From assembly GCA_019637335.1 (NCBI GenBank), contig JAHBVV010000001.1:377440-441439 (forward strand): a DNA stretch of 64,000 nucleotides, written 5' to 3'. The notes under the pieces were generated by a model that saw only the letters and a program-made list of their open reading frames with translations, did no database searches and was not told where the DNA came from. The position numbers and the translations under genes are program-made. Below, one piece after another: positions 1-64,000 of the stretch. The stretch comes from Candidatus Hydrogenedentota bacterium. GTDB lineage: Bacteria; Hydrogenedentota; Hydrogenedentia; Hydrogenedentales; JAEUWI01. How positions within the stretch are numbered: the first letter of the stretch is position 1; each line of letters starts with the position of its first letter.

Positions 1-123
1 GGCGCGGAGATGGTCGCGGCGCTGGACCGGCTTTATGCGCGCTTCCTGGACGGCGATCCAGACCGGCTTCCGCCCGATATGACAGGCCCGGAACAGATCG
101 CGAAGTTTGTCACCGGCGGCTGA
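1..123 (+). CDS. 3' end of an upstream gene, partial; the 40-aa tail reads GAEMVAALDRLYARFLDGDPDRLPPDMTGPEQIAKFVTGG
   Basis: Open frame from the window edge to TGA at 121-123. No family is recognisable from this short tail. Confidence 0.3.
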   Translation, partial: GAEMVAALDRLYARFLDGDPDRLPPDMTGPEQIAKFVTGG

Positions 124-338
124 TGGAAGCTATTGATAGTGGAGATTTCAGGACCCGAGCGAACTTCCATTATGGGTTACGCGCCGTCGGCGCGATGCAG
201 GCGGGCCGTCCGCCACGGCGTATCTTCGACCTGCGCTCCCATTGGTCCGCGCTTCCATGGCGGCGCCGGATTGTGTTGATAAGGAAGTAGCTGAACGTCA
301 AATGTCCGCATTTCACGTGTTTCGTTAGCGAGGCTCCG

Positions 339-3300
339 ATGGCATTGACCGAGTTCGTCCAGATGGCGGGAATCACGCACCGGCGCGGCGCGGCGGTGGG
401 CGCGGCGACCCTGGCCGCGGCGGGTCTCGCCGCCGTGCTGGCGATCGCCCTCGATCTGCCCTGGACACAGGCCGGCGGCCTTCCGCTGCTGGTGCTTGGC
501 CTGTATCTCGTGGCCTTCCACACCCACGCGGCGCTTTGCTTCATCGCGTTCGCCATCACCCCGTTCTGCGTCGTGCAGGCGGAGGTGCTGGGCGTCACGC
601 TGAACCTGCCGGAAGTGCTGATCCTCGCCCTGGCCGCAAAGGAGGGCGTCCGCCTGCTGCGCGACGGATTCACCCTGCCCGAGGCCCTGCCCCACCGCAC
701 GCTCGCGGCGTTCGTGGCCGCGTCGGTTATCGCAATCGCCACGGGGTTCCACCACCAGAACGGCGCGGTCCGCACCCTCCAGGATTTTCGCCAGTTCGTG
801 GAGTTTCTGCTGCTGTTCGGCCTGGTGTTGCGCTGTGTTTCCGGGCGGGACGAGGCCATCCGCATCGCGTTCTGCTTCGCACTCGGCGGATCGCTGATCG
901 CGCTGCACGGGATCATGCAGCAGGTAGCGCCGCTGGGGGTCTCCCCCACCCAAATGTCCAGCGATTTGCGGCTCTACGGCGCCGTGCGCAGCGCGTCCTT
1001 CTACGGGCCCACACCGCTCGGCGGGCTCATGGTGCTCGCCATCGGACCGGCGGCGGGGGTGCTGCTGGCCTCGAAGCGCCGCTCCATTCAATGGATCATG
1101 GCGGCCTGCATCCTCCTCTGCCTGGTCACCATTGTGCTGACCCGGACGCGCGGATCCTGGCTGGGGCTTGCGGTGGCCCTGGCGCTCATCGCGGTGTCCA
1201 TCCGCCCCTCGGGCAAAACCCTGTTCGCCGCGGCGGGCGCGGGTATAGTGCTGGCCTTTCTGCTCGGGCCGGTGGTGCTCCAGCGGCTGTACACGCTGGC
1301 GGATCCCGTGCAGGACGTCTCGCTCATGGCGCGCGCCCAATATTACGCGGCGGCGGCGCACATCGGGCGCGCGCACCCCGTGCTCGGGCTGGGTTGGGGC
1401 TGTTTCTACGATATCGACACCATCCTGAACGCCGAGCGGTATGTGCCGGTAACCATGGAGGAGGTGGCCGCCCGGGAAGCCGAGGAGGCCGCCGAACGGC
1501 GCGCGTTCAGCGATCCCGGCGAAGACGCCCCGCCCGAACCGGCAGAGGTGGAGGAGGCGACGGTCCACAGCGCCTACCTTCAGCTGTTCGTAAAGACCGG
1601 GCTGCTCGGCGTGCTGACCTTTCTCGCGATCATTGTCGTCTGGGTGGAACGCATCTGGCGCGGCCGGAACACGCGCTTCCAGAGCGATTCGGGCCACGCC
1701 CTGTTCATCGGGATCACGGCCAGCGTCGCGGGCTATCTCTTTCACAGCACTTTCGAGAACTTTTTCCAGTGGCCCGTGATGGCGCAATCCTTCTGGCTGC
1801 TTTTCGGGCTGTCGTTCATGCTGGCCCCACGCCCGGAAGGCGTGCGCCCGGGTTATGGCGTCCCCCTGGCCTTCGTGTGCAGCGCCTCCGCCGTCTTTCT
1901 CCTGTTCATGGCGGCCTGCCTGCGCATGGAGACCCTGCACCCCGGGCACTACGAGCGCAACGTGACCAATGCCCTCGATGAAGGCGACTTGGAGAAGGCG
2001 ATCCGCATTGCGCGCCGCGCGACGGAAGTGGGGCCCCGCGAGCCGATGCCCTACACGGTGCACGCGCGCCTGCTGTTCCTGCGCGGTGATGACGAGGCGG
2101 CGCTTGCGGAGCTGGACAAGGCCTTCGGCCCGAAGATCTACCCCAACAAGCCCCGCTTCGAGTACACCACGGCCCGATATTACTTCGCGCCGGCCCGGCT
2201 CCTCCTGGGGCGCCACCACGCCGAGCGGGACGATTGGGACGAGGCGAGGCAACAGTTTGAACTGGCCCGGGCCTATGCGGACCTGCGCGCGGACGAATTC
2301 GCCGAGTTTCACCCGCTTCTATACCAGGCCTATGCATCCGCCGGGAACTGGTTCCGCGCGCTCGACTTCGGCGCGCCGGACGCGGACGAACTTGCGGGCC
2401 TGGACGGGGCCAGTCTCGTGAACCTCGCGCGGGCCGCGGAAACGCGGGGCGCGTGGGCGCTTCTCGAGCGCGTGGCGTCCGCGATCCAGACGCGCGACGG
2501 GCTCGCCGAGCAGGCCGGGTACTTCCTCGGCCGCGCGCGCCTGGCCCAGGGCAAGCCGGCGGAGGCGGTCGAACCCCTGAAGGAAGCCGCAGACGCCGGT
2601 CTTCCGGACGCGCACTACCACCTGGGACGGGCGCTCGCCGAAACCGGCCAGACCGAAGCCGCCGTGGCCGCATTCCGCGCCACGCCGCCGCACGATATCC
2701 ACCACGCGGTGGCCCTGGCCGAAGCGTGGGGCCTGCTCCCGGAAAACGACGCGGCGGCGGCGGAACTGCGCGCCGGGCTGATGGAAGCCGTGCGGCGGAT
2801 GCGGCAACTCCCGCCTGCCCCCGGCGAGGATGCAGCCACCCCGGCCTTGCTCGCGTACGTGCTGCCCGGCGGCGGCATGCTGCCGGAGCGCTTCCCGATG
2901 TTGCTGCTCTGGGGCGATTCTTCCGGCGCGCTCGACCGCCTGACCGGTGTGTCCGTGGCGCGCGATGCGGACGGGTGTACCGTGCAACTCGAAGGGACCG
3001 GATTGCTGCTGGAAGTCCGGACGGTGGAGAACCTCGCCGTCTGGGCCGCCATCGAGCACGCCGGGGAAACGGACGAAATCCCCGCCGGCTGGATCGACAC
3101 CGCCCGGGAATGGTTCGCGCTCACCGACCGTCCCGCCGGAGCGGTCACACGCGAGCCCGATGGCAACCTGGCCATGGACGTGAACGGGACGGCGTGGATC
3201 TACAGCGCGCCCGCCCGGATTCCCGAAGGCGCGCTGTGCCTCGTGTCCGCGCGCCTCCGCGATCCCGCCGGCGCGGCCCGCTACGGTCTCCAGCAGATCG

Positions 3301-3506
3301 ACGCTGCCAGCCGGGTCATCGGCGGCGCGGCGCTTGCCGCGTGGGAGCCGATCCCGGCATGGTCTGAACGATCGGTCGCGGCCCCGGCCAGCCCCGCATG
3401 CGAGGCGGTCCGCTTCGCCATCGAGACCAATCATCCGGACGCGCGCGCCGCCCTGGACGATCCCGTGATCATCGCCATCCCTCCTCCGCCCGGCGGCGCG
3501 GATTAG
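339..3506 (+). CDS. Polytopic membrane protein with an O-antigen ligase/polymerase (Wzy_C-like) domain fused to a long C-terminal TPR/Sel1-like repeat domain
   Basis: About 12 predicted TM helices in the N-terminal 480 aa. The TRTRGSWLGLAVALALIAV motif is typical of the O-antigen ligase family. The C-terminal ~550 aa is rich in helical Ala/Leu/Arg repeats. The ORF track gives a 1055-aa frame. Confidence 0.6.
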   Translation: MALTEFVQMAGITHRRGAAVGAATLAAAGLAAVLAIALDLPWTQAGGLPLLVLGLYLVAFHTHAALCFIAFAITPFCVVQAEVLGVTLNLPEVLILALAAKEGVRLLRDGFTLPEALPHRTLAAFVAASVIAIATGFHHQNGAVRTLQDFRQFVEFLLLFGLVLRCVSGRDEAIRIAFCFALGGSLIALHGIMQQVAPLGVSPTQMSSDLRLYGAVRSASFYGPTPLGGLMVLAIGPAAGVLLASKRRSIQWIMAACILLCLVTIVLTRTRGSWLGLAVALALIAVSIRPSGKTLFAAAGAGIVLAFLLGPVVLQRLYTLADPVQDVSLMARAQYYAAAAHIGRAHPVLGLGWGCFYDIDTILNAERYVPVTMEEVAAREAEEAAERRAFSDPGEDAPPEPAEVEEATVHSAYLQLFVKTGLLGVLTFLAIIVVWVERIWRGRNTRFQSDSGHALFIGITASVAGYLFHSTFENFFQWPVMAQSFWLLFGLSFMLAPRPEGVRPGYGVPLAFVCSASAVFLLFMAACLRMETLHPGHYERNVTNALDEGDLEKAIRIARRATEVGPREPMPYTVHARLLFLRGDDEAALAELDKAFGPKIYPNKPRFEYTTARYYFAPARLLLGRHHAERDDWDEARQQFELARAYADLRADEFAEFHPLLYQAYASAGNWFRALDFGAPDADELAGLDGASLVNLARAAETRGAWALLERVASAIQTRDGLAEQAGYFLGRARLAQGKPAEAVEPLKEAADAGLPDAHYHLGRALAETGQTEAAVAAFRATPPHDIHHAVALAEAWGLLPENDAAAAELRAGLMEAVRRMRQLPPAPGEDAATPALLAYVLPGGGMLPERFPMLLLWGDSSGALDRLTGVSVARDADGCTVQLEGTGLLLEVRTVENLAVWAAIEHAGETDEIPAGWIDTAREWFALTDRPAGAVTREPDGNLAMDVNGTAWIYSAPARIPEGALCLVSARLRDPAGAARYGLQQIDAASRVIGGAALAAWEPIPAWSERSVAAPASPACEAVRFAIETNHPDARAALDDPVIIAIPPPPGGAD

Positions 3507-3574
3507 TTTTGGGGTAATTCTTTGGCCGTACGAAGTAGCGTCAAGTCTTAGAAGTAGCGCCAAGTCTTAATTGC

Positions 3575-3800
3575 CATCCCGCGATACTACGACGAGCGTT
3601 TACAAGGCTGGGAGCGCAAGCGCGTGCACCGGAGGTGCATGGAGCGTTCGTAATATCAGCACATTTGATCGGGAGGAAGACTGGACCCGGAGCACCGCCG
3701 TTGATCAGATTCGCGCCTCCGGCGCGATGCGGGCGGGCCGCCCGCGCTCCCATTCGTCCGCACTTCCGTTGCGGCGCGGGATTGTATCGTCGAGGAATCG
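3575..3800. repeat. Family-A ~230-bp dispersed element with conserved hairpins (copies also at 170-290 and 61030-61270)
   Basis: Shared core is gatactacgacgag...ggctgggagcgca.gcg...tgcaccggaggtgcatgg...gactggacccgga...attcgcgcc(tcc/ttc/gtc)ggcgcgatgcgggcgggccgcccgcgctcccatt.gtccgcacttccgttg. Hairpins tgcacc-gga-ggtgca and cgcgcc-NNN-ggcgcg are conserved, with loop-only variation. Confidence 0.7.
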
Positions 3801-3834
3801 AGCCAGCTTCATTCGGCTATAGAATTACCAAACT

Positions 3835-3965
3835 TCCAGCCCGAGCCGAGCGCCATCCGAGCCACAGGGAATATTGAAAAGGGCGCGTGTTGGATCGCTG
3901 GCGTTTCGCCCGCGGGCGAATCCCGGATCTTGGCGGCAGAGATGCCGGCGCTCCATCACGATCAC
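3835..3965. repeat. Family-B dispersed repeat (aaaagggcgcgtgttggatcgctgg..tttcgcccgcgggcgaatcccgga.cttg.cggcagagatgccggcgctcca), second copy at 25842-25965
   Basis: Direct comparison of the two loci shows about 85% identity over ~120 bp. Both copies lie upstream of + strand genes (acs and the ABC ATPase). Confidence 0.7.
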
Positions 3966-4225
3966 GCACATTGATTCAAGGCTCCAAATCAACTCAAGTT
4001 TACGCCCCAATGCCGGGATCGGGTTTAAATGCGAAGAGGCCCTGGTCCCCCGCGCTCCCGACATTGAATCCGCCCGCAAATTGTGTACAATAAACGGCTT
4101 AGTATCAGGCAAACACCCCGGCGCACCGTTTCCACATCATCCCGATTGATGCATCATGCGCCGGGCCGGAACGAGACCGCCCGCGCACCGCCCTTCCGGC
4201 GCCGCGCGGCGCACGGAGGAGAAGT

Positions 4226-6181
<1,956 letters not shown>

Positions 6182-6477
6182 TACCGTACGAAAACAAAAT
6201 CGGCGTGGCCGCCCCGATGTCCTCGGGGCGGCCACGCCGTCTTTTTATTGTCAGGATCCACTGGCCTTTCGCGGCCTGTGGGTTTCGGAATACCGCGACC
6301 CTGTTCCGTGAATTTCACGACCCGGTATTTCCAAATCTGCCTTATCCAAACCAAGTTGCCACCAGTCCAGGTAAGGAAGCGTCAAAGGCTGGGAGCGCAG
6401 GTCGAAGACGCGCCGTGGTGGGCGTCCCCGCCTGCCAGGCGGCGAAGCCGCCGTCCGTTATCATCCGTAATGGGTCG

Positions 6478-6900
6478 GGGGTACAGACGTCTGCGATTTT
6501 GGGGTGGTTGGTTGCCTGGCGCGCGACGGGACAGCCGCGCCGGTTGGCGGTGTTGTGGGTTGGTTGGGCTCGCTTTCGGTCGCGTGCGGGCTGTTGCTAC
6601 CTGAGGTGATGGGGCGCCGCAGTCCCTGGGGCGGGTGCGTGTTGCGCGGGGGGCGTTTTTCTGCGGGTACAGGCACCCGCGATTCTGGGGTGGTTTGGGG
6701 CGCTTTCGCGGCTGGGGTGGTTTTTGTCGCGGGCTCCAGTCCCCCTGGGGCACCCGCGATTCTGGGGTGGTTTGGGGCACTTTCGCGGCGTGGGTGGTTT
6801 TTGTCGCGGGCTCCAGTCCCCCTGGGGCACCCGCGATTTGGGGGGGGTGGGGCGCTTTCGCGGCTGGGGTGGTTGGCGTCGCGGGAGCCAGTCCCCATGG
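6478..6900. repeat. Tandem array of a ~77-bp unit (family C: cacccgcgattctggggtggtttggggcgctttcgcggctggggtggtttttgtcgcgggctccagtccccctgggg), 3 clean units plus 1-2 degenerate units
   Basis: Direct read. Related copies lie at 44262-44300, 45215-45400 (2 units), 45520-45590, 45738-45815 and 53111-53195. Confidence 0.85.
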
Positions 6901-7137
6901 TTGCAGTTGTGGTTTTAGAAAGTTGTCCGGCGCCGGACTTGTGCGGGTGATTGGCGGTTTTAACCTTGGGTCAGACAATCGACGCGCGGGGGTGTCTGGC
7001 AGTATCGTGGTGCGGAATAGCCGGCATACGCCCAGTGGTAATCCGCCAGTACAGAGCCCGCGTCTGAACGTTGAAAGGGGACGAGGTGGCAAACGCGATC
7101 GAAGTTTCCCCGTCAATCACCTACTTATAGGGATGGG

Positions 7138-7560
7138 GCGTTGCACTTTTTTAGGCTTTAGGCTTTAGGCTTTAGGCTGGAGGCTGGAGGCTTTAGGCTT
7201 TAGGCTGGAGGCTTTAGGCTTTAGGCTGGAGGCTTTAGGCTTTAGGCTGGAGGCTTTAGGGCACGGTCAAGCTACCGCGCGGCTGGGGCCGCGCCGCTTG
7301 GCCGTGGCACACCTGGAGGGGGCGGGGGCAGTTGACAGTTGACAGTTGACAGTTGACAGTTGACAGTTGACGGTTGACGGTTGACGAGTCACGGTTGACG
7401 GTTGACGGTTGACGGCTGGGACGGCTGGGACGGCTGGTAGGGCTGGGACGGCTGGTAGGGGAAGGACCTGTGGGACGGACCAAAAGGACGGCGGGGAGGG
7501 CGGGAGGGCGGGGAGGGCGGGAGGGCGGGGAGGGCGGGACGGCAGGGAGGTGGATGAGGA
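7138..7560. repeat. Cluster of four different microsatellites: the ggctttagg/ggctggagg 9-mer, the cagttga/cggttga 7-mer, the ggctgggac/ggctggtag 9-mer, and the ggcgggga/gggcggga array
   Basis: Direct read. 7141-7260 carries about 13 units, 7332-7418 about 12 units, 7418-7464 5 units, and 7490-7548 about 8 units. Confidence 0.9.
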
Positions 7561-8010
7561 GGCGATCGTGTTTCAGATCCGCTGGCAGCGGGAGCGCTGA
7601 TGTCTCCAGGAAGTGAATTGGCGGCGCCGGCGTTCATGACGCGTAGCGTCACCCGTTAGGGATGAAAAGCCGGCGGCTTCGCGACCGGTGCACAGCCGGG
7701 ACGGCTGTGCAACGTTCTTTGCACGCTTCACCTTGGTTTTTAAGAGTACCTTTAAAGGAATGTGGCGCAGGGGTCCCGCCTGTGTGTTTTCGGAGCAGCC
7801 ACCCCACATAACCCGCCTCCCTCTCTCCCACCACCGCCTCAGAAAAAATCCTTCAGATTCGTCGCATTCTCGATCGTCTCCCGTTTCGTGCGCAGAAACG
7901 CCAGAATAACCGCGCTCGCCGTCTGCGGCGTCTTGCTGACCGGGGAAATATGTTTCATGGATTGGCCTTTCCAGGGGCGCTGCCCCGCTGTCTCCTGTGG
8001 TTCCCGGGTA

Positions 8011-8388
8011 TTATGGGTCGTCACGCCGGACCGTTGCAATCGGCGCGCGCGCTTCGATCTCGTTCACCTTGGGCCTGCTGGCTTCCCGTATGGCGTCCAG
8101 CCGCGCCGACTTCCTTTCCCGGAGCTTGCGGCGGCGGCGGGGAAGCGCGAAAGCCGTAACCGCGCTCGCGGACAGTACAGTCAACCAGTAGGGCGATCCG
8201 GGAAAGGGGCTTAGAACAGTCACCAGGTAAGGGGGAGCAACCTGTTCCGCGGATGTCAACATTTGCGGCTCTCCCGTGAGGAACGCGATAGCCAGCAGCG
8301 TCAGCACGGGCAGCGTGACCGCCGCCGCCACGAAACAGATCAGGCGCACGGCCACCGCCGATACCACGGTCTCCCAGAATTTCGTCAT
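8011..8388 (-). CDS. Small hypothetical membrane protein, 125 aa with 2-3 TM helices
   Basis: ATG at 8386-8388 is preceded by GGAGG. The sequence MTKFWETVVSAVAVRLICFVAAAVTL is hydrophobic with a basic C-terminal tail. It is divergent from the NRAMP-like gene, with no family recognised. Confidence 0.3.
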   Translation of the reverse strand: MTKFWETVVSAVAVRLICFVAAAVTLPVLTLLAIAFLTGEPQMLTSAEQVAPPYLVTVLSPFPGSPYWLTVLSASAVTAFALPRRRRKLRERKSARLDAIREASRPKVNEIEARAPIATVRRDDP

Positions 8389-8503
8389 GTTGCCGCCTCC
8401 CGCCGGAATTTGGATACCTGCCAGAGCTTCCGATAAGCTTAGCACGTTTTTCGCGCGGCGCGCCCGCGCATGGGTCCAACCCGGGCAGGGAGAGAGCGCC
8501 AGT

Positions 8504-9916
8504 ATGGAAAACGAACAACACAAGACGCCCGCCGTCGCGGCGGCGCCGAAGGGGTGGATGCTCCTGCTGGCGCTGGGGCCGGGGCTGATGTGGTGTGGCG
8601 AGTATATCGGTTCGGGCGAGGTTATCCTCTCGACCCGCTCCGGGGCGATCTTTGGCGTGGCGGTGCTCTGGGTGCCGGTCATGGCCATCTTCGCGAAGTT
8701 TTGGATCGGCCTGGCGGGGGCGCACTACACCGTGACCACGGGCGAGGGCATGATCGACATGCTCGGGCGCATGCCCGGCCCGCGCAACTGGGTGCTCTGG
8801 CCGGTGTTCGCCGGGCAGGTCTGCGCCAGTATGATTTCCACCGCCGCGCTGGCCAGCGCATCGGGCGCCTTCGCGGCGTACTTCGTGCCCTGGGTCCGCC
8901 AGGAGATCTTCGCCTGGCTCTCGGTGCTTCTCGTTATCGCGGTGGTCTGGCGCGGGGGCTTCGAGCCGCTCAAACGCTTCATGTCGGTATTGGTGCTCAT
9001 GATTGTGGCTGGAACGGTTGCCGTGGCGCTGGCCACGTGGCCGGGCTTCAGCGCGATCGTCCACGGGCTCTTCGGTTTCGAGCTGCCCGAGACGCCGGCC
9101 TGGGCCAGCGGCGATGGCGGGTCCCCCTCGCCCTGGCTCGAAGTGCTCCCGCTGCTCGGCTGGGCGGCCGGTGGATTCGCCAGCCAGGTCTGGTACACCT
9201 ACTGGGTCCTCGGCGCGGGCTATGGCATGGCGCACGGGCGCGGCTACGGCAAGCCGCTGGACCCGGTACAGCTCCAGACCCTGGGCGCGGACGATGTGCG
9301 CCGAATCCGCGCCTGGCGCCGCGTGGTGACGCTCGATGCTTCCACGGCGCTGGTGGTGGGCACGTTGGTGACCATGGCCTTCATGATCGCGGGGGCGGGG
9401 GTACTCGGGCCGAAGCAACTCGCGCCCGATGGCGCCGAGGTCGCCCTCCAGCTCTCGCACCTCTTCAGCGAGCAGTGGGGGCGGGCCGGGGCGCATCTGT
9501 TTGTCCTGGCGGGCCTGGCGGGGATGCTGAGCACGATGATGGGCCAATTCGCCGGCTGGCCGCGGCTCCTGGCCGATTGCGCGCGGATCCTCTTCCCGGC
9601 GGTGAACCGTTGGGAGTGGAAGGTCCAGTTCCGATTCGCGCTTTTGTTCATCGCCGCATCCAACATGGTGATCGTCTACCAGTTGGGCCTCAAGCCGGTC
9701 TTCCTCGTAAAGATCGGCGCGGTTCTGGACGGCCTCCTGCTGACGCCGATCCAGGCCCTCGCCGTCGGCTGGGTGCTCTACAAGGTAATGCCGAAGTTCT
9801 TCGCGGAGGATCTCCGGCCGCTGGTCAAGCCCAGCCCCGTGCTGGCCGCAGGCCTTGCGCTGGCCTTCGTCTTGTTCAGTTTCGTGTGCGTATTTAAGTT
9901 GCGGGAATATTTTTAG
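8504..9916 (+). CDS. NRAMP/MntH-family-like divalent metal cation transporter, a distant member
   Basis: 470 aa and polytopic. The N-terminal LGPGLMWCGEYIGSGEVI resembles the NRAMP GPG...DPGN region, and the MLSTMMGQFAGW motif is present. An internal ATG at 8504 with a GGAGAG Shine-Dalgarno was chosen over the 8276 ORF start. Confidence 0.5.
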   Translation: MENEQHKTPAVAAAPKGWMLLLALGPGLMWCGEYIGSGEVILSTRSGAIFGVAVLWVPVMAIFAKFWIGLAGAHYTVTTGEGMIDMLGRMPGPRNWVLWPVFAGQVCASMISTAALASASGAFAAYFVPWVRQEIFAWLSVLLVIAVVWRGGFEPLKRFMSVLVLMIVAGTVAVALATWPGFSAIVHGLFGFELPETPAWASGDGGSPSPWLEVLPLLGWAAGGFASQVWYTYWVLGAGYGMAHGRGYGKPLDPVQLQTLGADDVRRIRAWRRVVTLDASTALVVGTLVTMAFMIAGAGVLGPKQLAPDGAEVALQLSHLFSEQWGRAGAHLFVLAGLAGMLSTMMGQFAGWPRLLADCARILFPAVNRWEWKVQFRFALLFIAASNMVIVYQLGLKPVFLVKIGAVLDGLLLTPIQALAVGWVLYKVMPKFFAEDLRPLVKPSPVLAAGLALAFVLFSFVCVFKLREYF

Positions 9917-10059
9917 GATCATCCGGTTTGAAGGTGCATCAGTAACGATGACCTCAAATTTGAGTTGATTGCTCGGTTCTCATTTCCGGGCGGCGACGCT
10001 ATGACCGGATACGTGATTCCCTGGACCTTGTCTGTAGTGCAGACGGTATATTCGGCGGC

Positions 10060-10315
10060 AGAACCGGGTGCCAATGCACTCTTTCGGCCCGAAGGGCCAA
10101 CGCAGTTTTCAGCCCTGGGCAACGCCCAGGGATTGAGCGGTGGGTTTCTTGTGCGCCCTGAAAGGGCAGCGCAGTTTAACTTCGGAAACGCTGGACTGGC
10201 ATAGCACTGCGCTGCCCTTTCAGGGCGGGGAAGGTGGCGTCCCCGTATTCCCCGGGCGTTGCCCGGGGCTGGGAGCTGCACTGGCCCTTCGGGCCGAAAG
10301 AGCAGTCGATACGAT
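10060..10315. repeat. Nested triple inverted-repeat (complex palindromic) element, possible structured RNA or MITE
   Basis: Three arm pairs are nested around a centre near 10190. Outer pair: ctctttcggcccgaagggcca (10080-10100) pairs with tggcccttcgggccgaaagag (10283-10303). Middle pair: gccctgggcaacgcccaggg pairs with ccccgggcgttgcccgggg. Inner pair: cgccctgaaagggcagcgcag pairs with ctgcgctgccctttcagggcg. Each arm is itself a local hairpin. Confidence 0.7.
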
Positions 10316-10471
10316 TTCACCAACAGAGGCCTAAACCGGCATACATTGGCGGTTCCGGATAATTGGGACACGGAGAAACGGCTATGAAAAATCCCGTACG
10401 CTCCAACCGGATGAGCCTATTTTTAGGCTGGTGGCTTGAGGCAGGTGGCTGCCGTCCCTGAGAGAAAAACC

Positions 10472-11512
10472 ATGAAAGCCCTGATCCTCGAAGACTACCG
10501 CCGTTTTGCCTACGCCACCGCGCCCGATCCCGCGCCCGGTCCGGGCGAAGTCCTCATCGCCGTGCAGGCCTGTGGCATCTGCGGCAGCGACGTCCACGGC
10601 ATGGACGGCAGCACCGGACGCCGCCGCCCGCCCATCATCATGGGCCACGAAGCCGCGGGAACCATCGCCGCCGTTGGGTCGGGCGTCGCCGCCTGGAAAC
10701 CCGGCGACCGCGTCACCTTCGACTCCACGATCTACTGCGGGACTTGCGCCTATTGCCGCCGCGGCCAGATCAACCTCTGCGACAACCGCCGCGTGTTGGG
10801 GGTCTCCTGTGAAGACTACCGGCAGCACGGCGCCTTCGCCGAATACGTCGCGGTCCCGCAGCACATTCTCTACCGGCTCCCCGGCGACCTGTCCTTCGAT
10901 CAGGCCGCCCTGGTCGAGCCGGTGTCCATCGCCTTCCACGCGATCAACCGCACGTCGATTTCGCTGAACGATTCGGCGATCGTCTTCGGCGCCGGCATGA
11001 TCGGACTCCTTGTTATCCAGGCGCTCCGGCTGGCCGGATGCGGCGTCATCATCGCCGTGGATCTGGAGGACAGCAAGCTGGCCCTCGCGAAACAGCTCGG
11101 CGCGGACCACGCTTTCAACGCCGCCGACCCGCAGTTGTCCGCGCGCGTGCTCGATCTCACCGGCGGCCAGGGCGCGGACCACGCTCTCGAATGCGTCGGT
11201 ATCGGCGCGACCGTGTCCGCCGCCTTTCAGTGCGTGCGCAAGGGCGGGTCGATAACGCTCGTCGGCAACCTGTCCCCCCGCATCGACTTCCCCCTGCAGG
11301 CCGCTGTTACGCGCGAAATCACCCTCAACGGCGTCTGCGCGTCCCAGGGCGAATACCCCGCCTGCCTCGACATGATCGCGCGCGGCGCCATCGACGTGAA
11401 ACCCCTGATGAGCGCCGTCGCGCCGCTGTCCGAAGGCGCCGCCTGGTTCGAACGCCTCTACAACAAGGAGCCGGGTTTGATGAAGGTGGTGCTGGCGCCG
11501 GATGGCGCTTGA
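10472..11512 (+). CDS. Zn-dependent medium-chain alcohol, sorbitol or threonine dehydrogenase family oxidoreductase
   Basis: The GHEAAG catalytic-Zn motif is present, with a CGTCAYC structural Zn Cys cluster and a GAGMIGLLVIQ Rossmann motif. Start is at MKALILEDY. Confidence 0.8.
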   Translation: MKALILEDYRRFAYATAPDPAPGPGEVLIAVQACGICGSDVHGMDGSTGRRRPPIIMGHEAAGTIAAVGSGVAAWKPGDRVTFDSTIYCGTCAYCRRGQINLCDNRRVLGVSCEDYRQHGAFAEYVAVPQHILYRLPGDLSFDQAALVEPVSIAFHAINRTSISLNDSAIVFGAGMIGLLVIQALRLAGCGVIIAVDLEDSKLALAKQLGADHAFNAADPQLSARVLDLTGGQGADHALECVGIGATVSAAFQCVRKGGSITLVGNLSPRIDFPLQAAVTREITLNGVCASQGEYPACLDMIARGAIDVKPLMSAVAPLSEGAAWFERLYNKEPGLMKVVLAPDGA

Positions 11513-12290
11513 CGAGGATTTGAATCGCGAATGGACGCGAATGGACACAGGGCAGCCTCTGGCCGCAACCAAAGAAATGATCACCACGAAGGGCACGAAG
11601 GGCACGAAGAAAAACAGAGAATAGCTTTAACCGCAGAGAACGCAGAGAGCGCATAGGGTGATTTCTGTTACGCAGATGGATTGGGTCGATGATCGAGAGC
11701 GCATTCTTAACCACGAATGAACACCAATGCACACGAATGCATCGGGAGCAGCCGCGGGCGGTGATCAAGAATTGTGCCCACGGATTGCACTGATGACACG
11801 GATTGAAAATAGAAGATGATTTCGGTTGTTGGGGTGTGCAGGCGACTGCGTGCTCTTTCCAAGGCAGCCTGATCGGATTGTTCAGCATCGGAATTGTAGC
11901 GGGGTTGATCGGGTGGCGGGCTACTTCTTCTCGTCTGGTTCGGGTGTCGCTTCAATCCGTGTCATCGGTGTAATCCGTGGGCAAGAAAAGAATTTCGACC
12001 ACGACACTGAACGGCCCGGAGATTCTCCCTGGGTTTTTCGCTTCGTAAATGCTTTTACAACAAACGTTTATATGGATTTTGAGCGAAAGAACTTGCAGAA
12101 AAAACAAGAAGTTGACGGATAGTAGTACGAAGGCCACGAAGAAAAGAAGTTGGAGAAGGAGTGCTATTAGCGCATAGGCGCAATTACGCAGATGAATTGG
12201 CGCACGCTTCAAAACTGCTTGAAGAGAGTGAACCACGAATTCACACGAATGGACACGAATGAAGATCTGAATTGAACGACGGCAATCCGG
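11513..12290. repeat. Modular word-repeat element, locus 1 (words CACGAAGG, CACGAATG, CGCAGAGAACGCAGAGAGCGCA, CACGGATTACAC)
   Basis: Shares long blocks with loci at 23.1, 33.2, 48.9 and 60.6 kb. An example block is gatcaccacgaagggcacgaaggccacgaaga...ttaaccgcagagaacgcagagagcgca. There is no ORF with protein-like composition. Confidence 0.75.
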
Positions 12291-12802
12291 GCCGTCAATG
12301 ACGTATGGCAGGCATCTTCGGTCCGAAGGGCCAGCGCGGCATAACCCTACTCATCACCATGGGAGAAATGGCTGTTGACACGGATGGGGAGGGGCGCCTG
12401 GGGGCTTTTCGAGGTATCGCAGAGAACGCAAAGAGATTGCTGGCGGGCACGGTGACGGTGACGGCGCCCGAGGCACTCTTTGAATTCTCGAAGCAGGCAC
12501 ACGAACGCGCTGTTGCGCGATCGCGTGGCACGGGATCTGGGAGCTCGATGAATGCGGTGTGTGTTGATTAGCGGCAATTCTTTGGCCGTCAGAAGTAGTC
12601 ACCCCCGTCGCACCCAACCGTGGCGGCTTTCGGTGATCGAAAACCGTCATCCCCACGAAAGTGGGGATCCAGAGATCATGCAACGTTAACCTCGCAAACC
12701 CTCTGGATTCCCGCCTTCGCGGGAATGACGAATACATCCAGTGCAAGTAAGGGGCATCTCGTATCGGCGAACGCCTTACTTCAGACGGCTAAAGTATTAC
12801 GA

Positions 12803-14233
12803 TCAGCGGAATTGCAGGGCGTAGAGGTGGGCGTCTTTCATGATGAAGCGCAGGCGCACGGGCTTTCCGGAGAGCGCGCTGATGTCCTTGCTCTCGTTCC
12901 AGGTTACGGCGCGGGAGACTTCGTTGCCGATGATCTCGAAGCAGGCGTCCGCCTCGTAGCCGGGAATTACCACGCCGTCTCCGTCGAGGAGCTCGACCTT
13001 GATGCTGCCGGCGGCGGAGGTGGCGTAGTTCAGGTAGAGCGAGGTCCCTGAGAAGGTCAGGGTTTTTGTGATGAGCTCCCCGCCTTCATAGGGCGCCTCT
13101 ACGGCCGCGAAGCCGTCGGGCCGGAGGGAATAGCGCTGGAGTCCGGCGGTGGGCTGTCCGTAGTTTTTCTGGACGTAGAGCGAGATTTCGCGTTCGCCGG
13201 TGGGGACGATGCCCCAGGCGGGGTAGTTGGTGCGGGAGGTCCAGTTTTCGTAGCCGATGCCGGGCTTCAGGAAGCCGCCCATGAACTGGCGGTCGTAGGC
13301 GTAGCCGCCCCGGCTGGTCAGCAGGACGCTGTCGGAGCAGTCGCCGGAGTAGCGCGCTTCCACGCCGAACTCGGCGGCTTCCTGTTCGCTGACCACGCGG
13401 CGTCCGGGCATGAAGCGGGCAGCGACGGCCAGGTAGATGTGCGGGGCGCGGAAATAGGGGAGGGTCTGGTTGGTGTAGAGGTGTTCGCGGGGGGTGTGGC
13501 CGAAATCCATTTCTTTCGGCTCCGACCAGGTGACGAAATCGGGGGAGGTGGCGCGGCTCACGCTGCGGAAGCCCTTGAAGCCGCCCTGGTGCCAGGTGCG
13601 GAAATAGCAGACGTACTGCTGCTCGGTTTCCGACCAGAAGGCGACGTTCTGCGAGTCGAAGGCGCCGGCGGTGATCATGGGCTGATCCTGCAGCGTCCAG
13701 TGAATTCCGTCGGCGCTGTAGAACGCGTGCAGCCCGGTTTCGCTCGTGCCCGCGACCGCCTTGTATTGCTGATCCGCCGGGACGCCGGGGCGCGTATCGC
13801 GAAACGGCGCGAAATTGTGGGAGAAGGGGGCCTGATTGGCGATGATGATGTTGTTTTCCGAGGAGCCTTCGTATTCGTGCAGGCCGAGGGCGGGCTTCGT
13901 GAAGGACAGGCCGTCCGCGCTCTCCGCGTAGCAGGTCACTTCCCAGTCCGAGCCGTCCTTTCCGGCGAGCGGATTGCCCCGGTAGTACATCCGATATTTT
14001 CCGGCGTCCTCGAAGACGGTCACGTAGCCGCAGTAGCGTCCTTCCCAGGCGTCGTCGTAAGCGATGACGATCTCGCGGGGCTGCGGGGGCTGGAGTGCGA
14101 GGCGTGTATTGGCGAGGGTCTCGACGAGGTAGCCGTCCACGAAGAGTTCGAGGCGGTTTTCGAGGGGCAGGGGCTCGGCCGCGTGGGTGTGGAAGGCGGT
14201 CAGGAGGACGGCGAGTGCCAGGCAGTTGCGCAT
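12803..14233 (-). CDS. Secreted beta-propeller glycoside-hydrolase-like protein, family uncertain (GH43, GH32 or BNR-like)
   Basis: Signal peptide MRNCLALAVLLTAFHTHAAEP. The protein is 476 aa, Trp/Tyr/Gly-rich, with repeated blade-like segments. The family assignment was made by eye. Confidence 0.45.
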   Translation of the reverse strand: MRNCLALAVLLTAFHTHAAEPLPLENRLELFVDGYLVETLANTRLALQPPQPREIVIAYDDAWEGRYCGYVTVFEDAGKYRMYYRGNPLAGKDGSDWEVTCYAESADGLSFTKPALGLHEYEGSSENNIIIANQAPFSHNFAPFRDTRPGVPADQQYKAVAGTSETGLHAFYSADGIHWTLQDQPMITAGAFDSQNVAFWSETEQQYVCYFRTWHQGGFKGFRSVSRATSPDFVTWSEPKEMDFGHTPREHLYTNQTLPYFRAPHIYLAVAARFMPGRRVVSEQEAAEFGVEARYSGDCSDSVLLTSRGGYAYDRQFMGGFLKPGIGYENWTSRTNYPAWGIVPTGEREISLYVQKNYGQPTAGLQRYSLRPDGFAAVEAPYEGGELITKTLTFSGTSLYLNYATSAAGSIKVELLDGDGVVIPGYEADACFEIIGNEVSRAVTWNESKDISALSGKPVRLRFIMKDAHLYALQFR

Positions 14234-14326
14234 GGGAGGGCTCCAGAAGTTTTGCGGTTGTTATAACCAATTATACGGTCTGGGGCGGGGCGATACAAGG
14301 CAGGGGTGGCGTAGCCCTGGACAGCC

Positions 14327-14400
14327 GGGACGGCAGAGACAACAGGGACAACAGGGACAACAGGGACAACAGGGACAACAGGGACAACAGGGACCCGCCT
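14327..14400. repeat. Tandem 9-mer microsatellite (gacaacagg) with about 7 units
   Basis: Direct read of the sequence: gacaacagggacaacagggacaacagg... Confidence 0.9.
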
Positions 14401-14677
14401 GCGGCGGGCAGGCCTCGGGACGGCAGGGACGACTCCGCCGCCCTGGACAGCCGGGACGGCTATCCTACATTTTCGCGAATTGTTGCTTCCGCAGGCTGCC
14501 GTGTTGTGAATTCTGGTAGTGCGGAAAAGGTGCCATTGGGCAGGGGGCTGGGGTATGATCGGTGGCCTGGGGGATGTGGGCGGGATCGCCCCTCGGCGGG
14601 CGGCAGGCCCCGATCCGTACGTTTTTCTGGTTCTTGACGTGTGTCTATTTGCCGTAGCAGTACATTCAGGAGGTTTC

Positions 14678-15670
14678 ATGAAAAAGATTACTACCATCGC
14701 GGTGTCCGGACTTGGTTTTTGCCTGTTGTTTCCCGCCGCGGCGTCGGATTCGTTGCCGGCGCCGGCGAACCAGGTCATCGACTACCACACGGACATCGCG
14801 CCGCTGCTTCAGGAGCACTGCATCGATTGCCACGGTGCGGAGAAGCAGAAGTCGGACTACCGTCTGGACAACCGGGCGGACGCGATTGGCAGCGGTTCGG
14901 AGGGGGGCGCGATTGCGGTGGGGGACAGCGCGGGCAGCCTGCTGGTGCGGCTGATCACGGGGACGGACGACAACTTTGACATCATGCCGCCGAAGGGCGA
15001 CCCGTTGACGGCGGAGCAGGTGGGGCTGATTCGCGCGTGGATCGATCAGGGCGCGGTTTGGGAGGGTTCGGGCGACTCGGCGGCGGCTCCGATGGAGGAG
15101 CGCAACGACCGGGCGGCCTTTTCGGTGGCTGGTGGCGCTTGGGTTATCGAGGCGACGGCGCAGAAGGGGCCTCTGGCGGTGTGGGAAGCGGTTTCGGAGC
15201 AGGGGCCGGCGGGAGAGGCGTGCGTTGCGCTGACGAATCCGAACCACACGAGCGACGGGACGTTTAATCTGCTGTGGAACCCGGAGGCGGGGTTCAGGAA
15301 CGGCCGTATTGAGACGAGCCTGAAGGCCGTGTCCGGGGAGACGGATCAGGGCGGCGGGCTTATCTGGCGGGCGCGCGACAAGAACAACCACTACATCGCG
15401 CGGTATAACCCGGCCGAGAAGAACCTGCGGTTGTACGAATTGGTGGACGGGAAGCGGACGCAGCTGGCGAGCGCGGAAGTGGAGAAGCCGGAAGGTTCGT
15501 GGGCGGCGCTGGCGGTGGAGCACCAGGACAACCACATCACGGTGAGCCTGGATGGCAAGGTGCTGCTGGAGCACGATTCCAACACCTTCGGAGAAGCCGG
15601 GGGCGTCGGGCTGTGGACCAAGGCCGACGCGGCGACGGTGTTTACGCAGCCGGTTGTGCGGGCGGACTGA
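14678..15670 (+). CDS. Secreted Planctomycete-cytochrome-c (PSCyt1) domain protein with a C-terminal LamG/concanavalin-like domain
   Basis: AGGAGG lies 8 nt upstream of the ATG. Signal peptide MKKITTIAVSGLGFCLLFPAAA. Heme motif HCIDCHG. The C-terminal region looks like a beta-sandwich. Confidence 0.6.
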   Translation: MKKITTIAVSGLGFCLLFPAAASDSLPAPANQVIDYHTDIAPLLQEHCIDCHGAEKQKSDYRLDNRADAIGSGSEGGAIAVGDSAGSLLVRLITGTDDNFDIMPPKGDPLTAEQVGLIRAWIDQGAVWEGSGDSAAAPMEERNDRAAFSVAGGAWVIEATAQKGPLAVWEAVSEQGPAGEACVALTNPNHTSDGTFNLLWNPEAGFRNGRIETSLKAVSGETDQGGGLIWRARDKNNHYIARYNPAEKNLRLYELVDGKRTQLASAEVEKPEGSWAALAVEHQDNHITVSLDGKVLLEHDSNTFGEAGGVGLWTKADAATVFTQPVVRAD

Positions 15671-15723
15671 TCGCGCACAAAGAAGCGGAAATCGCGGGCG
15701 TCCCGGTGCGGGGCGCCCGCGCG

Positions 15724-16356
15724 TTATTTACCGGCGCGGGCGAGCGGATTTCGGGTTGCCTGGCGGGCGTCGTAATCGGGGTAGATCCCGGTCATTTCGT
15801 GGTAGAACGCGCGGATTCGGCCGAAGTCCGCCTCCACATCGCCACTGAGGTGGATGGGGTCGCCGAGTCCGATGCGGCGGCGGTCGTGGTTGATGTATCC
15901 GGGGACGACAGGGACGCCGGCCCCGAGGGCCATCCAGTAGAATCCGAGCTTCCAGTGCGCCACGGCCTTGCGCGTGCCCTCCGGGGCGATCAGCAGGGCG
16001 AGGTCGTCGTTGCGGTTGAATACGTCGACCATCTGGCGGACGACACTGGCGGCGGCGCGGCGGTTAACAGGAATGCCGCCGAGTTTGCGCCAGACGGCGC
16101 CGAGGGGCCAGAAGAATGCGGTGTCCTTCATCATCCAGGTGACGGGAATGCGCATCGCCATGGAGGCGAAGAGCATGTAGAAGAGGTCCATGTTGGTGGT
16201 GTGTGGGGCGGCGATGAGGACGTATTTTCGGATAGGGGGGGCCAGGCTGGCTTCGCGCCATCCCATCAGGCGGAGGCAGGCCTGGCCGATGAAGCGGCTT
16301 AACGGGCCGGTTCGGCCGCGCCGCAGGGGCGACTTATTCACAGTGGAGTTATCCAT
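15724..16356 (-). CDS. 1-acyl-sn-glycerol-3-phosphate (lysophospholipid) acyltransferase, PlsC family
   Basis: HxxxxD motif at PHTTNMD and acyl-acceptor motif IAPEGTR. Start chosen at MDNSTVNK. The 502-aa ORF extends upstream through low-complexity Arg/Pro sequence and is probably not translated. Confidence 0.6.
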   Translation of the reverse strand: MDNSTVNKSPLRRGRTGPLSRFIGQACLRLMGWREASLAPPIRKYVLIAAPHTTNMDLFYMLFASMAMRIPVTWMMKDTAFFWPLGAVWRKLGGIPVNRRAAASVVRQMVDVFNRNDDLALLIAPEGTRKAVAHWKLGFYWMALGAGVPVVPGYINHDRRRIGLGDPIHLSGDVEADFGRIRAFYHEMTGIYPDYDARQATRNPLARAGK

Positions 16357-16629
16357 CCATTGGACCTGTTCAGGGTGGTAAGAACGGTGTGAACGTAAAG
16401 GTGGGAATGATAGCGCCCGGGGGCCCGTTGAGACAAGCGCGCTTTGCAATTTTTCACTTTGCGCGATATACTTCGAGATGGGTTGGGCGACAAAGATCTT
16501 CCCCGGTTTGCTGCGGGTAGTATTCGTGTTGTCCGGTGTTTGCAAGGCGAGGTGGTGCCTTCGGGCGCCGCGTTGTATTGGGTTTGGGGTGGCGCGCCGC
16601 GGGGGCGCGCCCTCGAAAGGCCAAGGCAG

Positions 16630-18354
16630 ATGGACGCAGTACGGCATGAGGCGGCCCTCGCTAAGGTCCTGACCGGCGTGGCCGGTCTCGACGATGTGCT
16701 TCGCGGCGGATTTCCGGCTGGCCGCACGACGGTAATTGCGGGCGGTCCGGGGTCCGGGAAGACGGTGCTTTCGTTGCAGTCGCTGGCGTATGCCGCGCGG
16801 GAATTGGGGGAGCCGGGCATTTTCGTGACGTATGAGGAGTCCGCGCCGCACATTCTTGCGAACGCGGCGGGGTTCGACTGGGATCTGGCCTCCATCGCGG
16901 GCCGGGGTCTTGAGATACTGGATGCGGGGATTGGCGTTGACACGATTCAGAGTGGCGCCTTTGATCTTGGGGGACTGCTTGCGATGCTGGACGCGAAGGC
17001 GCGCTCGACGGGTGCGCGGCGAATCGTGTTTGACGCGCTGGACGTGCTTCTTTCGGCGTTTCGGTCCGGCGCGGACGCTCGGCGCGAGGCGCACCGTCTT
17101 GCGCAGTGGCTTTCTGGCCGGGGCATGACGGCGGCGATAACGTGCAAGCTTGGCGGCCCGTCCACCGCCGCGCCATCGGGGAACCTCGATTTTCTTCAAT
17201 ACCTGTGCGACTGCGTAGTCGTTCTGGAGCACGCGCTCGACGAGGGGATTTCACAGCGCAGCCTGTATGTTTTGAAATACCGGGGATCCGCGTTCGACGA
17301 GAACCGGATCCCGTTTTTGATCGGGGAATCGGGGATCGAGACCGCGCTCGCGCGGGCCGGGGAGGAGGCGCTGGCGCCGGTGACGGACGAGCGGGTGTCG
17401 AGCGGCGTAGCGCGTCTGGACACGATGCTCGGGGGCGGCTATCACCGTGGCGCGAGTGTGTTGATTACCGGTGCGCCGGGAACGGCGAAGACGACGCTCA
17501 GCGGGGCGTTTGCGCGCGCGGCGTGTTCGCGCGGGGAGCGGACGCTGTTTGTAAGCTTTGATTCCCACGGGGCTGAGATCGTCCGGAATTTGAAATCCGT
17601 CGGGATTGACCTGGCTCCCCATGTTGAATCGGGCATGCTCCGGCTGGTTTCGGCGCGATCGATCCGGGGGAGCGCGGAGACGCACTTAATCGGCCTGATA
17701 CGCCGCGCGCGGGAGCACGGGGCGCGCTGCCTGGTGGTGGATCCGATCTCGGCGATCGCGCAACCGGGCAACGCGGAGTGGGCGCACAGCACGGTGGCGC
17801 GGCTGATCGACTGGACGAAGGAGGCGGGCCTCACGCTGGTGTGCACGAGCCTTCTCGACAGTTCCGAGCCAACACTGGAGGGGACGCCGCTCCAGATATC
17901 GACCATAGCGGACACCTGGATGCATCTGACGTATCAGGTTCGCGCCGGGGAGCGGAACCGGGGGATCAGCATTGTGAAATCGCGCGGCACGGCGCACTCG
18001 AACCAGGTCCGGGAGCTGGTGCTGCGGCGCGAGGGCGTGGATCTGGCGGACGTCTACCTGGCGGGCGGAGAGGTTCTGATGGGATCGCTCCGGCTGGAGA
18101 AGGAGCAGGAGGCGGAGCGCGCGCGGCTCCGGGCGGAGGAGGAATCGGCGCGGGCGCTGGTCCGGCTGGACGAGGAGGCGGCGGATCTTGAATCTCGGAT
18201 AGCGCAGCTTTCGCGGGAACTGGCGCGGGCACGTACGGCGCGCGCGACGCTTGCGGCGGGCGAGGCGGGTGCGGCGCGCGCGCGGGCCTCGCATCGGGAG
18301 GTACTGCGGGAGACTCGCGGGGCGGATCGCGCTGGCGAGGGGAACTTCACATGA
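16630..18354 (+). CDS. kaiC: KaiC-family circadian-clock-like double RecA ATPase
   Basis: Two Walker A sites, GGPGSGKT and GAPGTAKT, with the KaiC-like GLDDVLRGGFPAGRTTVIAGGPG and FVTYEESA motifs. Start chosen at MDAVRHEA. The stop overlaps the kaiB start in ATGA. Confidence 0.85.
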   Translation: MDAVRHEAALAKVLTGVAGLDDVLRGGFPAGRTTVIAGGPGSGKTVLSLQSLAYAARELGEPGIFVTYEESAPHILANAAGFDWDLASIAGRGLEILDAGIGVDTIQSGAFDLGGLLAMLDAKARSTGARRIVFDALDVLLSAFRSGADARREAHRLAQWLSGRGMTAAITCKLGGPSTAAPSGNLDFLQYLCDCVVVLEHALDEGISQRSLYVLKYRGSAFDENRIPFLIGESGIETALARAGEEALAPVTDERVSSGVARLDTMLGGGYHRGASVLITGAPGTAKTTLSGAFARAACSRGERTLFVSFDSHGAEIVRNLKSVGIDLAPHVESGMLRLVSARSIRGSAETHLIGLIRRAREHGARCLVVDPISAIAQPGNAEWAHSTVARLIDWTKEAGLTLVCTSLLDSSEPTLEGTPLQISTIADTWMHLTYQVRAGERNRGISIVKSRGTAHSNQVRELVLRREGVDLADVYLAGGEVLMGSLRLEKEQEAERARLRAEEESARALVRLDEEAADLESRIAQLSRELARARTARATLAAGEAGAARARASHREVLRETRGADRAGEGNFT

Positions 18355-18626
18355 ACGCATCCAGTCATCGCGTTTGTCTCTATGTGGCCGGAGATAGCCC
18401 GAATTCGCGGCTTGCGCGGGCGAATCTGGCGGCGATCGCGGGCGAATCGTTTCCGGCGGGCTGGGAAGTGGAGGTGGTGGATGTGTTCGAGCACCCGGAC
18501 CGCGCATTGGCGGACGGGGTGCTGCTGACGCCGATGCTGGTGGCCGACCCCGGAAGCCGGGTCATTGGCACGCTGGCGGAAACCGCGGCGGTGCTTGCGG
18601 CGCTCGGGCTTGAGGGCTCCCGGTGA
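18351..18626 (+). CDS. kaiB: KaiB-like thioredoxin-fold protein
   Basis: 91 aa, with the KaiB signature LYVAGDSPNSRLARANL...LTPML. It is translationally coupled to kaiC and to the downstream kinase. Confidence 0.8.
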   Translation: MNASSHRVCLYVAGDSPNSRLARANLAAIAGESFPAGWEVEVVDVFEHPDRALADGVLLTPMLVADPGSRVIGTLAETAAVLAALGLEGSR

Positions 18627-21600
18627 TGGGCGGCGGCCCCGCGGGAGAAGATCGCGCCCTGGGCGAGGAACTCGCGCGGCTGGTTCAAACGCTGAGCGAG
18701 GCGCAGGCCCGCATTGTGGAGCTTGCGGGCGGCGAGCTGGACGGTGTGCTGGACGCGGCGGGCGCGCTGCACCTGCTTCCGGGTGCGCAGCGGCAGTTGC
18801 GGGAGAGCGAGCGCGCGGAGCGCGAATTCGCCGAGCAGCGGGCGGCGATCTTGAACGCGCTTCCCGCGCACATCGCGCTGCTGGACGCCGAGGGGCGCAT
18901 TATTGCGGTAAACCAATCCTGGAACCGATTTGCCGTGGCCAACGTACTGGCGGACGAGAATTTCTGCGTTGGGAAGAATTACCTTGAGGTATGCGAAGCG
19001 GCGCGGGGCGACTGCGCGGAGGAGGCGGCGGAGGCGGCGGCGGGGATCCGGGCGGTGCTTGCGGGGGACCTGGCGGAGTTTGCGCTGGAGTACCCGTGCC
19101 ATTCGCCGGATCAGAAGCGCTGGTTCCGCCTTATGGTGACGCCGATCCATCCGGGGGATCGGGCGGGCGTGGTGGTGATGCATGTGGACATCACGACGCG
19201 CAAGATGGCCGAGGAGGAATTGCGCGAGAGCGAGCGGCACTACCGGGAGTTGTTTGAGAGCAACCCGCAGCCGATGTGGGTTTTTGATCTCGACTCGCTT
19301 TGCTTCCTGGCCGTCAACGACGCCGCGATCGGGCATTACGGATATGCGCGGGACGAATTCCTGGCCATGACAATCGCGGATATTCGACCGGAGGAGGATG
19401 TGCCCGCATTGCGGGAAGTAGTTGAGACCGTCGGAAACGGTTTGAGCCGTGTCGGGATCTGGCGGCACCGCCTTCGGGACGGTCGGACGATCCTGGCGGA
19501 GGTTTCGGCGCACTCGCTCGTATTCGATGGGCGGCGGGCGGCGATGGTGCTGGCGATCGATATGACCGAGCGGATCCGGACGGAGGAGGCGCTTCGGGAA
19601 CGCGAGGCGTTGTTACGCCAGAGCGAGTCCATGCTGCGCATGGCCTCGTCGCTCAGCCGCCTGGGGGCCTGGGCGGTTGATCTGCCGGAATATAAACTAA
19701 CCTGGTCCGACGAGGTATGTGACATCCACGAAGTCCCCCGTGGCTACCAGGCACGGCTCGAGGAAGCGATCGACTTCTACGCGCCCGAGTACCACGAGGC
19801 AATCAGCCGTGCCTTCGTCCGCTGCGCGGAAACCGGGGCGCCCTTCGACCTCGAACTGGAGATCATCACCGCACGGGGCAACCGCGTATGGATCCGCACC
19901 ATCGGGGAGGCCGTGCGCGACGAGAACGGCCGCATTCAGCGCGTCCAGGGCGCGTTTCAGGACATTTCCGCCCGCAAGGCCGAAGAGCAGCGCAAGCGAA
20001 GCCTGGAAGAGCGCCTCGCGCGGACGCTGGAGAGCATCTCGGACGCATTTTTCGCGCTGGACCGGGAATGGCGCTTTACCTACTTGAACCAGGAGGCCGA
20101 GCGCGTATTGGAGCGTCCGCGGGAGGACTTGCTTGGCCGGGTCGTCTGGGACGAATTTCCCGAGGCCGTGGGAATGCGTTTTGAGCGGGAATACCGGCGC
20201 GCCGTGGATGAGCGGGTCTCCGTCTCTTTTGAAGAGTACTACCCGCCCCTCGAATGCTGGTTCAATGTTCGGGCGCACCCCTATGACGGCGGCCTTGCGG
20301 TGTACTTTGGCGACATTACGGAGGTGAAGGTCGCTCGGGAGCGGATCGAATTGGCGGAGCGGCGTTTCCGGGAGCTCGTGGCGCATGTTCACGATATTTT
20401 TTATGTTTACGAGCCGGACAGCGATGCGCTGCTTTACGTGAGCCCGGCGTTTGAGGACGTTTGGGGGGTTCCGTGCGCGCGGGCCTACGAGGCGCCCCGG
20501 GAGACGTATCTTGCGGCGATTCACGAGGATGATCGCGCTTTTGTGGAGGAAGTTTTTCCTAAGCAGATGCGGGGCGAGGCGCCCGAGGTGGAGTTTCGGA
20601 TCCGCCGGCCCGATGGCGATGTGCGCTGGATCCAGGAGTTTACGTACCCGGTGTATGGCGAGGGGGGCGCCATTGAGCGGGTAGTGGGGACGATGCGCGA
20701 CATCACGGAGCGCAAGCGCGCGGAACTTGATTTGCAGACGAGCGAGGAGCGGTTTCGGTTGCTTTCGCGGGCGACGAACGACGCCATCTGGGATTGGAAC
20801 CTGCTGACCAACGCGTTGTGGTGGAACGAAGGTTTCGAGGTGCTATTCGGGTTCAGCCGCGACGAAGTGGAGTCGACGATTGAATCGTGGACGAGCCGGA
20901 TCCACCCGGACGACCGGGACGCGATTGTAGGGCAGGTGGATAACGTGATTGCGGGCGCGGACGACTATTGGGACGGCGAGTACCGGTTTCTCCGAAAGGA
21001 TGGCAGTTACGCGCATGTGCTGGACCGGGGGTATATCATCCGGGATGATTCCGGACAGGGCGTTCGGATGATCGGCGGCATCACGGATCTTACGGAGCGG
21101 AAGGAGGCGGAACTGCGGCTTGCCGAACAGGCGGCGCTGCTGGACGAGGCGAGCGACGCGATTCTGGTGCGGGATTTGCACAACCGGGTGCTGTTCTGGA
21201 ACCGGCGTGCGGAGGAAATGTACGGCTGGTTCGAAGAAGAGGTGCTCGGGCGGAATGTCGGGGAGATTCTCGACAGCGATCCCGCGCTGCTTGAAGCGGC
21301 TACGGAGGCGGTGTTGCGGGATGGGGAATGGAGCGGGGAAGTTGAGCATAGGACAAAGGGGGGCAAAACGATCACCGTGCTTGCGCGGTGGACGCTGCTG
21401 CGGAATCCGGACGGGTCGCCGCGGTCGATCCTGGCGCTGAACGCGGACATCACGGAGCGGAAGCGGATGGAGGCACAGTTTCTGCGTAGCCAGCGGATGG
21501 AGAGCATCGGCACGCTGGCGGGCGGGATCGCGCACGATCTGAACAATATTCTGGCTCCCATTCTCATGTCGATCGAGATGTTGAAGGAGCAGGCGAGCGA

Positions 21601-23074
21601 CCCGGAGGCGCTGGGCGTGATCGAGACGCTTCAGGGCAGCGCGCAGCGGGGGGCGGATCTGGTGCGCCAGATTCTGGGCGTCGCGCGGGGTCTGGAGGGG
21701 CGGCGCATCCCGATCACCCCCGCGGCGATTGCGGAGGATGTCCGCCGTATTGCGCGGGATACGTTTCCGAGGAATATTGACTTCCGGCTGAACGTTCAGC
21801 CGGATCTCTGGCTGGTGCACGCGGATCCGACGCAGCTCCACCAGGTGATGATGAATTTGTGTGTGAACGCGCGGGATGCGATGCCGGAGGGGGGGCGGCT
21901 GAACCTGATTCTGAAGAACGCGATCGTGGACGAGGTGTTCGCGGGTATGAACAAGGAGTCGAAGCCGGGCCCGTACGTGATCGTGCGGGTCGAGGACAGC
22001 GGGTCCGGGATGACGCCGGAGGTGCAGGAGAAGATCTTTGAGCCCTTTTTCACGACGAAGGACATCGGGCGCGGTACGGGGCTCGGGCTTTCGACGACGT
22101 TTACGATCGTGAAGAATCACGGCGGTTTTATCCATCTGTACAGCGAGGTGGGGAAGGGTTCCCGGTTCAAGGTTTACCTGCCGGCGGTCACCACGGCGGA
22201 GACGCTCACGGAGGAAATTGTTGCGGCCAAGCCGGACCTCCCGCGGGGCAACGGAGAGCTTATTCTGCTGGTGGACGACGAGGAGAACATCCGTGATATC
22301 ACGCGGCGGGCGCTGGAGCGCTTCGGCTACCGGGTGATACTGGCGGAGAACGGGGCGGAGGGCGTATCGCTTTACGCGCAGCACCGGGGCGAGATCGCGG
22401 TGGTGCTTACGGACATGAGCATGCCGGTGATGGATGGTCCGGCGATGATCGTGGCCTTGAAGTCGATCGATCCGGCGGTCCGTATTATCGGGTCGAGCGG
22501 GCTCAACGCGAACGGGCACGTGGCGAAGGCGGCGGGCGCGGGGTTGGAGTATTTTGTGCCGAAGCCGTACACGGCGGAGGTTTTGCTTTCCACACTTCGG
22601 GCGGTGCTCCGGGGCGAAGGCGCGCCATCGCCGCCGACATTGCGGCCGGCCACGCCCGCGGCGCCGGTGGTGGCGGTCCGGCCCCGGGACGCGGCGGAGG
22701 ATCCGGCGGTATCCGCACGGATCCTGGTGGTTGAGGACGAGGGTCCGCTCGGGCTACTTGCGGTGCGGATATTGATGAAGGCGGGCCACGAGGCGGTGCA
22801 TGTGGAGTCGGGTGAATCGGCGCTGGATCTGCTTGCGGCGCGCGGGGGGGGCTTTGACATTGCGCTTACGGATATTCACATGCCGGGCATGGGCGGGGAA
22901 GCGTTTTACCGCGCGGCGGCGGAGCGTTACCCGGACTTGCGGTTCATCTTTGTGACGGGGGAAGGGCGGCTTCCCGAGGGGCTTGCGGGCGAGGGCGACG
23001 ACGCGCGGCTGCTGTCGAAGCCGTATACCGCGCAGCGGCTGAAGGACGCGATCCATGCGGCGATCCGGGGGTAG
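18623..23074 (+). CDS. Multi-PAS/PAC sensor hybrid histidine kinase with two receiver domains
   Basis: About 7 PAS/PAC repeats. HisKA H-box HDLNNILAPI and HATPase motifs DSGSGM and GTGLGL. Two REC domains are present (DDEENIR...DMSMP and VEDEG...DIHMPGM). The start is GTG 18623 or ATG 18626, overlapping the kaiB stop. Confidence 0.85.
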   Translation: MMGGGPAGEDRALGEELARLVQTLSEAQARIVELAGGELDGVLDAAGALHLLPGAQRQLRESERAEREFAEQRAAILNALPAHIALLDAEGRIIAVNQSWNRFAVANVLADENFCVGKNYLEVCEAARGDCAEEAAEAAAGIRAVLAGDLAEFALEYPCHSPDQKRWFRLMVTPIHPGDRAGVVVMHVDITTRKMAEEELRESERHYRELFESNPQPMWVFDLDSLCFLAVNDAAIGHYGYARDEFLAMTIADIRPEEDVPALREVVETVGNGLSRVGIWRHRLRDGRTILAEVSAHSLVFDGRRAAMVLAIDMTERIRTEEALREREALLRQSESMLRMASSLSRLGAWAVDLPEYKLTWSDEVCDIHEVPRGYQARLEEAIDFYAPEYHEAISRAFVRCAETGAPFDLELEIITARGNRVWIRTIGEAVRDENGRIQRVQGAFQDISARKAEEQRKRSLEERLARTLESISDAFFALDREWRFTYLNQEAERVLERPREDLLGRVVWDEFPEAVGMRFEREYRRAVDERVSVSFEEYYPPLECWFNVRAHPYDGGLAVYFGDITEVKVARERIELAERRFRELVAHVHDIFYVYEPDSDALLYVSPAFEDVWGVPCARAYEAPRETYLAAIHEDDRAFVEEVFPKQMRGEAPEVEFRIRRPDGDVRWIQEFTYPVYGEGGAIERVVGTMRDITERKRAELDLQTSEERFRLLSRATNDAIWDWNLLTNALWWNEGFEVLFGFSRDEVESTIESWTSRIHPDDRDAIVGQVDNVIAGADDYWDGEYRFLRKDGSYAHVLDRGYIIRDDSGQGVRMIGGITDLTERKEAELRLAEQAALLDEASDAILVRDLHNRVLFWNRRAEEMYGWFEEEVLGRNVGEILDSDPALLEAATEAVLRDGEWSGEVEHRTKGGKTITVLARWTLLRNPDGSPRSILALNADITERKRMEAQFLRSQRMESIGTLAGGIAHDLNNILAPILMSIEMLKEQASDPEALGVIETLQGSAQRGADLVRQILGVARGLEGRRIPITPAAIAEDVRRIARDTFPRNIDFRLNVQPDLWLVHADPTQLHQVMMNLCVNARDAMPEGGRLNLILKNAIVDEVFAGMNKESKPGPYVIVRVEDSGSGMTPEVQEKIFEPFFTTKDIGRGTGLGLSTTFTIVKNHGGFIHLYSEVGKGSRFKVYLPAVTTAETLTEEIVAAKPDLPRGNGELILLVDDEENIRDITRRALERFGYRVILAENGAEGVSLYAQHRGEIAVVLTDMSMPVMDGPAMIVALKSIDPAVRIIGSSGLNANGHVAKAAGAGLEYFVPKPYTAEVLLSTLRAVLRGEGAPSPPTLRPATPAAPVVAVRPRDAAEDPAVSARILVVEDEGPLGLLAVRILMKAGHEAVHVESGESALDLLAARGGGFDIALTDIHMPGMGGEAFYRAAAERYPDLRFIFVTGEGRLPEGLAGEGDDARLLSKPYTAQRLKDAIHAAIRG

Positions 23075-23900
23075 GGCGCGGGGCAGCCTGGGGCGCAACC
23101 AGGGAATTGATCACCACGAAGGGCACGAAGCCCACGAAGAAAAGCCGAGAGGAATTTTAACCGCAGAGAACGCAGAGAGCGCATACGTGGTGGGTGGGGG
23201 TACGCGGACGGATTGGGGTAATTGAATGGGGGCGCTTTTTAACCGCGAATGAACACGAATCAACGCGAATGCGCTGGGGGCAGCCTCTGGCCGGGGTCAG
23301 GAATTTTGACCACGGATTACACTGATGACACGGATAAAGGATCGAGCGGGTGGTTGTGGATTGCCGGGCGGCAGCGTGCGATTTTCGGGGCGGCCTGTTT
23401 GGGTTTTTCATCATCAGCATTGTAGCGGGGTTGATCGGTCGGCGGGCGGGAGCGGGACGCGGGGTTGCTGTGCGCGGGGGATTGAATTGGGAGCCACAGA
23501 GAGCACAGAGAACACAAAGAAAATGGAGCAGCAGCCGTTGGCCGCAATCGAAGAGGGTTCACCACGAAGGGGGCGAAGGGGGCGAAGGGAAACAGGGAAG
23601 AGTCGTTAACCGCAAAGAACGTAGAGAGCGCATAGGTGGTGGGTGGGGGTACGCGGACGGATTGGGGTGGTTGAATGGTGACGTTTTTTAACCGCGAATG
23701 AACACGAATCAATGCGAATGCGCTTGGAGCAGCCTCTGGCTGCGGTCGGGAATTTTGACCACGGATTACACTGATGACACGGATAAGAGAGGAATCGGGT
23801 CGTTGCGGGCGCCGGCGGCAGCGCGCGATTTTTTGAGTGATCTACTTGTTTTTTCACCATCAGCATTGTAGCGGGGTTAATCGGTCGGCGAGCGGCATCA
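23075..23900. repeat. Modular word-repeat element, locus 2, with an internal ~190-bp duplication (23160-23345 and 23606-23790)
   Basis: Same word modules as locus 1, for example ccgcagagaacgcagagagcgcata...ttttgaccacggattacactgatgacacggata. Confidence 0.75.
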
Positions 23901-25679
23901 GGAGGCGTTTTGTTGTTCCGCGGCCCGTTTCTTTTCGCAGAGGGCGATGATCTCCTCGGCGTGGATTGTGTTCTCCAGGACATAGGGCGCGGGCGCGCGG
24001 GCGAGAAAGGCGTTTGCCGCCGCAATGCCGTCGTCCCAGCGTTTCTGGTGGTAGTTCAGCCAGCCCTCGGTCATCAGGGCGGGGAGGTAATCGGGATCGA
24101 CGGATCGCGCGTGCTCCAGGTGGGTGCGGGCCTGTTCGTAGTCCTTTGACGCCATGAGACGCGCCGCCTCGGCGAGGCGGACGAGGGCGTTGTCCGGCGC
24201 GAGGTCCAGGGCCTCGGCGAGCAGGCGTTCTACATCCGGCTTGCCCTGTAAGCCAGGGTTGTGCGAGCGCGCGGCGAGCGCCATTGCGCGCAGGAGATCG
24301 TAGTCGTAGGGTTCTTCGAGGTCGGCGGTCACGAAGAAGGCGCCGGGATCGCGCTCGAAGAAGACGCGGGTCTGCGCGTCGTCCCGTGCGCGGGCAAGGT
24401 AGGCCAGGTACATGCCATTGATGAAGGGGTTGTCGGCCTGGATGGCGCGGGCCAGGTCGAGGAGTTCCTTTTCGCGGGGCGTTCCGATGATGCCGGGGTC
24501 GTCCGAATGCTCGACAAAGGCGTAGACGCGCCACCAGTGGTAGGTGTAGACGTTGATAAATCCCCGCACGCTTGGATGGCGCATACCGAGGCGCTCGAAA
24601 CAGTCGACCGCCATGGCCAGGTCGTCCACGTCCAGGGCGAAGCGCGCGGCGCGACCGAGGAGATAGGGCTCGTCCGGGTTCAGCATCAACTGCGCTCTCA
24701 AGCCCTCGACCAGCCGTTGCCGTATTGGGTCGCTATCGGGGCCTTCCTCATAATCGGGGCCCCGGTCGCGCATCCAGCGCGCCGCGTCTCGGAGGAGCGT
24801 CAACAGATAGGGAAAGTCCCCGGCGGCCTGCTCAAATTCGGCCACGAGCGCATCGACCTTCTTCCAGTCGCCGAACCACTGGGGCAGGGAGTAGTTCAAG
24901 AGTGTGTTGCGCACGTGGAGGTGGTGCGGGTTCAGCGCCAGGGTCTCGTCGTGGTATTTCTGAATCGCGGCGAGTTTCTTGCCGACGCCGGCGGCGGCCC
25001 GGGCCATGGACGCTGGAATCTCCGGGTCTTCCTGGTTCAGTTTGCGCGCGGCGTTGAGGTCGGCCCAGGCGAGTTTGTGGTACTTTCGGTACCCTTCCCA
25101 CCCCTCCTCGGTAACTTTGTGGGCGAAGTCCGTTCCACGGTATTTCCAGGCGATGGAAACGTAAACGCGACCCCGCACCAGCAGCGGAAGGTAGGATCCC
25201 GACGATGCCGCTATCCATTCATCGAGCACGGAGAGCAGCTGCGGGTATTCTTCGTCCTTGAGAACGCGACCCAGGCTGTTGATCAGGCTACTGTAGCGGT
25301 AGCGGTCGAAGGGGGTGTCCTGTTTCGCGCGGAGGGCTGCGATGTCTTCCTCGACGGCGGCGAAGTCTTTTTCGTAGTACAGGCGGTTGCGCGTGTCCGG
25401 CAGCAGATATACGGTCTCGTAGTGGTCATGCAGGCCGAGTTTTGCGGTCAGGGCTTCTTGCTCGCGCCGGCCCTCCTCGCGTTTCCTTTCGCGGCGTTCG
25501 GCCTCGGCGGCGTCTTCTTCCGCGTCCTCGGGGGAGTCTTCGGCGCCCCAGCTCGGGTGATCGTTTATTTCACTCAGGAGCGTGGTGAATGCGAAGTAGC
25601 TGGCGGCGCCCATGAGCACCAGGGAAAAAAGAGCCCCCGCGAGGCCCGCGATCAACCATTTGATGCTTATTGGATTCAT
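23898..25679 (-). CDS. Membrane-anchored hypothetical protein with a helical-repeat (TPR-like) body, possibly of the DUF4034 type
   Basis: N-terminal TM helix IKWLIAGLAGALFSLVLMGAASYF followed by an acidic ED-rich linker. The body is 593 aa and alpha-helical. No catalytic motif was recognised. Confidence 0.45.
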   Translation of the reverse strand: MNPISIKWLIAGLAGALFSLVLMGAASYFAFTTLLSEINDHPSWGAEDSPEDAEEDAAEAERRERKREEGRREQEALTAKLGLHDHYETVYLLPDTRNRLYYEKDFAAVEEDIAALRAKQDTPFDRYRYSSLINSLGRVLKDEEYPQLLSVLDEWIAASSGSYLPLLVRGRVYVSIAWKYRGTDFAHKVTEEGWEGYRKYHKLAWADLNAARKLNQEDPEIPASMARAAAGVGKKLAAIQKYHDETLALNPHHLHVRNTLLNYSLPQWFGDWKKVDALVAEFEQAAGDFPYLLTLLRDAARWMRDRGPDYEEGPDSDPIRQRLVEGLRAQLMLNPDEPYLLGRAARFALDVDDLAMAVDCFERLGMRHPSVRGFINVYTYHWWRVYAFVEHSDDPGIIGTPREKELLDLARAIQADNPFINGMYLAYLARARDDAQTRVFFERDPGAFFVTADLEEPYDYDLLRAMALAARSHNPGLQGKPDVERLLAEALDLAPDNALVRLAEAARLMASKDYEQARTHLEHARSVDPDYLPALMTEGWLNYHQKRWDDGIAAANAFLARAPAPYVLENTIHAEEIIALCEKKRAAEQQNAS

Positions 25680-26274
25680 GAGAAGGGCTCCCTCGTTTTG
25701 CCTTGTCTGCTGCTCCGGCGCGTAGCCGACCGCCCGGATACAGGATAGCCCATTTCGGGGGATCCCGCAAGGGGGGGGGCTGGCCAGGGCAATCGCATTT
25801 AGACTTCCTACTCCAGCCGAGCGCCCTATGAAGCGCCTTGAATGTTAAAAAAGGGCGCGTGTTGGATCGCTGGAATTTCGCCCGCGGCGAATCCCGGACC
25901 TTGCCGGCAGAGATGCCGGCGCTCCAAAACGCTCACTTTCGTTGCATCAAGGTTCCAAATCGATTCGAGATTGCGCCCATATTCCCAGATCGAGTTTCAA
26001 TCCGATTGCCCTGGTGGGGCTGACGCAAAACGGGCAGGGGGAACCCAAAACGGGCAGGCGCGGCGTCATTGAGGCGTCTTCAGGCCGCGTGCTACACTCG
26101 GGATTTCCCGAGAAAACGGCATCATTGCGGCGCGCGGCTGTGCGGCGCGGGGGTGGTATGGATTTTGCTTGTCGTTGCAGTGACTGCCAAGTTGGGGGCA
26201 GTCCATCGGGGAAAGCGCCCGGCGCGCCGAGCGACGCGGGCCGAACCACGCGGAGTTAAGGAGATGAGCGCACG

Positions 26275-27222
26275 ATGATCAAGGCAAATGGACTGACGAT
26301 GCATTACGGGCCGGTGCGGGCCTTGCATGATGTGTCGTTCGAAGTGAACCGCGGCGAGGTGGTGGGCCTGTTGGGCCCGAACGGCGCGGGCAAGTCAACG
26401 ACCATGAAGATCCTGACGACGTATCTCTACCCTTCTTCGGGGTCCGCCATTGTGGCGGGGGTGGATGTGCTGAAGGACCCGGTGGAGGTGCGGAAGAAGA
26501 TCGGCTACCTCCCGGAGGTGCTTCCGCTGTATATGGATATGGAGGTGCGGACGTACCTCGATTTTGTGGGGAGCGCGCGGGGTCTTTCGGGTGCTCGGTT
26601 GAAGGAGCGGACGGACGCGGTGCTGGACGTGACGGGGCTTCGCCCGATGTACCGGAAGGTGATCCGGGAGCTTTCGAAGGGCTACAAGCAGCGTACGGGT
26701 ATTGCGCAGGCGCTGATCCACGATCCGGAGGTGGTGATTCTGGACGAGCCGACTTCGGGGCTGGACCCGCACCAGATCCTCGAGATCCGGGCGCTGATCA
26801 ACGATCTGGCGAAGGAGAAGACGGTTATCCTCTCCACGCATATTCTCCACGAGGTGGAGACGACGGCGGACCGTATCGTGATCATCAACCGGGGCGAGAT
26901 CGTGGGCGATGGCACGCTGGACGAACTGCGCCACCAGGCGAAGGACAGCGAGCGGACGTCGTTTGCGGTCGAGGCGGCGCGCGGCGATGTGGAGCCGAAG
27001 CTGAAGCAGATCAAGGATGTCACGCATGTGGAGTGCGCGGGCGAGGACAACGGCTGCGCGAGCTTCCTGCTGTTTTCGCGTACGGGGACGAGCCCGTGGC
27101 GCGAGGTCAGCGATCTGGCGCAGGCGCAGCAGTGGAAGGTGAAGCAGCTGGGCGACAAGCCGTTGACGCTGGAGGAGACCTTTCTCACCCTGACCGAAAA
27201 AGCCGCCCAGGCAGCCTCTTAA
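26275..27222 (+). CDS. ABC transporter ATP-binding protein, GldA/CcmA-like
   Basis: Walker A GPNGAGKST, signature LSKGYKQR, Walker B VVILDEPTSGLD and H-loop. AAGGAG Shine-Dalgarno is present. Confidence 0.9.
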   Translation: MIKANGLTMHYGPVRALHDVSFEVNRGEVVGLLGPNGAGKSTTMKILTTYLYPSSGSAIVAGVDVLKDPVEVRKKIGYLPEVLPLYMDMEVRTYLDFVGSARGLSGARLKERTDAVLDVTGLRPMYRKVIRELSKGYKQRTGIAQALIHDPEVVILDEPTSGLDPHQILEIRALINDLAKEKTVILSTHILHEVETTADRIVIINRGEIVGDGTLDELRHQAKDSERTSFAVEAARGDVEPKLKQIKDVTHVECAGEDNGCASFLLFSRTGTSPWREVSDLAQAQQWKVKQLGDKPLTLEETFLTLTEKAAQAAS

Positions 27223-27235
27223 AGGATTTCGACGC

Positions 27236-29746
27236 ATGAACAACATTAAAGCGATTATGCGCCGCGATCTCGGCGCCTACTTCACCTCGCCCGTCGGCTA
27301 CATTTTCATGATGGTTTTCGTGACCATCAGCGTCGGGCTTTATATTACGTCCTTCTTTGCGTTTCCCGTGGCGGACATGCGGCCGTACTTCGACAATCTG
27401 CCGATTCTGCTGTGCGTGTTCATGCCGGCGGTAACGATGCGGATTTGGGCGGAGGAGCGGAAGGAGAATACGTGGGAGATGCTCCTCACCTTCCCGATGG
27501 AGGCGCGGGAGCTGGTGCTGGGCAAGTTCCTGGCGGCGCTGATTTTCTTCGGGCTTACACTGCTGAGCACGGTGACGGTTCCGGTGATGCTGATGTCGCT
27601 GGGCGAGCCGGACACGGGCGCGATCTTCACGGGCTACTTCGGCACGTTGCTGCTGGGGGCTTTTTTCCTGGCGCTCGGCATATTGTTTTCGGGTTTCTTC
27701 AAAGACCAGATTGTCGCGTTCGCGGTGACGCTGCTGACCTGCTTCGGTTTTTTTCTTATCGGCACGAACTTCATCGCGGCGTACATTGATGATCGCATTC
27801 CGGGGCTGGGATCGCTGCTTTCGGATCTGCTGGGGCTTTTCGGGCACTACGGGGCCTTTACGCGCGGGGTGATTGACCTTGCCGACGTGGTGTACTTCCT
27901 GGTGTGGACGGCGGTGTTCCTGGTGTTGAACGTGATGTACATCGACGGGCGGAACCGGCCGAAGGCGCGGACGATCTTTGCGGCGGCGGCGGCGATGAGC
28001 GTGGTGATCGGCCTGCTGTTCAACTACGTGATGGCCGGGTCGAGCCTGATCCGCATTGACATGACGGAGGGGAGGATCTACACGATTTCCCAGGCGACGA
28101 AGAACATGCTTGCGGAGCTGGACACGCCGGTTCAGGTGAAGGTGTATATCACGCCGCGCACGAGCATGCCGACGGGGATGAAGGATCTCGAGCAGAATAT
28201 TACCGACAAGCTTGAGGAAATGCGGGTTGCTTCGCGTGGGATGATCGAGTACCGGACCATACCGATGGACGTGGCGAACGTGTACGCGAATCCGGACGAG
28301 GAGGATGGCGAAGCCGAGAATGGGAAGGAGGCGGCGATCGAGCGGCGCATGCTGGAGAAGGGCGTGCAGCCGTTCAGTGTTCAGGCGATGAGCAAGGACG
28401 AGGTGACGAACAAGCTGGTGTATTCGAGCATCGGCATCGGCTACAAGGACAAGGCGGAGGAGATCATTCCGCAGGTGGTTCCGGACCGGCTGCCCGAGCT
28501 GGAGTACCGCCTTGTGAGCACGATCCACAAGATGACGCGCGAGCGGGAGCCCGTGGTCGCGCTTGTGGCCCCGATGGAGGCCATTAATATAGACCCGCAG
28601 ATGCGGCAGATCCTGATGCAGATGGGCCAGCCGGTTCCCGAGAGCGACGATCCGTACGAGTACCTCCAGCAGATCCTGGAGATTGAGAAGTACCACGTCG
28701 AGCGGGTTGAGTTAACGAAGGACAGCCCATTGCCGGAGGAGTACGACACGCTGGCGGTGATCAACCCGCGCAACCTGAACGAGCGCCAGCGCTGGGAGAT
28801 CAACCGGGCGTTGCGCAGCGGCAAATCGGTGATTATGGCCGTGCAGAATTACGAGTGGGATTACCGGCCCTCGCCGCAGGGTTACAACATCAGCCGCCGC
28901 GACGAGAATCCGGGCGTGAACGAGCTGCTGGAGGCCTACGGCCTCGGCGTGAGCACGGACATATTGATGGACGTGAACAAGGTTCCGTTGACGATCCAGT
29001 CGGGGGGCGGTTCGCTTGCGGACCTGCTCCGCCCGCAGCAGGTGAACCTGCCGATGCATATCCTGGTTAACAGCAGTTCGATGTCGGAAGACACGGCGAT
29101 TACGAACCGGCTCGCGTCGATATTCTACCTCTGGGGCACGGCGCTGGATATCGACGAAAGCACGTTGCAGCGGCATGGCCTGACGGCGAACGTAGTCATG
29201 ACGACGAGCGCGCGCGCCTGGACCGTCCCGGCGACGGATACGATGACCGGGGCGTCCTTTGAGGAGCCGGTGGACGGGGAGCGGCGGGCGTACCCGCTGA
29301 TGGCGGTGGTGAAGGGCCAGTTCCCGGACGCGTTTGCGGACGGGGAGCGTCCCGCGTGGCCGGCTCCGGCGCCGCAGCCGGGGCAGCCGCCGATGCCGCA
29401 GGACGACGAAGCGGAGGCTCCGGCGTCGCCTGTCGAGGCGAGGCCGGGCCAGCTGATTCTGCTGGGCTGCTCGGAGACCTTCCGGAAGAATTTCCTTCAG
29501 GACGCGAACCTCGACCTGTTTTTGAACAGCGTGGACGCGGTGACGCTGAACGAAAACCTGGCGCTGGTGCGCGGGAAGAAGCCGATCAACCGGTTCATCG
29601 ATCGCCCCTCGGATGACCAGAAGTTTTTCTGGCGCGCCGTGAACTACGGGCTTGCGAACACGGTGATCGCGGGGGTTGGCATTGTCTTCCTGCTGAACCG
29701 CCGCCGCGCCCGCAACGCCTACACGATGTCGCACGTGAACGCCTGA
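27236..29746 (+). CDS. Fusion of an ABC-2 permease (GldF-like) with a GldG-like auxiliary domain
   Basis: The N-terminal ~240 aa have 6 TM helices. A large extracytoplasmic domain follows, and a C-terminal TM helix GLANTVIAGVGIVFLLNRRRARN closes the protein. This organisation matches the ABC-type uncharacterised transport system of the gliding-motility type. Confidence 0.65.
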   Translation: MNNIKAIMRRDLGAYFTSPVGYIFMMVFVTISVGLYITSFFAFPVADMRPYFDNLPILLCVFMPAVTMRIWAEERKENTWEMLLTFPMEARELVLGKFLAALIFFGLTLLSTVTVPVMLMSLGEPDTGAIFTGYFGTLLLGAFFLALGILFSGFFKDQIVAFAVTLLTCFGFFLIGTNFIAAYIDDRIPGLGSLLSDLLGLFGHYGAFTRGVIDLADVVYFLVWTAVFLVLNVMYIDGRNRPKARTIFAAAAAMSVVIGLLFNYVMAGSSLIRIDMTEGRIYTISQATKNMLAELDTPVQVKVYITPRTSMPTGMKDLEQNITDKLEEMRVASRGMIEYRTIPMDVANVYANPDEEDGEAENGKEAAIERRMLEKGVQPFSVQAMSKDEVTNKLVYSSIGIGYKDKAEEIIPQVVPDRLPELEYRLVSTIHKMTREREPVVALVAPMEAINIDPQMRQILMQMGQPVPESDDPYEYLQQILEIEKYHVERVELTKDSPLPEEYDTLAVINPRNLNERQRWEINRALRSGKSVIMAVQNYEWDYRPSPQGYNISRRDENPGVNELLEAYGLGVSTDILMDVNKVPLTIQSGGGSLADLLRPQQVNLPMHILVNSSSMSEDTAITNRLASIFYLWGTALDIDESTLQRHGLTANVVMTTSARAWTVPATDTMTGASFEEPVDGERRAYPLMAVVKGQFPDAFADGERPAWPAPAPQPGQPPMPQDDEAEAPASPVEARPGQLILLGCSETFRKNFLQDANLDLFLNSVDAVTLNENLALVRGKKPINRFIDRPSDDQKFFWRAVNYGLANTVIAGVGIVFLLNRRRARNAYTMSHVNA

Positions 29747-29793
29747 TCGCATACCGGCGGCTGGGGACAGCCCGCAGGTGGAGATAGATTACG

Positions 29794-32046
29794 ATGAGTT
29801 TCAAGAAACTGTTGCCTTTTCTCGCGGTGCTGGTTGTGCTCCTGCTGCTTGTTCTTATGAAGCGGGGCCTCCAGCGAACGCCTTCCCTGGAGACCCAGGC
29901 GAACCTGCAGCCACTCGTGGCGGCGGATCTGGGCGCGGCGGACATTGCGAAGCTGGAGCTCTACGCCGGGGCCGCGCCGGACGAGAAGGTGGTGTTGGAG
30001 AAGGCGGGCGATGCGTGGGTGGCCCGGAGCCATTTCGGCGCGCCCGTCAATGCGGACACGATCCAGGGGTATCTGGACAAGATCGAGAATCTGCAGGGCG
30101 AGTTCCGCGCCACGGCGCAGGGCGACGCCCAGCTGGCCAGCTATGATCTGAAGGAGGATCAGGCGTTCCGCGTGGTCGCGTACGCGGCGGGGAAGAACGA
30201 GCCCGCCGCGGATCTGCTCTTCGGGAAGGCGCCGAGCCACAGTTCGGTTTTTGTGCGGAAGGCGGGCGACACGACGGTGTATGTTGAGTCGAACAACCTG
30301 CGCCGCGAGGCGGGGCTCTTCGGCGAGGATCTTACGGAGGCCCCCAAGGCGGACAAGTGGCTCGACAAGACCGCGCTGTCGGTGGAGAAGGACACCCTGG
30401 CGAAGGTGAGCATCACGACGCCGGACAAGTCGCTGGTGTTTGAGAAGCGCGTGACGGAGGTTCCGCAGCCGGAACCGGCCGAGGGCGAAGAAGCGCCCGA
30501 AGCGCCCGCGGCGCCCCAGGTGGAAGAGGAATGGATTCTTACGGCCGGCGGCGCGGAGAAGACCTACAAGGACAACGCGCTGCAGGGCGTGTTCAATCGG
30601 CTCGCCTCGCTTACGGCGTCGAATATTGTCGACCCGTCGAAAAAGGCGGAGTGGGGGCTGGAGACGCCGGGCTTCACGCTCGCCGCGGCGCCCGCGGAAG
30701 GTGACGAGATCGTCATCGAGGGGGGGCGTCCCGATCTCGCCGGCGTGGGGTACATCCGCGTGGCCAGCAACGAGCGGGACGTGGTGTATGAGCTGAGCGC
30801 CTACAACTTCGATCAGCTTTTCCCGAAGGGGTCTTCGCTGATGGATCTTCCGAAGTGGGACGTGCCTCAGGAGGAAATTACGGGGATTACCATCGATCAG
30901 CCCGAGGGCCGGATTGTGCTGGCGAAGCAGGGCGAGAAGTGGTCTGTGGTGGAACCCGCTAGCAGCCTGAAGGTGCAGCAGCCGGCGATCGATGGACTCG
31001 TCAGCGCGGTGTCGGCGTGGACGCCCGGCGACTATGCGGACGGGGCCGCGGAAACCGGCGCGTTTAACCGGTCGGTGCAGGTGACGGCGGGCGGTTCCGT
31101 GCGGAGTTTCTCGATCGCGGACGACGCGCGGGGGTCCGAGGGCGTGTATGCGCGCATGGACAGCGACAGCGAGATTTATGTGATGAAGACCGCGGACAAG
31201 TCGAAGGTTTTCCTCAAGCCGCGCGACGTGTTCCAGCTGGCGCTGTTTGACCTGACCGCGGGCGACGTCACGCGGCTCGACGCGCGGGCGGAAGGGCAGG
31301 CCGTTTCGCTGCGCCAGGGCGAGGCGGGCGCGTGGACCATCGAGATGGACGGCGCGACCTTTGAATCGCCCGGTGACGAGGCGGCCAACCTGCTTTCGGT
31401 GCTGCTGGACCTTGAAGCGGCCGACGTGAACTTTGGCGGCGCGCCATCGGGCGTGACGGAAGCGGGGGCCTTCACGATCACCACCCGCAACGGCGCGTCG
31501 CGCCTGCTGGTCTACGGCGAAGAGAACGAAGGCGTACACCCGGTGTCGGTGAGCGGGATGCAGAACACGTTTACGGTCGCCGCCGCCGATCTGGACCGTC
31601 TCCTCACGGCGCTGAACGCGGTGAAGGACGCCCGGGGCGAAGCCGCGCCCGCCGCAGCGCCTGCAGCGGAAGCGCCCGCTACGGAAGCGCCTGTGACGGA
31701 AGCGCCCGCTACGGAAGCGCCTGCGACCGAAGTCCCCGCAGCGGAGGCGCCGGCGGTGGAAGAACCCGCAGCGGAAGCGCCTGTGACTGAAGCGCCTGCT
31801 GCCGAAGTCCCCGCAGCGGAAACGCCTGTGACTGAAGCGCCTGCTGCCGAAGCGCCTGCCACGCAGGAACCCGCAGCCGAAGCGCCCGCAGCGGAAGCGC
31901 CCGCAGTGGAGGCCCCCGCAGTGGAGGCCCCCGCAGCGGAAGCGCCTGCCGCCGAAGCGCCTGCCGCCGAAGCGCCTGCCGCCGAAGCGCCGGCGGTGGA
32001 AGAACCCGCGGCGGACGCATCAACACCGGAGACGCCGGCGGAGTAA
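29794..32046 (+). CDS. DUF4340-like periplasmic protein with an N-terminal TM anchor and a C-terminal E-A-P-A-T pentapeptide tandem array
   Basis: TM helix LLPFLAVLVVLLLLVLM. The gene follows the GldG-like gene, as DUF4340 proteins typically do. About 27 units of a 15-nt repeat encode EAPAT, EAPVT or EAPAA at 31630-32040. Confidence 0.55.
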   Translation: MSFKKLLPFLAVLVVLLLLVLMKRGLQRTPSLETQANLQPLVAADLGAADIAKLELYAGAAPDEKVVLEKAGDAWVARSHFGAPVNADTIQGYLDKIENLQGEFRATAQGDAQLASYDLKEDQAFRVVAYAAGKNEPAADLLFGKAPSHSSVFVRKAGDTTVYVESNNLRREAGLFGEDLTEAPKADKWLDKTALSVEKDTLAKVSITTPDKSLVFEKRVTEVPQPEPAEGEEAPEAPAAPQVEEEWILTAGGAEKTYKDNALQGVFNRLASLTASNIVDPSKKAEWGLETPGFTLAAAPAEGDEIVIEGGRPDLAGVGYIRVASNERDVVYELSAYNFDQLFPKGSSLMDLPKWDVPQEEITGITIDQPEGRIVLAKQGEKWSVVEPASSLKVQQPAIDGLVSAVSAWTPGDYADGAAETGAFNRSVQVTAGGSVRSFSIADDARGSEGVYARMDSDSEIYVMKTADKSKVFLKPRDVFQLALFDLTAGDVTRLDARAEGQAVSLRQGEAGAWTIEMDGATFESPGDEAANLLSVLLDLEAADVNFGGAPSGVTEAGAFTITTRNGASRLLVYGEENEGVHPVSVSGMQNTFTVAAADLDRLLTALNAVKDARGEAAPAAAPAAEAPATEAPVTEAPATEAPATEVPAAEAPAVEEPAAEAPVTEAPAAEVPAAETPVTEAPAAEAPATQEPAAEAPAAEAPAVEAPAVEAPAAEAPAAEAPAAEAPAAEAPAVEEPAADASTPETPAE
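31630..32040 (+). repeat. In-frame 15-nt tandem repeat array (gaagcgcctgc[ct]gcc variants) inside the DUF4340-like CDS
   Basis: Direct read; near-identical units encode a PAxEA-type low-complexity tail. Confidence 0.85.
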
Positions 32047-32056
32047 TCCTTACGCC

Positions 32057-33157
32057 ATGCGCGCCTTTTGCTTCACACCCATCCTCCTTCTTGGCGCGGC
32101 CCTGGCCACCCCCGTGGTGGCCGGGGCTGACGCCGTTTCCAGCAGCCGCCGCACGGCGATCGTCACGGCGATCGAGAAGGTTTCGCCGGCGGTTGTCACG
32201 CTCAATGTCGTCGCGTATGAGCGCGAGCGCGTGATAGACCGCGACTTCTGGGGCCTCTTCGGGCCACGCTTCTTCACCCGGAGCCGTCCGGTGGAGGGCA
32301 TCGGCACCGGGTTCATCTTCGACCCGCGCGGCTACATCCTCACCAACTACCACGTCATCCAGGGGGCCGACGCGATCACGTCCGTTTCCCTGCCGGGCGG
32401 GCGCCAGCTCGAAGTCGAGTTTATCGGGGCCGACGAGCGCGCCGACCTGGCGGTCCTCAAGGCGAGCGGGGATCGGCTGCCCCACGTGAAGCTGGGGACC
32501 TCCAAGGATTTGATGATTGGCGAGTGGGTCATCGCGATCGGCAATCCCTTCGGGACCATGATGGCCGATCAGCAGCCCAGTGTGAGCGTGGGGGTGATCT
32601 CGGCGAACCACCGGCGCGTCAGCCGCAGCGTCGGCGGCGGGGAGCGCCTCTACCAGGACCTCATCCAGACCGACGCCGCCATCAACCCCGGCAACAGCGG
32701 CGGTCCGCTGGTGAACGCGGCCGGCGACGTGGTCGGCGTGAACACCATGATTTTCTCCAGCAGCGGCGGCCACCAGGGGCTCGGCTTCGCCATTCCGGCT
32801 GATCGGGCGCGCCGCGTCGCCGAGGAACTGATTGAGTTCGGGCGGCGCCGGAACCCGTGGATCGGCATCCACGGCGAGGCGGTGGCCGATCTTTCGCCGC
32901 CGGCAATCCGGCAGTTCGGTCTGAAGGCCACCCGCGGGGTGCTCGTCACGGAGATCTACCGCAACGCCCCCGCCTTTCGGGCCGGGCTCGAACTCGGCGA
33001 CGTCATCCAGAAGATGAACGGCATCCCGGTGGCGCATCCGTCGGAGATGGACTTCATCAACTGGGACCTCTTCATCGGCGACGACGTGACGCTGGAGGTT
33101 GATCGCTACGGCGCGCCCCGGACGATACGTTTCAAGGTGGAAGAGCTGGACCGGTGA
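32057..33157 (+). CDS. HtrA/DegP-family periplasmic serine protease (S1C) with one PDZ domain
   Basis: Catalytic triad context with NYHVI, DLAVLK and GNSGGPLVN. C-terminal PDZ domain at LGDVIQKMNGIPV. Signal peptide present. Confidence 0.85.
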   Translation: MRAFCFTPILLLGAALATPVVAGADAVSSSRRTAIVTAIEKVSPAVVTLNVVAYERERVIDRDFWGLFGPRFFTRSRPVEGIGTGFIFDPRGYILTNYHVIQGADAITSVSLPGGRQLEVEFIGADERADLAVLKASGDRLPHVKLGTSKDLMIGEWVIAIGNPFGTMMADQQPSVSVGVISANHRRVSRSVGGGERLYQDLIQTDAAINPGNSGGPLVNAAGDVVGVNTMIFSSSGGHQGLGFAIPADRARRVAEELIEFGRRRNPWIGIHGEAVADLSPPAIRQFGLKATRGVLVTEIYRNAPAFRAGLELGDVIQKMNGIPVAHPSEMDFINWDLFIGDDVTLEVDRYGAPRTIRFKVEELDR

Positions 33158-33164
33158 TTGCGGG

Positions 33165-34360
33165 GTCACACGGTTATTTCACCGGCGCAGCGATCGCATG
33201 ACGTCTTGCGCTCCTTGTGCCGCGAGCAGGAATGAGTGAAAGTCCGCAGGGCAGCCTTGGTCCGCAAGCAAAGAAATGATCACCACGAAGGGCACGAAGG
33301 CCACGAAGGAAAGAAGTTGACGAAGGATTGATACGCACGCGAAGGCGCAAAGGAGATGATCGGGGGCGCGACGCGCGGTCAGGGCGGGCGGGGGACTGGA
33401 TTTGGAGCCACAAAGAGCGCAAAGAACACAAAGTACACGGGAGCGCCTCTGGGCGGAACCAAGGAATTGATCAGCGCAAGGGCACGAGGGATACGAAGAG
33501 GAAGAGAGACGAAGCTTTGACCGCAGAGACCGCAGAGACCGCAGAGACCGCAGAGACCGCATAGGGTGATTTCTTGTACGCAGATGGATTGGGTGGATGA
33601 TCGAGAGAGTGCATTCTTAACCACGAATAAACACCAATGCACACGAATGCATCGGGAGAAGCGGCTGGCCGCGATCAGGATTTTTGACCACGGATTACAC
33701 GGATTACACGGATAGAGAATGATTTCGGTCGTTGGGGTGTGCAGGCGGCTGCGTGTTGCTTCCAAGGTGGCCTGTTCGGATTGTTCAGCATCGGAATTGT
33801 AGCGGGGTTTATCGGGTGGGCGGGGGATTGGATTTGGAGCCACAAAGAGCGCAAAGAACACAAAGAACACGAGAGCGCCTCTGGGCGGAACCAGGGAATT
33901 GATCAGCGCAAGGGCGCGAGGGATAAGAAGAGGACGAGAGACGAAGCTTTGACCGCAGAGAACGCAGAGAGCGCATAGGGTGATTTCTGGTACGCAGATG
34001 GATTGGGCGGATGATCGAGAGAGTGCATTCTTAACCACGAATGGACACCAATGCACACAAATGCGCCCGGAGAAGCGGCTGGCCGCGATCAGGATTTTTG
34101 ACCACGGATTACACGGATTACACGGATAGAAAATGATTCCGGTCGTTGGGGTGTGCAGGCGGCTGCGTGCTGATTCCAAGGTGGCCTGTTCGGATTGTTC
34201 CGTATCGGAATTGTAGCGGGGTTAATCGGGTGGGCGGGGGATTGGATTTGGAGCCACAAAGAGCGCAAAGAACACGAAGAATACGGGAGCGCCTCTGGGC
34301 GGAACCAAGGAATTGATCAGCGCAAGGGCACAGGGCGGCCGTTGGCCGGAACCAAACAAA
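33165..34360. repeat. Modular word-repeat element, locus 3, with three copies of a ~300-bp unit
   Basis: Units at about 33400-33720, 33830-34110 and 34240-34340 share gggggattggatttggagccacaaagagcgcaaagaaca...gaattgatcagcgcaagggc. A tandem ccgcagaga x4 lies at 33520-33560. Confidence 0.75.
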
Positions 34361-35097
34361 GTTGAACCGCGAATTAACGCGAAAGGACACGAATGAAGAA
34401 AGGATGGTCTCGCTTTGGGAATTCGCGGCGGTATTCACGGCATCAATGGGCCGTTCGAACCCGGCGCTCACGCTGTCTCGGGCTGGAAGCCCAAGCCACG
34501 TTGGCGCGGGTGGAACGATTTGGGTTGTTTGTGGCGGCGCGACGGCTGTGTCGAAAATGGGCCGGAGCATTGTGTGGCGTGGGTTGGGTTGGGGCTTGAC
34601 GTGTGTGGAATCCGGGGTTGCGACAGGGGGAGTATGGGCTTTTGGGAACCTGGGGTTGATTTGCCGCAGACAGGAATGTCCGCGATCCTCGCCTGCGGCG
34701 CTTGGACAGCCGGGACGCCTATCCTACATTTGCGCCTGGCGGCGCTGAACACAGCCGGGACGGCTGTGCCACTTTCTTTTCGAGGTGGTTTTGGTGGGGT
34801 CAGGGGGAACTTTTTGGAGGCGGGCTCACTTTGCCGCAGACAGGAATGTCCGCGATCCATTGCGCCTGCGGCGCTTGGACAGCCGAGGCATGCATTCACA
34901 ACGGGGGGGCTCATTCCACTCGGGTGTTATGTTTTTTCAGAGGCGCCTATGCGGCTTTTCGCGCGCAGTAACCGTAAAGCCGTAAAAAATCAACGGAATA
35001 AATTTGTACTTGCATAATTATTCAATCTGCGCTACCATGGATTAACGAACAGTCAGGGCTGCGGCATTACAACGGGCGAGCGGGTATCGCCCCGGCT

Positions 35098-38000
35098 ATG
35101 GGAGGCAACATGGCCAGTGTACATTTTTCTCCGCGCGCGCTTGTGGCGCGCGCCCTTTACCTCGGGGTTCTGGGCCTATGTGGCGCGATCCAGCCGGCGC
35201 AGGGGGCGGTGTTTTTCGTGAATTCGTTTGGGGACGAGGGGGATGCGGTGCCGGGGGACGGCGTGGCCGAGACCATGCCCGGGACGGGGATTACAACGCT
35301 GCGCGCTGCGATCGAGGAAGCGAACGCCTTTCCGGGGCCCGACACGATCCGCTGGTCCCTGGTGTATAATCAGACTTGTAGAGATTGTCCAACTCACTGC
35401 GTAATCTCGATTAATGTGACCCGGCCCTTGCCGCCCCTCGCCGACCCGACGGGCGGCACGACCATCGAGGGATTCTCGGGCCACTTGATTGGCACGACTA
35501 TGGATCCGTCGCTCGGGGAGCCCGGGTTCAATGCCGCGCTGGTTATCCAGAGCGCCAACAACGTGGTCAGCGGAGTCCGCTTCCGAGACTTTCCTCAGGA
35601 TGGTATTGTGATTTCCGGCCCCAATGCGACGGGAAATCTAATTCAAGGTGTCACGATCGGGAAGGATGCTTGCACCCTGGTAACCGGCGTGCGCCGCCAT
35701 GGAATTGTCATCGAGAACGGCGCCTCTGGCAACGTAATCCGCGGCGTAAACGTGGTCCGCTCCGGCGGCTATGGGATTGTCATGACCGGCGAGGGGACGG
35801 AGGGCAATACCGTCGTTAGCAGCCATTTGGGCCAGGATCCGGAAGCCAATCTTCCTGTTTGCGGAATCATTCCGGACGACATTGAAGGGTCCTATGTCCC
35901 GATCGTGCCAAATCATGATCCGTGCGACTGGGATCACATGAACGCCTGGCATTTGAAGTATGTCACTTCGAGTCATAAGCCCAATACCCTGGGTAACATT
36001 CTGATCGAGGCGGGCGCGTCCAACAACACGATTGGGGGGGCGGGCCGGGAGAACCGCAATTATTTTGGCGGGGCGATCTGGACCTCCAGGCATACCCTCA
36101 ACGACCCGTTCGAATTCTGTGATCGGGATCTGCTGAGCGACCGCCCGTTACCGGCTTCGGGCCAGACGCCGGGGGAGACGCCGCTGTTTTCGAACGGGGA
36201 CGATACGGGGATCACGATACAGGGTGCGGGTACGAGCGGTAACCGGGTGATCAACAGCGACATCGGCTACCGGAATGTTCCGGTGCTCGATCGGGTAATA
36301 GATGGCGATTTTAACGGCTTTCACCTGTATCCGGGGCGCGATATGAACGGCAATGGCCGCTTCAGCATCTGGATCCGGGATGGTGCCACCGGCAATATTA
36401 TCGGGGATCCGGAGGACCCGGAATTGGGCAACCGGATCAGTTTCAGCTACCGGGACGCGATCCGGATTGAAGGGGAGAACACCCGCTTCAACGGGGTGTA
36501 CAACAACTTCATTTCGGCGGAGGATCACGGGGTCAACATACTGAACGGGGCGAAGGAGAACCATATCGGCGGCCCGGGCGCGGAGAACCATATCCGGGCG
36601 CGCGATTTCGGTGTTGTGCTTCAGGGCGCGGGCACCGAGAACAATATCGTGCAGGGGAATCGATTCGACTCGAATGGCTTCTCGGGCATGGCGGTGTTTG
36701 GGGGCGCGAGCAACAACCTGATCGGCGGCGCCGGGCCGGGCGAGGGGAACCGCTTCATACTCAATTGCAGCGATGGGGTGGTGCTGTATGAGGCGGATAC
36801 CCGCGAGAACAGGATCTTCGGCAACGAAATCAGCCGCAGCGGGGAGATCGGCGTATTTGTCGTCGGGGGCGCGTCGGACAACTTCATCGGGGGTCCGGAG
36901 CCGGGCCAGGGCAACGATATTCACAGTAATTTTGTCACGGGCGTGGAAATCCATGACGTTTCCAGCACGAACAACCGGATTCTGGGGAACGACATTCACA
37001 ATAACGAGACGCGGGGCGTGTTCATGGTGGACGGGACGTCCGGGAATATTGTGGGGGGGGAGAGCCTGCCGGAGCGGAACCGCATTTTCGAGAACGGGCG
37101 GGCGGGCATCGAGATCAACGGCGCGGCGACGGAGCGCAACCAGATCCGGATCAATTCCATATTTAACAACGACGAGAAGGGTATATTGCTTTCCTTTGGT
37201 GCGAACCAGGGCATTACCCCGCCGGTGATCGATCGATTTATTCCCTTTTCCGGGAGCGCGGCGCCGAACAGCCTGGTGGACATTTTTGCGGACGACGCGG
37301 AAGAGGGCCGGGACTATATTGGGGGGACGATGGCGGACGCGGAGGGCAGCTACACGATAGCCCTGGATCTGCTTCCGTATTTGAACCGGAACCTGACGAC
37401 CACGGCCACGGACGTGGACGGCAACACGTCGGAGTTCAGCTTGCCGATCAGCATCATCCCGCCTGTTTTCACGGACGAGCCGGGCGATGTGGTGATTGTT
37501 GAGGGGGACGATCTTCTGCTTCCGATGGTGGTGGAGGGGGCGCCCGAGATTGCCTTATCGTGGCGTTTCCGCGCGCCGGGCGGCGGCTACGAGCCGGTTA
37601 TCGCGAACGATTTTTTCAGCGGCGTCGACACGGAGGCGCTGCTGCTGGAGAACGGGCAGTTCGGCCACGAAGGACACTACCAGTGCATTGCGGACAACGG
37701 GCTGGGCGAGGTCTTTTCCCGCGAGGTTTATGTGCGCGTGGTTGTCGCCACGTTGGATACGCTGGACGTCAATACGCTGAATGACGTGGCCGACGGCAAT
37801 ACGTCCTCTATAGCGCGTTTGCTTGCATCGCCGGGCGAGGACGGCCTGGTTTCACTGCGTGAGGCGATCCTGGCGGCGAACTCGATGCCGGGGCGGAACA
37901 CGGTGCGCTTCGGTGTGGAGGGAGCGATCCAGTTGGAAACGCCCCTGCCCGCCATTGGGGATGGCTCCGGCGGCCTCGTTCTCGACGGCGGCGGCACGGT

Positions 38001-41000
38001 TGCGCTGGACGGCGGCCTGCTGGAAGGTTCGGGATCCGGCCTTACGATCGAGAGTGCGGAGAATACCATTCGGAATCTATCGATTTACGGCTTCCCCGAG
38101 CACGGTATTCTGATCGAGGGGCCGAACGCCTTCGACAACGCGGTCGTGGCGTGCCGCATCGGCAATGATGGGGCCGAGCCTCTGCCCAACCGGGGCCACG
38201 GCATCGCGCTGTCGGGCGGCGCGCGCGACAACGCAATCGGCGGGGCACACCGTAACGCGGCCAACCTTATCGCGGGCAACGCGAACGCGGGGGTCGCCAT
38301 TTCCGGGGCGGGGACGACGGGCAACCGTGTGATCGGGAATACGATTGGCGAGCCCGGCGACGGCACGCTCGGGGGCGGCAACGGCATCGCCGGGGTGTAT
38401 GTATTTGAGCGCGCCTCGGAGAACTGGATCGGCGGCGGGCTGCCCGAAGAGGGCAACCACATCGGGGGGAACACCGGAATCGGCGTCTATGTCGCCGGCG
38501 TGGGGACGTCGGGCAACACGATCCGCAACAATTCGATACACGACAATGGGGATCTGGGGATCCGCCTTTTTGAGGGGGGCAACGACATGATCGCGCGCCC
38601 AGCCATTACGGGCATCGATCCGATCGTTGGAACCGCGCCGCCTGGCTGCACGGTCGATTTCTACTCCGATCTTGAGGACGAAGGCCGGACCCCGTTGTTT
38701 TCCATCGTTGCCGGGGAGGGGGGCACATTTGAAGCGCCCGCCGACCTGACGAATCAGGAGGGCACGTATCTCACGGCGACGGCGACGGACGCCAGCGGGA
38801 ACACCTCGGCATTCAGCGCGCCGGTCCCGATTGATTTTACGCCGCCGGTACTTGCCCTGAACGGCCCGGATCGCGACACGCAGGAGTGCGGAACGCCCCA
38901 CACCGACCCCGGCGTTACCGCGACGGACAATTTCGATGGCGACCTCGGGAGCGCGGTAGTGGTGGAGATTACCGATGGCGCGGGCGCGCCCGTTGAGACG
39001 CTGTCGGAGGCCGCGCCCGGCGAATACACCGTTCGCTATACGGTCTCGGACCGCGCCGGGCTTGCCGCGACGCCGGTGAGCCGCCGCGTGCGCGTTGAGG
39101 ACACGATCCCGCCCGTTGTGGCGATGAATGGCCCGGATGTTATCGAGGTGGCGTGCACCGGCGTTTGGGAGGATCCGGGGGCGACCGCGACCGACAGTTG
39201 CGGCGCCGCGGAATGGACTGTTTCGGGCTCCGTCGACACGAACACGCCGGGTTCGTACGAGTTGATCTATCGCGCGACGGACGAGGCGGGGAATGTTTCG
39301 GAGCCGGCCGTCCGCACGGTTGTGGTGACGGATTCGACCAGCCCGGTCATCACACTGATTGGCGAGGCCACGTTGGACGCAGAATGTGGCGCGCCCTGGG
39401 ACGATCCGGGCGCAGTCGCCGTTGATGATTGTGGCGGCGAGATCACCGTGCGCCGAAGCGGCTCCGTGAACACCAGCCGCCCGGGCGTCTATACGCTGAC
39501 GTACAATGCGACGGACCTTTCTGGCAATGCGGCGGAGGCGGTGACGCGCACGGTGACGGTGGCGGATCGCACACCGCCGGCGCTTGTGCTCAACGGGGAC
39601 GCGGAGGTGACGATTACCTGCGGAGCGGGGTACGCGGAGCGGGGCGCGACGCTGACCGACGCCTGCGAACCGGGGACGGAAGTGCGGGTTTCGGGCGACC
39701 TGAACCCGAACGTGGCCGGCGTCTATACGATTTTCTATGACGCGACCGACGCGGCGGGGAACGCGGCGGAAACGATCATTCGGACGGTGACGGTGATCGG
39801 GGCGCGCGCCCCGGAGATCTTCCTTACCGGGGAGGCGCGGGTGATTATCCCCTGCGAGGCGCCCTACGCCGATGCCGGGGCGCGCGCCTATGACGGGTGC
39901 GACACCGACATCACCGCCTCCATCGAGGTGGATGGCCTGGTGTATACCACGGCGCCCGGCGAGTACACGTTGACCTATCGCGTGCGCGATGGCGCGGGCG
40001 TTCCGGCCGAGCCGGTTTCTCGGACGGTGACGGTGCTGCCTTGCGTGGAGCCGTGCGACGCGCAGTGCAACGGCGATCCCGACGACGCTATCGACGAAGA
40101 CGGCGACGGGCTTTCGCGCTGCCGCGAGGCCTGCATCGGGACGAGCGACCGAAACCCGGACTCGGACGGCGACGGGATGCCCGATGGCTTCGAATACCGC
40201 TACCGGCTCGACCCGGGACGGGACGACAGCGGGCAGGACCCGGACGCCGACGGATCGACCAATATCGAGGAGTTCCTCGAAGGCGGTTCCCCGCGCGATC
40301 CCGCGTCACCGCGGCGGATCTATTTCGTAAGCCCCGGCGGATCCGATCGGGCGGAGGCGGGTACACGGGCCAATCCCTGGAAAACGGTGGCGTACGCCAT
40401 AGGCCGGGTGAGCCCCAGCGCGGATCGCCCCGTGCGAATCTTCCTGGAGGCTGGCGTGTACGAAGAGCGCGTGACCGTTAAGCCGCACACCGAGCTGCGC
40501 AGCAACCCGGGCGCATCGGTGGAAATAGTCGGCTCCGTTGTGCTCCGGGAGGCATCCGCGTTGCAGGGTATCACGTTGTCGTCACTGGAATCCGACGCCG
40601 GGATAGTGTTTGTCGAGGGGACGGGCGCCGCCGTGCGCGACAGCGTGATTTCGGGCGAACGGGCCCCGGGCCAGGCCGGCGTTGTGATTGAGGCGGGGGC
40701 GGGTGCGGAGAGCGAGATCGAGGGTGTTTTGTTCGATGGCCTGGATACGGGCATTGATGTGTTCGGAACGCTGCCCGCCGTGCGCCACTGCCGCTTCACC
40801 AATATCGCCACCGCCGCGATCAGGATTCGGGCCGGGGCCGGGCTGCCGCGCACCGGGGCCGCGATGGGGCAGGGCCTGAACGGCTGGAACGAATTCGGCG
40901 TGACCGGCGGCGGCCTTGCAATCCAGAACGAGACGGGGACCGTTGTCTCCGCCCAGTGGAACGATTGGGGCACAACCAGCGCGAGCGGTCGGCAGGCGCT

Positions 41001-41469
41001 TGTGAGCGGGACGGTTAACCAGGCCAAGCCGCTGACGCCGGGCGCGGCTCCGGAAGTCGCCGCGCTCGATGTCGTCGTGTTTTCCGGCGCGAACCAGGCC
41101 CGGATCCCCGGCGCGCGCGTCACGATCTCGGGCGCGGGCATTTCGCTGGAGGGGACTACGAACCCGCAGGGGCACGCGGCGTTTCCGGCGCTGGCGCCGG
41201 GAAGCTGGGAGATTGTGGTGTCCGCTGGCGGGTATCCCGAGCACGCCTACAGCGCGAGCCTGCCCGCGGGCGAGCGCCATGTGGTCAGTGCGCCGCTCCT
41301 CCGGGACGAGCCCGCGCCCGCTCCGGGGAGCTGTCCCCCGCCGGCGGCCGCGAGCGCGCCGGCGGGCGCGCGGGGTGATTTCCTGCTGCTGGGGTTGATC
41401 GTGGGCGGGCTGTTTATTGGCCGGCGCCTGCGGTGGCGTTCCTCGGCTCGGGGCTTCGGAGATGCTTGA
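35098..41469 (+). CDS. Giant secreted surface protein (2123 aa) with parallel beta-helix repeats, five Ig-like (DUF5011/HYR-type) domains, thrombospondin-type-3-like Ca-binding motifs and a C-terminal hydrophobic anchor
   Basis: Signal peptide present. Many NxxGxxG and IxGN beta-helix rungs are visible. Five repeats of the form PPV(I/L)xLNG...CG...DPGATATD span 38850-40020. The acidic motif DPDSDGDGMPDGFE is present. C-terminus ...GDFLLLGLIVGGLFIGRRLRWRSS. Confidence 0.8.
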   Translation: MGGNMASVHFSPRALVARALYLGVLGLCGAIQPAQGAVFFVNSFGDEGDAVPGDGVAETMPGTGITTLRAAIEEANAFPGPDTIRWSLVYNQTCRDCPTHCVISINVTRPLPPLADPTGGTTIEGFSGHLIGTTMDPSLGEPGFNAALVIQSANNVVSGVRFRDFPQDGIVISGPNATGNLIQGVTIGKDACTLVTGVRRHGIVIENGASGNVIRGVNVVRSGGYGIVMTGEGTEGNTVVSSHLGQDPEANLPVCGIIPDDIEGSYVPIVPNHDPCDWDHMNAWHLKYVTSSHKPNTLGNILIEAGASNNTIGGAGRENRNYFGGAIWTSRHTLNDPFEFCDRDLLSDRPLPASGQTPGETPLFSNGDDTGITIQGAGTSGNRVINSDIGYRNVPVLDRVIDGDFNGFHLYPGRDMNGNGRFSIWIRDGATGNIIGDPEDPELGNRISFSYRDAIRIEGENTRFNGVYNNFISAEDHGVNILNGAKENHIGGPGAENHIRARDFGVVLQGAGTENNIVQGNRFDSNGFSGMAVFGGASNNLIGGAGPGEGNRFILNCSDGVVLYEADTRENRIFGNEISRSGEIGVFVVGGASDNFIGGPEPGQGNDIHSNFVTGVEIHDVSSTNNRILGNDIHNNETRGVFMVDGTSGNIVGGESLPERNRIFENGRAGIEINGAATERNQIRINSIFNNDEKGILLSFGANQGITPPVIDRFIPFSGSAAPNSLVDIFADDAEEGRDYIGGTMADAEGSYTIALDLLPYLNRNLTTTATDVDGNTSEFSLPISIIPPVFTDEPGDVVIVEGDDLLLPMVVEGAPEIALSWRFRAPGGGYEPVIANDFFSGVDTEALLLENGQFGHEGHYQCIADNGLGEVFSREVYVRVVVATLDTLDVNTLNDVADGNTSSIARLLASPGEDGLVSLREAILAANSMPGRNTVRFGVEGAIQLETPLPAIGDGSGGLVLDGGGTVALDGGLLEGSGSGLTIESAENTIRNLSIYGFPEHGILIEGPNAFDNAVVACRIGNDGAEPLPNRGHGIALSGGARDNAIGGAHRNAANLIAGNANAGVAISGAGTTGNRVIGNTIGEPGDGTLGGGNGIAGVYVFERASENWIGGGLPEEGNHIGGNTGIGVYVAGVGTSGNTIRNNSIHDNGDLGIRLFEGGNDMIARPAITGIDPIVGTAPPGCTVDFYSDLEDEGRTPLFSIVAGEGGTFEAPADLTNQEGTYLTATATDASGNTSAFSAPVPIDFTPPVLALNGPDRDTQECGTPHTDPGVTATDNFDGDLGSAVVVEITDGAGAPVETLSEAAPGEYTVRYTVSDRAGLAATPVSRRVRVEDTIPPVVAMNGPDVIEVACTGVWEDPGATATDSCGAAEWTVSGSVDTNTPGSYELIYRATDEAGNVSEPAVRTVVVTDSTSPVITLIGEATLDAECGAPWDDPGAVAVDDCGGEITVRRSGSVNTSRPGVYTLTYNATDLSGNAAEAVTRTVTVADRTPPALVLNGDAEVTITCGAGYAERGATLTDACEPGTEVRVSGDLNPNVAGVYTIFYDATDAAGNAAETIIRTVTVIGARAPEIFLTGEARVIIPCEAPYADAGARAYDGCDTDITASIEVDGLVYTTAPGEYTLTYRVRDGAGVPAEPVSRTVTVLPCVEPCDAQCNGDPDDAIDEDGDGLSRCREACIGTSDRNPDSDGDGMPDGFEYRYRLDPGRDDSGQDPDADGSTNIEEFLEGGSPRDPASPRRIYFVSPGGSDRAEAGTRANPWKTVAYAIGRVSPSADRPVRIFLEAGVYEERVTVKPHTELRSNPGASVEIVGSVVLREASALQGITLSSLESDAGIVFVEGTGAAVRDSVISGERAPGQAGVVIEAGAGAESEIEGVLFDGLDTGIDVFGTLPAVRHCRFTNIATAAIRIRAGAGLPRTGAAMGQGLNGWNEFGVTGGGLAIQNETGTVVSAQWNDWGTTSASGRQALVSGTVNQAKPLTPGAAPEVAALDVVVFSGANQARIPGARVTISGAGISLEGTTNPQGHAAFPALAPGSWEIVVSAGGYPEHAYSASLPAGERHVVSAPLLRDEPAPAPGSCPPPAAASAPAGARGDFLLLGLIVGGLFIGRRLRWRSSARGFGDA

Positions 41470-41728
41470 GTTTCCGGGCGGGGCGCGACGGGATCACGCT
41501 TGCCGATCACTTGCATGCGAGAAAAGTTTGGGTGGTCGGGGGCATTGGCGTACACTACGGTGTGATGCGCCCGCGCTACATCGGGCGCGGAGGGTCGGCG
41601 TATGCCAAATGAATTTGGACGGCGGACGTTTCTGGGGGCTACGGCGGGCGCGGCGCACTGCAAGGCTATGTTGGGGCTTATGCCTGGAGGGGCTTTGAGG
41701 CGGATATCGATCGGGGCGCTCAAACGTT

Positions 41729-41962
41729 GAGAAGCTGAGTAGCATCCAAGACGACACCCGAGCAACGCGCCAAGGTAGAAGAATGCGCCCAGGGCGTCCT
41801 CGACGCCCGGCAACCCCACCTCGACAACGGCGCCACCCTCGCTTACCTCGACGACCCCCACTACCTGCCAGCACCACTCCTGAAGTCCCACCAGAAACCT
41901 GACCGTGCTGTAGATCGCTGCTACCCGAAGGAGAAGCTTGAGACGGAACGGGTGGAGTTTTT
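41729..41962 (+). pseudogene. C-terminal remnant (~77 aa) of a YeeA/MmeI-like (type IIL/IIG) N6-adenine DNA methyltransferase
   Basis: Frame translation gives TTPEQRAKVEECAQGVLDARQPHLDNGATLAYLDDPHYLPAPLLKSHQKPDRAVDRCY. This matches, from recall, the conserved C-terminal motif of this methyltransferase family (...EQRAKIEE.AQ.ILDAR...LADLYDP..MPPEL.KAHQ.LDRAV..AY). A stop lies immediately upstream (TGA at 41726-41728), so there is no N-terminal part. Confidence 0.45.
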
Positions 41963-42118
41963 GTCTGGGTAGTATGAGGAGATGTCGTGCTCACCGCAAC
42001 GTTGATCGCGTTTTCTTGCCAGAAGTCTGGATTTGACACCACCAGTCAATGGTATTAGAGTTAAGAGCATCCCCTCTCGGGGTTTGGGCGGACAAGGGAT
42101 AACTCGGAATACACGGTC

Positions 42119-43183
42119 ATGAATTCTAACGCGGCTGAAGTTCAGCTCCTACTTCGCATTGAAGGCACCGAATCCAAGCGCTCCACCGTCGATGCCCCTA
42201 CGCTTGTTGCCACAATGGACGCCCTACAACGTGCAATCTACTATGTGGCGATGGACTGCTCGGGCCGGGACGTCCGGGAACGGGCGCGTGTACCCAATGA
42301 CATCGCTCGCCGGTTCGCCCTGGACTGCACAATCGCACAGCCTGGTAGCTTTGCCCAGCCAATGACACTTGGCGCGTTTGCCATGGACACAGAAGATAGC
42401 ACCCTCATACCCAAAGTCGTATCCGTGTTGAATGAGTGTATCCGTGCCATGTCGGAACAGAACATCCAGCATCTTCGCGGAGTGCTCTCCCATGAAGCGC
42501 TGCGAACTCGAATGCTCAAGACGCTTTCCGAGTTGGTCCCAAAGGCGGATAGTAATCACAAACTTCATCTTACTGTGGGGGACAATCCAGAGTTCAGTAT
42601 AACGCATATCACTTCCACGGTATTTACGAACCTGAAGAAACAAGTCGAACACGAGGAATCTTATCTTACTGTGACAGGGCGACTTCACAGCATCGATTTC
42701 TCCGAAAACAAGATTCGAATACACTATCCGGGCAATCAGAAAGAGCTGGAGTGTATTTATGACCCATCCGTAGAAGACCTCTTGCTCGACAATCCTCGGG
42801 ACTGGATTCAGGTCTCTGGAACGGTCGTTATGGACGATGACGGCGAACCGAAGAAAATCATCGGTGTTGACAATATCTGTGAACTGGATGTATCGGAAAT
42901 CGTAATACGCGAGATCGTCGCGGACGGGCAACCGCTCTATTTCCGGCCTGCCTTGCGCTTCTCGCCTCAGTCAACAGAGTCCAGGCAATTGATGTATGTG
43001 GTGGACGAGACGCTTGGCATTGATGTCTATGCTACGACACGGGAAGAATTGGTCGAATTGATCTGTGCAGAACTGGAACTTCTTTGGCGGGAACAGAAGG
43101 CGGAAGATGATGAACGTCTGTCGGACTTTGCCATGCGCCGACGCAAAGCCCTGCGAGACGCCGTCAATTGCAAGAGTGCTTAA
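42119..43183 (+). CDS. Hypothetical protein, 354 aa, soluble, no recognisable domain; first gene of the low-GC islet
   Basis: Long clean ORF in a ~50% GC region, with protein-like composition (balanced charge, no Arg/Ala/Pro bias) unlike the surrounding spurious ORFs. No TM helix or signal peptide. Confidence 0.5.
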   Translation: MNSNAAEVQLLLRIEGTESKRSTVDAPTLVATMDALQRAIYYVAMDCSGRDVRERARVPNDIARRFALDCTIAQPGSFAQPMTLGAFAMDTEDSTLIPKVVSVLNECIRAMSEQNIQHLRGVLSHEALRTRMLKTLSELVPKADSNHKLHLTVGDNPEFSITHITSTVFTNLKKQVEHEESYLTVTGRLHSIDFSENKIRIHYPGNQKELECIYDPSVEDLLLDNPRDWIQVSGTVVMDDDGEPKKIIGVDNICELDVSEIVIREIVADGQPLYFRPALRFSPQSTESRQLMYVVDETLGIDVYATTREELVELICAELELLWREQKAEDDERLSDFAMRRRKALRDAVNCKSA

Positions 43184-43198
43184 GAAGCGCGAGGGAGC

Positions 43199-43483
43199 GT
43201 GCTGTTGAAAGCGGCAGAGATTGAAAAAGGGCTTTTAAATAAAGGGTTTCAGAAGGCCCTGAGTAAGCACAGGTTCTTCAAGTACTACAGCAATAGCGGT
43301 GTCGATAGCGGCGTCAAGACCATGCTCAGCCACGGAGCTCGAAGCAAGACCTTGAGTGCCGATTTGATCGGCCAGATGGCAAGGCAATGCGGATTGTCGA
43401 GGGCGGAGTTTGAAGACCTGATCAATTGTCCCCTCAGCCGGGATAAGTACGAGGAGAAGCTCCGTCAAGCGGGGCGGCTGTAG
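43199..43483 (+). CDS. Hypothetical small protein, 94 aa (or 92 aa from TTG 43205); second gene of the low-GC islet
   Basis: Starts 16 nt after gene 1 with a GAGGGAG Shine-Dalgarno. Lys-rich and helical, with no recognisable motif. Confidence 0.4.
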   Translation: MLLKAAEIEKGLLNKGFQKALSKHRFFKYYSNSGVDSGVKTMLSHGARSKTLSADLIGQMARQCGLSRAEFEDLINCPLSRDKYEEKLRQAGRL

Positions 43484-43885
43484 ACGGCTCTGACATGGGC
43501 TCCAGCCACAATCCTCGCTGCTGCAGATGACGGTGAAGTTCCCGCCAGGTAGTTCCTCGGAATCAACCCGTCCGATATAGGAGGGTAGATACCGCCCCAA
43601 CGTCCGACAACTGATTTTATCCGGCCTTTTCCGTCCCGGCGATGTACCACAAGAACCCAAAACAGGTGTGTGCGCTACACCGAAACAAATGGCCTACCCG
43701 TACCGAAATGTGCATCGAACCCAGGCCCGACAGATCGCAAGGTCTATCGGGCTTTTCATCTCCCCCCACAACGCCCCGCCACTCACCACAAAACCGCTGA
43801 AATTGTGAACATCAACGTCCTTTTCCAGTAGTCTCGCCCGTCCGGGCTTGTGGCGGTAAACCCATGTAACGAGGGCACAAAAAAA

Positions 43886-43962
43886 TGGCGCGCCAGGAGG
43901 GATTCGAACCCGCGACCTACGGCTTAGAAGGCCGTTGCTCTATCCGACTGAGCTACTGGCGC
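43886..43962 (-). tRNA. tRNA-Arg (anticodon UCU) with encoded CCA
   Basis: The reverse complement reads GCGCCAGTAGCTCAGTCGGATAGAGCAACGGCCTTCTAAGCCGTAGGTCGCGGGTTCGAATCCCTCCTGGCGCGCCA. The D-loop, anticodon arm (CU-UCU-AA) and T-loop resemble E. coli argU closely. The 7-bp acceptor stem pairs, and the T-stem carries one C50-U64 mismatch. Confidence 0.85.
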
Positions 43963-44323
43963 GCATGGGAAGGCGTGGCGCGGGGGTGGTGGGCCCCGGG
44001 TCGCGCCGGGGGTGATTATTCCATATGGGCCCTGGCCGGGTAAAGTGGCGGGCTGGACTGGCGGGTACAGCGTTTCATGACGCTTCGGGTCACGTCACCC
44101 ATTAAGAATGAAAATGGACGGCGGCTTCGCCGCCTGGCAGGCGGGGACGCCCACCACGGCGCGTCTTCGACCTGCGCTCCCAGCCTTTGCCGCTTCCTTG
44201 GGAGAGATGCTGTAATCTGGTTTGTATGAGGCGGTTGTAGTGATGCCGAGGTTTTTTCAGAGCAGGCTCCCGCGATTTTGAGGTGGTTGGCGGCGCCTTT
44301 GCGCTCCGCCTGTTGTATCGGGA

Positions 44324-45079
44324 TTAAAAGCCGCCTTGTTGTCGCATGGCGTCTTCCATGGCGCGCATTATGGCGGGGTCCATGCCTTCCATCATGTTCT
44401 GGAGCTCGCCGAGGATGGCTTCGGGGTTTTCGAAGTCGAGGGTCATGCTCATTCCGGGGGCGGGGAGCATGCGGAGGGCGTGTACGCGCCATTGGCCGGC
44501 TTCGTGGCGGAGGAGGACTTCGTTGGGCATGCTGTGGCCGAATTGGGTTACGTTGAGGGCGACGCGCGCGCTGTTTTCGCTGGTTGTGGCGGCGCCGACG
44601 GTGAAGTTTTCGAATTGCTGGAGCGCGAAGTGCATCTGGTTGAAGTGTTGCCAGGAGGCTTCGGTGAGGTAGGGGCGACAGGCTTCGGGGCCGCCGGTGT
44701 TGAGGGCGTCCATGAACTGTTGGGTGATTTGCTCGGGCGCGGGTTTGCTGAAACCCGAAAGCGGGAGTTGGGTGGCGGCGAGGGCGACGATGGCGATGAT
44801 CGCGGCGACTCCGAGGAGGATGGCGGCGGGCTTGAGGAGGGGCTGGAGTGTGTCGCCGAGGCCGGGTGTGGCGACGACGGGGCGGGGGCGCTGGTTTTCG
44901 CGGGAGAGGCTGGCTTCGAGGGCGCTGGCGAGATCGGCCGGGAGCGAGGCGGGTCCGGCGTTGGCGGCGGCGGGCACGACGATGCGCGCACCGCATTTGC
45001 GGCATGCGCCGGCTTGTCCGGCATACTGATCGGGGATGTCGAGTGTCTCGTTACAGTGCGGGCAGGTCATCTGGATCAT
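44324..45079 (-). CDS. Hypothetical protein with an N-terminal zinc ribbon (CPHC...CRKC), one TM helix and a C-terminal periplasmic domain
   Basis: The sequence MIQMTCPHCNETLDIPDQYAGQAGACRKCGARIVV is followed by TM helix AAILLGVAAIIAIVALAA. GAGGGAG Shine-Dalgarno present. The longer 447-aa ORF upstream runs through repeat DNA and was rejected. Confidence 0.5.
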   Translation of the reverse strand: MIQMTCPHCNETLDIPDQYAGQAGACRKCGARIVVPAAANAGPASLPADLASALEASLSRENQRPRPVVATPGLGDTLQPLLKPAAILLGVAAIIAIVALAATQLPLSGFSKPAPEQITQQFMDALNTGGPEACRPYLTEASWQHFNQMHFALQQFENFTVGAATTSENSARVALNVTQFGHSMPNEVLLRHEAGQWRVHALRMLPAPGMSMTLDFENPEAILGELQNMMEGMDPAIMRAMEDAMRQQGGF

Positions 45080-45859
45080 GGTGGTTTCTCCCTCGTTGGC
45101 CCCCCTGTACCGGGCCGGTTGATCGCGTGGGTGCGTGGGTACCGCTTGTTTGTCAGTATATGGCTTTAATACGCTTGATACCAGCGTTTTATTCGTGATC
45201 TGTGGCGGGGGGTGGGGGCGGGTACAGCCACCCGCGAATTTGGGGTGGTTGGCGGCGCTTTCGCGGCTGGGGTGGTTGTTGTCGCGGGAGGCAGTCCCCT
45301 TGTTGGGGGTACAGCCACCCGCGAAATTGGGGTGGTTGGCGGCGCTTTCGCGGCTGGGGTGGATGTCGTCGCGGGATGCAGTCCCCTTGTTGGCGGGGAG
45401 AGGCGCACTGGGGAAAATCGCTACAGTGGTGTTGTGTTGGAGGTGTGGGGTAGTTGGTGCTCCGGGCACACGAACGGGCGTTGCCCGATCGCGCGGCACG
45501 GTGTGTGTCGCGGCGGTTTGGTACGCCTTCGCGGCTGGGGTGGTTGTTGTCGCGGGAGGGAGTCTCCTTTTTAGCGGGTACAGCCTTTCATGACGCGTTG
45601 CGTCACCCGTTAAGGTTGAAATACTGCTCGTGACTGTTGGCGCTCTTCTGGAGTCTCGCACGCTCAAGCCTTCGCGGCGGAGCCGCGGAGCTTGAACGTG
45701 GCACCCGCGGCTCGTTTTGAAATTTCGGAGCAGCCACCCGCGAGTTTGGTGTGTTTGGGGCGCTTTCGCGGCTGGGGTGGTTGTTGTCGCGGGAGGCAGT
45801 CCCCTCGGGGGCGGCGCGCGTCACGGCAGGTTGCCGCCGGTAGTCGCGGAATCTATAGT

Positions 45860-45889
45860 TTGCATGAAATTCCGGTTTTACTTTATAAT
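45860..45889 (+). promoter_or_regulatory. Sigma-70-like promoter candidate upstream of ppdK (TTGCAT - 18 nt - TATAAT)
   Basis: TTGCAT at 45860-45865 and TATAAT at 45884-45889, in an AT-rich patch of an otherwise GC-rich intergenic region. The hairpin gtccggaccccggac at 45901-45915 follows. Confidence 0.4.
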
Positions 45890-46032
45890 CTTGAAGTTTT
45901 GTCCGGACCCCGGACAAGGAGAGCCCCCTTACGATCGAAGACCGGCGCCTCAGCGAGCAGGACCGTGTTCCGCTCCCCCCTGACGCATTCGGCCGGCTCA
46001 CCCTACAAGCAACGTGAAGGAGAATGGTTACT

Positions 46033-48801
46033 ATGGCCAAGAAAAGTGTTTACTTTTTTGGCGGCGGCAAGGCCGACGGCACGCTGAAGATGAAGAATCT
46101 GCTGGGCGGCAAGGGCGCCAACCTGGCGGACATGGCGAGCATCGGCATTCCGGTGCCGGCCGGTTTCACGATCACGACGGAGGTCTGCACCGAGTACTAC
46201 GACAACAAGGGGCGCATCCCGAAGCACGTGACCGACGAGTACCTGAAAGCCCTGAAGAAGGTGGAAAAGGTGATGGGCAAGAAGTACGGGGCGAAGAAGA
46301 ACCCCCTGCTCCTTTCGGTCCGCTCGGGCGCGCGCATGTCGATGCCGGGCATGATGGACACGGTGCTGAACATCGGCCTGTGCGCGGAGACGATCCCGGG
46401 GCTTATCGAGGCGAGCGGCGGCGACGAGCGGTTCGTGTATGACGCGTACCGCCGGTTGATCACGATGTACGCGGACGTGGTGATGGAGAAGGCGCAGGGA
46501 GTGGAGCCGGCGGACGGGGAGAGCATCCGCCACAAGCTCGAGCACGCGTACGACGCGCTGAAGGCGAAGCGGGGCGTGACGGAGGACACGGATCTGACGG
46601 CGGAGGACTTGAAGCCGCTTTGCGAAGAGTTCAAGGCGACGGTGAAGAAGTCGCTTGGCGTGCCTTTCCCGGACGACGCGTACAAGCAGCTGGAAGGCGG
46701 CATCAAGGCGGTGTTCCAGTCGTGGATGGGCAAGCGCGCGATCGCGTACCGCAATATTGAGGGGATCCCGCACGACTGGGGCACGGCGGTGAACGTTCAG
46801 GCGATGGTGTTTGGGAACATGGGCGATACGTCGGCGACGGGCGTGGCGTTTACGCGCAACCCGGCCAATGGCGAGGACGCGTTCTACGGCGAGTGGCTGA
46901 TCAACGCGCAGGGCGAGGACGTGGTGGCGGGCACCCGCACGCCGCTTCCGGTCAACAAGGCTTCCAAGACGCCGGACCAGAAGAACGTGCAGTCGCTTGA
47001 GGAGATGTGGCCGAAGACGTACAAGCAGCTCTTCGCGATCCGGAACAAGCTTGAGAAGCACTACACGGACATGCAGGACATCGAGTTCACGATCGAGGAT
47101 AAGGAACTCTGGATGCTGCAGACGCGTACGGGCAAGCGCACGGGTCCGGCGGCGATCCGCATGGCGGTGGAGATGGCCGAGCAGAAGCTGATCAGCAAGG
47201 AAACGGCGATCATGCGGGTGAACCCGGAGCAGATCAACGAGTTGCTTCACCCGATGGTTGATCCGGCTGCCGAGAAAAGGGCCAATGTGCTTGCGAAGGG
47301 CCTTCCGGCGGGCCCCGGCGGCGGCGTGGGCCAGGTGGTGTTCAATTCGGACGACGCGGCGGAGTGGGCCAAGGACGGCAAGAAGGTCATTCTGGTGCGC
47401 AACGAGACGTCGCCCGAGGACGTGCACGGGATGCACGCGTCGGCCGGTATTCTGACGGCGAAGGGCGGCATGACGAGCCACGCGGCGCTTGTGGCGCGCG
47501 GCTGGGGCAAGTGCTGCATCGTTGGCTGCGGCGCGCTGAACATTGACGCGAAGGGCAAGAAGGTCACGATTGGCGACAAGGTGGTGAAGGAGGGCGACTG
47601 GGTGTCGATGAACGGCACGACGGGCGTCCTTTACGAGGGCCAGCTGGACGTGCTTCCGGCCCAGCCGGATCGCAACCCGTGGTACAAGAAGCTCATGGGC
47701 TGGGCGGACGCCACGCGGCAGATCAACGTGCGCACGAACTGCGAGACGCCGGAAGACGCGGCGCAGGCGATCGCGTTTGGCGCGGAGGGCATTGGCCTGG
47801 CGCGTACGGAGCATATGTTCTTCGAGCCGGAGCGCATCATTCACGTTCGCGAGATGATCCTGGCGAGCAGCGAAGCCGACCGGCGCGCGGCGGTGATGAA
47901 ACTGCTGCCGTTCCAGAAGAAGGACTTCCTGGGCATCTTCAAGGCGATGGCCGGGAAGCCGGTGACGGTGCGGCTGCTGGATCCGCCGCTTCACGAGTTT
48001 GTGACGCTGGACGAGAGCCAGGTGAAGGAACTCGCCAAGCACATGGGTCTGAAGCCGGAGCAGGTGCAGGCCCGGATCGCGCAGCTCCACGAGCTGAACC
48101 CGATGCTCGGCCACCGCGGCTGCCGCCTGGGCATCGCGTATCCGGAGATCACGGAGATGCAGGCGACGGCCATCCTGAGCGCGGCGGCGGAGCTTGCGAC
48201 GAAGAAGATCAAGGTGCTTCCGGAGATCATGATCCCGCTGGTCGGCCACCAGAACGAATACAAGAATCAGGCGGCCATCATCCGCGCGGTTGCGGAAGAC
48301 GTCAAGAAGAAGTACAAGCTCAAGACGCTCGACTTCCTGGTTGGCACCATGATCGAAATCCCGCGGGCCTGCCTCGTGGCCGACAAGATCGCCGAGGAAG
48401 CGGAGTTCTTCAGCTTCGGCACCAACGACCTCACGCAGATGGGCTTCGGCTTCTCGCGCGACGACATCGGCGGATTCCTTCCGCACTACCTGAAGGAAGA
48501 GATCCTGCCGGTCGACCCGTTCCAGGTGCTGGACCAGGAAGGCATCGGCCAGCTCGTCGAGATGGGCGTAGCCCGCGGTCGCAGCACCCGGCCCGACCTC
48601 AAGGTCGGTATCTGCGGCGAACACGGCGGCGAGCCGAAGTCGGTTAAGTTCTGCCACCGCAGCGGCCTGAACTACGTCAGCTGCAGCCCGTTCCGCGTGC
48701 CGATCGCGCGTCTTGCGGCGGCGCAGGCGGCGCTTGAGACGCCGCGTAAGGTGGAGAAGAAGGCCGCGAAGAAGAAGGCGGCGAAGCGCGGTAAGAAGTA
48801 A
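46033..48801 (+). CDS. ppdK: Pyruvate, phosphate dikinase
   Basis: N-terminus MAKKSVYFFGGGKADG...LLGGKGANLADM. Catalytic His region GGMTSHAALVARGWGKCCIVG. PEP-utiliser C-terminal region NDLTQMGFGFSRDD present. GAAGGAG Shine-Dalgarno lies 11 nt upstream. An alternative start is ATG 46024. Confidence 0.95.
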   Translation: MAKKSVYFFGGGKADGTLKMKNLLGGKGANLADMASIGIPVPAGFTITTEVCTEYYDNKGRIPKHVTDEYLKALKKVEKVMGKKYGAKKNPLLLSVRSGARMSMPGMMDTVLNIGLCAETIPGLIEASGGDERFVYDAYRRLITMYADVVMEKAQGVEPADGESIRHKLEHAYDALKAKRGVTEDTDLTAEDLKPLCEEFKATVKKSLGVPFPDDAYKQLEGGIKAVFQSWMGKRAIAYRNIEGIPHDWGTAVNVQAMVFGNMGDTSATGVAFTRNPANGEDAFYGEWLINAQGEDVVAGTRTPLPVNKASKTPDQKNVQSLEEMWPKTYKQLFAIRNKLEKHYTDMQDIEFTIEDKELWMLQTRTGKRTGPAAIRMAVEMAEQKLISKETAIMRVNPEQINELLHPMVDPAAEKRANVLAKGLPAGPGGGVGQVVFNSDDAAEWAKDGKKVILVRNETSPEDVHGMHASAGILTAKGGMTSHAALVARGWGKCCIVGCGALNIDAKGKKVTIGDKVVKEGDWVSMNGTTGVLYEGQLDVLPAQPDRNPWYKKLMGWADATRQINVRTNCETPEDAAQAIAFGAEGIGLARTEHMFFEPERIIHVREMILASSEADRRAAVMKLLPFQKKDFLGIFKAMAGKPVTVRLLDPPLHEFVTLDESQVKELAKHMGLKPEQVQARIAQLHELNPMLGHRGCRLGIAYPEITEMQATAILSAAAELATKKIKVLPEIMIPLVGHQNEYKNQAAIIRAVAEDVKKKYKLKTLDFLVGTMIEIPRACLVADKIAEEAEFFSFGTNDLTQMGFGFSRDDIGGFLPHYLKEEILPVDPFQVLDQEGIGQLVEMGVARGRSTRPDLKVGICGEHGGEPKSVKFCHRSGLNYVSCSPFRVPIARLAAAQAALETPRKVEKKAAKKKAAKRGKK

Positions 48802-48859
48802 CCGCGAATCGATAAAAGGTGCACGCCCCCGGGCCGCTGGCCCGGGGGTTTTTGTTTAG

Positions 48860-50120
48860 AAAATCGGTAACAGTTTAGCCGTCTGAAGCAAGGAAGAATT
48901 TCAACCACGAATGCACACAGGGCAGCCGCTGGCCGTAACCGAGGAAGGGACCACCACGAAGGTCACGAAGGTCATGAAGAAAAACAGAGAAGAGCTTTGA
49001 CCGCAGAGAGCGCAGAGGGTGTTGTTGTGCGCGTACGGACCGGTGCGGTTGAATGAGGGCGAGTTTTTTGACCACGAATGGACACCAATGCACACGAATG
49101 CGCCGGGAGCAGCAGCTGGCCGCGATCAGGAGTTGTGACCACGGATTACACAGGGCAGCCTTGGGCCGCAACCCAAGAAAATGATCACCACGAAGTGCAC
49201 GAAGGTCACGAAGAAAAACAGAGAATAGCTCTAACCGCAGAGAACGCAGAGAGCGCAGAGGATCGCTCTTGTACGCAGATGAAGTAGTTGGTTGAATGAG
49301 GGTGCGTTCTTGACCACGAATGGACACCATTGCACACGAATGCGCCGGGAGCGGCGGCCGCCGCGATCAGGAGTTGTGACCACGGATTACACTGGGCAGC
49401 CTCTGGCCGCAACCAAGGAATTGATCACCACGAAGGGCACGAAGGCCACGAAGAGAAAGAGAGACGAAGTTTTGACCGCAGAGAACGCAAAGAGCGCAAA
49501 GGGTGATTTCTTGTACGCGGATGGATTGGGTGGATTATCGAGAGCGCATTCTTAACCACGAATGAACACCAATGCACACGAATGCATCGGGAGCAGCCGC
49601 GGGCAGCGATCAGGATTTGTGACCACGGATTACACGGATGACACGGATTGCAATTGGTTCCGGTCGTTGAGGCGTGCCGTCGGCGGCGTGCGATTTTCGA
49701 CGTAGCCCGTTCGGATTGTTCAGCATCGGAATTGTAGCGGGGTGGAATGGGTGGCGGGCTGCTCGGTCTCATATTGTTCAAGCGCCGCGGCAATCCGTGT
49801 CATCGGTGTAATCCGTGGTCAATAGAAGAATACCGGCCACGACATTCATGGGACGGTCCGGAAATTCTCCTTGGAGTTTCCAATTCGTAAATGCTTTTAC
49901 AACAGATTGTTATGGAGGTATTGCGCGCAAGAACTTGCAGAAAAAACAAGAAAATGACGGATAGTAGTACGGATGACACGGATAGAAAATGATCTCGGTC
50001 GTTGGGGTGTGCAGGCGGCTGCGTGCGATTTTCGATGTGGCCTGTTCGGATAGTTCAGAAAATCGGTAAATCTTTGGCCGTATGAAGTTGAGTAGCAGTT
50101 TAACCACGAATGGACACGAA
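48860..50120. repeat. Modular word-repeat element, locus 4
   Basis: Four consecutive units each contain ...accacgaaggtcacgaagg...ccgcagagaacgcagagagcgca...aaccacgaatggacacc(a/t)(a/t)tgcacacgaatgc... Confidence 0.75.
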
Positions 50121-50551
50121 CGGACACGAATAAGAAGCCGAAATTCAGTTCAAGCAGCCTTTTCCCAGGCCCGCAGCCAGGCATCCAAGCAACGAGAAAC
50201 CTGATTGGCCGCGGAGAACATAGATCAACCTTTCGCCGCAACGAAGGAGTTGTTCCAGGAATCCACGCAGACACCAACTGGCGCCCGCCTTCCGGCCTCT
50301 ACTTTTTATCTGTGGGGTTCTCTGCAAACCTGTGGGAATATTCTGCTCTTCAAGAGATCAAAGGCGGACCTGTTATCGTTCCATTTGAGTCCTCGAACCC
50401 GGTCAATAGTCTCTCTTATTCGTGTGAATTCGTGTTCATTCGTGGTTGATAAGCTTCTTTGCCTCAGACGGCCAAACTGTTACGAAAATCGATAAAATCT
50501 CGATTTATGGCGCAAAATTTGCCAAATTACGGATTTTTCTGAATAATAGAG

Positions 50552-52198
50552 GTGGGGTTGCCGATCAGACGGCGAATCTGGCAGCGGATTGCGTGTGCGT
50601 CGAAGAGCAGGAATTCCGGATTGACAACCTACCGCATCAAAATCCAGCGCAGTGGACAGCCGACGAAGCTGGGCGTTCTGGAAGACCAGCCTTGTGTAAT
50701 CGGTCGGGCGTCCGACGCGGACATTGTGTTGAAGGAGGATTCGGTCAGCCGCCGGCATGCGCGCCTCTCTGTTGACGGGAGCGAGGTGCATATCGAGGAT
50801 CTCGATTCGAGCAATGGCGTGTATCTCAATGGCGCGCGCGTGCGGCGCGCGGCGGTCACTCCGGGCGATCGAATCCGCGTGGGGAATTACACGATTCGCG
50901 TGGAGCCGATGACGTCCGCGGGCGTGCCGGTAAACGGGCGCACGGAACTCGACCATGCGGATGTGGGCACGCTTCATGCGCAGCTGGTTGACCAGGATCA
51001 TTCGCAGCTTGCGTTTCTATACCGGCTTTCGCAACGGATGGCGGCGCAGCGGCAGTTGCGGCCGCTTCTGGACCTGGTGCTGGAGGAGGTTATGGGGGTG
51101 TTTCCGGCGGCGCGTGGTTTCATTCGTGCGGGAGCGGCGCAGGACGGCGCGCCTCCGGTTTACGCTTCCCGGACGCGGCGGGGGCAGAATCCGGCGCCGC
51201 CGATCAGCGAGACGCTGTTGCACCATGTGCAGCACACGCGCAGCAGCGTGCTTACGCGAGACGCGGCGGCGGATGAACGCTTCGACAATGCGGACTCCAT
51301 TGCGGCGCACCAGATCCAGGCGGCGTTGTGCGTTCCGCTGATCAGCCACGACACGGTTCACGGGGCGATCTATCTGGACGCGGATTCGACATCCGAGCCC
51401 TTTACGCCGACGCACCTGCAACTGCTCTCGGTGGTGGGTCAGGTGGCGGGTGTGGCGGTGGAGAATATCTATCTCTTCGAGAAGCAGCTGCACCAGGAGC
51501 GGCTTGCGGCAATCGGGCAGGCTGTCTCGGCCACGAGCCACGATATGCGGAACATTCTTACAGGCATTTCCGGGGGCACGGAGCTCATCGAGCTGGCGCG
51601 GGAGAGCGGGAGCTGGGAGCGTGCGGCGGGGGGGCTGAATATTCTTCGCAAGTCGCTGACGCGCTTCGAGAACCTCGTTAACAGCCTGCTGGACTTCTCC
51701 CGGAAGACGGAGATCTGCGCGGGGGAGACGGATATCGGGGCGCTCGTCTCGGAGGTTATTGAGACGCTGGCGCCGGCGGCGTCGAAGGTTGGCGTGACGT
51801 TTGCGTTTGAGAACCGGCTGCGGGATACGGTGTTGCTGGACGCGCAACAGGTGCACCGGGTGCTGGTGAACCTGGCGCGGAACGCGATGGATGCGATGAA
51901 CGGGGGCGGTGGGGTGGTCCAGTTTATGGCGGAAGCGGATGACGCCGAGCATATCATTCGCGTTCGGGACAGCGGCGCGGGCATTCCCACGGAATCGCTG
52001 TCGCGCCTGGGGCAGGCGTTTTTCACGACGAAGGAGGGGGCGGGGACGGGGCTGGGCCTGGCGCTTTGTTACCGGATCATGGAACAGCACGGCGGGCGCA
52101 TCGAGGTGGAAAGCGAGCCGGGCCGTGGCACGACATTCAGCCTGGTGTTTCCGGATCCGTGCCGCACCACGGCGCGTATGCGCCCGGCCGGCGTGTGA
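50552..52198 (+). CDS. FHA-GAF sensor histidine kinase
   Basis: FHA domain at CVIGRASDADIVLKEDSVSRRHARL...SSNGVYLNG. A central GAF-like region follows. HisKA H-box ATSHDMRN and HATPase motifs RDSGAGI and GTGLGL are present. The start could also be TTG near 50620. Confidence 0.75.
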   Translation: MGLPIRRRIWQRIACASKSRNSGLTTYRIKIQRSGQPTKLGVLEDQPCVIGRASDADIVLKEDSVSRRHARLSVDGSEVHIEDLDSSNGVYLNGARVRRAAVTPGDRIRVGNYTIRVEPMTSAGVPVNGRTELDHADVGTLHAQLVDQDHSQLAFLYRLSQRMAAQRQLRPLLDLVLEEVMGVFPAARGFIRAGAAQDGAPPVYASRTRRGQNPAPPISETLLHHVQHTRSSVLTRDAAADERFDNADSIAAHQIQAALCVPLISHDTVHGAIYLDADSTSEPFTPTHLQLLSVVGQVAGVAVENIYLFEKQLHQERLAAIGQAVSATSHDMRNILTGISGGTELIELARESGSWERAAGGLNILRKSLTRFENLVNSLLDFSRKTEICAGETDIGALVSEVIETLAPAASKVGVTFAFENRLRDTVLLDAQQVHRVLVNLARNAMDAMNGGGGVVQFMAEADDAEHIIRVRDSGAGIPTESLSRLGQAFFTTKEGAGTGLGLALCYRIMEQHGGRIEVESEPGRGTTFSLVFPDPCRTTARMRPAGV

Positions 52199-52207
52199 GG
52201 GCGGGGA

Positions 52208-52825
52208 TCAGGCCTTTCGCGGCAATTCGGGGTAGAGTTTGTCCCGGCACTCGGGGCAAATCCCGTGGCTGAATTCGGCCTCGGTGTGCTGGCTGATGTA
52301 CTGCTCGACGGTGGCCCAGTAGCCCTGGTCGTCGCGAATACGCTTGCAATTGGCGCAGATGGGGAGGAGGCCGCTGAGCTGTTTGACTTCCGCCAGTGCG
52401 TTGCGAAGCTCTGCAATGAGGCGCGCGCGTTCGTCTTCCAGGCGGGTGCGCTCGGTAACGTCGCGGAGGGAATAGAGGAGGGCCGGCTGGCCGTCCCAGG
52501 GGATCACGGCCACGGCGACGTCGGTGCTGCGGGTGGTTCCGCTGGCGCAGCACATGCGGACGGGCCCGTAGACGCCGTCGACCAGTTGGGCCTCGTTCAG
52601 GGCCCCGGGATCGTCCTCCATCAGGAGACTTTTTAGATCGCGGCCCAGGATTTCTTCGGGGTGGTAGCCGAGGAGTCCGAGCACCTGGTTGTTTGCGTGC
52701 AGGATTCGCTGCGTGTCGGCATCAAGTACGAGGATCGCGTCGTGGATGGCGTTGAAAATGATCTCGAAGTGGCGCTGCGACAGCGGGGCTGCGCCGGGGT
52801 GCGCTCCGGTCCTTTTTGAATCCAT
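52208..52825 (-). CDS. PAS-domain protein with a C-terminal Cys4 zinc-finger-like motif (CANCKRIRDD...HGICPEC)
   Basis: PAS motifs FEIIFNAIHDAILVLD and ILGRDLKSL. The C-terminal module LPICANCKRIR...W..VEQYISQHTEAEFSHGICPEC is a recurrent sensor C-terminal module. The stop lies 9 nt from the stop of the convergent kinase. Confidence 0.65.
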   Translation of the reverse strand: MDSKRTGAHPGAAPLSQRHFEIIFNAIHDAILVLDADTQRILHANNQVLGLLGYHPEEILGRDLKSLLMEDDPGALNEAQLVDGVYGPVRMCCASGTTRSTDVAVAVIPWDGQPALLYSLRDVTERTRLEDERARLIAELRNALAEVKQLSGLLPICANCKRIRDDQGYWATVEQYISQHTEAEFSHGICPECRDKLYPELPRKA

Positions 52826-53192
52826 CCCACTTCCTTCAAACCCCGCAAAAAGGGCGCGTTGGGCAACGTGCGGGGAACCGCGGCGGCGTACCCGAGTGTT
52901 TGTTAGAAGTTTACCCGGCGGACCACTTGTGCTGTCAAGGGAGGGCGGAAGTTTGCGGGGGTGTTGGGGGCGTTGCGGTTACGGGCGTTCGTGGCGTCTT
53001 GCGCCAGCCGTTGGGGATGAAAATGGACGGCGGCTTCGCCGCCTGGCAGGCGGGGACGCCTGCGCTCCCAGCCTTTGCAGCTTCCTTGGGAGAGATGCTG
53101 TGGGCCTTGCGGGTACAGGCACCCGCGATATGGAGGCAGGCTTGGACGCTTTCGCGGCCGGGGTGGTTCTTGTCGCGGGAGGGAGTCCCCCG

Positions 53193-54746
53193 TCAGCGTT
53201 TTCGGGCGCGGCGGGTGAGGCGTCCGATGAGGGCGAGGTCTTCGGAGCGGAGGAGGCGGCAGGCGGCGGGGTAGGTCAGGAGGCCGGCGAGTACGGGGAT
53301 GAGAACGCGGGCAAGTTCGGCTCCGTGGGCGGTTGCGGGCCAGGCGTTTGCGGTTGCATTGTGGGTGAGGAAGACGGCGCAGCCCATGGCGGTGGAGGCC
53401 AACAGGATTTTGATCAGGCCGCGGGCGAAATCGGGGGTGAGCAGGTTGCCGTAGCGGCGGCAGAGTAGCAGGTAGAGGCCGGTAGCGTTGGCGGCGTAGG
53501 AGATGGTGGTGGCGAGGGCGAGGCCCTGGTAGCCCATGGGTCCGACGAGCGCGAGGTTGAGGGCGATGTTGAGCCCCATGCTCAGGGAGGCGACGATGAC
53601 GGGGGTTGCGGTATTGTGCACGGCGTAGAAGCCCTGAACGCCGACCTTGACCCAGGAGAAGAAGAGGAGGCCCCAAGCGAGGTAGAAGAGGGCGTTTGCG
53701 GCGTGCCGGGCTTCTTCGGGGGAGAAGGCGCCGCCTTCGTGGGCGAAGAGCAACTGCATGATCGGCTCGCGAAGTATCAGGAGGCCGGCCAGGGCGGGCA
53801 TGACGAGAAACGCGGACTGCCGGAAGCCGTGGGCGAGGGTGGCGCGGATTTCGCCATAGTCCTCGCGGGCTCCGGCCGCGGAAATGGACGGCAGGATGGC
53901 GACGGCGACGGCGAGCCCGAATACGGACAGGGGGAGCTGCACGAGGCGGTTTGCGTAGTAGAGGTACGAGACTGCTTCCAGTTTGAAGGCGAAGAAGGCG
54001 TCGACGACTTTATTCACCTCGCCCGTGGCCTGTCCGAGGACGATGGGGACGAGCAGCAGCATGGCCTTGCGGACACCGGGGTGCCTTAACTCGAGCGAGG
54101 GCAGGCCGAAGCCGGCGTGGCGTTTCATGGCGACGAGCAGTACGGCGGCCTGGGCGATGCCGCCGAGCCAGACGCCGGCGACCAGGGCCCAGACGGGGTC
54201 GGGAAAGTAGTCGCTGGCGAGGAGACATGCGGCTATCAGGGCGACATTGAGCAGTGCGGGCGACCAGGAGGCCGTGCTGTATCGTTGCATGACGAATAGC
54301 GGGCCCATCGCGAAGACACCGGCTCCGATGAGGAAGAAATACGGCATGAGCCAGGGCGTCACGGCCAGGGCCAGCCCCAGGTGGTCGTCGCCGGGCATGG
54401 CGGTTCCGGTGAAGGGTTGGAGGAGGCGCAGGGCCGCGGGAATGAAGGGGACGAGGAGCACACCCGCGAGGGTCAGCAGCGCGAAGAGCAGCAGGGTGGC
54501 GCCGAAACAGGCGCGCGCGACGCGGCGGAAGGCGTCGTCGCCCTCGGTTTCGCGGGTGCGGGAGAAGAGCGGCACGTAGGCGGCGTTGACGGCGCCCTCG
54601 CCGAGCATGTCGCGCAGCATATTGGGGAAGCGGAAGGCGAAGAGGAATACCTCGCGCGAGACGAAGGGGATCGTGTCGGCGATCACGATGTCCCGCGCGA
54701 GTCCGAGCAGGCGGCTGATGAGGGTGCCGCCCGCGAACACGGCCAT
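53193..54746 (-). CDS. murJ: Lipid II flippase MurJ (MviN)
   Basis: N-terminus MAVFAGGTLISRLLGLARDIVIADT...FRFPNMLRDMLGEGAVNAAYVPLF matches MurJ. About 14 TM helices. The long upstream ORF extension (Arg/Pro-rich) was rejected. Confidence 0.8.
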   Translation of the reverse strand: MAVFAGGTLISRLLGLARDIVIADTIPFVSREVFLFAFRFPNMLRDMLGEGAVNAAYVPLFSRTRETEGDDAFRRVARACFGATLLLFALLTLAGVLLVPFIPAALRLLQPFTGTAMPGDDHLGLALAVTPWLMPYFFLIGAGVFAMGPLFVMQRYSTASWSPALLNVALIAACLLASDYFPDPVWALVAGVWLGGIAQAAVLLVAMKRHAGFGLPSLELRHPGVRKAMLLLVPIVLGQATGEVNKVVDAFFAFKLEAVSYLYYANRLVQLPLSVFGLAVAVAILPSISAAGAREDYGEIRATLAHGFRQSAFLVMPALAGLLILREPIMQLLFAHEGGAFSPEEARHAANALFYLAWGLLFFSWVKVGVQGFYAVHNTATPVIVASLSMGLNIALNLALVGPMGYQGLALATTISYAANATGLYLLLCRRYGNLLTPDFARGLIKILLASTAMGCAVFLTHNATANAWPATAHGAELARVLIPVLAGLLTYPAACRLLRSEDLALIGRLTRRARKR

Positions 54747-54775
54747 GAAGCGGGTGAGGCTTCTTCCCGGCTTGC

Positions 54776-56368
54776 TCACGGGCTTTTTTCGGGCGCCGGT
54801 TCGGGCGCGTTGGCGGGTGCGCTGGTCCCGCGCTTTCCGGCGAGGAGGATCGCGACGCCGGCGAGGGCGAGGATGGGAACGATGCGACCGAACCAGTCCA
54901 CGGAACCGGGCAGGAGCATGGCGGCGGGAGGCGGTACTGGCATGGCGGCGGCGCGGCGTTGGAGCATGGCGTCCGCGGGCGCCGGTTTGCCCTCGCGCCA
55001 GGTGACGTAGCCCTGTCTTCCGACGAAGCCATCGATGACGTCGATTCGTCCGTAGGGGTCGATGACGGCGGAAACGCCGGTGTTTGCGCATTGGACGAGC
55101 GGGAGCCGGTTCTCGATCGCGCGAAAGCGGGCAATTTCCAATTCCTGGCCCAGGATGTTGCTCTGTCCGAACCAGGCGAGGTTGGTGATTACGACGAGGA
55201 AGTCGGCTCCGAGGGCGCGGCATTCGGAGGCTTGCGGGGCGAAGAGGACTTCGAAGCAGATCAGGGGCCCGAAGCGGCGTCCGCCAGCTTCCATGACCAC
55301 CTGTTCCGCGCCCGCCGAGAGGCCGCCCTGCGCGCCGAAGGCTCGCGCGAAGGAGAGGCGCTCCTCGAAGGGGATGTACTCTCCGAAGGGGGCGAGGTGG
55401 ACTTTGTCGTAGGTTTCGGTGGCGCCATCAGGCCGGACGAGGACGCTGCTGTTGTAGGCGGCGCCGCTGGCGTTGTCGCGGCGCACGGCTCCGGTGAAGA
55501 GGGGGGTGTCTGTGGAGGCGGCAAAGGACTGGAGCTGTTCCAGCACGCGGGGCACGCGGAAATCGCTCATGACGAGGGCCTCGGGCCACACGAAGAGCTG
55601 GGTTGGCTCCGCGCTGGCCACCGCATGGGACTGGACCACGGCCATCTCCAGCATTTCCTCCTGGAAATCGGGGTCCCATTTCATGTGCTGCGGGTAATTG
55701 CTCTGGTAGAGTCCGACCATGTAGGGGGGATCGGCGGATTCGGGCGCGCGGTAGAGGGCGAGGCCGATGAGGTGCGCGAGGAGGACTGTGGCCAGGGCGC
55801 GGGCGGCGGGTATCCAGCGCTGGTCCGGGGCGAGGATTGCCTGGGCGAGGGAGGCGTTGACGCTGGCCAGTATGCCGGAGAGCAGGATCACGCCGCCCAG
55901 CGAGGCGAGTTGGGCGAACCAGGCGTCGGGGCCCTGGCTGTAGCCCAGGGCGGCCCAGCAGAATCCGGTGAAGGCGCGGGCCTGGACCCATTCCATGGTG
56001 ATCCAGAGCGCGGCGAAGAGGAGGGCGGCGCGGCCGCCGGGCCAGCGGCGGTGCAGGCGGCTCCAGAGGGCTCCGAGTGCGGCCCAGAATGCGGCGAGGA
56101 CGAGGCAGAGGCCCTGCTGGCCGAGAATGGCCCAGCCGCCCGCCCAGAAGATGTTTGCGTTGAGCCATTGGAGCGTGATGGAGTAGAAGATCCAGCCGGC
56201 GGCGAGGAACTGGAACGCGGCCTCGCGGGGCGCGCACCGGGCGGCGCGCACGAGGAGGGGTACGAGCGCGACCCACGCCAGGGGGTACCAGTGGAAGGTC
56301 GGAAAGGCCCACGCCAGGAGCACGCCGGATAGTAGCGCCCAGGCATAGCGCCGCAGAAAAACGAGCAT
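54776..56368 (-). CDS. lnt: Apolipoprotein N-acyltransferase
   Basis: N-terminal polytopic domain plus a CN-hydrolase domain (GPLICFEVLFAPQ, NLAWFGQS). 530 aa. Confidence 0.85.
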   Translation of the reverse strand: MLVFLRRYAWALLSGVLLAWAFPTFHWYPLAWVALVPLLVRAARCAPREAAFQFLAAGWIFYSITLQWLNANIFWAGGWAILGQQGLCLVLAAFWAALGALWSRLHRRWPGGRAALLFAALWITMEWVQARAFTGFCWAALGYSQGPDAWFAQLASLGGVILLSGILASVNASLAQAILAPDQRWIPAARALATVLLAHLIGLALYRAPESADPPYMVGLYQSNYPQHMKWDPDFQEEMLEMAVVQSHAVASAEPTQLFVWPEALVMSDFRVPRVLEQLQSFAASTDTPLFTGAVRRDNASGAAYNSSVLVRPDGATETYDKVHLAPFGEYIPFEERLSFARAFGAQGGLSAGAEQVVMEAGGRRFGPLICFEVLFAPQASECRALGADFLVVITNLAWFGQSNILGQELEIARFRAIENRLPLVQCANTGVSAVIDPYGRIDVIDGFVGRQGYVTWREGKPAPADAMLQRRAAAMPVPPPAAMLLPGSVDWFGRIVPILALAGVAILLAGKRGTSAPANAPEPAPEKSP

Positions 56369-56472
56369 TGTCGCACAAACTCCGCGGGGTGTGACTTGGG
56401 GAAAGGCCGCGGCGAACTGGCGGCCCGAGAGGATTGTGCGCGACGGCGCGCGGCGCGATCAAGCCGGGGCTG

Positions 56473-57573
56473 CTAGAAGTTCATTGCGTCCACTTCCGCG
56501 GAGATGCGGCGCTCGTGATCCCAGGTTCCGTTCTTCCAGAATTCGAGCGCGCGCTGGCTGTCCGGCGTGAGGTTTCGCAGATCGACGACGGTGGGCGTCA
56601 CGAAAATCAGCAGGGTGGTCTGTTGCGATTCGGAGACGCGGCTGCGGAACGGGAAACCGATAACGGGCAGGTCGCCGATAATGGGGACGCGGCGCTCCGA
56701 CTGGCGGACGAGGTTTGACGTGAGTCCGCCGGTGACGAGGGTTTGCCCGTCTGGAACGTAGACGGTGCCGGTTTGCGAGCGCTGGGAGAACACGGGCAGG
56801 TCGATTCCGCGGACGTTGTCGATCCGGAGGGTATCGGTCACGTCGAGCTTTTCGATCTGGAGCTTGACCATGTTGTTTGGCTGGATGGTTGGGGTCAGGG
56901 CCAGGTTCACGCCGATGGTCTTGAATTCCACCTTGAGCTGGGGAATGGCATTGTTCTTGTACTCGACGCTCTGGAAGGGGACTTCGCCGCCCGCGTTGAT
57001 TTCGGCGCGCATGCCGTTGATGACGAGGAGTTCGGGGCGGGAAACGGTATCCGAATCGCGCCCTCCCTCGACACCGCGAAAGACCGCGTCGATCGTGCCG
57101 TGGTCGGAATCGATAAGCGTGGCCGTCAGCCCGCCGCCTTCGCGCGTCTGAATGCCGTTCACGTTGCTGCTGTCTTCGTCGGGGCGCAAGGGCGTGCCGA
57201 CACCGGGTACCGGGAGGGTGACGCGATTGAAGTCGCCGACGGTGTCGACAACGTTGGTCGTAACCTGCTGGAGCGATCCGCTCTGTTCGACGCCCCGGAG
57301 AATCCGGGTATAGTTCAGATTGGCGCCGAGTTCGCGGAGGCCGCGTTCATTGGTCTCGACAATGCGGACCTTGATCTGTACCTGGCGAATGTCCTCCGGC
57401 CCGGTGGGGCCTTCGGGCGGGGCTTCGGCGGGCGGGGCCTCCTCGGCGGCCTCGGCGGGCGGGGCTTCTTCGGCGGGCGGGGCTTCCGCGGGGGCCTCAT
57501 CCTGGCCATGCGACAGACCGGGCATCGCCGCGAAGAGAAGAATCAGTCCGGCAATCCAGCAATGGCGTCTCAT
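56473..57573 (-). CDS. Secretin-family outer-membrane protein (short GspD/PilQ-like)
   Basis: Signal peptide present. The C-terminal secretin domain contains GQTLVTGGL...PIIGDLPVIGFPF...TLLIFVTPTV. The start overlaps the stop of the upstream secretin-like gene by 4 nt. Confidence 0.7.
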   Translation of the reverse strand: MRRHCWIAGLILLFAAMPGLSHGQDEAPAEAPPAEEAPPAEAAEEAPPAEAPPEGPTGPEDIRQVQIKVRIVETNERGLRELGANLNYTRILRGVEQSGSLQQVTTNVVDTVGDFNRVTLPVPGVGTPLRPDEDSSNVNGIQTREGGGLTATLIDSDHGTIDAVFRGVEGGRDSDTVSRPELLVINGMRAEINAGGEVPFQSVEYKNNAIPQLKVEFKTIGVNLALTPTIQPNNMVKLQIEKLDVTDTLRIDNVRGIDLPVFSQRSQTGTVYVPDGQTLVTGGLTSNLVRQSERRVPIIGDLPVIGFPFRSRVSESQQTTLLIFVTPTVVDLRNLTPDSQRALEFWKNGTWDHERRISAEVDAMNF

Positions 57574-58823
57574 GGCTTCGCCTCATCCACGGCGGGCGGG
57601 GTTTCCGCCGCGGGCTCCTCATCGGCGGGTGGAGCCGCCTCCGAATCGCCCACTTCGGGCGCTTCCTCGACGAGCGGGGGCGCACTCGGCCTATCGCCGT
57701 CGGCGGGAATCATGGACTCGTCGCCGGGAATGCCGCGTGTAATTTCGGACTGGAAGCTTTGGCCGGTGACTTCCTCGGCCAGGCCTTGCGGGATATCGGC
57801 CAGGCCACGGATAACTCCTCCGACGACCTCCGTCGGCCGCATGAGGATGCTCCGCCTGTCGACGTTGTCCACGCCGATGTCGAATATCGGGGGCGGGACG
57901 TCCGCCTTGATGAGGAACGCGAGTTCCCGGCGGGAACGGGAGAACTGGTTGTTCCCGATGCTGCTGCTGATGGGAACGGGTTCGACGGCGAATGGCACGA
58001 TGCGCTGCACGAGGCCGTTCAGGACGCGGTCTCCCTGCGCCAGCCAGGGCAGGGTGGCGAGGTCCTTGTCTTCGGTATTGCGGTAGAGTCCGCCGAGCAT
58101 GAGCACCTGGCCGTGACGCACCCAGACATCCGTCATGATCTGCCGGCTGACAAACTCCGGCACGCGTATCTCGTTGGCGGGCCGCTCGAAGAGATTGCCC
58201 GTGCCGGCGAGGGAGTCGTCCAGCGCGACGGTGATGCGCTGCCCCTCTTCCTTCACCGAGGCGTTCAGATTAAGCTGGATGTAGGTGTCATCCCGGGTTT
58301 CCGGGTTTCCGTCGTCGTCGACGATGCGGGTCGCTTTTACATCCAGGCTCACGCCGGTCGGTTTGAAATTCGTGATCTGTACGGCGGTCGAGCCGACGAC
58401 GACGGTGTCCTCGTAGGGGACATCCTGGGTGGTCTTGATGGTGGTGGGGGTTTCCTCGCCCACGGGTACCAGGGCGGTGGGCTCGGAGAGGATGAAGGCG
58501 CGGCCTTCGTCGACGAGGGCCTGCAAGACGATCTCGATATCGCCGTACTTGGTCACGAGGCGATCGAGGAAGACGGTGATGCCGGCGGTGGTGCGGTTCG
58601 GAAAGGTGATATCGGCGGTATTGATGGAACCATTTCCGCTGGATACCCGCCCGTAGGGCCGGGGTTCGGCGCGCTGCTGGAAATAGGCGCTGAGCCCGGT
58701 TTCCGTGCTCTTGCTGGTCTGGAATTCGATCACCTTCACCGAGACCTGGACCTGATCCTGGCCCGGGGCCGCGAGCGGGGCCGCCAGCACCAGGGCGGCG
58801 GCTATGGCCGTATAAACTCGCAT
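57570..58823 (-). CDS. Second secretin-like protein, a paralogous short secretin
   Basis: Signal peptide MRVYTAIAAALVLAAPLAAP. Secretin-like C-terminus at GQVLMLGGLYRN...LPWLAQGDRVLNGL...LAFLIKADV. ATG at 58821-58823 was chosen over TTG 58877. Confidence 0.55.
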   Translation of the reverse strand: MRVYTAIAAALVLAAPLAAPGQDQVQVSVKVIEFQTSKSTETGLSAYFQQRAEPRPYGRVSSGNGSINTADITFPNRTTAGITVFLDRLVTKYGDIEIVLQALVDEGRAFILSEPTALVPVGEETPTTIKTTQDVPYEDTVVVGSTAVQITNFKPTGVSLDVKATRIVDDDGNPETRDDTYIQLNLNASVKEEGQRITVALDDSLAGTGNLFERPANEIRVPEFVSRQIMTDVWVRHGQVLMLGGLYRNTEDKDLATLPWLAQGDRVLNGLVQRIVPFAVEPVPISSSIGNNQFSRSRRELAFLIKADVPPPIFDIGVDNVDRRSILMRPTEVVGGVIRGLADIPQGLAEEVTGQSFQSEITRGIPGDESMIPADGDRPSAPPLVEEAPEVGDSEAAPPADEEPAAETPPAVDEAKP

Positions 58824-58830
58824 AGAGACC

Positions 58831-59844
58831 TTATCGGAGGTACGTGCCGACGCATTCGTAGCGGTGCACGTTCTCAATGTTGTCGAAATTGGTGAAACGC
58901 AGGCTGAATGCGCGCGTATCTCCGGGGTTCAATCGGCCGATAGCGTAGCGCTGGCTGTCGTAGACGCGCCCCGCGAAGCCATATATGGTAACGATGACGG
59001 CGACGTCTCGCAGGGGGTAGTCCGCACGGTTCACCACCTGGCCGGAAACGTTATAGTGCTGGTTGGAGTAATCGTACTGGTCGGCGCGGTAGCGGCCGCT
59101 TCTCCAGGATTGTGTGTTGAAAATCGCCAGCGGCTCCGCGTCCGCGTAGCGCCGCTCCACCTCGTCGGGAGTGAGCACGACATATTCGCCGTCCGGTCCG
59201 AGTTCCATGCGCTGGCGGATGACCGCGTCGTCTTTCAGCGATGGCCAGATGGAAAGTATTCTCCGGTAGAGGAATGCGGCCTTGTTGTAGTCGGTATTAT
59301 TCCAGTAAACGTTGGCCAGTTCCAAATGGGCGGCGAGCTCCTGCGGTTCGGCGACGCCATCGAAGCTTGCCACGCGGGCTTCCAGTGCGGCCGTGTCGAC
59401 GGCCTGCGCCAGTGTTGCGGCCTCGATGCCCGCCACGTATTCGCGCGTGAGGCCGGCGTATTTTCCTTCGGGGGCCAGTTCCAGATACTTCCTGAAACTC
59501 CGATCGGCGTTGTAGAGGCCGTTAATCTTGTAATAGGTCAGCCCGAGGAAGTACCACCCTTCTTTTCCCGCGTCCGTGTCCGGGTATTGTGCGACGAGCG
59601 AGGTGAGGCGGGGTATGACGACGGAATATTCCCCGGCGCGCATCATACGCTGGGCTTCGGCGAGGTCCTGCCGGGCGCTTGCGCTGATGAGTGCGGCGTT
59701 GTTTGACGCAAATGGGCCGCTATTGTCGCGAATCAGCCTGGGTTGCTGGGTGTTCTGGCAACCCGCCAACAGCGCAAGCAGGAGGAACCCGCTCAGCGCG
59801 CATGCCCCCCCTTGGAACAGCCTGGGCATAGACAACACCCGCAT
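58831..59844 (-). CDS. TPR-repeat lipoprotein, a possible pilotin or assembly factor for the secretins
   Basis: Lipobox LLAGC. TPR-like Tyr/Leu/Ala repeats. Co-oriented and tightly spaced with the secretin genes. Confidence 0.5.
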   Translation of the reverse strand: MRVLSMPRLFQGGACALSGFLLLALLAGCQNTQQPRLIRDNSGPFASNNAALISASARQDLAEAQRMMRAGEYSVVIPRLTSLVAQYPDTDAGKEGWYFLGLTYYKINGLYNADRSFRKYLELAPEGKYAGLTREYVAGIEAATLAQAVDTAALEARVASFDGVAEPQELAAHLELANVYWNNTDYNKAAFLYRRILSIWPSLKDDAVIRQRMELGPDGEYVVLTPDEVERRYADAEPLAIFNTQSWRSGRYRADQYDYSNQHYNVSGQVVNRADYPLRDVAVIVTIYGFAGRVYDSQRYAIGRLNPGDTRAFSLRFTNFDNIENVHRYECVGTYLR

Positions 59845-59874
59845 GGATTGAAAGGACCGGTGGTGGTGAAGGGA

Positions 59875-60273
59875 CTACTTGAGCTTTTCGAGCACCAGCT
59901 CGGTGACGTCTTCAGCCTGAATCGCCGGCTCCAGGGATTCGAGGTAGCCGTCCGCCACGATCAGGTCAAAAGCCGTTTCTTCGCCCACTTCCTTAATGAG
60001 TTTCTGGGCCCGCTCGCTGGCCTTGCTGATCAGGATCCAGTATTTGGCGGAACCGCTGACAATTTTTTTCTTCTTGATGGAGGAATACTCCGGGGTCGCC
60101 TTCACAATGTCCTGATAGTTGACGCGGGCCGGTTTTTCGAAGGACTCGGGGGCCCCATAGAAGATTTTTTGCACGTCCTGCTTGTCGGCGGGAATGGAGA
60201 GGCCGGAGACGGGCATGGCCACGCTGCACAGGGCGACGGCGAGGAATAGAATGGTGTAGTTTCGAAGTCCCAT
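59875..60273 (-). CDS. OmpH/Skp-like periplasmic chaperone, small
   Basis: Signal peptide MGLRNYTILFLAVALCSVAMP. 132 aa, Lys-rich and helical. C-terminus ...AFDLIVADGYLE resembles Skp. Confidence 0.4.
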   Translation of the reverse strand: MGLRNYTILFLAVALCSVAMPVSGLSIPADKQDVQKIFYGAPESFEKPARVNYQDIVKATPEYSSIKKKKIVSGSAKYWILISKASERAQKLIKEVGEETAFDLIVADGYLESLEPAIQAEDVTELVLEKLK

Positions 60274-60589
60274 TTTGGAACGCCTTTTTCTACCCGGAGC
60301 GAATTGGGAATCACTCCTCGGGAGTTTTGTTCGTTCAAAAACGTACGAATTGTACGCTTGGATTCGCATAGGTGTCAATTAATTACCGGCGCCCCGGCCC
60401 GTTCGGATTCCCACCGATCCGCCTCCATCACAGCGGGTTTTGCTCCGGTCTTGAGTCTATAATGCCGTCGGTTCCCGAAAAGTTCCCGGCAACGGGGCAG
60501 TCGCGGCAATTTTTTTCCGCGGGAGGGCTACCCGATGGGCGCGTGTGCTCTCCCGGGTACTATACCATGTGGTTGGTGGCGCGTTACGG

Positions 60590-61450
60590 GTCGGGGGAAC
60601 CTCGAAGGGACGTGATAGAAATGATCACCACGAAGGGCGCGAAGGACAAGAAGGGAAACAGAGAAGAGTTTTAACCGCAGAGAACGCAGAGAGCGCATTC
60701 TTAACCACGAATGAACACCAATGCACACGAATGCACGAATACATCGGGAGCAGCCGCGGGCGGCGATCAAGAATTGCGCCCACGGATTGCACTGATGACA
60801 CGGATAGAAAATGATTTCGGTCGTTGGGGCCTGCCGGCGGCTGCGTGCGATTTCCGAGGCAGCCTGTTCGGATTGTTCAGTATCAGGAGTGTAGAGGCGT
60901 TGATCGGGTGGAGGGCGGCTTTTTCTCGTTTGGTTCGAGCGTCGCTGCAATCCGTGTCATCGGTGTAATCCGTGGGCAATAAGAAATACCGTAACACGTC
61001 AGCCATACGAAGCAGCCCCAATTCATTCTTGTCATGCCGAGATACTACGACGAGAGCGCGCCAGGCTGGGAGCGCAGGCGTCCCCGCCTGCAATGCACCG
61101 GAGGTGCATGGCGTGTTTGCAGTATCGGCGCCTTTGAGCGGGGAGACGACTGGACCCGGATCACAGCCGTCTATCCGATTCGCGCCTTCGGCGCGATGCG
61201 GGCGGGCCGCCCGCGCTCCCATTGGTCCGCACTTCCGTTGTGGCGCAGGTTTGTGTCGTCGAGAAATCAAGCCAACTTCACTCCGCTAAAGTGTTACGAA
61301 ATACCGACTACGAAATGCACGGCCCGGCCCGGAGATTCCCACTGGGGTTTCTGCTTTGCAAATACCTTTACACCAGATGGTTATGGGGCTCCTGGTCGCA
61401 CGAACCTTCAGAAAAAACAGGAAGGTGACGGGTAGTAGCATGAAGAGCGC
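60590..61450. repeat. Modular word-repeat element, locus 5, containing a family-A hairpin element at 61030-61270
   Basis: ...atgatcaccacgaagggcgcgaaggacaagaag...ttaaccgcagagaacgcagagagcgcattcttaaccacgaatgaacaccaatgcacacgaatgcac... The family-A copy that follows is atactacgacgag...ggcgcgatgcgggcgggccgcccgcgctcccattggtccgcacttccgttg. Confidence 0.75.
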
Positions 61451-61620
61451 AAAAAACAAAGAGATTATTGGGGTGACGGCGGCCCGGACCGCCTGGAGGG
61501 TCTTAATTTGAACGCCGTGGTCCGTTGATTCATTGCATCGATCCAGACCGGATGGGTACTATAGCGGGGCAGAAACCGCGCGTGGGCCGTTGGCTGCGTG
61601 CGCTCCGAAGGAAGGCTCGC

Positions 61621-64000
61621 ATGAAATCTCCCTTGATGAACTGGCTTGGTCTTGTCTTTTGCGCCGTGTTGCTTATGGCGCCGGCGGGGCGGGCGATTGC
61701 CGAGGCGGACGGATCTGATCAGGCGTGGCTCTGGGTTGTCCCGGGCGCGAACGCAGGCGGCCGCCACCTCGAATTGGCGGTTGACTGGGAGGAGACCGGT
61801 GCTGGCGGGGCGGAGATGCGTTTCACGTGTGTGCTCCAGAGTGACTTTTCCTTTTTGCGGGCGCAGGTCTACCTGAATGTGGTGGATGCGCTTGGGGCTC
61901 CCGTGGTATCGGGGGCATTGCCGCTGGACATCGACGCGGGCTCGAACACGTGCCAGATTACGCTGGATGCGGCGGCGCTTCCGGTTGGGGAGTATCGGGG
62001 GACAATCACGGTCGGCCACACCCTGCTTCTGGACACGCCGTCGCAGGCGTTCATATTGCGCAAGGTCAGCGCGGACCGGATGCTTTCGGATCTGGAGCAG
62101 TATGAGGAGCAGGCGTCGGAATTGAACCGGTCTCTGGGGGCGATGGAGGCGGCGGGATCCGCGCAGCCGTACCTGCGCCTGAAAACGAATATATTGACGG
62201 ATGTGCTGCGTATGGCCCGCGGCGACGCCGCCGGCGAGGCGTGGGAGTCGCTTTCAAACCGGCTCCGTTATGCGAAGGATCGGATCGATGCGGTTCGGGC
62301 GGGAATCGTCTTCGGGACGACGCAGCCCGAGCAGTCGCCGGCGATTCCCCCGGTCAATCCTGGAGAGATCGGCGTATCGCGGGGCGGCTTTACTTCGGGT
62401 GGCAGGCCGCTGTTTCTTCTTGGGGGCGCGCTGCCGGCGCGGGATCCGGAGATGCTGGCGCAGTTGCGGCGGTATCAGTTCAACGCGGCGACGCTGGTCC
62501 TGGGGGCGGGGGATGTTCGGGAAGGGGCGGGGCCGGGAACGCTCCAGCCGTTTTTTGAATCGGCGGTGGATCACAATATCGCGGTTGCGGTACAGCTTGC
62601 GCCGCACGACATACCGCCGGGGTTGCTTGAACAGCACCCGGAGTTGCGGCGCGGCGGCCAGACGAACCTGGCCGAGCCCGCGGCGCGCGCATACTGGGAG
62701 GGGTATGTTCGCGCGGCCGGCCCGATGCTTTCCGGGCGCCCGATGTTGTTTGGGGTGAGCCTGTCGGACGATGCGTATTTCCAATTCGATGGCGAGGATG
62801 TGAAGACGGGGTTCCTGGATTTTCTTCGGGCCAATTACTCGGACCGGCTGACGTTGAACCGTTCGTGGCGGGCGCACCTGGCCAGCCTGGACGATATCAC
62901 GCCGTGGAGCACGAATCCTTACGACACGTACCAGCAACACCGCCCGTACCAGTTTGACTGGCAGACCTATCACCAGGCCCTGGGGCACAGCTACTTTCGC
63001 TGGTCGCGCGATCTGGTGGCGTCGGCCCTGCCTGGCACGCCGCTGATGGCGACGCTGCCGGATAGTGTGTTTGCGGCGGGGGAAACCCGGCACGGTGTCA
63101 ACCGGGAGCGCCTTTCCGAGTTGCTGGATTATTCCGGCTGTTCGGCGCGATCGGTCCGGGCGAACGAGGTGTTCGCCCTGGATTATCCCCGGGAGTCGGC
63201 GTATTACACATTGCTGAAGTCGTTCCAGGCGGAGCGGCCTGTGTTCAACCTGCGGCTGGAGCTGGACGCGGGCGCGAACACGACGGGTGAACTTGCGTAC
63301 CGGTATGTGCACAGCGCGCTGTGGGAAGGGGCGATGTCCGGGCTGGGCGGGGCGACGGTTCCGATGGATTCGCTGGTATTTCAGGATCCGTATATGGTTG
63401 AAGCGCTGGCGACGGCGTCGCTCGATCTGAACCGGCTGGCTCCGATTGTGCATGCGTTTCAGACCGCGCCGGCGGACGTGGGTATACTTTTCAGCTATGC
63501 CTCGAAGGTGTTCGACGATGGGGACCCGCACTTGCGATCGGCGCTGAACGCTTACGAAGGGACCTCGTTTGGCGGGTACAAGGTGCGATTCATTTCGGAG
63601 GACCAGTGCGAGGCGGGGATCCTGGACGCGCTCAAGATTCTTGTGATTCCGGATACGCCGGCGCTGGGCGAGGCGGCGTTCCGCGAGATCAGCGAATACG
63701 TGGAGGCGGGGGGCACGGTGGCCCGGACGGGGGCGCCGATCCCGTATAACGAGCGGGGCTACTCGCGCGGGGACCTGATCCGGAACACGGGCAATACGGT
63801 GCTTGTGCGGGGGTTGAACCTGCCGACGGAGTACCTGCACGCGATGGACGCCGCGACGGTGCTTGGGGTGTTGCCGCAGATACCGCGGCCCATCACGCGC
63901 CAGGGGTATCCGGTTGAGGGGTTGAAGTCGCGGTATGTGGAGATTGACGGGGAGGGCTATCTTTATCTGTTGAATCTGCGCAAGGAGCCGGCGTACTGCA
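61621..64000 (+). CDS. Secreted hypothetical protein, 5' portion (extends beyond the window); possibly a TIM-barrel glycoside-hydrolase-like protein
   Basis: Open frame from ATG 61621 to the window end, at least 793 aa, absent from the supplied ORF track because it is truncated. Signal peptide MKSPLMNWLGLVFCAVLLMAPAGRAIA. Protein-like composition with Trp/Tyr-rich segments. Confidence 0.5.
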   Translation, partial: MKSPLMNWLGLVFCAVLLMAPAGRAIAEADGSDQAWLWVVPGANAGGRHLELAVDWEETGAGGAEMRFTCVLQSDFSFLRAQVYLNVVDALGAPVVSGALPLDIDAGSNTCQITLDAAALPVGEYRGTITVGHTLLLDTPSQAFILRKVSADRMLSDLEQYEEQASELNRSLGAMEAAGSAQPYLRLKTNILTDVLRMARGDAAGEAWESLSNRLRYAKDRIDAVRAGIVFGTTQPEQSPAIPPVNPGEIGVSRGGFTSGGRPLFLLGGALPARDPEMLAQLRRYQFNAATLVLGAGDVREGAGPGTLQPFFESAVDHNIAVAVQLAPHDIPPGLLEQHPELRRGGQTNLAEPAARAYWEGYVRAAGPMLSGRPMLFGVSLSDDAYFQFDGEDVKTGFLDFLRANYSDRLTLNRSWRAHLASLDDITPWSTNPYDTYQQHRPYQFDWQTYHQALGHSYFRWSRDLVASALPGTPLMATLPDSVFAAGETRHGVNRERLSELLDYSGCSARSVRANEVFALDYPRESAYYTLLKSFQAERPVFNLRLELDAGANTTGELAYRYVHSALWEGAMSGLGGATVPMDSLVFQDPYMVEALATASLDLNRLAPIVHAFQTAPADVGILFSYASKVFDDGDPHLRSALNAYEGTSFGGYKVRFISEDQCEAGILDALKILVIPDTPALGEAAFREISEYVEAGGTVARTGAPIPYNERGYSRGDLIRNTGNTVLVRGLNLPTEYLHAMDAATVLGVLPQIPRPITRQGYPVEGLKSRYVEIDGEGYLYLLNLRKEPAYC

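Follow-up and report, generated by a model that had tools for sequence, protein, structure and literature searches.

What kind of process fills a single intergenic region of a bacterium with a tandem 77-bp repeat and several short-unit arrays, and does the result do anything for the genes beside it? The question is raised by a pile-up of about 1.1 kb that lies 3' of acs in an uncultured Hydrogenedentota bacterium, within a 64-kb stretch of DNA that was analysed as a whole and is referred to below as the window. The original prediction saw here either a slippage substrate and graveyard of a repeat-generating process or a contingency spacer. Our analysis indicates that the pile-up is most likely the product of lineage-specific repeat accretion, and of modest interest.

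Anatomy of the repeat-filled gap

The pile-up lies, as proposed, downstream of acs, whose identity is borne out by Pfam (Table 1). Its arrays sit between convergent transcription units, with acs and its terminator (17-bp stem) on one side and the minus-strand ORFs at 8011-8388 and 7839-7958, neither of which has a Pfam match, on the other. The ORFs that run over the repeats (6382-7116 on the minus strand and 6635-7168 on the plus strand) show no codon-position GC periodicity and no Pfam match, and the pile-up region is non-coding. A known RNA family was rejected because nothing in the region matches Rfam at the gathering score: in the window tRNA-Arg alone passes, and the best candidate across 6100-8600 is CrfA, which falls over the acs terminator at 29.6 bits where the gathering score is 38. 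A chromosomal replication origin was likewise rejected for want of a DnaA-box cluster, there being one box at up to one mismatch in the region (6342) and five in the whole window.

Long repetitive gaps are a general feature of this DNA. Repeats account for 11.7% of the window and are nearly all intergenic, about 70% of the window is coding, and at least seven long intergenic gaps, the pile-up among them, are filled with repeats. Repeats are also present upstream of acs, at 3539-4034.

Table 1. Features of the acs-Nramp region and further family-C copies in the window.
Feature	Positions	Strand	Basis or remarks
acs (acetyl-CoA synthetase)	4226-6181	+	Pfam ACAS_N, AMP-binding, AMP-binding_C; upstream flank
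acs terminator-like hairpin, intrinsic, bidirectional	6201-6239		Terminator scan; 17-pair stem, T-runs on both strands
Family-X element, head-truncated, abutting first family-C unit	6373-6475	-	Self-BLAST; alignment with 44.1- and 53.0-kb copies
Degenerate expanded family-C unit, head GGGTACAG	6479-6632	+	First 31 nt (6479-6509) agree with consensus at 27/31
Three clean family-C units, periods 77 and 75 bp	6665-6903	+	TRF; repeat family D7; core matches at 6705, 6782, 6857
Unique spacer	6904-7149		No repeat, ORF or RNA family match
Array 1, 16 heptads	7150-7260	+	TTTAGGC x4, TGGAGGC x2, (TTTAGGC x2 TGGAGGC) x3, TTTAGGG; 21-bp higher-order period
GC-rich spacer with short inverted repeats and G-run GGAGGGGGCGGGGG	7261-7328		G4Hunter 1.7
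Array 2, 12 heptads	7329-7412	+	CAGTTGA x6, CGGTTGA x2, CGAGTCA, CGGTTGA x3
Array 3, degenerate 9-mer GGGACGGCT / GGTAGGGCT	7409-7467	+	Contiguous with array 2
Array 4, 17-mer GG(A/C)GGGCGGGGAGGGCG, 3.8 copies	7486-7550	+	Three consecutive canonical G-quadruplex motifs
Family-X-like 5' module (TTCATGACGC..GCGTCACCCGTTAGGGATGAAAA), ending in hairpin CACAGCCGGGACGGCTGTG	7620-7720	+	Hairpin at 7691-7709
Second hairpin variant GAATGTGGCGCAGGGGTCCCGCCTGTG	7753-7784		Shared at 91% by intergenic sites that immediately follow genes in relatives L001 and L006
39-aa ORF, status uncertain, SD-like GGAAAGG, convergent on pile-up	7839-7958	-	GC1/2/3 = 0.45/0.42/0.70
125-aa ORF, probable membrane protein, SD GGGAGG, GC3 0.76	8011-8388	-	Divergent from Nramp-like gene
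Nramp-like transporter	8504-9916	+	Pfam Nramp E = 4e-11; likely start ATG 8504 after GGGAGAG
Partial family-C copy, 5' half	44263-44303	+	Just 3' of plus-strand family-X copy 44063-44215
Family-C cluster	45220-45811	+	2 x 87 bp tandem 45220-45393; 3'-half copy 45488-45574; solitary copy 45725-45811
Solitary family-C copy	53111-53197	+	Directly 3' of family-X copy 53015-53102; ends at murJ (minus strand) stop codon

The 77-bp repeat, family C, is reported by TRF as 3.0 copies at 6672-6900 (89% matches, score 367). Three clean units stand as first described, and the one or two degenerate units thought to accompany them reduce to a single expanded one, which continues past 6509 as diverged middle and 3' parts to about 6632, an extent judged by eye on the sequence and alignment. 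The further copies anticipated at 44.26, 45.2-45.8 and 53.1 kb were all recovered by repeat-family and core-pattern searches. The cluster at 45 kb occupies the gap between divergent genes (44336-45079 on the minus strand and 46024 on the plus strand), and every family-C copy lies outside ORFs having codon periodicity or Pfam matches.

Four short-unit arrays follow, as had been noted, with periods that had to be revised from 9, 7, 9 and 7/8 nt to 7 (21), 7, 9 and 17. For array 1, TRF gives the TTTAGGC/TGGAGGC 7-mer in 15.9 copies (7150-7260) and a 21-bp superunit in 5.3 copies at 93%; for array 2, the 7-mer (C/G)AGTTGA in 12.1 copies (7331-7415), including five TTGACA and six TTGACG hexamers; for array 3, the 9-mer GACGGCTGG in 5 copies (7411-7455); and for array 4, the 17-mer (8+9) GGACGGCGGGGAGGGCG in 3.8 copies (7486-7550). 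All 11 TTTAGGC and all six CAGTTGA on the plus strand of the window fall within these arrays. Arrays 2-4 abut, with unit boundaries that mostly fall at GAC|GG, and so are not wholly independent; the description of the arrays as unrelated was overstated.

The pile-up is real and non-random. When 6182-8275 was shuffled 200 times under a first-order Markov model, 0.025 arrays on average reached a score of 45 or more, as against four rows in the real region, counted as non-overlapping and with the 9-mer row absorbed by a neighbouring one. Among the non-coding short-period arrays scoring at least 85 in the 64-kb window, four of six start within 420 bp of one another (simulated P = 6e-4).

Relatives, palindromic elements and the origin of the repeats

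The acs protein is 85-89% identical to Hydrogenedentota acs proteins, and none of five relatives with acs in this range has this spacer; in the four whose contigs reach the next gene, the gap between acs and a NUDIX gene measures 137-405 bp. A second assembly of this organism was sought through the acs protein and the family-C core and not found: no identical acs is on record (best homologue 89%), and the core, with 26 specified bases, has no match in GTDB representatives or JGI metagenomes. By comparison with the five relatives, the pile-up is lineage-specific. Arrays of this type are nevertheless commonplace in this genome and its relatives, so that the pile-up, unusual for a bacterium in general as originally held, is not unusual here. 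They also change in length: analogous arrays at orthologous sites have 2.9 versus 16.1 copies in one case and about 2 versus 6.6 in another, in relatives whose genomes are about 90% identical.

Family C is a REPIN/MITE-like palindromic element. Its 77-87-bp unit ends in imperfect inverted repeats of about 18 nt, with arms GGGtACaGsCaCCCGCGA / TCGCGGGaGgCaGTcCCC around a spacer of about 45 nt. The arms form 16 predicted pairs including an invariant 7-bp core stem, and a comparison of the copies at 6.7 kb and 45 kb shows one compensated change from G-C to C-G. On the minus strand the fold z-scores reach only -1.1 to -3.2, and on the plus strand they are about 0. No target-site duplication is evident around the solitary copies at 45725-45811 and 53111-53197. 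Because units 2 and 3 of the 77-bp array do not have the GTACAG head, they arose by local duplication, through slippage or unequal exchange, and not as new insertions.

The head, (GC)GGGTACAG, is common to C- and X-type elements (pattern GCGGGTACAG), which at three loci stand side by side with X immediately 5' of C. All eight cores and all seven GGGTACAG heads are on the plus strand, against 0.74 heads expected by chance, a bias drawn from only 4-5 independent loci. The common head suggests that one trans-acting enzyme would mobilise both families, and single-strand transposition of the HUH/Y1 kind (IS200/IS605- or RAYT-type) would yield the uniform orientation on the G-rich plus strand, which is probably the leading one. 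GC skew of the plus strand is +0.12 and positive in genes of both orientations. Among about 35 ORFs scanned in these 64 kb of a probably multi-Mb genome, we found no Y1_Tnp, RAYT or other transposase and no integrase. The RAYT-like process suggested at the outset fits the strand bias and the shared head, but not the lack of such a transposase in the window or a head that reads GTAC instead of GTAG, and is best treated as a lead.

A different kind of element may have supplied one of the short-unit arrays. The hairpin CACAGCC-GGGAC-GGCTGTG is found at 7691-7709 (terminator-like extent 7689-7711) and at 34750, and is present in many phyla. The 9-mer GGGACGGCT of array 3 corresponds to the loop plus the 3' arm of this hairpin, which makes a hairpin element the probable seed of at least one array, a link that depends on an identity of 9-10 nt. 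The GGACAACAG x8 array at 14319 has half-hairpins GACAGCCGGGACGGC at its start and about 50 bp past its end. Around 120 hairpin loci in other phyla, 29 of 185 arrays lie within 300 bp, compared to about 20 expected by our rough estimate, an enrichment so mild that we leave it out as support. A literature search found no paper on Hydrogenedentes repeats and none with the hairpin sequence.

The reading that we favour, and consider reasonably probable, is that of a lineage-specific zone of repeat accretion, located in a promoter-free gap where transcription units converge, rather than a gene switch. Small non-coding palindromic elements would have inserted and then been duplicated locally in tandem. 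Slipped-strand mispairing would have created and extended the compound microsatellite at 7150-7550, with the variant blocks and the 21-bp superperiod recording stepwise array growth and the 9-mer array starting from the abundant CACAGCC-GGGAC-GGCTGTG hairpin. Such a zone would have no dedicated function, and the expected consequence is length polymorphism without a direct on/off effect on the neighbouring genes. The slippage substrate or repeat graveyard of the original prediction agrees with the non-coding, lineage-specific combination of palindromic elements and compound microsatellites and with array lability in relatives.

Alternative readings of the locus

The G-richness of the region raises the possibility of a functional structured zone, in which the convergent units are insulated by a G-rich non-template strand that forms G-quadruplexes or R-loops, or by an antisense transcript that acts as a Rho-utilisation tract, or in which iteron-like arrays bind a DNA-binding protein of this lineage. 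Defined by at least four G-runs of three or more, loops of 1-7 nt and a high G4Hunter score, a putative G-quadruplex-forming sequence is present in array 4, where three motifs follow one another at 7493-7547 and G4Hunter gives 2.64, the maximum of the window. GC skew is +0.22 to +0.53 across 6400-7700, giving a C-rich, G-poor minus-strand RNA (C:G ratio 1.6-3.2), and the G-richness of the plus strand, strong and uniform over 1.3 kb (skew up to +0.53), could be selected. Possible KOPS- or Chi-like roles for GGGGAGGG and GCTGGTGG-like motifs were weighed and not adopted, the motif counts coming from 64 kb only. The position between convergent genes would suit an insulator, as would the recurrence in relatives of heptad and 9-10-bp arrays as inverted pairs beside terminators. 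A metagenome scan for NNAGGCT x4, which covered this one core, also found such heptad arrays to be widespread among the matches listed, and shows no more than that. However, relatives manage with the short acs-NUDIX gaps, acs already has a strong bidirectional terminator, and the array units are confined to this locus within the window and not conserved in sequence. We therefore regard a structured zone as unlikely.

The pile-up might instead be the scar of a rearrangement or a decayed mobile island, in which the repeats mark a synteny break where an ancestral Cpn60-Ank-acs-NUDIX neighbourhood was replaced and the arrays are what is left, after decay, of the ends of larger elements. On neither side does acs have the flank seen in any of the five relatives, although its promoter is retained, and the repeats upstream of acs fit as well. 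On the other hand, when 17 genes that surround acs in the relatives were searched by tblastn, the window yielded no pseudogene remnant of them, and the scanned ORFs hold no integrase or transposase. This reading, which we think improbable, overlaps largely with repeat accretion and does not replace it.

More speculatively, and with a slight chance in our estimation, the arrays and GGGAC-loop hairpins may not be junk but be produced by, or act as signals for, an undescribed, strand-oriented system common to Hydrogenedentota and PVC-type bacteria. Here an enzyme acting on single-stranded DNA would recognise the GGGTACAG head or the GGGAC hairpins and seed tandem 7-10-mers from hairpin cores, or a protein particular to the lineage would bind iteron-like arrays and serve in chromosome organisation or termination.

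A contingency (phase-variation) locus would have array slippage switch or tune the Nramp-like transporter or the small minus-strand ORFs. The arrays are long and fairly pure, with six perfect CAGTTGA and four perfect TTTAGGC units, analogous arrays change in copy number in relatives, and array 2 repeats TTGACA, the sigma-70 -35 hexamer, in a lineage that uses sigma-70-type promoters. A promoter in or after this array was nevertheless rejected, as a scan of the plus strand of the region found no -35/-10 pair. The arrays are outside ORFs and at least about 840 bp upstream of the 8389-8503 gap, the most plausible site of the Nramp-like promoter, with the terminator-like hairpin at 7689-7711 and two minus-strand ORFs intervening; moreover, a succession of four different units is not the pattern of known phase-variable genes. 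Their setting between convergent units and their distance from the putative promoter thus make the contingency spacer, the other half of the original proposal, very unlikely. Although low-complexity tandem arrays are error-prone in assemblies, mis-assembly with collapsed or expanded repeats is extremely improbable given the ordered internal variants, the unique flanks, the other family-C copies in different unique contexts and the similar arrays in independent assemblies of relatives.

If repeat accretion is the correct reading, the locus is mainly of descriptive value. It would mean that long intergenic gaps are tolerated in an uncultured Hydrogenedentota lineage with a large genome (about 12% repeats and about 70% coding in the window), and that REPIN/MITE-like hairpin elements, together with compound microsatellites, fill these gaps. 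The arrays would be good strain-typing (VNTR) markers, and the shared head and strand bias would give a handle for finding the mobilising enzyme in a whole genome. The tie between a hairpin core of many phyla and a 9-mer array offers a hint of how bacterial microsatellites are seeded; alone, it opens no long-standing question.

Relation to known repeat systems

REP/REPIN elements are mobilised by RAYT transposases (Bertels & Rainey; PMC3116915, PMC3337134). Family C is like them in being short, extragenic and apparently lineage-specific, with two inverted arms around a spacer, a possible long hairpin and, on the 5' side of the palindrome, a short head that is conserved, and in occurring as singlets, doublets and clusters. 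It differs in its head, which in C and X is GTAC in 7/7 cases, (GC)GGGTACAG, where REP/REPIN elements have GTAG at the 5' end. Its arms are not clearly REP singlets, the copies seen are all in one orientation, and its units are tandemly multiplied with periods of 75-87 bp. A REP-RAYT system has a cognate single-copy RAYT flanked by repeats; no RAYT gene was seen among the roughly 35 ORFs scanned in the 64 kb of this probably multi-Mb genome. REP/REPIN elements number tens to hundreds of copies per genome; the 64 kb contain eight family-C cores.

Family C also recalls MITEs and the palindromic elements derived from IS200/IS605 in being small and non-coding, with terminal inverted repeats and an orientation bias towards the probable replication strand. 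Single-strand transposition of IS200/IS605 is reportedly coupled to replication. Unlike MITEs, family C has no recognised target-site duplication, conserved target or autonomous parent, and its bias comes from 4-5 loci.

For the heptad arrays, the closest likeness is to the short tandemly repeated repetitive (STRR) sequences of cyanobacteria, whose heptamers are said to include CCCCAGT, TTGGTCA and CAACAGT; we know of no function for them. Arrays 1 and 2 similarly consist of 16 and 12 tandem heptads in intergenic DNA, with several unit types. Where STRR units are dispersed at many cyanobacterial loci, the present ones belong to another phylum, have other units and are each found at one locus in 64 kb.

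The repeats of contingency loci in Haemophilus, Neisseria and Campylobacter lie inside ORFs or between -35 and -10 elements. The pile-up arrays share their slippage-prone short tandem units, but are located where transcription units converge and no start or promoter is near. With VNTR/MIRU minisatellites and compound microsatellites there is no sequence relationship; the resemblance is one of architecture, in the tandem units of 77-87 bp and the arrays that abut and contain variant blocks, and of behaviour, as array copy number, like that of VNTRs, differs among related genomes at the analogous loci of the relatives.

Anatomy and rarity of the repeat region

Apart from small corrections, the sequence at 6478-7560, the repeat pile-up downstream of acs, matches its original description. 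Tandem Repeats Finder reported five arrays here (see table), the longest unit being the 77-bp repeat of family C. The three clean units originally described are present, while the one or two degenerate units proposed beside them resolve into a single expanded degenerate unit upstream: 6479-6509 agrees with the start of the consensus unit (nt 1-31) at 27 of 31 positions, and diverged middle and 3' parts continue to ~6632, as judged by eye from the alignment. The short-unit arrays had been considered unrelated, with periods of 9, 7, 9 and 7/8, but the periods found are 7 (21), 7, 9 and 17. Array 1 is best fitted by a 21-bp superunit (5.3 copies at 93%), and unit-by-unit dissection gave the order T4 G2 (T2 G1)x3 for this array, where T is TTTAGGC and G is TGGAGGC, and CAGTTGA x6, CGGTTGA x2, CGAGTCA, CGGTTGA x3 for array 2. 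Since arrays 2, 3 and 4 merge end to end and their units usually break between GAC and GG, the four arrays constitute a compound microsatellite.

Features of the pile-up, its flanks and related repeats (window positions)
Feature	Position	Strand	Details
Bidirectional terminator hairpin at acs end	6201-6239		17 pairs
Family X in pile-up	6373-6475	minus
77-bp unit	6672-6900		3.0 copies; Tandem Repeats Finder, 89% matches, score 367
Array 1, heptads TTTAGGC/TGGAGGC	7150-7260		15.9 copies; Tandem Repeats Finder
Array 2, heptads (C/G)AGTTGA	7331-7415		12.1 copies; Tandem Repeats Finder
Array 3, 9-mer GACGGCTGG	7411-7455		5 copies; Tandem Repeats Finder
Array 4, 17-mer GGACGGCGGGGAGGGCG	7486-7550		3.8 copies; Tandem Repeats Finder
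Hairpin CACAGCCGGGACGGCTGTG	7691-7709 and 34750-34768
Variant of GGGAC hairpin	7766-7784
ORF	7839-7958	minus	39 aa
ORF	8011-8388	minus	125 aa; hydrophobic N-terminus; SD GGGAGG; GC3 0.76
Family X directly 5' of family C	44.1 kb and 53.0 kb	plus
Composite interspersed repeat	11538-12265, 23077-23895, 33245-34399, 48867-50058, 60617-61445	mostly plus

In 200 first-order Markov shuffles of 6182-8275, arrays scoring at least 45 averaged 0.025, versus four non-overlapping rows in the real sequence. Four of the window's 6 non-coding short-period arrays scoring at least 85 start within 420 bp (P = 6e-4 in a simulation over ~19 kb of intergenic DNA), a score attained by just 14 of the 185 arrays detected across 859 kb of loci in other phyla. 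The pile-up is the extreme instance of a habit that is genome-wide, and does not stand alone: by self-BLAST, 7.5 kb (11.7%) of the window is repeated sequence, located almost entirely between genes, repeats occupy at least seven gaps of 0.8-2.8 kb, and the listed genes cover only ~69% of the window, a low coding density for a bacterium.

Several other features were observed in the window. The composite repeat has units of ~240-414 bp, made of triplets of 9-10-mers (CACGAAGGG, CGCAGAGAA, CACGAATGCA, CACGGATTA) with short GC hairpins between them, and inverted triplets at 50088-50134(+) and 50418-50447(-), ~280 bp apart, resemble terminal inverted repeats. A coding 15-bp tandem repeat (31645-32015, 23 copies, 73% matches) within the DUF4340/extensin-like gene 29794-32046 would specify a C-terminal region with a period of 5 residues. 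The ORF at 44336-45079 (-) is a real gene (GC3 0.81) that looks unannotated and whose product has a zinc-ribbon-like N-terminus (MIQMTCPHCNETLDIP...CRKCGARIVVP), a transmembrane segment and no Pfam match; two longer ORFs that overlap it, 44016-45005 and 44324-45667, were rejected as spurious.

Hairpin elements and the origin of the arrays

We consider it fairly probable that the pile-up reflects lineage-specific accretion in a permissive convergent gap, where REPIN/MITE-like hairpin elements (REPIN as defined in PMC3337134) would have accumulated and compound microsatellites would have grown by slippage. There are 8 copies of the family-C core TTCGCGGCYGGGGTGGNTNNNGTCGCGGG in the window and none in shuffles, and the head of complete units, GGGTACAG, occurs 7 times against 0.74 expected; every copy of either (8/8 and 7/7) is on the plus strand, a bias that reflects only 4-5 independent loci. 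The same head introduces the second element family, X (GGGTACAG-CGTTTCATGACGC..GCGTCACCCGTTAAGGATGAAAA..). The family-C inverted arms, GGGtACaGsCaCCCGCGA ... TCGCGGGaGgCaGTcCCC, enclose a spacer of ~45 nt holding TGGGGTGGTT twice, flanking CGCTTTCGCG. RNAalifold predicts 16 pairs from seven copies, including a 7-bp invariant stem, and one pair differs between the loci, G-C at 6.7 kb and C-G at 45 kb; this is a single evolutionary event, so it only faintly suggests that the symmetry of the arms may be maintained. The GTACAG head is missing from units 2-3 of the 77-bp array, so these units arose by local duplication, and at 45220-45393 an entire 87-bp unit is doubled, spacer included.

The window has a GC skew of +0.12 whatever the gene orientation, and since plus-strand skew is positive even across minus-strand genes, the plus strand is probably the leading strand. 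HUH-type single-strand transposition (IS200/IS605, RAYTs) would yield a shared head, hairpin bodies and a uniform strand. Against such a reading, no target-site duplications were seen around the solitary family-C copies, the C/X head carries GTAC, not GTAG, no HUH-type or RAYT-like transposase gene was found among ~35 ORFs scanned in the window, and few independent loci underlie the strand bias. No exact match to the family-C core was found in GTDB representatives or JGI metagenomes.

Hairpin CACAGCCGGGACGGCTGTG and its variant both recur in relatives, in intergenic DNA just after genes. The pattern CACAGSCGGGACGSCTGTG (a GC hairpin, 19 nt long, whose loop is GGGAC) occurs in at least 120 stretches of GTDB representative genomes, the matches listed including Phycisphaerae, other Planctomycetota, Chthoniobacterales, Hydrogenedentota, Acidobacteriota, Desulfobaccales and others; some loci are tandem (one, L056, carries 6 copies at a period of 41), and no paper containing this sequence was found. 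The loop of CACAGCCGGGACGGCTGTG together with its 3' arm is identical to the array-3 unit, GGGACGGCT(G), and half-hairpins GACAGCCGGGACGGC lie at the start of the GGACAACAG x8.4 array at 14.3 kb and ~50 bp beyond it. We can only infer that some arrays, at least, may have been seeded by slippage at hairpin cores, because in other phyla arrays show just a slight excess around the hairpin (29 of 185 lie no more than 300 bp away, where ~20 would be expected by our own rough estimate). The GGACAACAG array itself (14310-14476) occupies the divergent gap 12803-14233(-) / 14519-15670(+), and its half-hairpins are followed by ..TATCCTACATTT, a motif found again at 34700-34735.

The acs neighbourhood in relatives

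The best homologues of acs are 85-89% identical, many of the matches at 85% and below being named Candidatus Hydrogenedentes/Hydrogenedentota, and no protein record identical to the window's acs was found. Among five relatives compared, including the 7.9-Mb chromosome OW818658.1, Cpn10-Cpn60-Ank precede acs in 4/4 whose contigs extend far enough upstream, and in the four with sequence as far as the following gene (4/4), NUDIX is found 3' of acs, separated from it by 137-405 bp. The window has just acs and the conserved acs promoter (TTGAWTC-N16-TGTGTACAAT) in common with these relatives, and tblastn found no remnants of their other neighbourhood genes in the window; the 2.1-2.3-kb spacer therefore represents a gain specific to this lineage. 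That it marks a rearrangement scar, a reading that overlaps with accretion, is unlikely. The promoter, at 4064-4093 in the window (TTGAWTC, 16 nt, TGTGTACAATAA with extended -10, then SD GGAGGAG), is kept in seven genomes (the window and L001-L006, upstream of acs), the remaining upstream DNA not being conserved.

Copy numbers of orthologous short-unit arrays differ greatly between relatives that are ~90% identical. Where the DeoR gene ends (3' side), AGCCTTC/AGCCTTT is present at the orthologous position in 2.9 copies in L001 (14976-14995) versus 16.1 in L006 (7431-7543), L001 and L006 being 91-95% identical; the reverse complement of these heptads is NNAGGCT, the core seen in array 1, and there, too, a 9-mer array adjoins them. 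After the Cpn60 terminator, ATGGKTCKT has 6.6 copies in L001 (7144-7203) versus ~2 in L003 (~7415-7435). The pile-up is likely to be length-polymorphic. Arrays of at least four NNAGGCT are common in metagenomes and environmental contigs of 27-68% GC (L127-L246), in a scan that had no control core. Mixed AA/GA heptad arrays like that of L006 recur in metagenomes (e.g. L204, 13 copies), and several relatives' arrays form inverted pairs beside terminators, resembling MITE ends made of tandem 9-mers.

Gene context and competing readings

With acs on its left and minus-strand ORFs on its right, the pile-up lies between convergent units. Both ORFs (8011-8388 and 7839-7958) have SD-like sequences and raised GC3, and neither matched a Pfam family. 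The most likely start codon of the Nramp-like transporter is ATG 8504; position 8276, where the long ORF opens, is probably too far upstream. The transporter's only obvious promoter-bearing gap is 8389-8503.

The G-quadruplex check suggested in the original prediction gave 7482-7554 the window's top G4Hunter score (2.64), with three consecutive canonical motifs, and this tract is predicted to fold into a G-quadruplex; across the window the plus strand has 16 potential motifs and the minus strand 3. It is unlikely that the pile-up serves as a functional G4, Rho-utilisation or iteron zone, and a dedicated regulatory role is not supported. The pile-up matched no Rfam family, the region has no DnaA-box cluster, and ORFs across the repeats have neither codon-position GC periodicity nor a Pfam match. 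A contingency switch is very improbable for a pile-up between convergent units, ~840 bp or more from the transporter's promoter gap, and we give an assembly artefact even less credence. Lineage-specific accretion of hairpin elements and slippage-grown arrays is the reading we retain as the most probable.

Follow-up and report, generated by a model that had tools for sequence, protein, structure and literature searches.

The 224-bp nested palindrome that occupies positions 10079 to 10302 of the 64-kb stretch of DNA analysed here (the whole stretch being referred to as the window) is very probably a non-autonomous, REPIN-like inverted dimer of a 97-nt triple-hairpin unit, the latter being the repeat that is cognate to a small IS200-like transposase of the Y1/HUH type and flanks its gene. 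Because units of the same type bracket the Y1 transposase gene in relatives, the palindrome is understood as a REPIN-like repeat rather than as a regulatory RNA, i.e., as a gene-less DNA repeat which is probably mobile.

The palindrome is real and lies far beyond what chance would produce. A repeat search delineated two inverted arms of 97 nt each (10079-10175 and 10206-10302), 79% complementary to each other and separated by a loop of 30 nt. The three concentric pairs of arms reported in the initial annotation were all recovered at their places, together with the symmetry around position 10190, which coincides with the centre of the 97-nt arms. The outer pair (10079-10099 and 10282-10302) and the inner pair (10154-10174 and 10207-10227) are perfect reverse complements over 21 of 21 positions, and the middle pair (10112-10131 and 10250-10268) contains two mismatches that are compensatory inside each local hairpin (T..A versus C..G). 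Each arm had also been credited with a short hairpin of its own, and each 97-nt arm in fact harbours three local hairpins that pair perfectly, their stems measuring 5, 8 and 5 bp and their loops 3 nt. Folding of the segment 10060-10320, a check proposed at that time for both strands, gave -179 kcal/mol (z = -12.9) for the plus strand and -165 kcal/mol (z = -12.4) for the minus strand, none of 200 shuffled sequences being as stable. The 21-mers of the arms have 2-3 matches in the window, versus 0.01-0.02 expected by chance. The palindrome and its surroundings comprise the following features:

8276-9916, plus strand: upstream neighbour, ORF of an Nramp-family transporter (Pfam PF01566)
9908-9917: left copy of the 10-bp direct repeat TATTTTTAGG, including the last Nramp codons and the stop codon
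9914-9931 and 10402-10419: 18-nt inverted repeat (89%), just inside the copies of the direct repeat
10079-10177, plus strand: left unit (arm), full length in covariance model R1 (96.6 bits, E = 7e-28)
Left unit, plus strand: T-rich leader CTCTTT ahead of H1
10086-10090/10094-10098, plus strand: stem of H1 of the left unit, loop GAA, tail AACGCAG
10113-10120/10124-10131, plus strand: stem of H2 of the left unit, preceded by a 5' AG, loop AAC
Left unit, plus strand: variable spacer of 22 nt between H2 and H3
10155-10159/10163-10167, plus strand: stem of H3 of the left unit, loop GAA, tail AGCGCAG
10178-10203, no strand: central loop or spacer between the inverted units, not conserved among copies (35% mean pairwise identity)
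10204-10302, minus strand: right unit (arm), with H1-H2-H3 on the opposite strand (R1, 98.7 bits, E = 2e-28)
10214-10226, 10250-10268 and 10283-10295: H3', H2' and H1' of the right unit, as read on the plus strand
10418-10427: right copy of the direct repeat TATTTTTAGG, exact over 10 bp
10472-11512, plus strand: downstream neighbour, Zn-dependent alcohol/polyol dehydrogenase (ADH), 100% identical to MBX3176010.1 from a Ca. Hydrogenedentes MAG
12313-12425, plus strand: decayed solo unit (R1, 21.8 bits, E = 4e-5)

Each arm of the palindrome consists of one copy of a unit of about 97 nt, in which three hairpins, H1, H2 and H3, follow one another in a fixed order. A T-rich leader precedes H1 (GGCCC-GAA-GGGCC, continued by A-R-Y-GCAG), which is followed by an AG dinucleotide and H2 (CCCNNGGC-AAC-GCCNNGGG), a spacer of about 22 nt, and H3 (GCCCT-GAA-AGGGC, continued by AGCGCAG). 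H1 and H3 are alike and were grouped into one repeat family by the repeat search of the window. The covariance model R1 built for the unit detected the two arms as the only strong copies in the 64-kb window, plus one decayed solo copy, so that three units occur in the window. The decayed copy accounts for the related half-site previously noticed at 12316-12337, which is thus genuine; its H1 is intact (CGGTCCGAAGGGCCAGCGCGG), and its H2 and H3 are eroded.

The hairpins are the conserved part of the unit. When the element of the window was aligned with four other dimers (L002, L024, L028 and L034), the hairpin modules exhibited a mean pairwise identity of 80-95%, and only 27-40% was found for the spacers, the central loop and the outside flanks, the spacers by themselves reaching 35-40%. 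The idea that the central loops of the dimers are homologous was consequently abandoned, their measured identity of 35% being similar to that of the flanks. Among 39 units, 99.1% of the cells of the alignment are paired, with a double change in 44 cells. Among 150 units from many genomes, 99.4% of the cells are paired, compensatory changes occur in 16 of the 18 stem pairs, and 301 double-change cells were counted versus a mean of 61.5 after shuffling, the observed value being reached in none of 500 shuffles; the 150-unit alignment was fitted to the covariance model, which somewhat favours structure. The features best conserved across these 150 units are the AG dinucleotide, H2 with the AAC loop, and the GAA loop present in both H1 and H3; conservation of the (G/A)CAG tails that follow H1 and H3 is restricted to the close lineages. 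The GTAG or 5' GT[AG]G tag is absent from the 150-unit consensus, the invariant feature being instead the AG located 5' of H2. G-U/G-T wobbles are commoner on the H1-to-H3 strand (about 66 cells, versus at most 17 non-standard cells, among the 150 units), which suggests folding of this strand; a single pair accounts for most of the count, and the count does not discriminate between DNA and RNA. Many of the diverged units recovered by the covariance model escaped nhmmer, a search by sequence alone, and the counts given below for the metagenome loci are those of the covariance model.

The unit is dispersed well beyond the window. A scan of species-representative genomes (one per species) for the H1 pattern TTCGGNCCGAAGGGCCANNGC returned 56 loci, with several matches per genome in two Ca. 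Hydrogenedentales MAGs, in the 7.9-Mb chromosome OW818658.1 and in the MAG CAXBPH01. The element was the sole part of the window to produce matches in these representatives. BLAST combined with motif mapping identified full inverted dimers with the same layout as in the window in L002 (5109-5319), L024 (5982-6203), L028 (6891-7112) and L034 (3881-4110). Other members of the family consist of single H1-H2-H3 units, partial units, solo H1 hairpins and tandem arrays, in both orientations. The 17 unit copies examined are extragenic, being located in gaps between likely genes according to an approximate, ORF-based delineation, and the gene contexts of the family copies are unrelated, without any conserved gene neighbour. 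At least 4-13 copies per genome occur in four related genomes, a lower bound due to partial sampling, and classical REPs, typically present in hundreds of copies, lie far above the counts seen here.

Within the window, the palindrome occurs, as initially described, between the Nramp-like gene and the alcohol dehydrogenase gene, both on the plus strand. The Nramp ORF ends with a TAG stop codon at 9914-9916, and its true start is probably located downstream of 8276; the Nramp orthologues of three related loci (L068, L070 and L071) contain 450-470 aa. In these orthologous Nramp-ADH loci, the dehydrogenase shares 95% (L068, the closest relative), 86% (L070) and 84% (L071) amino acid identity with that of the window, and the spacer between both genes measures 27, 208 and 173 bp, respectively, as compared with 555 bp in the window. 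No unit was found in any of the three loci, which indicates a lineage-specific gain (or a loss elsewhere) and argues against a conserved regulator of Nramp or ADH. A scan for promoters and terminators yielded nothing at the palindrome, which is also devoid of a T-run. Should the neighbouring genes be influenced, this would be a side effect; in case it is transcribed, the long and very stable hairpin in the Nramp-ADH spacer could stop 3' exonucleases or hinder read-through.

Compared with L068, the window contains about 500 extra bases (9918-10417), with the dimer in the middle of the segment. No direct repeat that could represent a target-site duplication occurs directly at the borders of the dimer (10078/10303), and the sequences flanking the five dimers bear no relation to one another. 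The two copies of the 10-bp direct repeat TATTTTTAGG are located 160 and 115 bp outside these borders. The whole segment of about 500 bp was also considered as one long palindrome, an interpretation that was rejected because the terminal 18 nt alone pair. Since the dimer resides inside a segment bounded by direct and inverted repeats, it may have arrived as the passenger of another element. The corresponding reading, which is unlikely but the most serious competitor, is that of a larger MITE of about 500 bp (9918-10417) of the TIR/TSD type, moved by an unrelated transposase of the DDE type. It accommodates the exact repetition of TATTTTTAGG, the first copy of which includes the Nramp stop codon, the 18-nt inverted repeat just inside the direct repeats, and the occurrence in L068 of a single copy of the site and of a spacer of only 27 bp. 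However, no other copy of the stretches 9918-10078 and 10303-10417 was detected in the window or in any fetched locus, the flanks of the other dimers are unrelated, and a deletion between direct repeats in the relative would look identical.

The preferred reading, namely a REPIN-like dimer depending on a Y1 transposase, involves the gene that the units surround in relatives. In L037, a cluster of units brackets an ORF of 161 aa that matches Pfam Y1_Tnp (PF01797, E = 1e-20), with one unit upstream and one inverted unit downstream in the sense of the gene. The same arrangement, [unit+]-gene-[unit-], often accompanied by further units nearby, was found around the genes of the homologues P0001 (L057, 91% protein identity), P0006 (L065, 77%), P0015 (L066/L067, 68%) and P0047 (L073, 67%), and thus holds in five fetched loci, L037 included. 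AT-rich versions of the units also surround the Y1 gene of the cultured Flavobacterium arsenatis. Scanning with the covariance model was extended to 80 metagenome loci encoding Y1 relatives at 44-62% identity, 79 of which possess a unit. A unit in the plus orientation occurs directly upstream of the Y1 gene in 73 of the 78 testable loci, a unit in the minus orientation directly downstream in 63 of 72, and both flanking units in 60 of the 70 fully testable loci. The median gaps to the gene are 2 nt for the upstream and 5 nt for the downstream unit, and the complete module measures about 650-700 bp. The layout of the element in the window, [H1-H2-H3]-loop-[H3'-H2'-H1'], is that of this module with a loop of 26-30 nt replacing the gene.

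The Y1 proteins of this family are composed of about 150 aa and contain the invariant motifs DHVH, WQ-GY-AFS and YI--Q--HH (alignment A3). They reach 55.2 bits with the NCBIfam IS200 model NF033573, just above its cutoff of 55, versus 18.6 bits with the REP_Tyr_transpos model NF047646, well below the cutoff of 80. The nearest solved structures are those of IS608 TnpA, ISDra2 TnpA and a Deinococcus homologue, and the E. coli RAYT is not among the solved-structure matches. Judged by its sequence, the Y1 protein is IS200-like and not a canonical RAYT. A tblastn search with the Y1 protein found no Y1 gene in the 64-kb window, so that the cognate enzyme of the source organism is inferred from the relatives.

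On metagenome contigs, the exact proteins P0001 (13 contigs), P0015 (2 contigs) and P0022 (6 contigs) each occur in one gene context, and P0117 shares a common context on 6 of 7 contigs. L037 and L057 are syntenic, the gene is located near a class II ribonucleotide reductase (RNR) gene in three lineages, and none of about 18 other family loci contains a Y1 gene. The single context per protein, the RNR neighbour and the gene-less condition of the other loci favour a single-copy, vertically kept Y1 gene with gene-less satellites, as in the RAYT/REPIN systems (PMC5581495). These observations also weigh against a second alternative, in which the palindrome would be the immobile scar of an autonomous IS200-type insertion sequence of the unit-tnpA-unit type, its gene having been lost by internal deletion, and the family an ordinary multi-copy insertion sequence with decayed copies. 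The compactness of the module, with its gaps of 2-5 nt to the gene as in IS200, the IS200 model score and the affinity to the IS608 and ISDra2 structures agree with such an origin. It is nevertheless improbable, in view of the constant context of each exact protein across samples, the recurrence of the RNR neighbour across lineages, the lack of the gene at the other loci, the ends that are inverted copies of one unit in contrast to the LE and RE of IS200/IS605, and the gene-less dimers of identical layout in several genomes.

A third alternative is a structured non-coding RNA, either an sRNA or a riboregulator, of the Acido-Lenti-1 type, in which the hairpins would be RNA helices and the palindrome two convergent copies. 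At the gathering threshold, Rfam returned only tRNA for the whole window and no match for 16 loci of the family, and the search for a structured RNA family suggested in the initial annotation therefore yielded none. At a permissive E-value, the palindrome matched look-alikes of miRNA hairpins, which were dismissed as generic long hairpins, and, below threshold, Acido-Lenti-1 (RF01687), a motif proposed as a probable RNA (Weinberg 2010, PMC2864571). The antisense of H1-H2 scores 21.4 bits against this family in the window and 28.4-33.9 bits in L066, for a gathering score of 37. Like the unit, Acido-Lenti-1 displays two hairpins, with an 8-bp stem and a 5-bp stem carrying a UUC-type loop, and a GGCUA... 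linker, corresponding to the antisense of H2-H1; it is multi-copy within genomes, including its seed genomes, and without gene association. Unlike the unit, it has no third hairpin and is annotated as an sRNA in Rfam, and it is not known to have a link with a transposase. Acido-Lenti-1 is thus probably a relative of the unit, and the palindrome is not a member of it by the Rfam cut-off. The strong covariation of all three hairpins, the wobble excess on the H1-to-H3 strand and the sub-threshold Acido-Lenti-1 match would suit an RNA. The reading is nonetheless very doubtful, and the riboregulator or sRNA initially envisaged is not supported: besides the negative Rfam result, the units are found in either orientation and in the form of inverted dimers, tandem arrays and fragments, their gene context is not conserved, three orthologous loci lack the palindrome, no promoter-like or terminator-like site occurs at the palindrome, DNA hairpins also tolerate G-T wobbles, and the association with the gene of a Y1 single-strand-DNA transposase is nearly universal. 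Least credible of all is a host-selected cis element of the operon, acting between Nramp and ADH as a terminator, as a protein-binding cruciform or as a stem that stabilises the mRNA, which would agree with the position between two co-directional genes, with the very stable hairpin and with the ability of classical REPs to act as terminator, mRNA-stabilising or protein-binding elements, but is contradicted by the absence of the palindrome from the Nramp-ADH spacer of three relatives, by the lack of a T-run or any terminator-like match, and by the occurrence of the same palindromic element in unrelated gene contexts.

Returning to the REPIN-like dimer, its mobilisation would be ensured by the Y1 transposase, by analogy with IS608 TnpA and the E. 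coli TnpA-REP (cited in PMC6006769 and PMC3479197). In single-stranded DNA, e.g., the lagging-strand template, the hairpins of the units would fold and be bound by a dimer of the Y1 protein encoded elsewhere in the genome, the conserved features recognised presumably being H2, characterised by the AAC loop and the invariant AG on its 5' side, as well as the GAA-looped hairpins H1 and H3. The Y1 dimer would then cut and rejoin the strand near the borders of the units, and the whole dimer of units would be moved or copied to other extragenic sites without target-site duplication. No excision or insertion event was identified for the dimer, and no cleavage site or target motif is derivable from the five dimer borders, the sole common feature of which is the T-rich leader (C/T)T(C/T)TT(T/C) ahead of H1. 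Among the interpretations first put forward, the protein-binding cruciform survives only insofar as the Y1 protein probably recognises the hairpins, the likeliest setting being DNA in the single-stranded state. The MITE-like palindromic mobile element came closest: the palindrome does belong to a dispersed multi-copy family, tied to a transposase and absent from the orthologous site. However, the copies are diverged rather than identical, the 224-bp dimer has no target-site duplication, and the enzyme is of the Y1/HUH type. A classical MITE of the TIR/TSD type, such as Correia or ERIC, was rejected, no target-site duplication directly flanking the dimer.

The palindrome of the window is itself an ordinary copy of its family. 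In contrast, the compound triple-hairpin units that occur around Y1 genes of the subclass 1.2 type in many lineages appear to form an undescribed family, and a literature search for REP sequences in Hydrogenedentes gave nothing. Two points are new, namely that the transposase bracketed by the units carries the motif signature of subclass 1.2, published as not associated with REPs, and that the unit is compound and lacks the GTAG tag. There is a slightly better than even case that the palindrome of the window is one copy of an undescribed, phylum-spanning class of "REPtron", in which a Y1 protein of about 150 aa with the Y---Q--HH motif (subclass 1.2) is, as a rule, sandwiched between inverted 97-nt units, these units also spreading as gene-less dimers, and Acido-Lenti-1 is a fragment of this DNA repeat and not an RNA gene. 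The REPIN-RAYT lifestyle would then have arisen a second time within the IS200 branch, or be represented there at an intermediate stage.

The identification gives a concrete annotation to a striking structure and strikes one candidate regulatory RNA off the list. It also links an uncharacterised and widespread branch of Y1/HUH proteins to a defined DNA substrate, namely three hairpins that covary strongly and have invariant loops, and thereby offers a ready protein-DNA pair for biochemical testing. The association of a domesticated transposase with satellite repeats, of the REPIN/RAYT type, is extended beyond the Proteobacteria to Hydrogenedentota, a Flavobacterium and metagenome lineages, and the results suggest that at least one sRNA motif of Rfam may be a transposase-associated DNA repeat.

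Among the known repeats of bacteria, BIMEs and BOX elements are modular mosaics assembled from several short hairpins, in which the spacers vary and the orientation alternates, and resemble the unit in this respect, the sequences being unrelated; the BOX elements of pneumococci have no known cognate transposase. The IS200/IS605 elements and their PATE or MITE derivatives share with the present family a HUH transposase of the Pfam Y1_Tnp type, the DHVH and Tyr residues being invariant in the present family. The ends formed by structured hairpins, the compact size of the module, about 0.7 kb, and the lack of a target-site duplication at the borders of the dimers are further points in common. The family differs from IS200/IS605 by its ends, both formed by the same unit in inverted orientation (the LE and RE of IS200/IS605 lie on one strand), by the lack of tnpB, and by a gene that is not found in multiple contexts for the four proteins tested (4/4, on metagenome contigs).

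Subclass 1.2 of the TnpA-Y1 proteins is listed in Table 1 of Quentin 2018 (PMC6006769), where the "REPtrons" are described, as low-copy, not IS-like and "REP: no". The Y1 proteins of this family would fit there by motifs alone, having about 148-150 aa, DH[IV]H, WQ, Y---Q--HH and a conserved C-terminal tail, and they agree with it in their low copy number and the absence of IS-like behaviour. In contrast to subclass 1.2 as published, the relatives sharing these motifs nearly always have triple-hairpin units on both sides of the gene, including in a Flavobacterium.

The closest parallel is provided by the REPIN-RAYT systems, in which doublets of REP sequences form hairpins and are accompanied by a REP-associated tyrosine transposase (Bertels & Rainey 2011, PMC3116915; Bertels 2017, PMC5581495). 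As in these systems, the extragenic DNA contains scattered palindromic units, which in the gene-less form make up an inverted doublet with a short spacer that folds into one long hairpin (also in L002, L024, L028 and L034); inverted units flank a Y1/HUH gene sitting in one context only, the variants of the unit change from one Y1 lineage to another, and additional units cluster beside the gene. Unlike a REP, which is one palindrome of 20-40 nt, the unit is compound and combines three distinct hairpins within about 97 nt, and it carries the invariant AG 5' of H2 and the GAA/AAC loops instead of a 5' GT[AG]G tag. The observed copy numbers are low, the enzyme lies outside the RAYT clade, with a tyrosine motif YI--Q--HH as opposed to the Y---NP of RAYTs, and the hosts belong to the Hydrogenedentota, to metagenome lineages and to a Flavobacterium, as compared with the Proteobacteria that harbour REPINs and RAYTs.

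The dimer, the nested palindrome of two inverted 97-nt units between the Nramp and ADH genes, is situated in a segment of about 500 bp bordered by two pairs of short repeats. An exact 10-bp direct repeat, TATTTTTAGG, occurs at 9908-9917, where it contains the stop codon of the Nramp gene, and again at 10418-10427. An 18-nt inverted repeat occupies 9914-9931 and 10402-10419. The approximately 500 bp comprised between these direct and inverted repeats are missing in the closest relative (L068), where a spacer of 27 bp is found. The segment looks like either a dimer-carrying insertion with TSD/TIR borders, or the trace of a deletion that occurred between the direct repeats in the relative. The right direct repeat leads into a four-unit heptamer run (10422-10449), close to the dimer.

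Other repeats are distributed along the window, as follows:
11540-12150, 23070-23910, 33240-34400, 48900-50130 and 60580-61460, large intergenic repeats, composite in structure and about 400 bp long
6665-6903, 44263-44303, 45220-45811 and 53111-53197, 87-nt repeat family, GGGTACAGGCACCCGCGATTCTGGGGTGG...TCGCGGGAGGCAGTCCCC
3625-3832 and 61094-61301, 208-nt repeat, 85% identity
7136-7275, 7315-7419, 14310-14399, 33518-33562 and 10422-10449, short-period arrays
31609-32060, 15-nt-period repeat, about 19 overlapping copies

The composite intergenic repeats, which include AACCACGAATGAACACCAATGCACACGAATGCA, GACCACGGATTACAC and GGAATTGTAGCGGGGTT and occur 5-12 times within the 64 kb, form a family that has no relation to the triple-hairpin dimer. 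The 87-nt family consists of 8 copies, arranged in part in tandem. A stretch belonging to the 208-nt repeat (61055-61111) also matches two Hydrogenedentales loci, L055 and L056, so that this repeat represents a further family in common with those genomes. The short-period arrays display periods of 7 nt (TTTAGGC/TGGAGGC and CAGTTGA) or 9 nt (GGGACAACA and GACCGCAGA), and the 15-nt-period repeat is probably a coding repeat with a pentapeptide period.

Two RNA genes were also encountered:
L024 (a comparison locus) 444-812, bacterial RNase P RNA
window 43889-43962, minus strand, tRNA gene

In three lineages (L065, L066/L067 and L073), the IS200-like Y1 transposase gene is no more than a few kb away from a gene for class II ribonucleotide reductase, and in L073 a BrnT/BrnA toxin-antitoxin pair is found immediately upstream. 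In Flavobacterium arsenatis, a cultured Bacteroidetes isolate, the Y1 gene is flanked, within L157 2410-3203, by AT-rich versions of the unit, the stems of which are adapted to a low GC content while the GAA and AAC loops are retained.

The unit itself varies. Adjoining the Y1 gene of L037, units build up a tandem array (3000-3900) in which they recur roughly every 240/480 bp, and in several of them a nested 23-nt insert in the loop of the second hairpin, H2, enlarges that hairpin. In some other variants, H2 lacks its usual 5' half and carries another hairpin, GTCCGCCGCGGCGGAC, in its place:
L008 6756-6860
L034 3881-3986
L047 5998-6077
L050 459-563
L057 3539-3644

In several genomes, the two arms of a dimer correspond to two distinct flavours of the first hairpin, H1, with GGCCC versus GCCCC stems, which resemble left and right ends.

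Follow-up and report, generated by a model that had tools for sequence, protein, structure and literature searches.

Comparison with known repeat systems

ORF-bearing 23S rRNA intervening sequences (IVS), such as those of Coxiella and Leptospira with S23p, place a small ORF of unknown function within inverted repeats that form a stem of ~28 bp (PMC4990558). IVS, some of which have no ORF, are considered selfish elements that undergo horizontal transfer, and the stem is cut by RNase III while the host RNA stays functional (PMC4990558). Short words repeated in tandem have been described as the cyanobacterial STRR heptamers and as the TAACTGA repeats of Beggiatoaceae, Cyanobacteria, and Bacteroidetes (PMC4679880). 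For the nuclease family PDDEXK_3, "multiple transfers, mixed clades" have been reported (PMC3424549). The literature that we searched mentioned GxxExxY in passing only, and GxxExxY/PDDEXK_3 comprises >9,000 clusters at 50% identity annotated as unknown function.

The window analyzed here is a 64-kb stretch of DNA from a Candidatus Hydrogenedentota genome, and it contains five intergenic loci built from what we call word triplets. The basic unit consists of a TTMACC (TT(A/C)ACC) head and three tandem 9–10-bp words, giving an arm of ~30 bp, with words of the types CACGAAGGN, CGCAGAGAN, CACGAATGNA, CACGGATNA or CACAAAGAN. Elsewhere, inverted arms enclose a short loop or a GxxExxY gene, an arrangement that we refer to as a cassette. 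Neither the word strings nor any description of word-triplet repeats was found in the literature searched.

Cassettes resemble ORF-bearing IVS in having arms that form a stem around a small ORF, as found in other genomes, whereas the loops in the window are non-coding. They differ from IVS in occupying spacers of protein genes rather than 23S helix 25 or 45, in carrying a PD-(D/E)XK GxxExxY protein rather than the four-helix-bundle S23p, and in having arms made of three tandem words common to many phyla. With STRR they share identical short intergenic tandem words in unrelated phyla and no known transfer mechanism. However, STRR have a period of 7, 2–43 copies, and no fixed head, inverted pairing, or associated gene, while word triplets have a period of 9–10, exactly 3 copies, an ACC head, inverted pairs, and nuclease cargo. 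Heptamer arrays at 7150-7415 of the window are separate from the word triplets and fit the STRR family.

Like REP, BIME, and REPIN sequences, word triplets are short, high-copy extragenic repeats that occur as singlets, as inverted doublets without target duplication, and in mosaics. REPs, in contrast, are palindromic with a GTAG or CGTC head, species-specific, and partnered by Y1, whereas the word unit comprises three direct words with no internal palindrome, crosses phyla, and is associated with PD-(D/E)XK. MITEs (Correia, ERIC, RUP) are likewise non-autonomous, intergenic, variable between strains, and bounded by inverted ends. Word-triplet pairs have terminal inverted repeats but neither the target duplication nor the parent IS of a MITE, and they are distributed across phyla. 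Free-standing homing endonuclease genes offer a further parallel in the small nuclease gene, in flanks more conserved than the gene, in syntenic presence/absence, and in location inside operons, including type I R-M operons, but cassette flanks occur hundreds of times without the gene and the nuclease is a predicted one.

Architecture of the five loci

A sequence-only reading of the window had proposed five loci assembled from shared modules. The loci and the quoted modules were all found where it had placed them, with 7–10 matches each and 0 in shuffles, and together they do total ~4.9 kb. At ≤3 mismatches across the 64 kb, ACCACGAAGGNCACGAAGGNCACGAAG had 7 matches, and AACCGCAGAGAACGCAGAGAGCGCA, the CACGAATG triplet, and the CACGGAT triplet had 10 each; all four modules had 0 matches in 100 shuffles. 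Matches were confined to the five loci, which are also tied together by direct-repeat families D2-D6, D8-D12, D14, D17, and D20.

The modules had been thought to occur in different orders, but every locus is built on one composite whose order and strand are identical throughout: hairpin, CACGAAGG x3, CGCAGAGA x3, CACGAATG x3, hairpin, CACGGAT x3, and a 100-nt core. Composites are 240–430 bp long; in them, arms belonging to five word types follow one another head-to-tail, interspersed with A-rich linkers and small GC hairpins. Of 44 units, ~40 lie on the + strand. What had been described as stuttered 8–10-mers are indeed repeated words, but they are not loose, as a unit in the window is an (A/G)ACC head followed almost always by exactly three words with a period of 9 or 10. 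The fixed order and the exact number of three words per unit set the loci apart from a plain satellite. Variation between loci consists of truncation and copy number, the latter produced by tandem duplications of 242–449 bp. Variable copy number and local duplication, both anticipated from the sequence, are therefore real (period 414 at 33537-34329, 449 bp, and 242 bp x3). Copies of the composite diverge by 5–35%. The loci and their parts are as follows.

11513-12290, + strand: locus 1, between convergent genes, ADH at 10436-11512 (+) and a minus-strand gene; one composite, with partial CGCGAATG triplet, hairpin, T1, T2, T3, hairpin, T4, core, inverted T4, G module, and T3
11583-11609, + strand: T1 unit, ACC + CACGAAGG x3 (7 matches, 0 in shuffles); other copies of this 27-mer class at 23113, 33282, 48953, 49187, 49427, and 60627
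11629-11653, + strand: T2 unit, AACC + GCAGAGA x3; other copies at 23159, 23608, 33519-33561 (5 words), 33951, 49233, 49474, and 60673
11710-11739, + strand: T3 unit, ACC + ACGAATGNAC x3, period 10; other copies at 12232, 23242, 23691, 33620, 34034, 34366, 49071, 49313, 49555, 50103, and 60704, and an inverted copy at 50417-50446
11778-11980, + strand: hairpin element of locus 1, with T4 arm CCACGGATTGCACTGATGACACGGAT, non-coding core of ~150 nt, and inverted T4 arm at 11955-11980
12011-12145, + strand: G module, ttcgtaaatgcttttacaaca...cttgcagaaaaaacaagaa..tgacggatagtagt, direct-repeat family D14; other copies at 49853-49987 and 61324-61458
23075-23900, + strand: locus 2, two composites between convergent genes, a PAS histidine kinase at 18623-23074 (+) and a TPR protein at 23898-25679 (-); duplication of 449 bp, 23157-23359 vs 23606-23808, 89% identical
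33165-34395, + strand: locus 3, downstream of an HtrA-like gene at 32057-33157 (+); composite repeat with period 414-432 at 33537-34329 (94% matches), T5 units GCCACAAAGAGCGCAAAGAACACAAAG at 33407, 33839, and 34253, and a terminal T3 unit at 34366-34394
48859-50491, + strand: locus 4, an insertion of ~1.6 kb lying between the PPDK terminator (48825-48849) and the promoter-like site of an FHA-GAF kinase gene (50519-50547); bounded by the 8-bp direct repeat GAAAATCG at 48859-66 and 50484-91, with an internal copy at 50058-65; inverted ends 48867-48918 / 50432-50483
48908-49635, + strand: 242-bp unit x3 in locus 4, hairpin-T1-T2-T3-hairpin-partial T4, with junctions between ...ACAC and AGGGCAGCC
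49620-49821, + strand: hairpin element of locus 4, 32-nt arms, 97% complementary, 138-nt loop
60590-61450, + strand: locus 5, flanked by two minus-strand genes at 59875-60378 and 61465-62019; one composite, T1-T2-T3-hairpin-T4-core-inverted T4-G, antisense to both neighbors
60780-60975, + strand: hairpin element of locus 5, with T4 arm, core, and inverted T4 arm

The ...ACAC to AGGGCAGCC junction occurs in two loci, in the 242-bp repeats of locus 4 and at 11546 in locus 1. The gene context was described correctly as convergent or tandem (convergent at loci 1-2, tandem at loci 3-5), except that this leaves out the antisense placement of the locus 5 units.

Coding content and sequence signals

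Ten ORFs overlying the loci had no match in Pfam, and no transposase (Y1 or DDE) was present among ~30 large ORFs of the window, which bears out the original statements that the loci encode no credible protein and have no transposase nearby. Rfam 15 at the gathering threshold gave only a tRNA-Arg in the window, and the loci had no match even at E values up to 5. No rRNA was found in the window, no GxxExxY gene or remnant within its 64 kb, and promoter and terminator scans were at chance level.

It is barely credible that the loci arose by misassembly or through decay of a protein-coding gene. The source is metagenome-assembled and long ORFs do cross the loci, but a cultured isolate and long-read contigs >1 Mb carry these units too, and the copies are not collapsed reads because they differ by 5–35%. 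The sole peptide-like stretch has single-base indels, and neither a Pfam match nor a GxxExxY remnant points to a former gene. The possibilities raised at the outset, that the modules are unique to the window or hide a degraded gene, both fall away; identical words are present in many phyla as well as in contigs of phages.

Other candidates were rejected. A possible small membrane peptide encoded by the core (..LFGLFSIGIVAGLIGWR) was discarded because its copies show single-base indels and it has no family match. The candidate pairs of a covarying hairpin in the core are broken in several copies. Comparisons by eye against consensus sequences covered CsrA (GGA), Rho rut (YC every 9 nt), sigma-54 (GG-N10-GC), the RNA polymerase pause consensus, hammerhead CUGAUGA, attC R boxes, and DnaA and MraZ boxes, all dropped because each suits one word type only or has the wrong spacing. 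A GC hairpin recurs near units in several lineages without being universal; upstream of units it was present in 11% vs 4% in shuffles, and it was equally frequent downstream.

Apparent lineage-specific invasion

The five loci appear to mark a recent, lineage-specific invasion, and close relatives are without the units. The PPDK and kinase genes are separated by 197 bp in relative L122 and by 1751 bp in the window. On either side of locus 4, terminator and promoter are conserved; syntenic relatives do not have locus 4 itself. Relatives with 87–94% PPDK identity had no units in 32 kb, compared to ~44 in this window.

Distribution of the unit across genomes

Among the matches listed, the unit was found in >120 genome stretches belonging to about a dozen phyla by record titles. 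Carriers include the cultured strain JC640 and long-read contigs >1 Mb, and at least 81 stretches with the unit were in viral contigs. The CACGGAT type occurred in >120 metagenome stretches with GC of 0.36–0.69 (among the matches listed). Exactly 3 words were present in 118 of the 131 arrays among the matches listed, and inverted pairs in these matches had their ACC heads outward in 52 cases vs 6, with 30 vs 0 in a second set. No target-site duplications were found around 81 inverted pairs; the flanks prolong the palindrome instead. No single word-triplet arm inserted with clean junctions was caught among the loci analyzed.

The arms appear to be recognized as sequence rather than as base pairs, because the free base between words is complementary across arms about as often as expected by chance (26 of 62 pairs vs 22.8), mixed pairs combine arms of different word types (in L118 and L119), and the arms outconserve the proteins between them. 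Words conserved as sequence and not as pairs, in a number fixed at three, would also be expected of binding-site arrays for a conserved host DNA-binding protein, with the word as site and three sites as unit. Such arrays might serve a multimeric ribbon-helix-helix or MraZ-like protein, or act as strand-polar FtsK/SpoIIIE-type guide sequences. All window composites share the G-rich strand, with positive GC skew, and the purine-rich 8-mer words resemble KOPS/SRS motifs. We nevertheless consider binding arrays quite improbable: we found no candidate protein, several different word types occur together, units elsewhere are mostly inverted pairs and non-polar, the 9-bp period puts sites off a single helix face, and the units are missing altogether from close relatives of the source genome.

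RNA structure offers another explanation, in which the units are host-selected elements whose inverted-arm stems serve as terminators, 3'-end protectors, or RNase III sites, the nuclease gene is a loop passenger, and single arms are protein-binding sites, e.g., SD-like GAAGG or GGA motifs. Many inverted pairs are preceded by an A-rich tract and followed by a T-rich one, resembling bidirectional terminators. The T4 hairpin of locus 4 (RNA fold of 49612-49830) has a predicted energy of -110 kcal/mol and z = -7.7. Units also lie in short spacers of co-directional genes (phage-like contig L157) and inside operons, and the 28-bp stems of 23S IVS are RNase III substrates (PMC4990558). On the other hand, orientation to neighboring genes was unbiased at 24 sense vs 20 antisense, by crude ORF-based gene calls that wrongly scored 99 units as "coding", and divergent spacers are occupied too. 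Pairing at the free positions is not maintained, the composite in direct orientation has no unusual fold (z = -1.1), and Rfam has no match. Locus 4 sits between a terminator and a promoter, with the promoter and terminator scans at chance, and a role in RNA structure leaves the identical words across phyla unexplained. Host-selected RNA elements are an unlikely account of the loci.

Association with GxxExxY nucleases

In other genomes, inverted unit pairs bracket a gene for a ~125-aa predicted PD-(D/E)XK nuclease, GxxExxY. Cargo scores were 119–123 bits and 112–120 bits (TIGR04256, PF13366), exceeding the curated cut-offs of 35 bits for TIGR04256 and 22 bits for PF13366. The cargo protein conserves E...D...(D/E)xK, with E27, D66, and K78 invariant, and its AF2 model (pLDDT 90.9) has a PD-(D/E)XK core. 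Structural matches of the model were weak, with E above 1e-3, and a sequence search of the PDB with GxxExxY had no match. A search for S23p-like four-helix-bundle cargo, using an approximate consensus, gave no match, an uninformative result.

A six-frame search returned 18 GxxExxY matches in ~15 loci; with a single exception, word units lay no more than 150 nt away. When genes were sampled by protein, word triplets were on both sides in 10/11. With a strict pattern, 11 of 20 gene ends were within 120 nt of a unit vs a background of 4.4% (P about 1e-10). Arms of 26–32 nt enclose GxxExxY ORFs in L206, L234, L255, L258, L270, and L325-L332, and a syntenic site in L325 and L326 differs by presence/absence of the cassette. 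Between cassettes whose proteins share only 31–46% identity, arms are identical at 24–26 of 26 positions. Identical 27-bp arms across phyla around proteins this divergent suggest a recognition code. The cognate protein suggested by the sequence-only reading therefore has a candidate in other genomes, although none within the window.

Nearly all GxxExxY cassettes seen had CACGGAT-type arms. For the CACGAAGG, CGCAGAGA, and CACGAATG types, we saw cargo in only four cases or in none, and their partner may be a different one. Arm heads point outward around some GxxExxY genes and inward around others, which a simple terminal-inverted-repeat model does not predict.

Origin of the loci and possible mechanism

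On balance, the five loci are probably clusters of gene-less derivatives of widespread selfish "hairpin cassettes". Copies of the composite reached at least five intergenic sites and were multiplied in place. From these arrangements we infer the way in which cassettes might move. The words would act both as a sequence-specific recognition code and as homology for recombination, with copies spreading and expanding through recombination or gene conversion at the words; recombination there fits the junction shared by two loci and the 242–449-bp tandem duplications. In gene-bearing relatives, the GxxExxY nuclease would make a DNA break in trans or in cis, like a homing endonuclease. Transcribed inverted arms could form stems of ~27 bp or more, possible RNase III substrates as in 23S IVS, and cutting of the arms by RNase III would make insertion inside operons tolerable. 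This hairpin step would be limited to T4 pairs, because most window units are single direct arms and the direct composite has z = -1.1. With no nuclease encoded in the window, the copies found there would be fossil or non-autonomous.

A broader proposal, which we put forward tentatively, is that word triplets may constitute a mobile-element class, undescribed in the literature searched, that spans much of the bacterial domain as well as phages. Its autonomous form would be a ~125-aa GxxExxY gene with two arms of three 9-bp words, and its gene-less copies would colonize intergenic DNA and operon spacers. If so, the autonomous cassette would be among the smallest mobile elements known, the GxxExxY family with its >9,000 50%-identity clusters would gain a function, and the arms would be a recognition code far more conserved than the nuclease. 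GxxExxY would also acquire a testable substrate, DNA or RNA with three 9-bp words, e.g., CCACGGATTACACGGATGACACGGAT. Should the nuclease read the words, it could be a compact, programmable DNA-recognition module; should a host factor read them, that factor would be conserved across phyla. Spurious "hypothetical proteins" (TTKGTKGTK, LRSLRSLR) would get a name and a grammar and could be masked in annotation pipelines, and the same repeats would be a very common cause of contig breaks in soil and sediment genomes.

REP-like elements and nested MITEs

The loci had been suggested to be a satellite, REP, or MITE-like system. They are a dispersed non-coding repeat family, but not REP/RAYT, classical MITEs, or a plain satellite. 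We judge it highly improbable that REP/REPIN-like elements moved by a RAYT or IS200-type tyrosine transposase, or classical DDE-IS MITEs, account for the units. Such elements would match the extragenic location, the high copy number, and the inverted doublets and singlets without target duplication, and two true MITEs with 8-bp duplications do lie inside the loci. However, the units lack both a palindromic structure and a GTAG or CGTC head, and neither a Y1 nor a DDE transposase is encoded in the window. A RAYT-like gene had been proposed as a search target; there was no Y1_Tnp in the window ORFs, and the RAYT found in L326 (NF047646, 97.9 bits) has GTAG REP hairpins of its own on either side instead of words. 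The lack of a target-site duplication separates word pairs from classical DDE-type MITEs. Inverted pairs 0.2–4.5 kb apart (~2.3 Mb of fetched loci) included no parent insertion sequence bounded by word triplets, and the cargo of these pairs was GxxExxY or ordinary genes (Hfq-like, DinB), with no transposase.

Terminal inverted repeats and target duplications, which the sequence-only reading had recommended looking for, were both present in the two nested MITEs, and 32-nt inverted CACGGAT arms occur in loci 1, 4, and 5; word pairs had no target duplication. The MITEs are unrelated to the word triplets and sit inside loci 4 and 5.

50066-50483, strand not applicable: nested MITE of locus 4, 70-nt inverted ends (GTAAATCTTTGGCC / GTAACAGTTTGGCC), 8-bp target duplication GAAAATCG; tip of each end GTAA..TTTGGCCGT.TGAAG, with a T3 unit 36 nt further in
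60991-61297, strand not applicable: nested MITE of locus 5, ends GTAACACGTCAGCC... / GTAACACTTTAGCGG..., 8-bp target duplication GAAATACC

Both have GTAA-initial ends and an 8-bp target duplication, in line with the ISfinder criteria for IS66-like elements. The locus 5 MITE has the same end family as that of locus 4 and splits the G module, and a relative of it lies at ~3511-3846 (direct-repeat family D16).

Composite repeats at five loci

Five loci of the window (locus 1, 11513-12290; locus 2, 23075-23900; locus 3, 33165-34395; locus 4, 48859-50491; locus 5, 60590-61450) had lower GC than the rest of the window, which is ~64% GC with positive GC skew for most of its length. Pattern searches allowing 3 mismatches found 7 copies of the CACGAAGG triplet and 10 copies each of the CGCAGAGA, CACGAATG and CACGGAT triplets in the 64-kb window, all confined to the five loci, and 0 matches to any of these in 100 dinucleotide-preserving shuffles. 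More than ten repeat families from a repeat finder connected the loci, and Tandem Repeats Finder detected the 9- and 10-nt triplets plus a 414-bp duplication. The sequence-only reading had described recurring modules in shuffled order, with locus-specific copy numbers and local duplications. The strings it quoted were present, and recurrence and copy number variation held up; the shuffling did not, as the pattern map gave the same + strand series in every locus. T1 to T5 below are word-triplet units, each an ACC-type head followed by three 9-10-nt words.

Series elements (pattern map) and local duplications
Element 1, + strand: small GC hairpin, GGGCAGCC-nnn-GGCCGC, then an A-rich linker
Element 2, + strand: T1, ACC + three CACGAAGG
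Element 3, + strand: T2, AACC + three GCAGAGA
Element 4, + strand: T3, ACC + three ACGAATGNAC, period 10
Element 5, + strand: second hairpin
Element 6, + strand: T4 (CACGGAT type), CC + three ACGGATNAC
Element 7, + strand: core, ~100 nt
Locus 2: 449-bp duplication
Locus 3: duplication of period 414-432
Locus 4: 242 bp, three times

In loci 1, 4 and 5 the core led into an inverted T4 arm plus the 135-nt 'G' module, and in loci 2 and 3 into T5 (three CACAAAGA) and a new start of the series; loci varied through truncation and tandem duplication. Loci 1 and 4 had an identical junction at the start of the series, within a T3-type triplet (...GAATGNACAC|AGGGCAGCC), and a T3 unit was the terminal unit of loci 1, 3 and 4. 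This shared junction and the T3 ends are what recombination between T3 units would be expected to leave behind. All composites shared the + strand, where G is in excess (GC skew is positive from ~6 to 64 kb); such placement in 5/5 loci has a chance of 1 in 16, and a sample of five does not distinguish coincidence from a replication-linked bias.

The loci constitute a dispersed, non-coding repeat family. Ten ORFs running through them matched no Pfam family, and a coding core was rejected because its copies differ by single-base indels. A decayed protein-coding gene was excluded on the same grounds and because the 64-kb window held no gene or remnant of the GxxExxY nuclease family described below. 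The reading's claims of no credible protein and no nearby transposase were thus borne out, the latter by a scan of ~30 large window ORFs. Rfam found a tRNA-Arg alone in the window, even at permissive thresholds. A hairpin is built from the T4 arm, the core and the inverted T4 arm; its 32-nt arms are 97% complementary, and RNA folding computed -110 kcal/mol for it (z = -7.7). The fold of the directly oriented part of the composite was not unusual (z = -1.1), and candidate base pairs in the core were lost between copies.

Unit grammar

Across the loci fetched from elsewhere, exactly three words were present in 118/131 tandem arrays. The unit consensus was an A-rich tract, TT(A/C)ACC and three words separated by one free base. 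Units were singletons or inverted pairs, and pairs had ACC heads outward in 52 cases vs 6 otherwise (30 vs 0 for CACGGAT-type pairs, with loops of 3-104 nt). No target duplication was found around 81 inverted pairs, and membership in the DDE-MITEs was rejected on this basis.

The free base was complementary between arms in 26 of 62 pairs, vs 22.8 expected by chance, and arms of unlike word types can pair, so the words themselves are conserved rather than the base pairs. Unit orientation relative to neighboring genes was unbiased (24 vs 20, on crude gene calls). An RNA role for the arms, as terminator, stabilizer or processing site, would suit the many pairs with A- and T-rich flanks and the positioning of pairs inside operons, but it is unlikely given no strand bias, no pairing constraint and word identity across phyla. 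Two Acidobacteriota genomes (~82% identical) shared orthologous units at the same place with divergence close to that of the flanks, and another unit was in only one of the two.

Distribution across phyla

The building unit crosses phylum boundaries. Exact matching of ACCACGAAGGNCACGAAGG against one genome per species returned at least 120 stretches, a handful of which were chance matches inside genes. Carriers, labeled by the record titles of MAGs, included Acidobacteriota, Planctomycetota (including cultured strain JC640), Verrucomicrobiota, Kiritimatiellia, Lentisphaerae, Chloroflexota, Desulfobacterota, Gemmatimonadota, Nitrospirota, Sumerlaeota, Spirochaetota, Bacteroidia and several Proteobacteria. 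Many matches lay on long-read contigs >1 Mb; these and JC640 exclude an assembly artefact, and the modules are not unique to the window. The ACCACGAAGGNCACGAAGG pattern was also present in IMG/VR contigs (81 stretches, with 4-7 copies in some), and one phage-like contig had units in short spacers between co-directional genes. Metagenomic contigs with the CACGGAT triplet had GC of 0.36-0.69 among the matches listed.

A GCGGC-nnn-GCCGC hairpin, AAYCAAA and a ~10-nt linker preceded the triplet in stretches L120, L083, L014, L146, L303 and L316 and at window 11550-11582. Because it precedes triplets in several distant lineages, this flanking hairpin module is shared too, though in 11% of units and not universally. 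In L148 (IMG/VR contig 3300038701_003367), ~3500-10900 is a satellite of ~84-bp period in which two GC hairpins and GCCACAGAGGGCGCAGAGGG words repeat many times, a tandem-array form of the word-triplet grammar in another organism.

Insertion relative to relatives

The repeat family was inserted in the source genome relative to its relatives. Synteny from PPDK to the FHA/GAF kinase, the genes flanking locus 4, was kept in three relatives (87-94% PPDK identity), with spacers of 197 bp in relative L122, 580 bp in relative L123 and 1751 bp in the window. The PPDK terminator and a promoter-like site of the kinase gene were conserved on both sides of the insert. Word-triplet units were absent from 32 kb of the relatives' sequence, vs ~44 in the window, and the family has therefore expanded recently in the source lineage. 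A host DNA-binding protein that reads the words would account for the single strand used in the window; with no candidate found and relatives without sites, we regard it as quite improbable. L123 carried a different, unrelated insert of ~400 bp (3560-3900) at the same site, and the PPDK/kinase spacer looks like a hot spot for insertions.

The locus 4 insert is bordered by an 8-bp direct repeat, GAAAATCG, and inverted ends starting GTAAC. A complete MITE, with a T3 unit in each 70-nt end, makes up the right-hand 418 bp of this insert (50066-50483). Locus 5 is interrupted at 60991-61297 by another MITE of that end family (GTAAC..TTTRGCCGT.TGAAG), which has an 8-bp duplication, GAAATACC (GAATACC-type), and a third copy at ~3511-3846 had no evident target duplication. 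In one family member the CACGAATG triplet sits 36 nt inside each end. This family is IS66-like by ISfinder criteria, and the two MITEs are most likely passengers in the loci. Target duplications occur at the two nested MITEs and not at the word-triplet pairs.

The nuclease link

Several CACGGAT loci had a downstream ORF in common, and in other genomes the same unit brackets this gene in a cassette: an arm, ~10 nt, an ORF of 123-149 aa, 10-30 nt and an inverted arm. The ORF encodes a GxxExxY protein (119-123 bits vs TIGR04256, cut-off 35; PF13366 PDDEXK_3 also matched). A profile built from cassette proteins gave 18 six-frame matches in ~15 loci; word units lay within 150 nt of all but one, and CACGAAGG-type arms adjoined four. 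Since these loci had been chosen by the repeat, a second sample started from the protein: two protein searches supplied seven GxxExxY proteins, whose placement on contigs gave 11 genes. Word triplets lay <120 nt away on both sides of 10/11 genes and on one side of the eleventh. The strict three-word pattern was found at 11 of 20 gene ends that close vs 4.4% of background positions (P ~1e-10).

Cassette arms had heads outward in nine cases and inward in five, three of the latter (L331, L332, L334) with an identical protein. The lineage with this identical protein and L329 lie within type I restriction-modification operons, in the gap from hsdS to hsdR; several unrelated contigs (L329 3001-3372, L331, L332, L333) had cassettes placed this way, with heads inward. 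Between cassettes, arms were 24-26 of 26 identical and the proteins there 31-46% identical. In Udaeobacter stretch L325 a cassette lies between pilM and an amuc_1100-like gene, and at that position the syntenic L326 carries a gene-less hairpin whose arms are of the CACGAATG type, plus a CACGGAT-arm remnant. Both presence/absence and exchange of arm type occurred at syntenic sites.

The GxxExxY family comprised 9,240 clusters at 50% identity (E up to 1e-3), with conserved E27, D66 and K78. No related solved structure was detectable by sequence. The model (pLDDT 90.9) has a minimal PD-(D/E)XK core, with weak nearest neighbors in Cas4 and lambda-exonuclease-like enzymes. A published survey classes PDDEXK_3 as 'unknown' and reports multiple transfers across divisions (PMC3424549).

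Identity and proposed mechanism

Word-triplet elements are very probably mobile and selfish repeats, not signals selected by the host. The words may serve as a recognition code and also as recombination homology, with spread driven by the nuclease. Inverted arms could render transcripts cleavable by analogy with 23S rRNA intervening sequences, in which an S23p ORF is enclosed by 28-bp terminal stems that RNase III cuts (PMC4990558). The window copies would be non-autonomous derivatives that spread and grew via recombination at T3 and T4 words. We lean slightly towards this package as a whole.

The earlier guess of a satellite, REP or MITE-like system stood as to a dispersed non-coding repeat; defining features of REP/RAYT and DDE-MITE members were lacking. 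L326 encodes a REP-associated tyrosine transposase at 15050-15900 (NF047646, 97.9 bits) flanked by its own GTAG-headed hairpins, GGTAGGGGCGATTG...CAATCGCCC, and a classical REP system coexists with word triplets in this Udaeobacter genome. Neither the word strings nor a description of these repeats was found in the searchable literature. Closest among earlier examples are REP/REPIN elements, MITEs, intervening sequences that carry an ORF, and the TAACTGA and STRR heptamers found across phyla (PMC4679880). We rate word triplets among the hairpin-forming selfish intergenic repeats, known in kind; the three-word arm shared across phyla and the PD-(D/E)XK cargo are unusual.

Other repeats in the window

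An intergenic ~400 bp at 7136-7550 consists wholly of short tandem words, (TTTAGGC/TGGAGGC)n, (CAGTTGA/CGGTTGA)n, (GACGGCTGG)n and (GGGAGGGC)n, and a separate array of eight GGACAACAG occupies 14319-14394 (within 14310-14399). Both resemble cyanobacterial STRR heptamer arrays, and comparable stutter arrays lie beside units in other phyla (L003, L033, L077, L112). A second, unrelated GC-rich family of 77-87 nt, GGCACCCGCGATTCTGGGGTGGTT...GTCGCGGG..CAGTCCCC, is tandem and dispersed, partly in Pfam-less minus-strand ORFs.

Sites of the 77-87-nt family
6665-6903
44263-44303
45220-45393
45488-45574
45725-45811
53111-53197

A low-GC patch (0.52-0.56) at 42000-44000 adjoins tRNA-Arg(TCT) (43886-43962, - strand) and may be a small integrated island; its 354-aa ORF (42119-43183) had no Pfam match. 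At 31656-32002, a 15-bp tandem repeat (~23 copies) inside the DUF4340/extensin-like ORF 29794-32046 is coding, proline- and alanine-rich, and separate from the word-triplet family.

Follow-up and report, generated by a model that had tools for sequence, protein, structure and literature searches.

A kaiC-kaiB-sensor kinase operon from a Candidatus Hydrogenedentota bacterium, with a long-tailed KaiC and a multi-PAS hybrid kinase as its probable signalling arm

Within the window, which is the whole 64-kb stretch of DNA that was analysed, a three-gene operon encodes a clock-related KaiC, a KaiB and then a large multi-sensor histidine kinase (Table 1). The genes and coordinates given in an initial annotation were all recovered from open reading frames and profile matches, and the ATGA and GTGATG junctions that it described as leaving no intergenic space could both be read in the sequence. 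At the first junction (c-ATGA, 18351-18354) the kaiB start codon overlaps the kaiC stop codon. At the second (GTGATG, 18623-18628) the kaiB stop codon, TGA at 18624-18626, is overlapped by 4 nt if the kinase starts at GTG, or by 1 nt if it starts at ATG. Overlaps of 4 nt are common in related loci, between kaiC and kaiB (45 of 76) as well as between kaiB and the next gene (51 of 68). An alternative kaiC start (TTG, 16444) lies upstream, but the alignments with homologues begin at residue ~1-12 counted from the ATG. Between kaiC and a divergently oriented PlsC-type acyltransferase gene, a region of ~260 bp contains a candidate promoter, recovered by a consensus scan that returned 5 sites versus 1.4 expected in the scanned region.

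Table 1. Features of the kaiC-kaiB-kinase locus (window coordinates)
Feature	Coordinates	Strand	Basis or remark
PlsC-type acyltransferase, divergent	15727-16371	-	Pfam PF01553
Candidate sigma-70-like promoter, TTGCAA-17 nt-TATACT	16444-16472	+	consensus scan, pattern match only
kaiC	16630-18354	+	574 aa counted from ATG
KaiC domains			CI, residues about 14-237; CII, about 247-485; C-terminal coiled-coil extension, about 486-574
CII P-loop GAPGTAKT, residues 281-288	17470-17493	+	Ala286 at canonical Walker A Gly position
D311-S312 in CII	17560-17565	+	position of catalytic Glu-Glu, per alignment to 8DBA
Phospho-site segment T419-P-L-Q-I-S424-T425	17884-17904	+	alignment to 8DBA and S413E/S414E mutant 8FWI
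KaiC C-terminal extension, ~89 aa (roughly 90 aa)	18085-18351	+	gap-free alignment to KaiC-RS coiled-coil tail
kaiB	18351-18626	+	91 aa; start overlaps kaiC stop (ATGA)
Kinase gene	18623-23074	+	1483 aa
N-terminal module, residues 1-215 (~200)	18623-19267	+	AlphaFold2, homologue conservation
PAS domains 2-7, residues ~216-950	19268-21472	+	TIGR00229; PAS_3, PAS_4, PAS, PAS_9, E 1e-50 to 1e-65
Kinase core, HisKA + HATPase_c	21509-22186	+	profile matches and motifs
Two receivers, then stop codon	22262-23074	+	Pfam Response_reg, 2 stretches, E 3e-32

The KaiC protein matched the Pfam KaiC/ATPase profile PF06745 in two stretches (E 2e-84) and scored 454 bits with NCBIfam NF006799, for which the cut-off is 408. 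Its best solved relative is Rhodobacter sphaeroides KaiC (KaiC-RS, PDB 8DBA), to which residues 10-568 align with the tail included (E 2e-97, 35% identity). The C-terminal extension is rich in E, R and A, and most representatives of the two long-tail clades have such an extension of at least 60 aa. In R. sphaeroides, the coiled-coil tail confers KaiA-independent phosphorylation, and KaiBC operates as an ATP/ADP-driven hourglass (PMC10076222). The CII phosphorylation residues, on whose retention the initial annotation had made its reading depend, are in place. By alignment, T419 corresponds to T426 and S424/T425 to S431/T432 of Synechococcus elongatus, the latter pair also being S413/S414 of R. 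sphaeroides. S424 and T425 are invariant in the 120 nearest KaiC homologues, as are T419, the Walker Lys and Thr, the Walker B Asp and the Arg finger. No kaiA homologue was detected in the 64-kb window by tblastn and phmmer with S. elongatus KaiA (query sequence validated against PDB; best E about 0.1-1) or by Pfam scans of about 40 window ORFs, and the core of the earlier reading, a KaiA-less kaiBC with a PAS-kinase partner, is supported. KaiB matched Pfam PF07689 with 40 bits (cut-off 27) and scores under the NCBIfam equivalog cut-offs. Its best solved relative is KaiB-RS (8FWJ_M; E 2.6e-10, 36% identity), and compared with 76 KaiBs of the clade it shows a median identity of 45% and a loop deletion of 2-3 aa.

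The annotated content of the kinase, about seven PAS domains and two receivers in 1483 aa, also held: TIGR00229 identified seven PAS stretches, and seven D-I-T-E-R-K-type PAS ends fall at residues 189, 313, 447, 564, 693, 822 and 942. HisKA (residues 963-1022) carries the H-box AHDLNN with H971, and HATPase_c (residues 1068-1188) has its N, G1 and G2 boxes. The receivers REC1 (residues 1214-1325, acceptor D1264) and REC2 (~1365-1477, acceptor D1417) are both intact, each with the acidic pocket, Asp, Thr/Ser and Lys motifs, and the catalytic and receiver motifs of the kinase are complete. REC2 resembles CpdR-type single receivers (NF046022). No HPt domain was found in the kinase, and Pfam scans of the roughly 40 ORFs identified no gene for a cognate response regulator or HPt protein in the window.

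The N-terminal module of the kinase comprises a helix (residues 6-33), a beta-hairpin (40-50), a second helix (52-78), a PAS core (81-188) and a linker helix (190-212), and was modelled by AlphaFold2 with a mean pLDDT of 88.7. Two PAS cysteines are conserved, C124 in 100% and C159 in 90%. Of 70 related kaiC-kaiB loci, 66 have this module at the start of the gene that directly follows kaiB (phmmer iE mostly 1e-35 to 1e-65), and the loci span Pseudomonadota, Verrucomicrobiota, Acidobacteriota, Gemmatimonadota, Chloroflexota, Armatimonadota and Deinococcota. The domains behind the constant module vary. Among 47 complete module proteins, a kinase domain (HATPase_c) is present in 25, a receiver in 25 and GGDEF plus EAL in 22, and all 47 have an enzymatic output (kinase or GGDEF-EAL) attached. 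The suggestion that the kinase is a dedicated partner of KaiBC is strongly supported by this recurrence of the module, together with the 4-nt overlaps.

Elsewhere in the roughly 1.2 Mb of loci retrieved, strong matches to the module were almost absent, and an HMM of the leader strongly matched kaiB-adjacent module genes only. In a reverse test, two of three full-length module matches sat right after kaiC-kaiB. The module is nevertheless not exclusive to kai operons: a full-length copy (P0166) and a partial one (P0149) were found without kaiBC within 5 kb, and LuxR-type, GGDEF and small kinase proteins contain its PAS part on its own. Foldseek returned generic PAS folds only and no solved sequence relative. 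Against HWE kinases of the R. sphaeroides type that are encoded next to kaiB, hhalign gave a colinear match (95.9% probability, E 5e-9), much of which may stem from generic PAS similarity, and the leader-only match was not significant alone (E 1.5). In the literature searched, no description was found of a shared N-terminal module of kaiB-adjacent signalling proteins. Its most likely role, as we see it, would be docking of the signalling protein to KaiB or KaiBC.

The operon adds one more example to a known system and does not represent a new kind. The architecture had been annotated as non-canonical, but the arrangement is not unusual in non-cyanobacteria and already published, and a multi-PAS hybrid kinase is one of its two common output forms. 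Ma 2016 named the "kaiC-B-PAS/HK operon" (PMC4794148), and Kim 2022 described the same pattern (PMC9478674). De Luca 2011 (PMC3164672) placed a histidine kinase or GGDEF/EAL protein immediately downstream of kaiB and defined an 'orange group' in which clusters of kaiC and kaiB, having S-T or S-S sites, are directly followed by such a protein, a definition that the window fits exactly. With the Ramlibacter-type kaiC-Nt_HK pairs, this group is among the closest known systems. The paper defines a shared N-terminal domain, the KaiB-like RtaNt, only for the kaiB-less 'dark-blue' group, and the text consulted contained no description of a common N-terminal module for the kaiB-containing group.

Among individual systems, the KaiBC of R. 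sphaeroides (Cereibacter; PDB 8DBA/8FWI/8FWJ; Pitsawong et al. 2023, PMC10076222) likewise lacks kaiA, has the order kaiC, kaiB, then PAS kinase, and combines a KaiC whose ~90-aa C-terminal tail can be aligned from end to end, a short ~90-aa KaiB and a kinase that starts with a colinear leader-plus-PAS module. However, its phospho-sites are S-S rather than S-T, and its kinase is a ~480-aa HWE/HisKA_2 protein with 2 PAS domains, whereas that of the window is a 1483-aa HisKA hybrid with 7 PAS domains and 2 REC domains. Rhodopseudomonas palustris has the same three genes behind one predicted promoter and no kaiA, and its fitness in light-dark cycles depends on KaiC (Ma et al. 2016, PMC4794148). 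KidA of S. elongatus, compared here by description, is also a signalling protein with several PAS domains, of which the N-terminal ones bind KaiB in its fold-switched form (Kim et al. 2022, PMC9478674), and the same authors noted PAS genes co-operonic with kaiBC outside cyanobacteria. About half of the positional homologues of the window kinase are, like KidA, PAS-GGDEF-EAL proteins, but KidA is not encoded beside kaiBC, operates within the KaiABC oscillator and has a GGDEF-EAL output in place of a hybrid kinase. The resemblance to SasA and CikA, histidine kinases for clock output and clock input in cyanobacteria, is the functional analogy drawn in the initial annotation: the activity of both is controlled by docking on KaiC or KaiB-KaiC. 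For this, SasA uses an N-terminal thioredoxin fold of the KaiB-like type and CikA, which also has a GAF domain, a pseudo-receiver; the window kinase, in contrast, has no PF07689 or GAF match and begins with helix-hairpin-helix plus PAS.

Our favoured explanation, which we consider somewhat probable, is a translationally coupled, KaiA-independent 'long-tail' KaiBC operon with the kinase as signalling arm. If the proteins behave like their R. sphaeroides homologues, KaiC hexamers would pair via the coiled-coil tail with the A-loop region kept exposed, and CII would autophosphorylate S424/T425 without KaiA. KaiB would then bind phosphorylated, ADP-bound KaiC on CI and promote return to the dephosphorylated state, and the system would behave not as a free-running clock but as an hourglass-like switch that energy charge drives. 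The conserved synteny, together with the precedent of KidA, suggests that the third gene product is the signalling arm of the system, in which docking of the N-terminal module on KaiB or the KaiB-KaiC complex would allow the KaiC state to gate the kinase, while PAS domains 2-7 may supply other inputs. Phosphotransfer from His971 to Asp1264 and/or Asp1417 would provide the exit, to an HPt protein or response regulator presumably encoded elsewhere, and in sister operons the same module would drive GGDEF-EAL (c-di-GMP) or HWE-kinase outputs. Against this explanation count the identity of only 35% to KaiC-RS, the divergent CII site, the module copies away from kaiBC, the non-significant leader-only match, the lack of a cognate response regulator or HPt gene in the window, and the case of Legionella pneumophila, in which KaiB and KaiC reportedly do not interact and Kai serves stress response.

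There is a smaller chance that the main role of the multi-PAS kinase is one of input or modulation, its PAS domains sensing redox state, oxygen, light or metabolites and the protein resetting or tuning the KaiC cycle by phosphotransfer or by binding or sequestering KaiB as KidA does. CikA in cyanobacteria serves input and output alike, and seven PAS domains would suit such a role, as would module cysteines C124 and C159 in a redox or cofactor sensor, but no cofactor motif (for example LOV NCRFL or a haem-binding His) was recognised. [quoted passage not shown] However, the output domain is always attached in the module proteins, which speaks for information flowing outward as well, and input and output roles are not mutually exclusive.

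It is improbable that KaiBC is no timer but a stress-response ATPase switch merely co-transcribed with an independently working kinase, as has been proposed for Legionella and environmental Pseudomonas. Except in cyanobacteria, R. palustris and R. sphaeroides, the literature links Kai homologues to stress resistance and biofilm without rhythms (PMC11832031, PMC5520375), and the window KaiB is a weak family match. Nevertheless, at least seven phyla share the gene order and the 4-nt overlaps, and the module persists despite swapped outputs, which would be difficult to account for if there were no functional link to KaiB or KaiC. The invariant phospho-sites argue for a phosphorylation cycle, and a stress role would be compatible with an hourglass.

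The ATP site of CII, whose non-canonical form (AKT, with D-S for the catalytic E-E) the initial annotation had passed over, bears on how far the favoured long-tail KaiBC explanation can follow R. sphaeroides. Of the double Walker A it reported, the CI motif is canonical (GGPGSGKT), but the CII motif has Ala for the conserved Gly, and among the 120 nearest homologues, position 286 is occupied by A in 116 and by S in 4. D311-S312, which aligns with E318/E319 of S. elongatus KaiC and with EE in KaiC-RS, is similarly retained (D311 in 120 of 120, S312 in 119), and most members of the wider clade have D-E at this pair. Across 150 cluster representatives, a non-Gly CII P-loop co-varies with Asp311 and S-T phospho-sites, and the clade of the window KaiC is marked by GxPGTAKT plus D-S replacing GxxxxGKT plus E-E, a variant for which no description was found in the literature searched. 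The site is unlike that of every characterised KaiC, including KaiC-RS (GKS/GKT with E-E) and the R. palustris protein (TSS with catalytic EE versus T..ST with D-S, per the description in PMC4794148), so R. sphaeroides kinetics may not apply. The least probable reading takes CII for a catalytically impaired pseudo-kinase, with KaiC a CI ATPase or scaffold and S-T structural or phosphorylated in trans, and although all 120 nearest homologues carry the Gly-to-Ala and E-E-to-D-S changes on which it draws, the invariance of the remaining Walker, Arg finger and phospho-site residues is unusual for decaying active sites, Asp is able to serve as general base, and the co-variation of the three CII changes as a set points to a site that has been retuned and not inactivated.

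The kaiC, kaiB, and kinase reading frames are co-directional and occupy exactly the positions first annotated. Because the kaiC/kaiB junction reads ATGA (18351-18354) and the kaiB/kinase junction reads GTGATG (18623-18628) in the window sequence, the kaiB and kinase starts each overlap the preceding stop codon, and the absence of gaps claimed in the initial annotation is thus borne out. GAGG-type Shine-Dalgarno sequences lie 8 to 10 nt 5′ of both of these starts. The neighboring 5′ gene is divergent and the neighboring 3′ gene is convergent, and therefore kaiC, kaiB, and the kinase gene form a self-contained unit. Co-transcription from a single promoter is predicted from the promoter-like site, the overlapping frames, and the convergent downstream gene; a pattern scan of the + strand from 23074 to 23900 found no terminator after the kinase gene. 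The window has a G+C content of ~64%, and the gene two places 5′ of kaiC (14519-15670, +) encodes 383 aa with a PSCyt1 ("Planctomycete cytochrome c") domain.

Features of the kai operon and its immediate flanks (window positions)
Feature	Positions	Strand	Remarks
PlsC-type acyltransferase gene	15727-16371	-	divergent from kaiC
Sigma-70-like site, promoter candidate	16444-16472		pattern match within the ~260-bp region between the acyltransferase gene and kaiC
kaiC	16630-18354	+	ORF, 574 aa from ATG
Variant CII ATP site (GAPGTAKT + Asp-Ser)	17470-17565	+	within kaiC
kaiB	18351-18626	+	ORF, 91 aa
Kinase gene	18623-23074	+	ORF, 1483 aa
TPR/DUF4034 gene	23898-25679	-	convergent, next after the kinase gene

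Note that this arrangement and its reading are already known. For R. palustris and R. sphaeroides, Ma et al. 2016 used the name "kaiC-B-PAS/HK operon" (PMC4794148), and De Luca et al. 2011 placed a histidine kinase or GGDEF/EAL gene immediately after almost all non-cyanobacterial kaiC-kaiB pairs (PMC3164672). Kim et al. 2022 showed that fold-switched KaiB is bound by the PAS domains of KidA and remarked that genomes lacking kaiA often have PAS genes in one operon with kaiBC (PMC9478674), and Pitsawong et al. 2023 showed that a C-terminal coiled coil confers phosphorylation independent of KaiA and an hourglass driven by ATP/ADP (PMC10076222). The same R. sphaeroides structural work makes no mention of the downstream kinase. 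With kaiC, kaiB, and a PAS signaling gene on the same strand and little or no spacing, the window operon is one more ordinary case of an operon type already known, kaiC-kaiB-PAS kinase, and our initial interpretation of it, which was correct, is in the literature as well. Two by-products of the analysis are of modest interest, namely a constant N-terminal module with swappable outputs and a widespread variant of the second KaiC domain.

To ask whether the kinase is a dedicated partner, we compared 80 genomic loci of KaiC relatives that share 54 to 57% identity with the window KaiC and derive from Beta- and Gammaproteobacteria, Verrucomicrobiota, Acidobacteriota, Gemmatimonadota, Chloroflexota, Armatimonadota, Deinococcota, and others. 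A co-directional kaiB follows kaiC in 76 of the 80, with a 4-nt overlap in 45. The kinase core was rejected as the conserved partner, since only ~26 loci carry one after kaiB. The conserved element is instead the N-terminal ~200 residues of the window kinase (hereafter the N-module). Of 70 loci with 700 nt or more of downstream sequence, 66 have it at the start of the very next gene after kaiB, mostly with phmmer iE values from 1e-35 to 1e-65; strong matches occur almost nowhere else in the fetched loci. Among 47 complete downstream proteins, a kinase domain (HATPase_c) is present in 25, GGDEF plus EAL in 22, and a receiver in 25. Because the output varies while the N-module recurs after kaiB, the invariant element is the N-terminal module and not the output.

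Several loci depart from this pattern. Three from Thermoanaerobaculia MAGs (L042, L058, and L069) have kaiC-kaiB without a downstream N-module gene and carry a divergent PAS histidine kinase immediately 5′ of kaiC, which may represent an alternative wiring; the N-module is also absent from L020 and L052. At the metagenomic locus L081, a CheB-CheR-PAS fusion (1-2666, +) lies directly 5′ of kaiC-kaiB-module, and the module protein and the next PAS-HisKA-HATPase-REC gene are separate, indicating that the N-module can exist as a separate polypeptide. For the N-module as for KaiC and the kinase, the best genome matches come from Verrucomicrobiota MAGs (L001, L006, L067, L070, and L075). Taken with the PSCyt1-domain gene near kaiC, they give a hint, and no more, of an origin in Verrucomicrobiota or the wider PVC group.

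An AlphaFold2 model of the N-module built from a 43-sequence alignment (mean pLDDT 88.7) predicts a helix (residues 6-33), a β-hairpin (40-50), a second helix (52-78), a PAS core (81-188), and a linker helix (190-212). Conservation in the leader equals or exceeds that in the PAS core, with L20, L24, L34, G37, D40, G47, and Q56 standing out in the former and N97, W100, Y120, C124 (100%), R143, Y157, C159 (90%), W167, and H187 in the latter. Foldseek returned generic PAS domains only, and no sequence relative was found among solved PDB structures. Neither the fold nor the sequence searches of the PDB gave a match with any likeness to KaiA, to the N-domain of SasA, or to the pseudo-receiver of CikA.

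Reverse searches from the N-module recovered two proteins (P0122 and P0124) encoded directly 3′ of kaiC-kaiB, as well as one full-length and one partial match without kaiBC within 5 kb. The association of the N-module with the kai operon is thus strong but not exclusive. No Rosetta-stone fusion of KaiB with the module was present among the 120 matches listed. Versions of the module PAS that lack the leader (P0197-P0240) are fused to LuxR/GerE DNA-binding domains, GGDEF domains, or small histidine kinases, and include haloarchaeal kinases (Halosimplex, Haloarchaeobius); haloarchaea carry several KaiC homologues.

A kaiC-kaiB-PAS-HWE kinase arrangement, with a kinase of ~480 aa, is found in three alphaproteobacterial genomes, among them that of R. 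sphaeroides; an example N terminus is EIDELRRRLHEAEETLKAIRQGDVDALV. In profile-profile comparison, these N termini align colinearly with the N-module from the leader onward (95.9% probability, E 5e-9, 187 columns), a score that is inflated by generic PAS similarity, and an HMM of the leader alone gave no significant match to R. sphaeroides-type kinases (E 1.5). From these alignments, the whole N-module is probably homologous across both long-tail KaiC clades.

The remainder of the window kinase agrees with its first description as a 1483-aa protein with about seven PAS domains and two receivers. TIGR00229 matches seven stretches, and a motif check places PAS-end motifs at residues 189, 313, 447, 564, 693, 822, and 942. 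The core consists of a HisKA domain with H971 and a complete HATPase_c domain. In each receiver the acidic pocket, the Asp (D1264 and D1417), the Thr/Ser, and the Lys are intact, and the kinase contains no HPt domain. SasA has an N-terminal KaiB-like thioredoxin-fold domain that binds KaiC, whereas the window kinase has no PF07689 match and begins, according to the model, with a helix-hairpin-helix and PAS arrangement for which Foldseek found PAS folds only. CikA has a GAF domain and, at its C terminus, a pseudo-receiver without the acceptor Asp, whereas the window kinase has no GAF domain and both of its receivers are intact. A Pfam survey of ~40 ORFs of the window revealed neither a response regulator nor an HPt protein, and no further clock genes. 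An FHA-GAF-HisKA-HATPase sensor kinase (50552-52198, +) convergent with a 205-aa single-PAS protein (52208-52825, -) is apparently a second signaling pair unrelated to the kai operon.

Pfam PF06745 matches KaiC in two stretches (E 2e-84), corresponding to tandem RecA-like domains (CI and CII), and full-length alignments to KaiC structures span residues 5 to 502 or more. It scores 453.7 bits against NCBIfam NF006799 (cut-off 408) and 237 bits against the cyanobacterial model TIGR02655, below the cut-off of 546. A look-up by exact sequence returned no entry for the window KaiC. Its closest solved relative is the R. sphaeroides dodecamer 8DBA (residues 10-568, E 2e-97, 35% identity), in an alignment that takes in the C-terminal coiled-coil tail. 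The 89 residues after position 486 align without gaps to that tail and exceed the ~50 aa past the A-loop that define a long-tail KaiC; we infer that they too form a coiled coil. Autokinase, autophosphatase, and ATPase activities and hexamer or dodecamer assembly are predicted.

KaiB is recognized by Pfam PF07689 (40.2 bits, cut-off 27) but falls below the NCBIfam equivalog cut-offs (38 versus 110 and 37 versus 145). It matches KaiBs in the PDB with E values from 2.6e-10 to 5e-8, the closest solved structure being R. sphaeroides KaiB of 8FWJ, and is 35 to 53% identical to its clade mates (median 45%). The window KaiB lacks two to three residues of the conserved "LVxLxPxPVRRIVGTLS" loop, which is complete in 76 clade KaiBs and in those of R. 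sphaeroides and S. elongatus. A search with the S. elongatus KaiA sequence, checked against PDB 5N8Y, gave only chance-level matches in the 64-kb window, and Pfam detected no kaiA over ~40 ORFs, consistent with the original description of a pair without kaiA. The window also holds no second copy of kaiC, kaiB, or the N-module.

Loss of the CII phosphorylation residues had been named as the observation that would reduce this KaiC to a generic ATPase. The residues are present within the segment T419-PLQI-S424-T425, in which S424 and T425 align with S413 and S414 of R. sphaeroides KaiC, the positions mutated in 8FWI, and T419, S424, and T425 correspond by alignment to T426 and S431/T432 of S. elongatus. 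S424 and T425 are invariant in the 120 nearest homologues. The double Walker A motif initially reported holds in canonical form for CI only (GGPGSGKT). CII reads GAPGTAKT, with Ala in place of the conserved Gly of GxxxxGK[ST], and this Ala is conserved across the clade, which is very large. The catalytic pair is E-E in CI (Y-E-E, E69 and E70) and D-S in CII (F-D-S, D311 and S312), where S. elongatus and R. sphaeroides KaiC have E-E. Among the 120 nearest homologues (54-60% identical), the GAPGTAKT-type P-loop and Asp311-Ser312 are both fixed.

In a wider comparison of 150 representatives of 50%-identity KaiC clusters, these characters co-vary as two sets. In one, a non-Gly P-loop goes with S-T and with Asp as the first residue of the catalytic pair; in the other, the type of R. 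sphaeroides or "KaiC2", GKT goes with E-E and S-S. The long tail is common to both. The kaiC2 subgroup has been annotated with two serine phospho-sites (PMC10076222, PMC5520375), whereas the window KaiC has S-T, and GXXXXGKT and EE occur in all cyanobacterial KaiC1-3 (PMC5520375). We found no description of the AKT/Asp variant in the searchable literature, only part of which was accessible. Most long-tail KaiCs of soil and freshwater bacteria have this AKT, Asp form of CII, unlike any biochemically studied KaiC, so rates measured for S. elongatus or R. sphaeroides may not hold for them.

The best-supported explanation, to which we give moderate confidence and most of which we infer, is as follows. 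KaiC would assemble via its tail and autophosphorylate S424/T425 without KaiA, and KaiB would bind phosphorylated, ADP-bound KaiC and drive its return. The third protein would dock on KaiB or KaiB-KaiC via the N-module, so that the state of KaiC gates autophosphorylation of His971 and transfer to D1264/D1417. PAS domains 2 to 7 would integrate other cues, and the partner HPt protein or response regulator would be encoded elsewhere.

The strongest rival holds that the kinase acts mainly as an input or modulator, as KidA does. The two proteins have a multi-PAS architecture in common, and the window kinase may likewise bind KaiB; since all 47 complete downstream proteins carry an output domain, either a kinase or GGDEF-EAL, we judge this rival unlikely. 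KaiBC might otherwise be a stress switch functionally unlinked to the kinase; in 51 of 68 loci, however, the next gene has a 4-nt overlap with the kaiB stop, and the N-module persists although outputs differ, and we regard this reading as improbable. Least probable is a CII pseudo-kinase, for which the altered P-loop and catalytic pair might speak, given that the Walker Lys/Thr, the Walker B Asp, and the Arg finger are invariant in the 120 nearest KaiC homologues.

Returning to docking through the N-module, we tentatively advance a broader proposal that we hold to be somewhat less probable than its negation: the N-module may be a general docking adaptor of KaiA-less KaiBC timers with three interchangeable outputs, and the S-T/AKT/Asp CII may mark a large, uncharacterized, kinetically distinct KaiC class in at least seven phyla, mostly of non-phototrophs. 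If so, the N-module would do the job done elsewhere by the SasA N-domain, the CikA pseudo-receiver, or KidA PAS-ABC, and the KaiC/KaiB state would be read into a HisKA hybrid kinase in the window, an HWE kinase in R. sphaeroides, and GGDEF-EAL c-di-GMP enzymes. A 200-residue module that follows kaiB unchanged through swaps of output lends itself to direct assays of binding to KaiB or KaiBC, and offers an experimental handle on how KaiA-less "primordial" KaiBC timers signal their state to the cell.

Other features of the window were also recorded. No Pfam match at E ≤1e-5 was obtained for three large ORFs with high third-position G+C (12803-14233, -, 476 aa; 44324-45667, -, 447 aa; 61525-63999, +, 825 aa). 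Between 41500 and 44300 the G+C content dips to 0.54, versus ~0.64 elsewhere, and this region contains a lone tRNA-Arg(TCT) (43886-43962, -) and no ORFs with high third-position G+C; it may be a hotspot for integration or what is left of foreign DNA. Two tandem secretin-domain genes (56473-58877, -), with a TPR protein gene (58831-59844) on their downstream side, probably belong to an apparatus for type II secretion or one resembling a type IV pilus. A 2123-aa protein (35098-41469, +) with a right-handed β-helix, at least five bacterial Ig-like surface domains, and CarboxypepD_reg is probably a surface adhesin.
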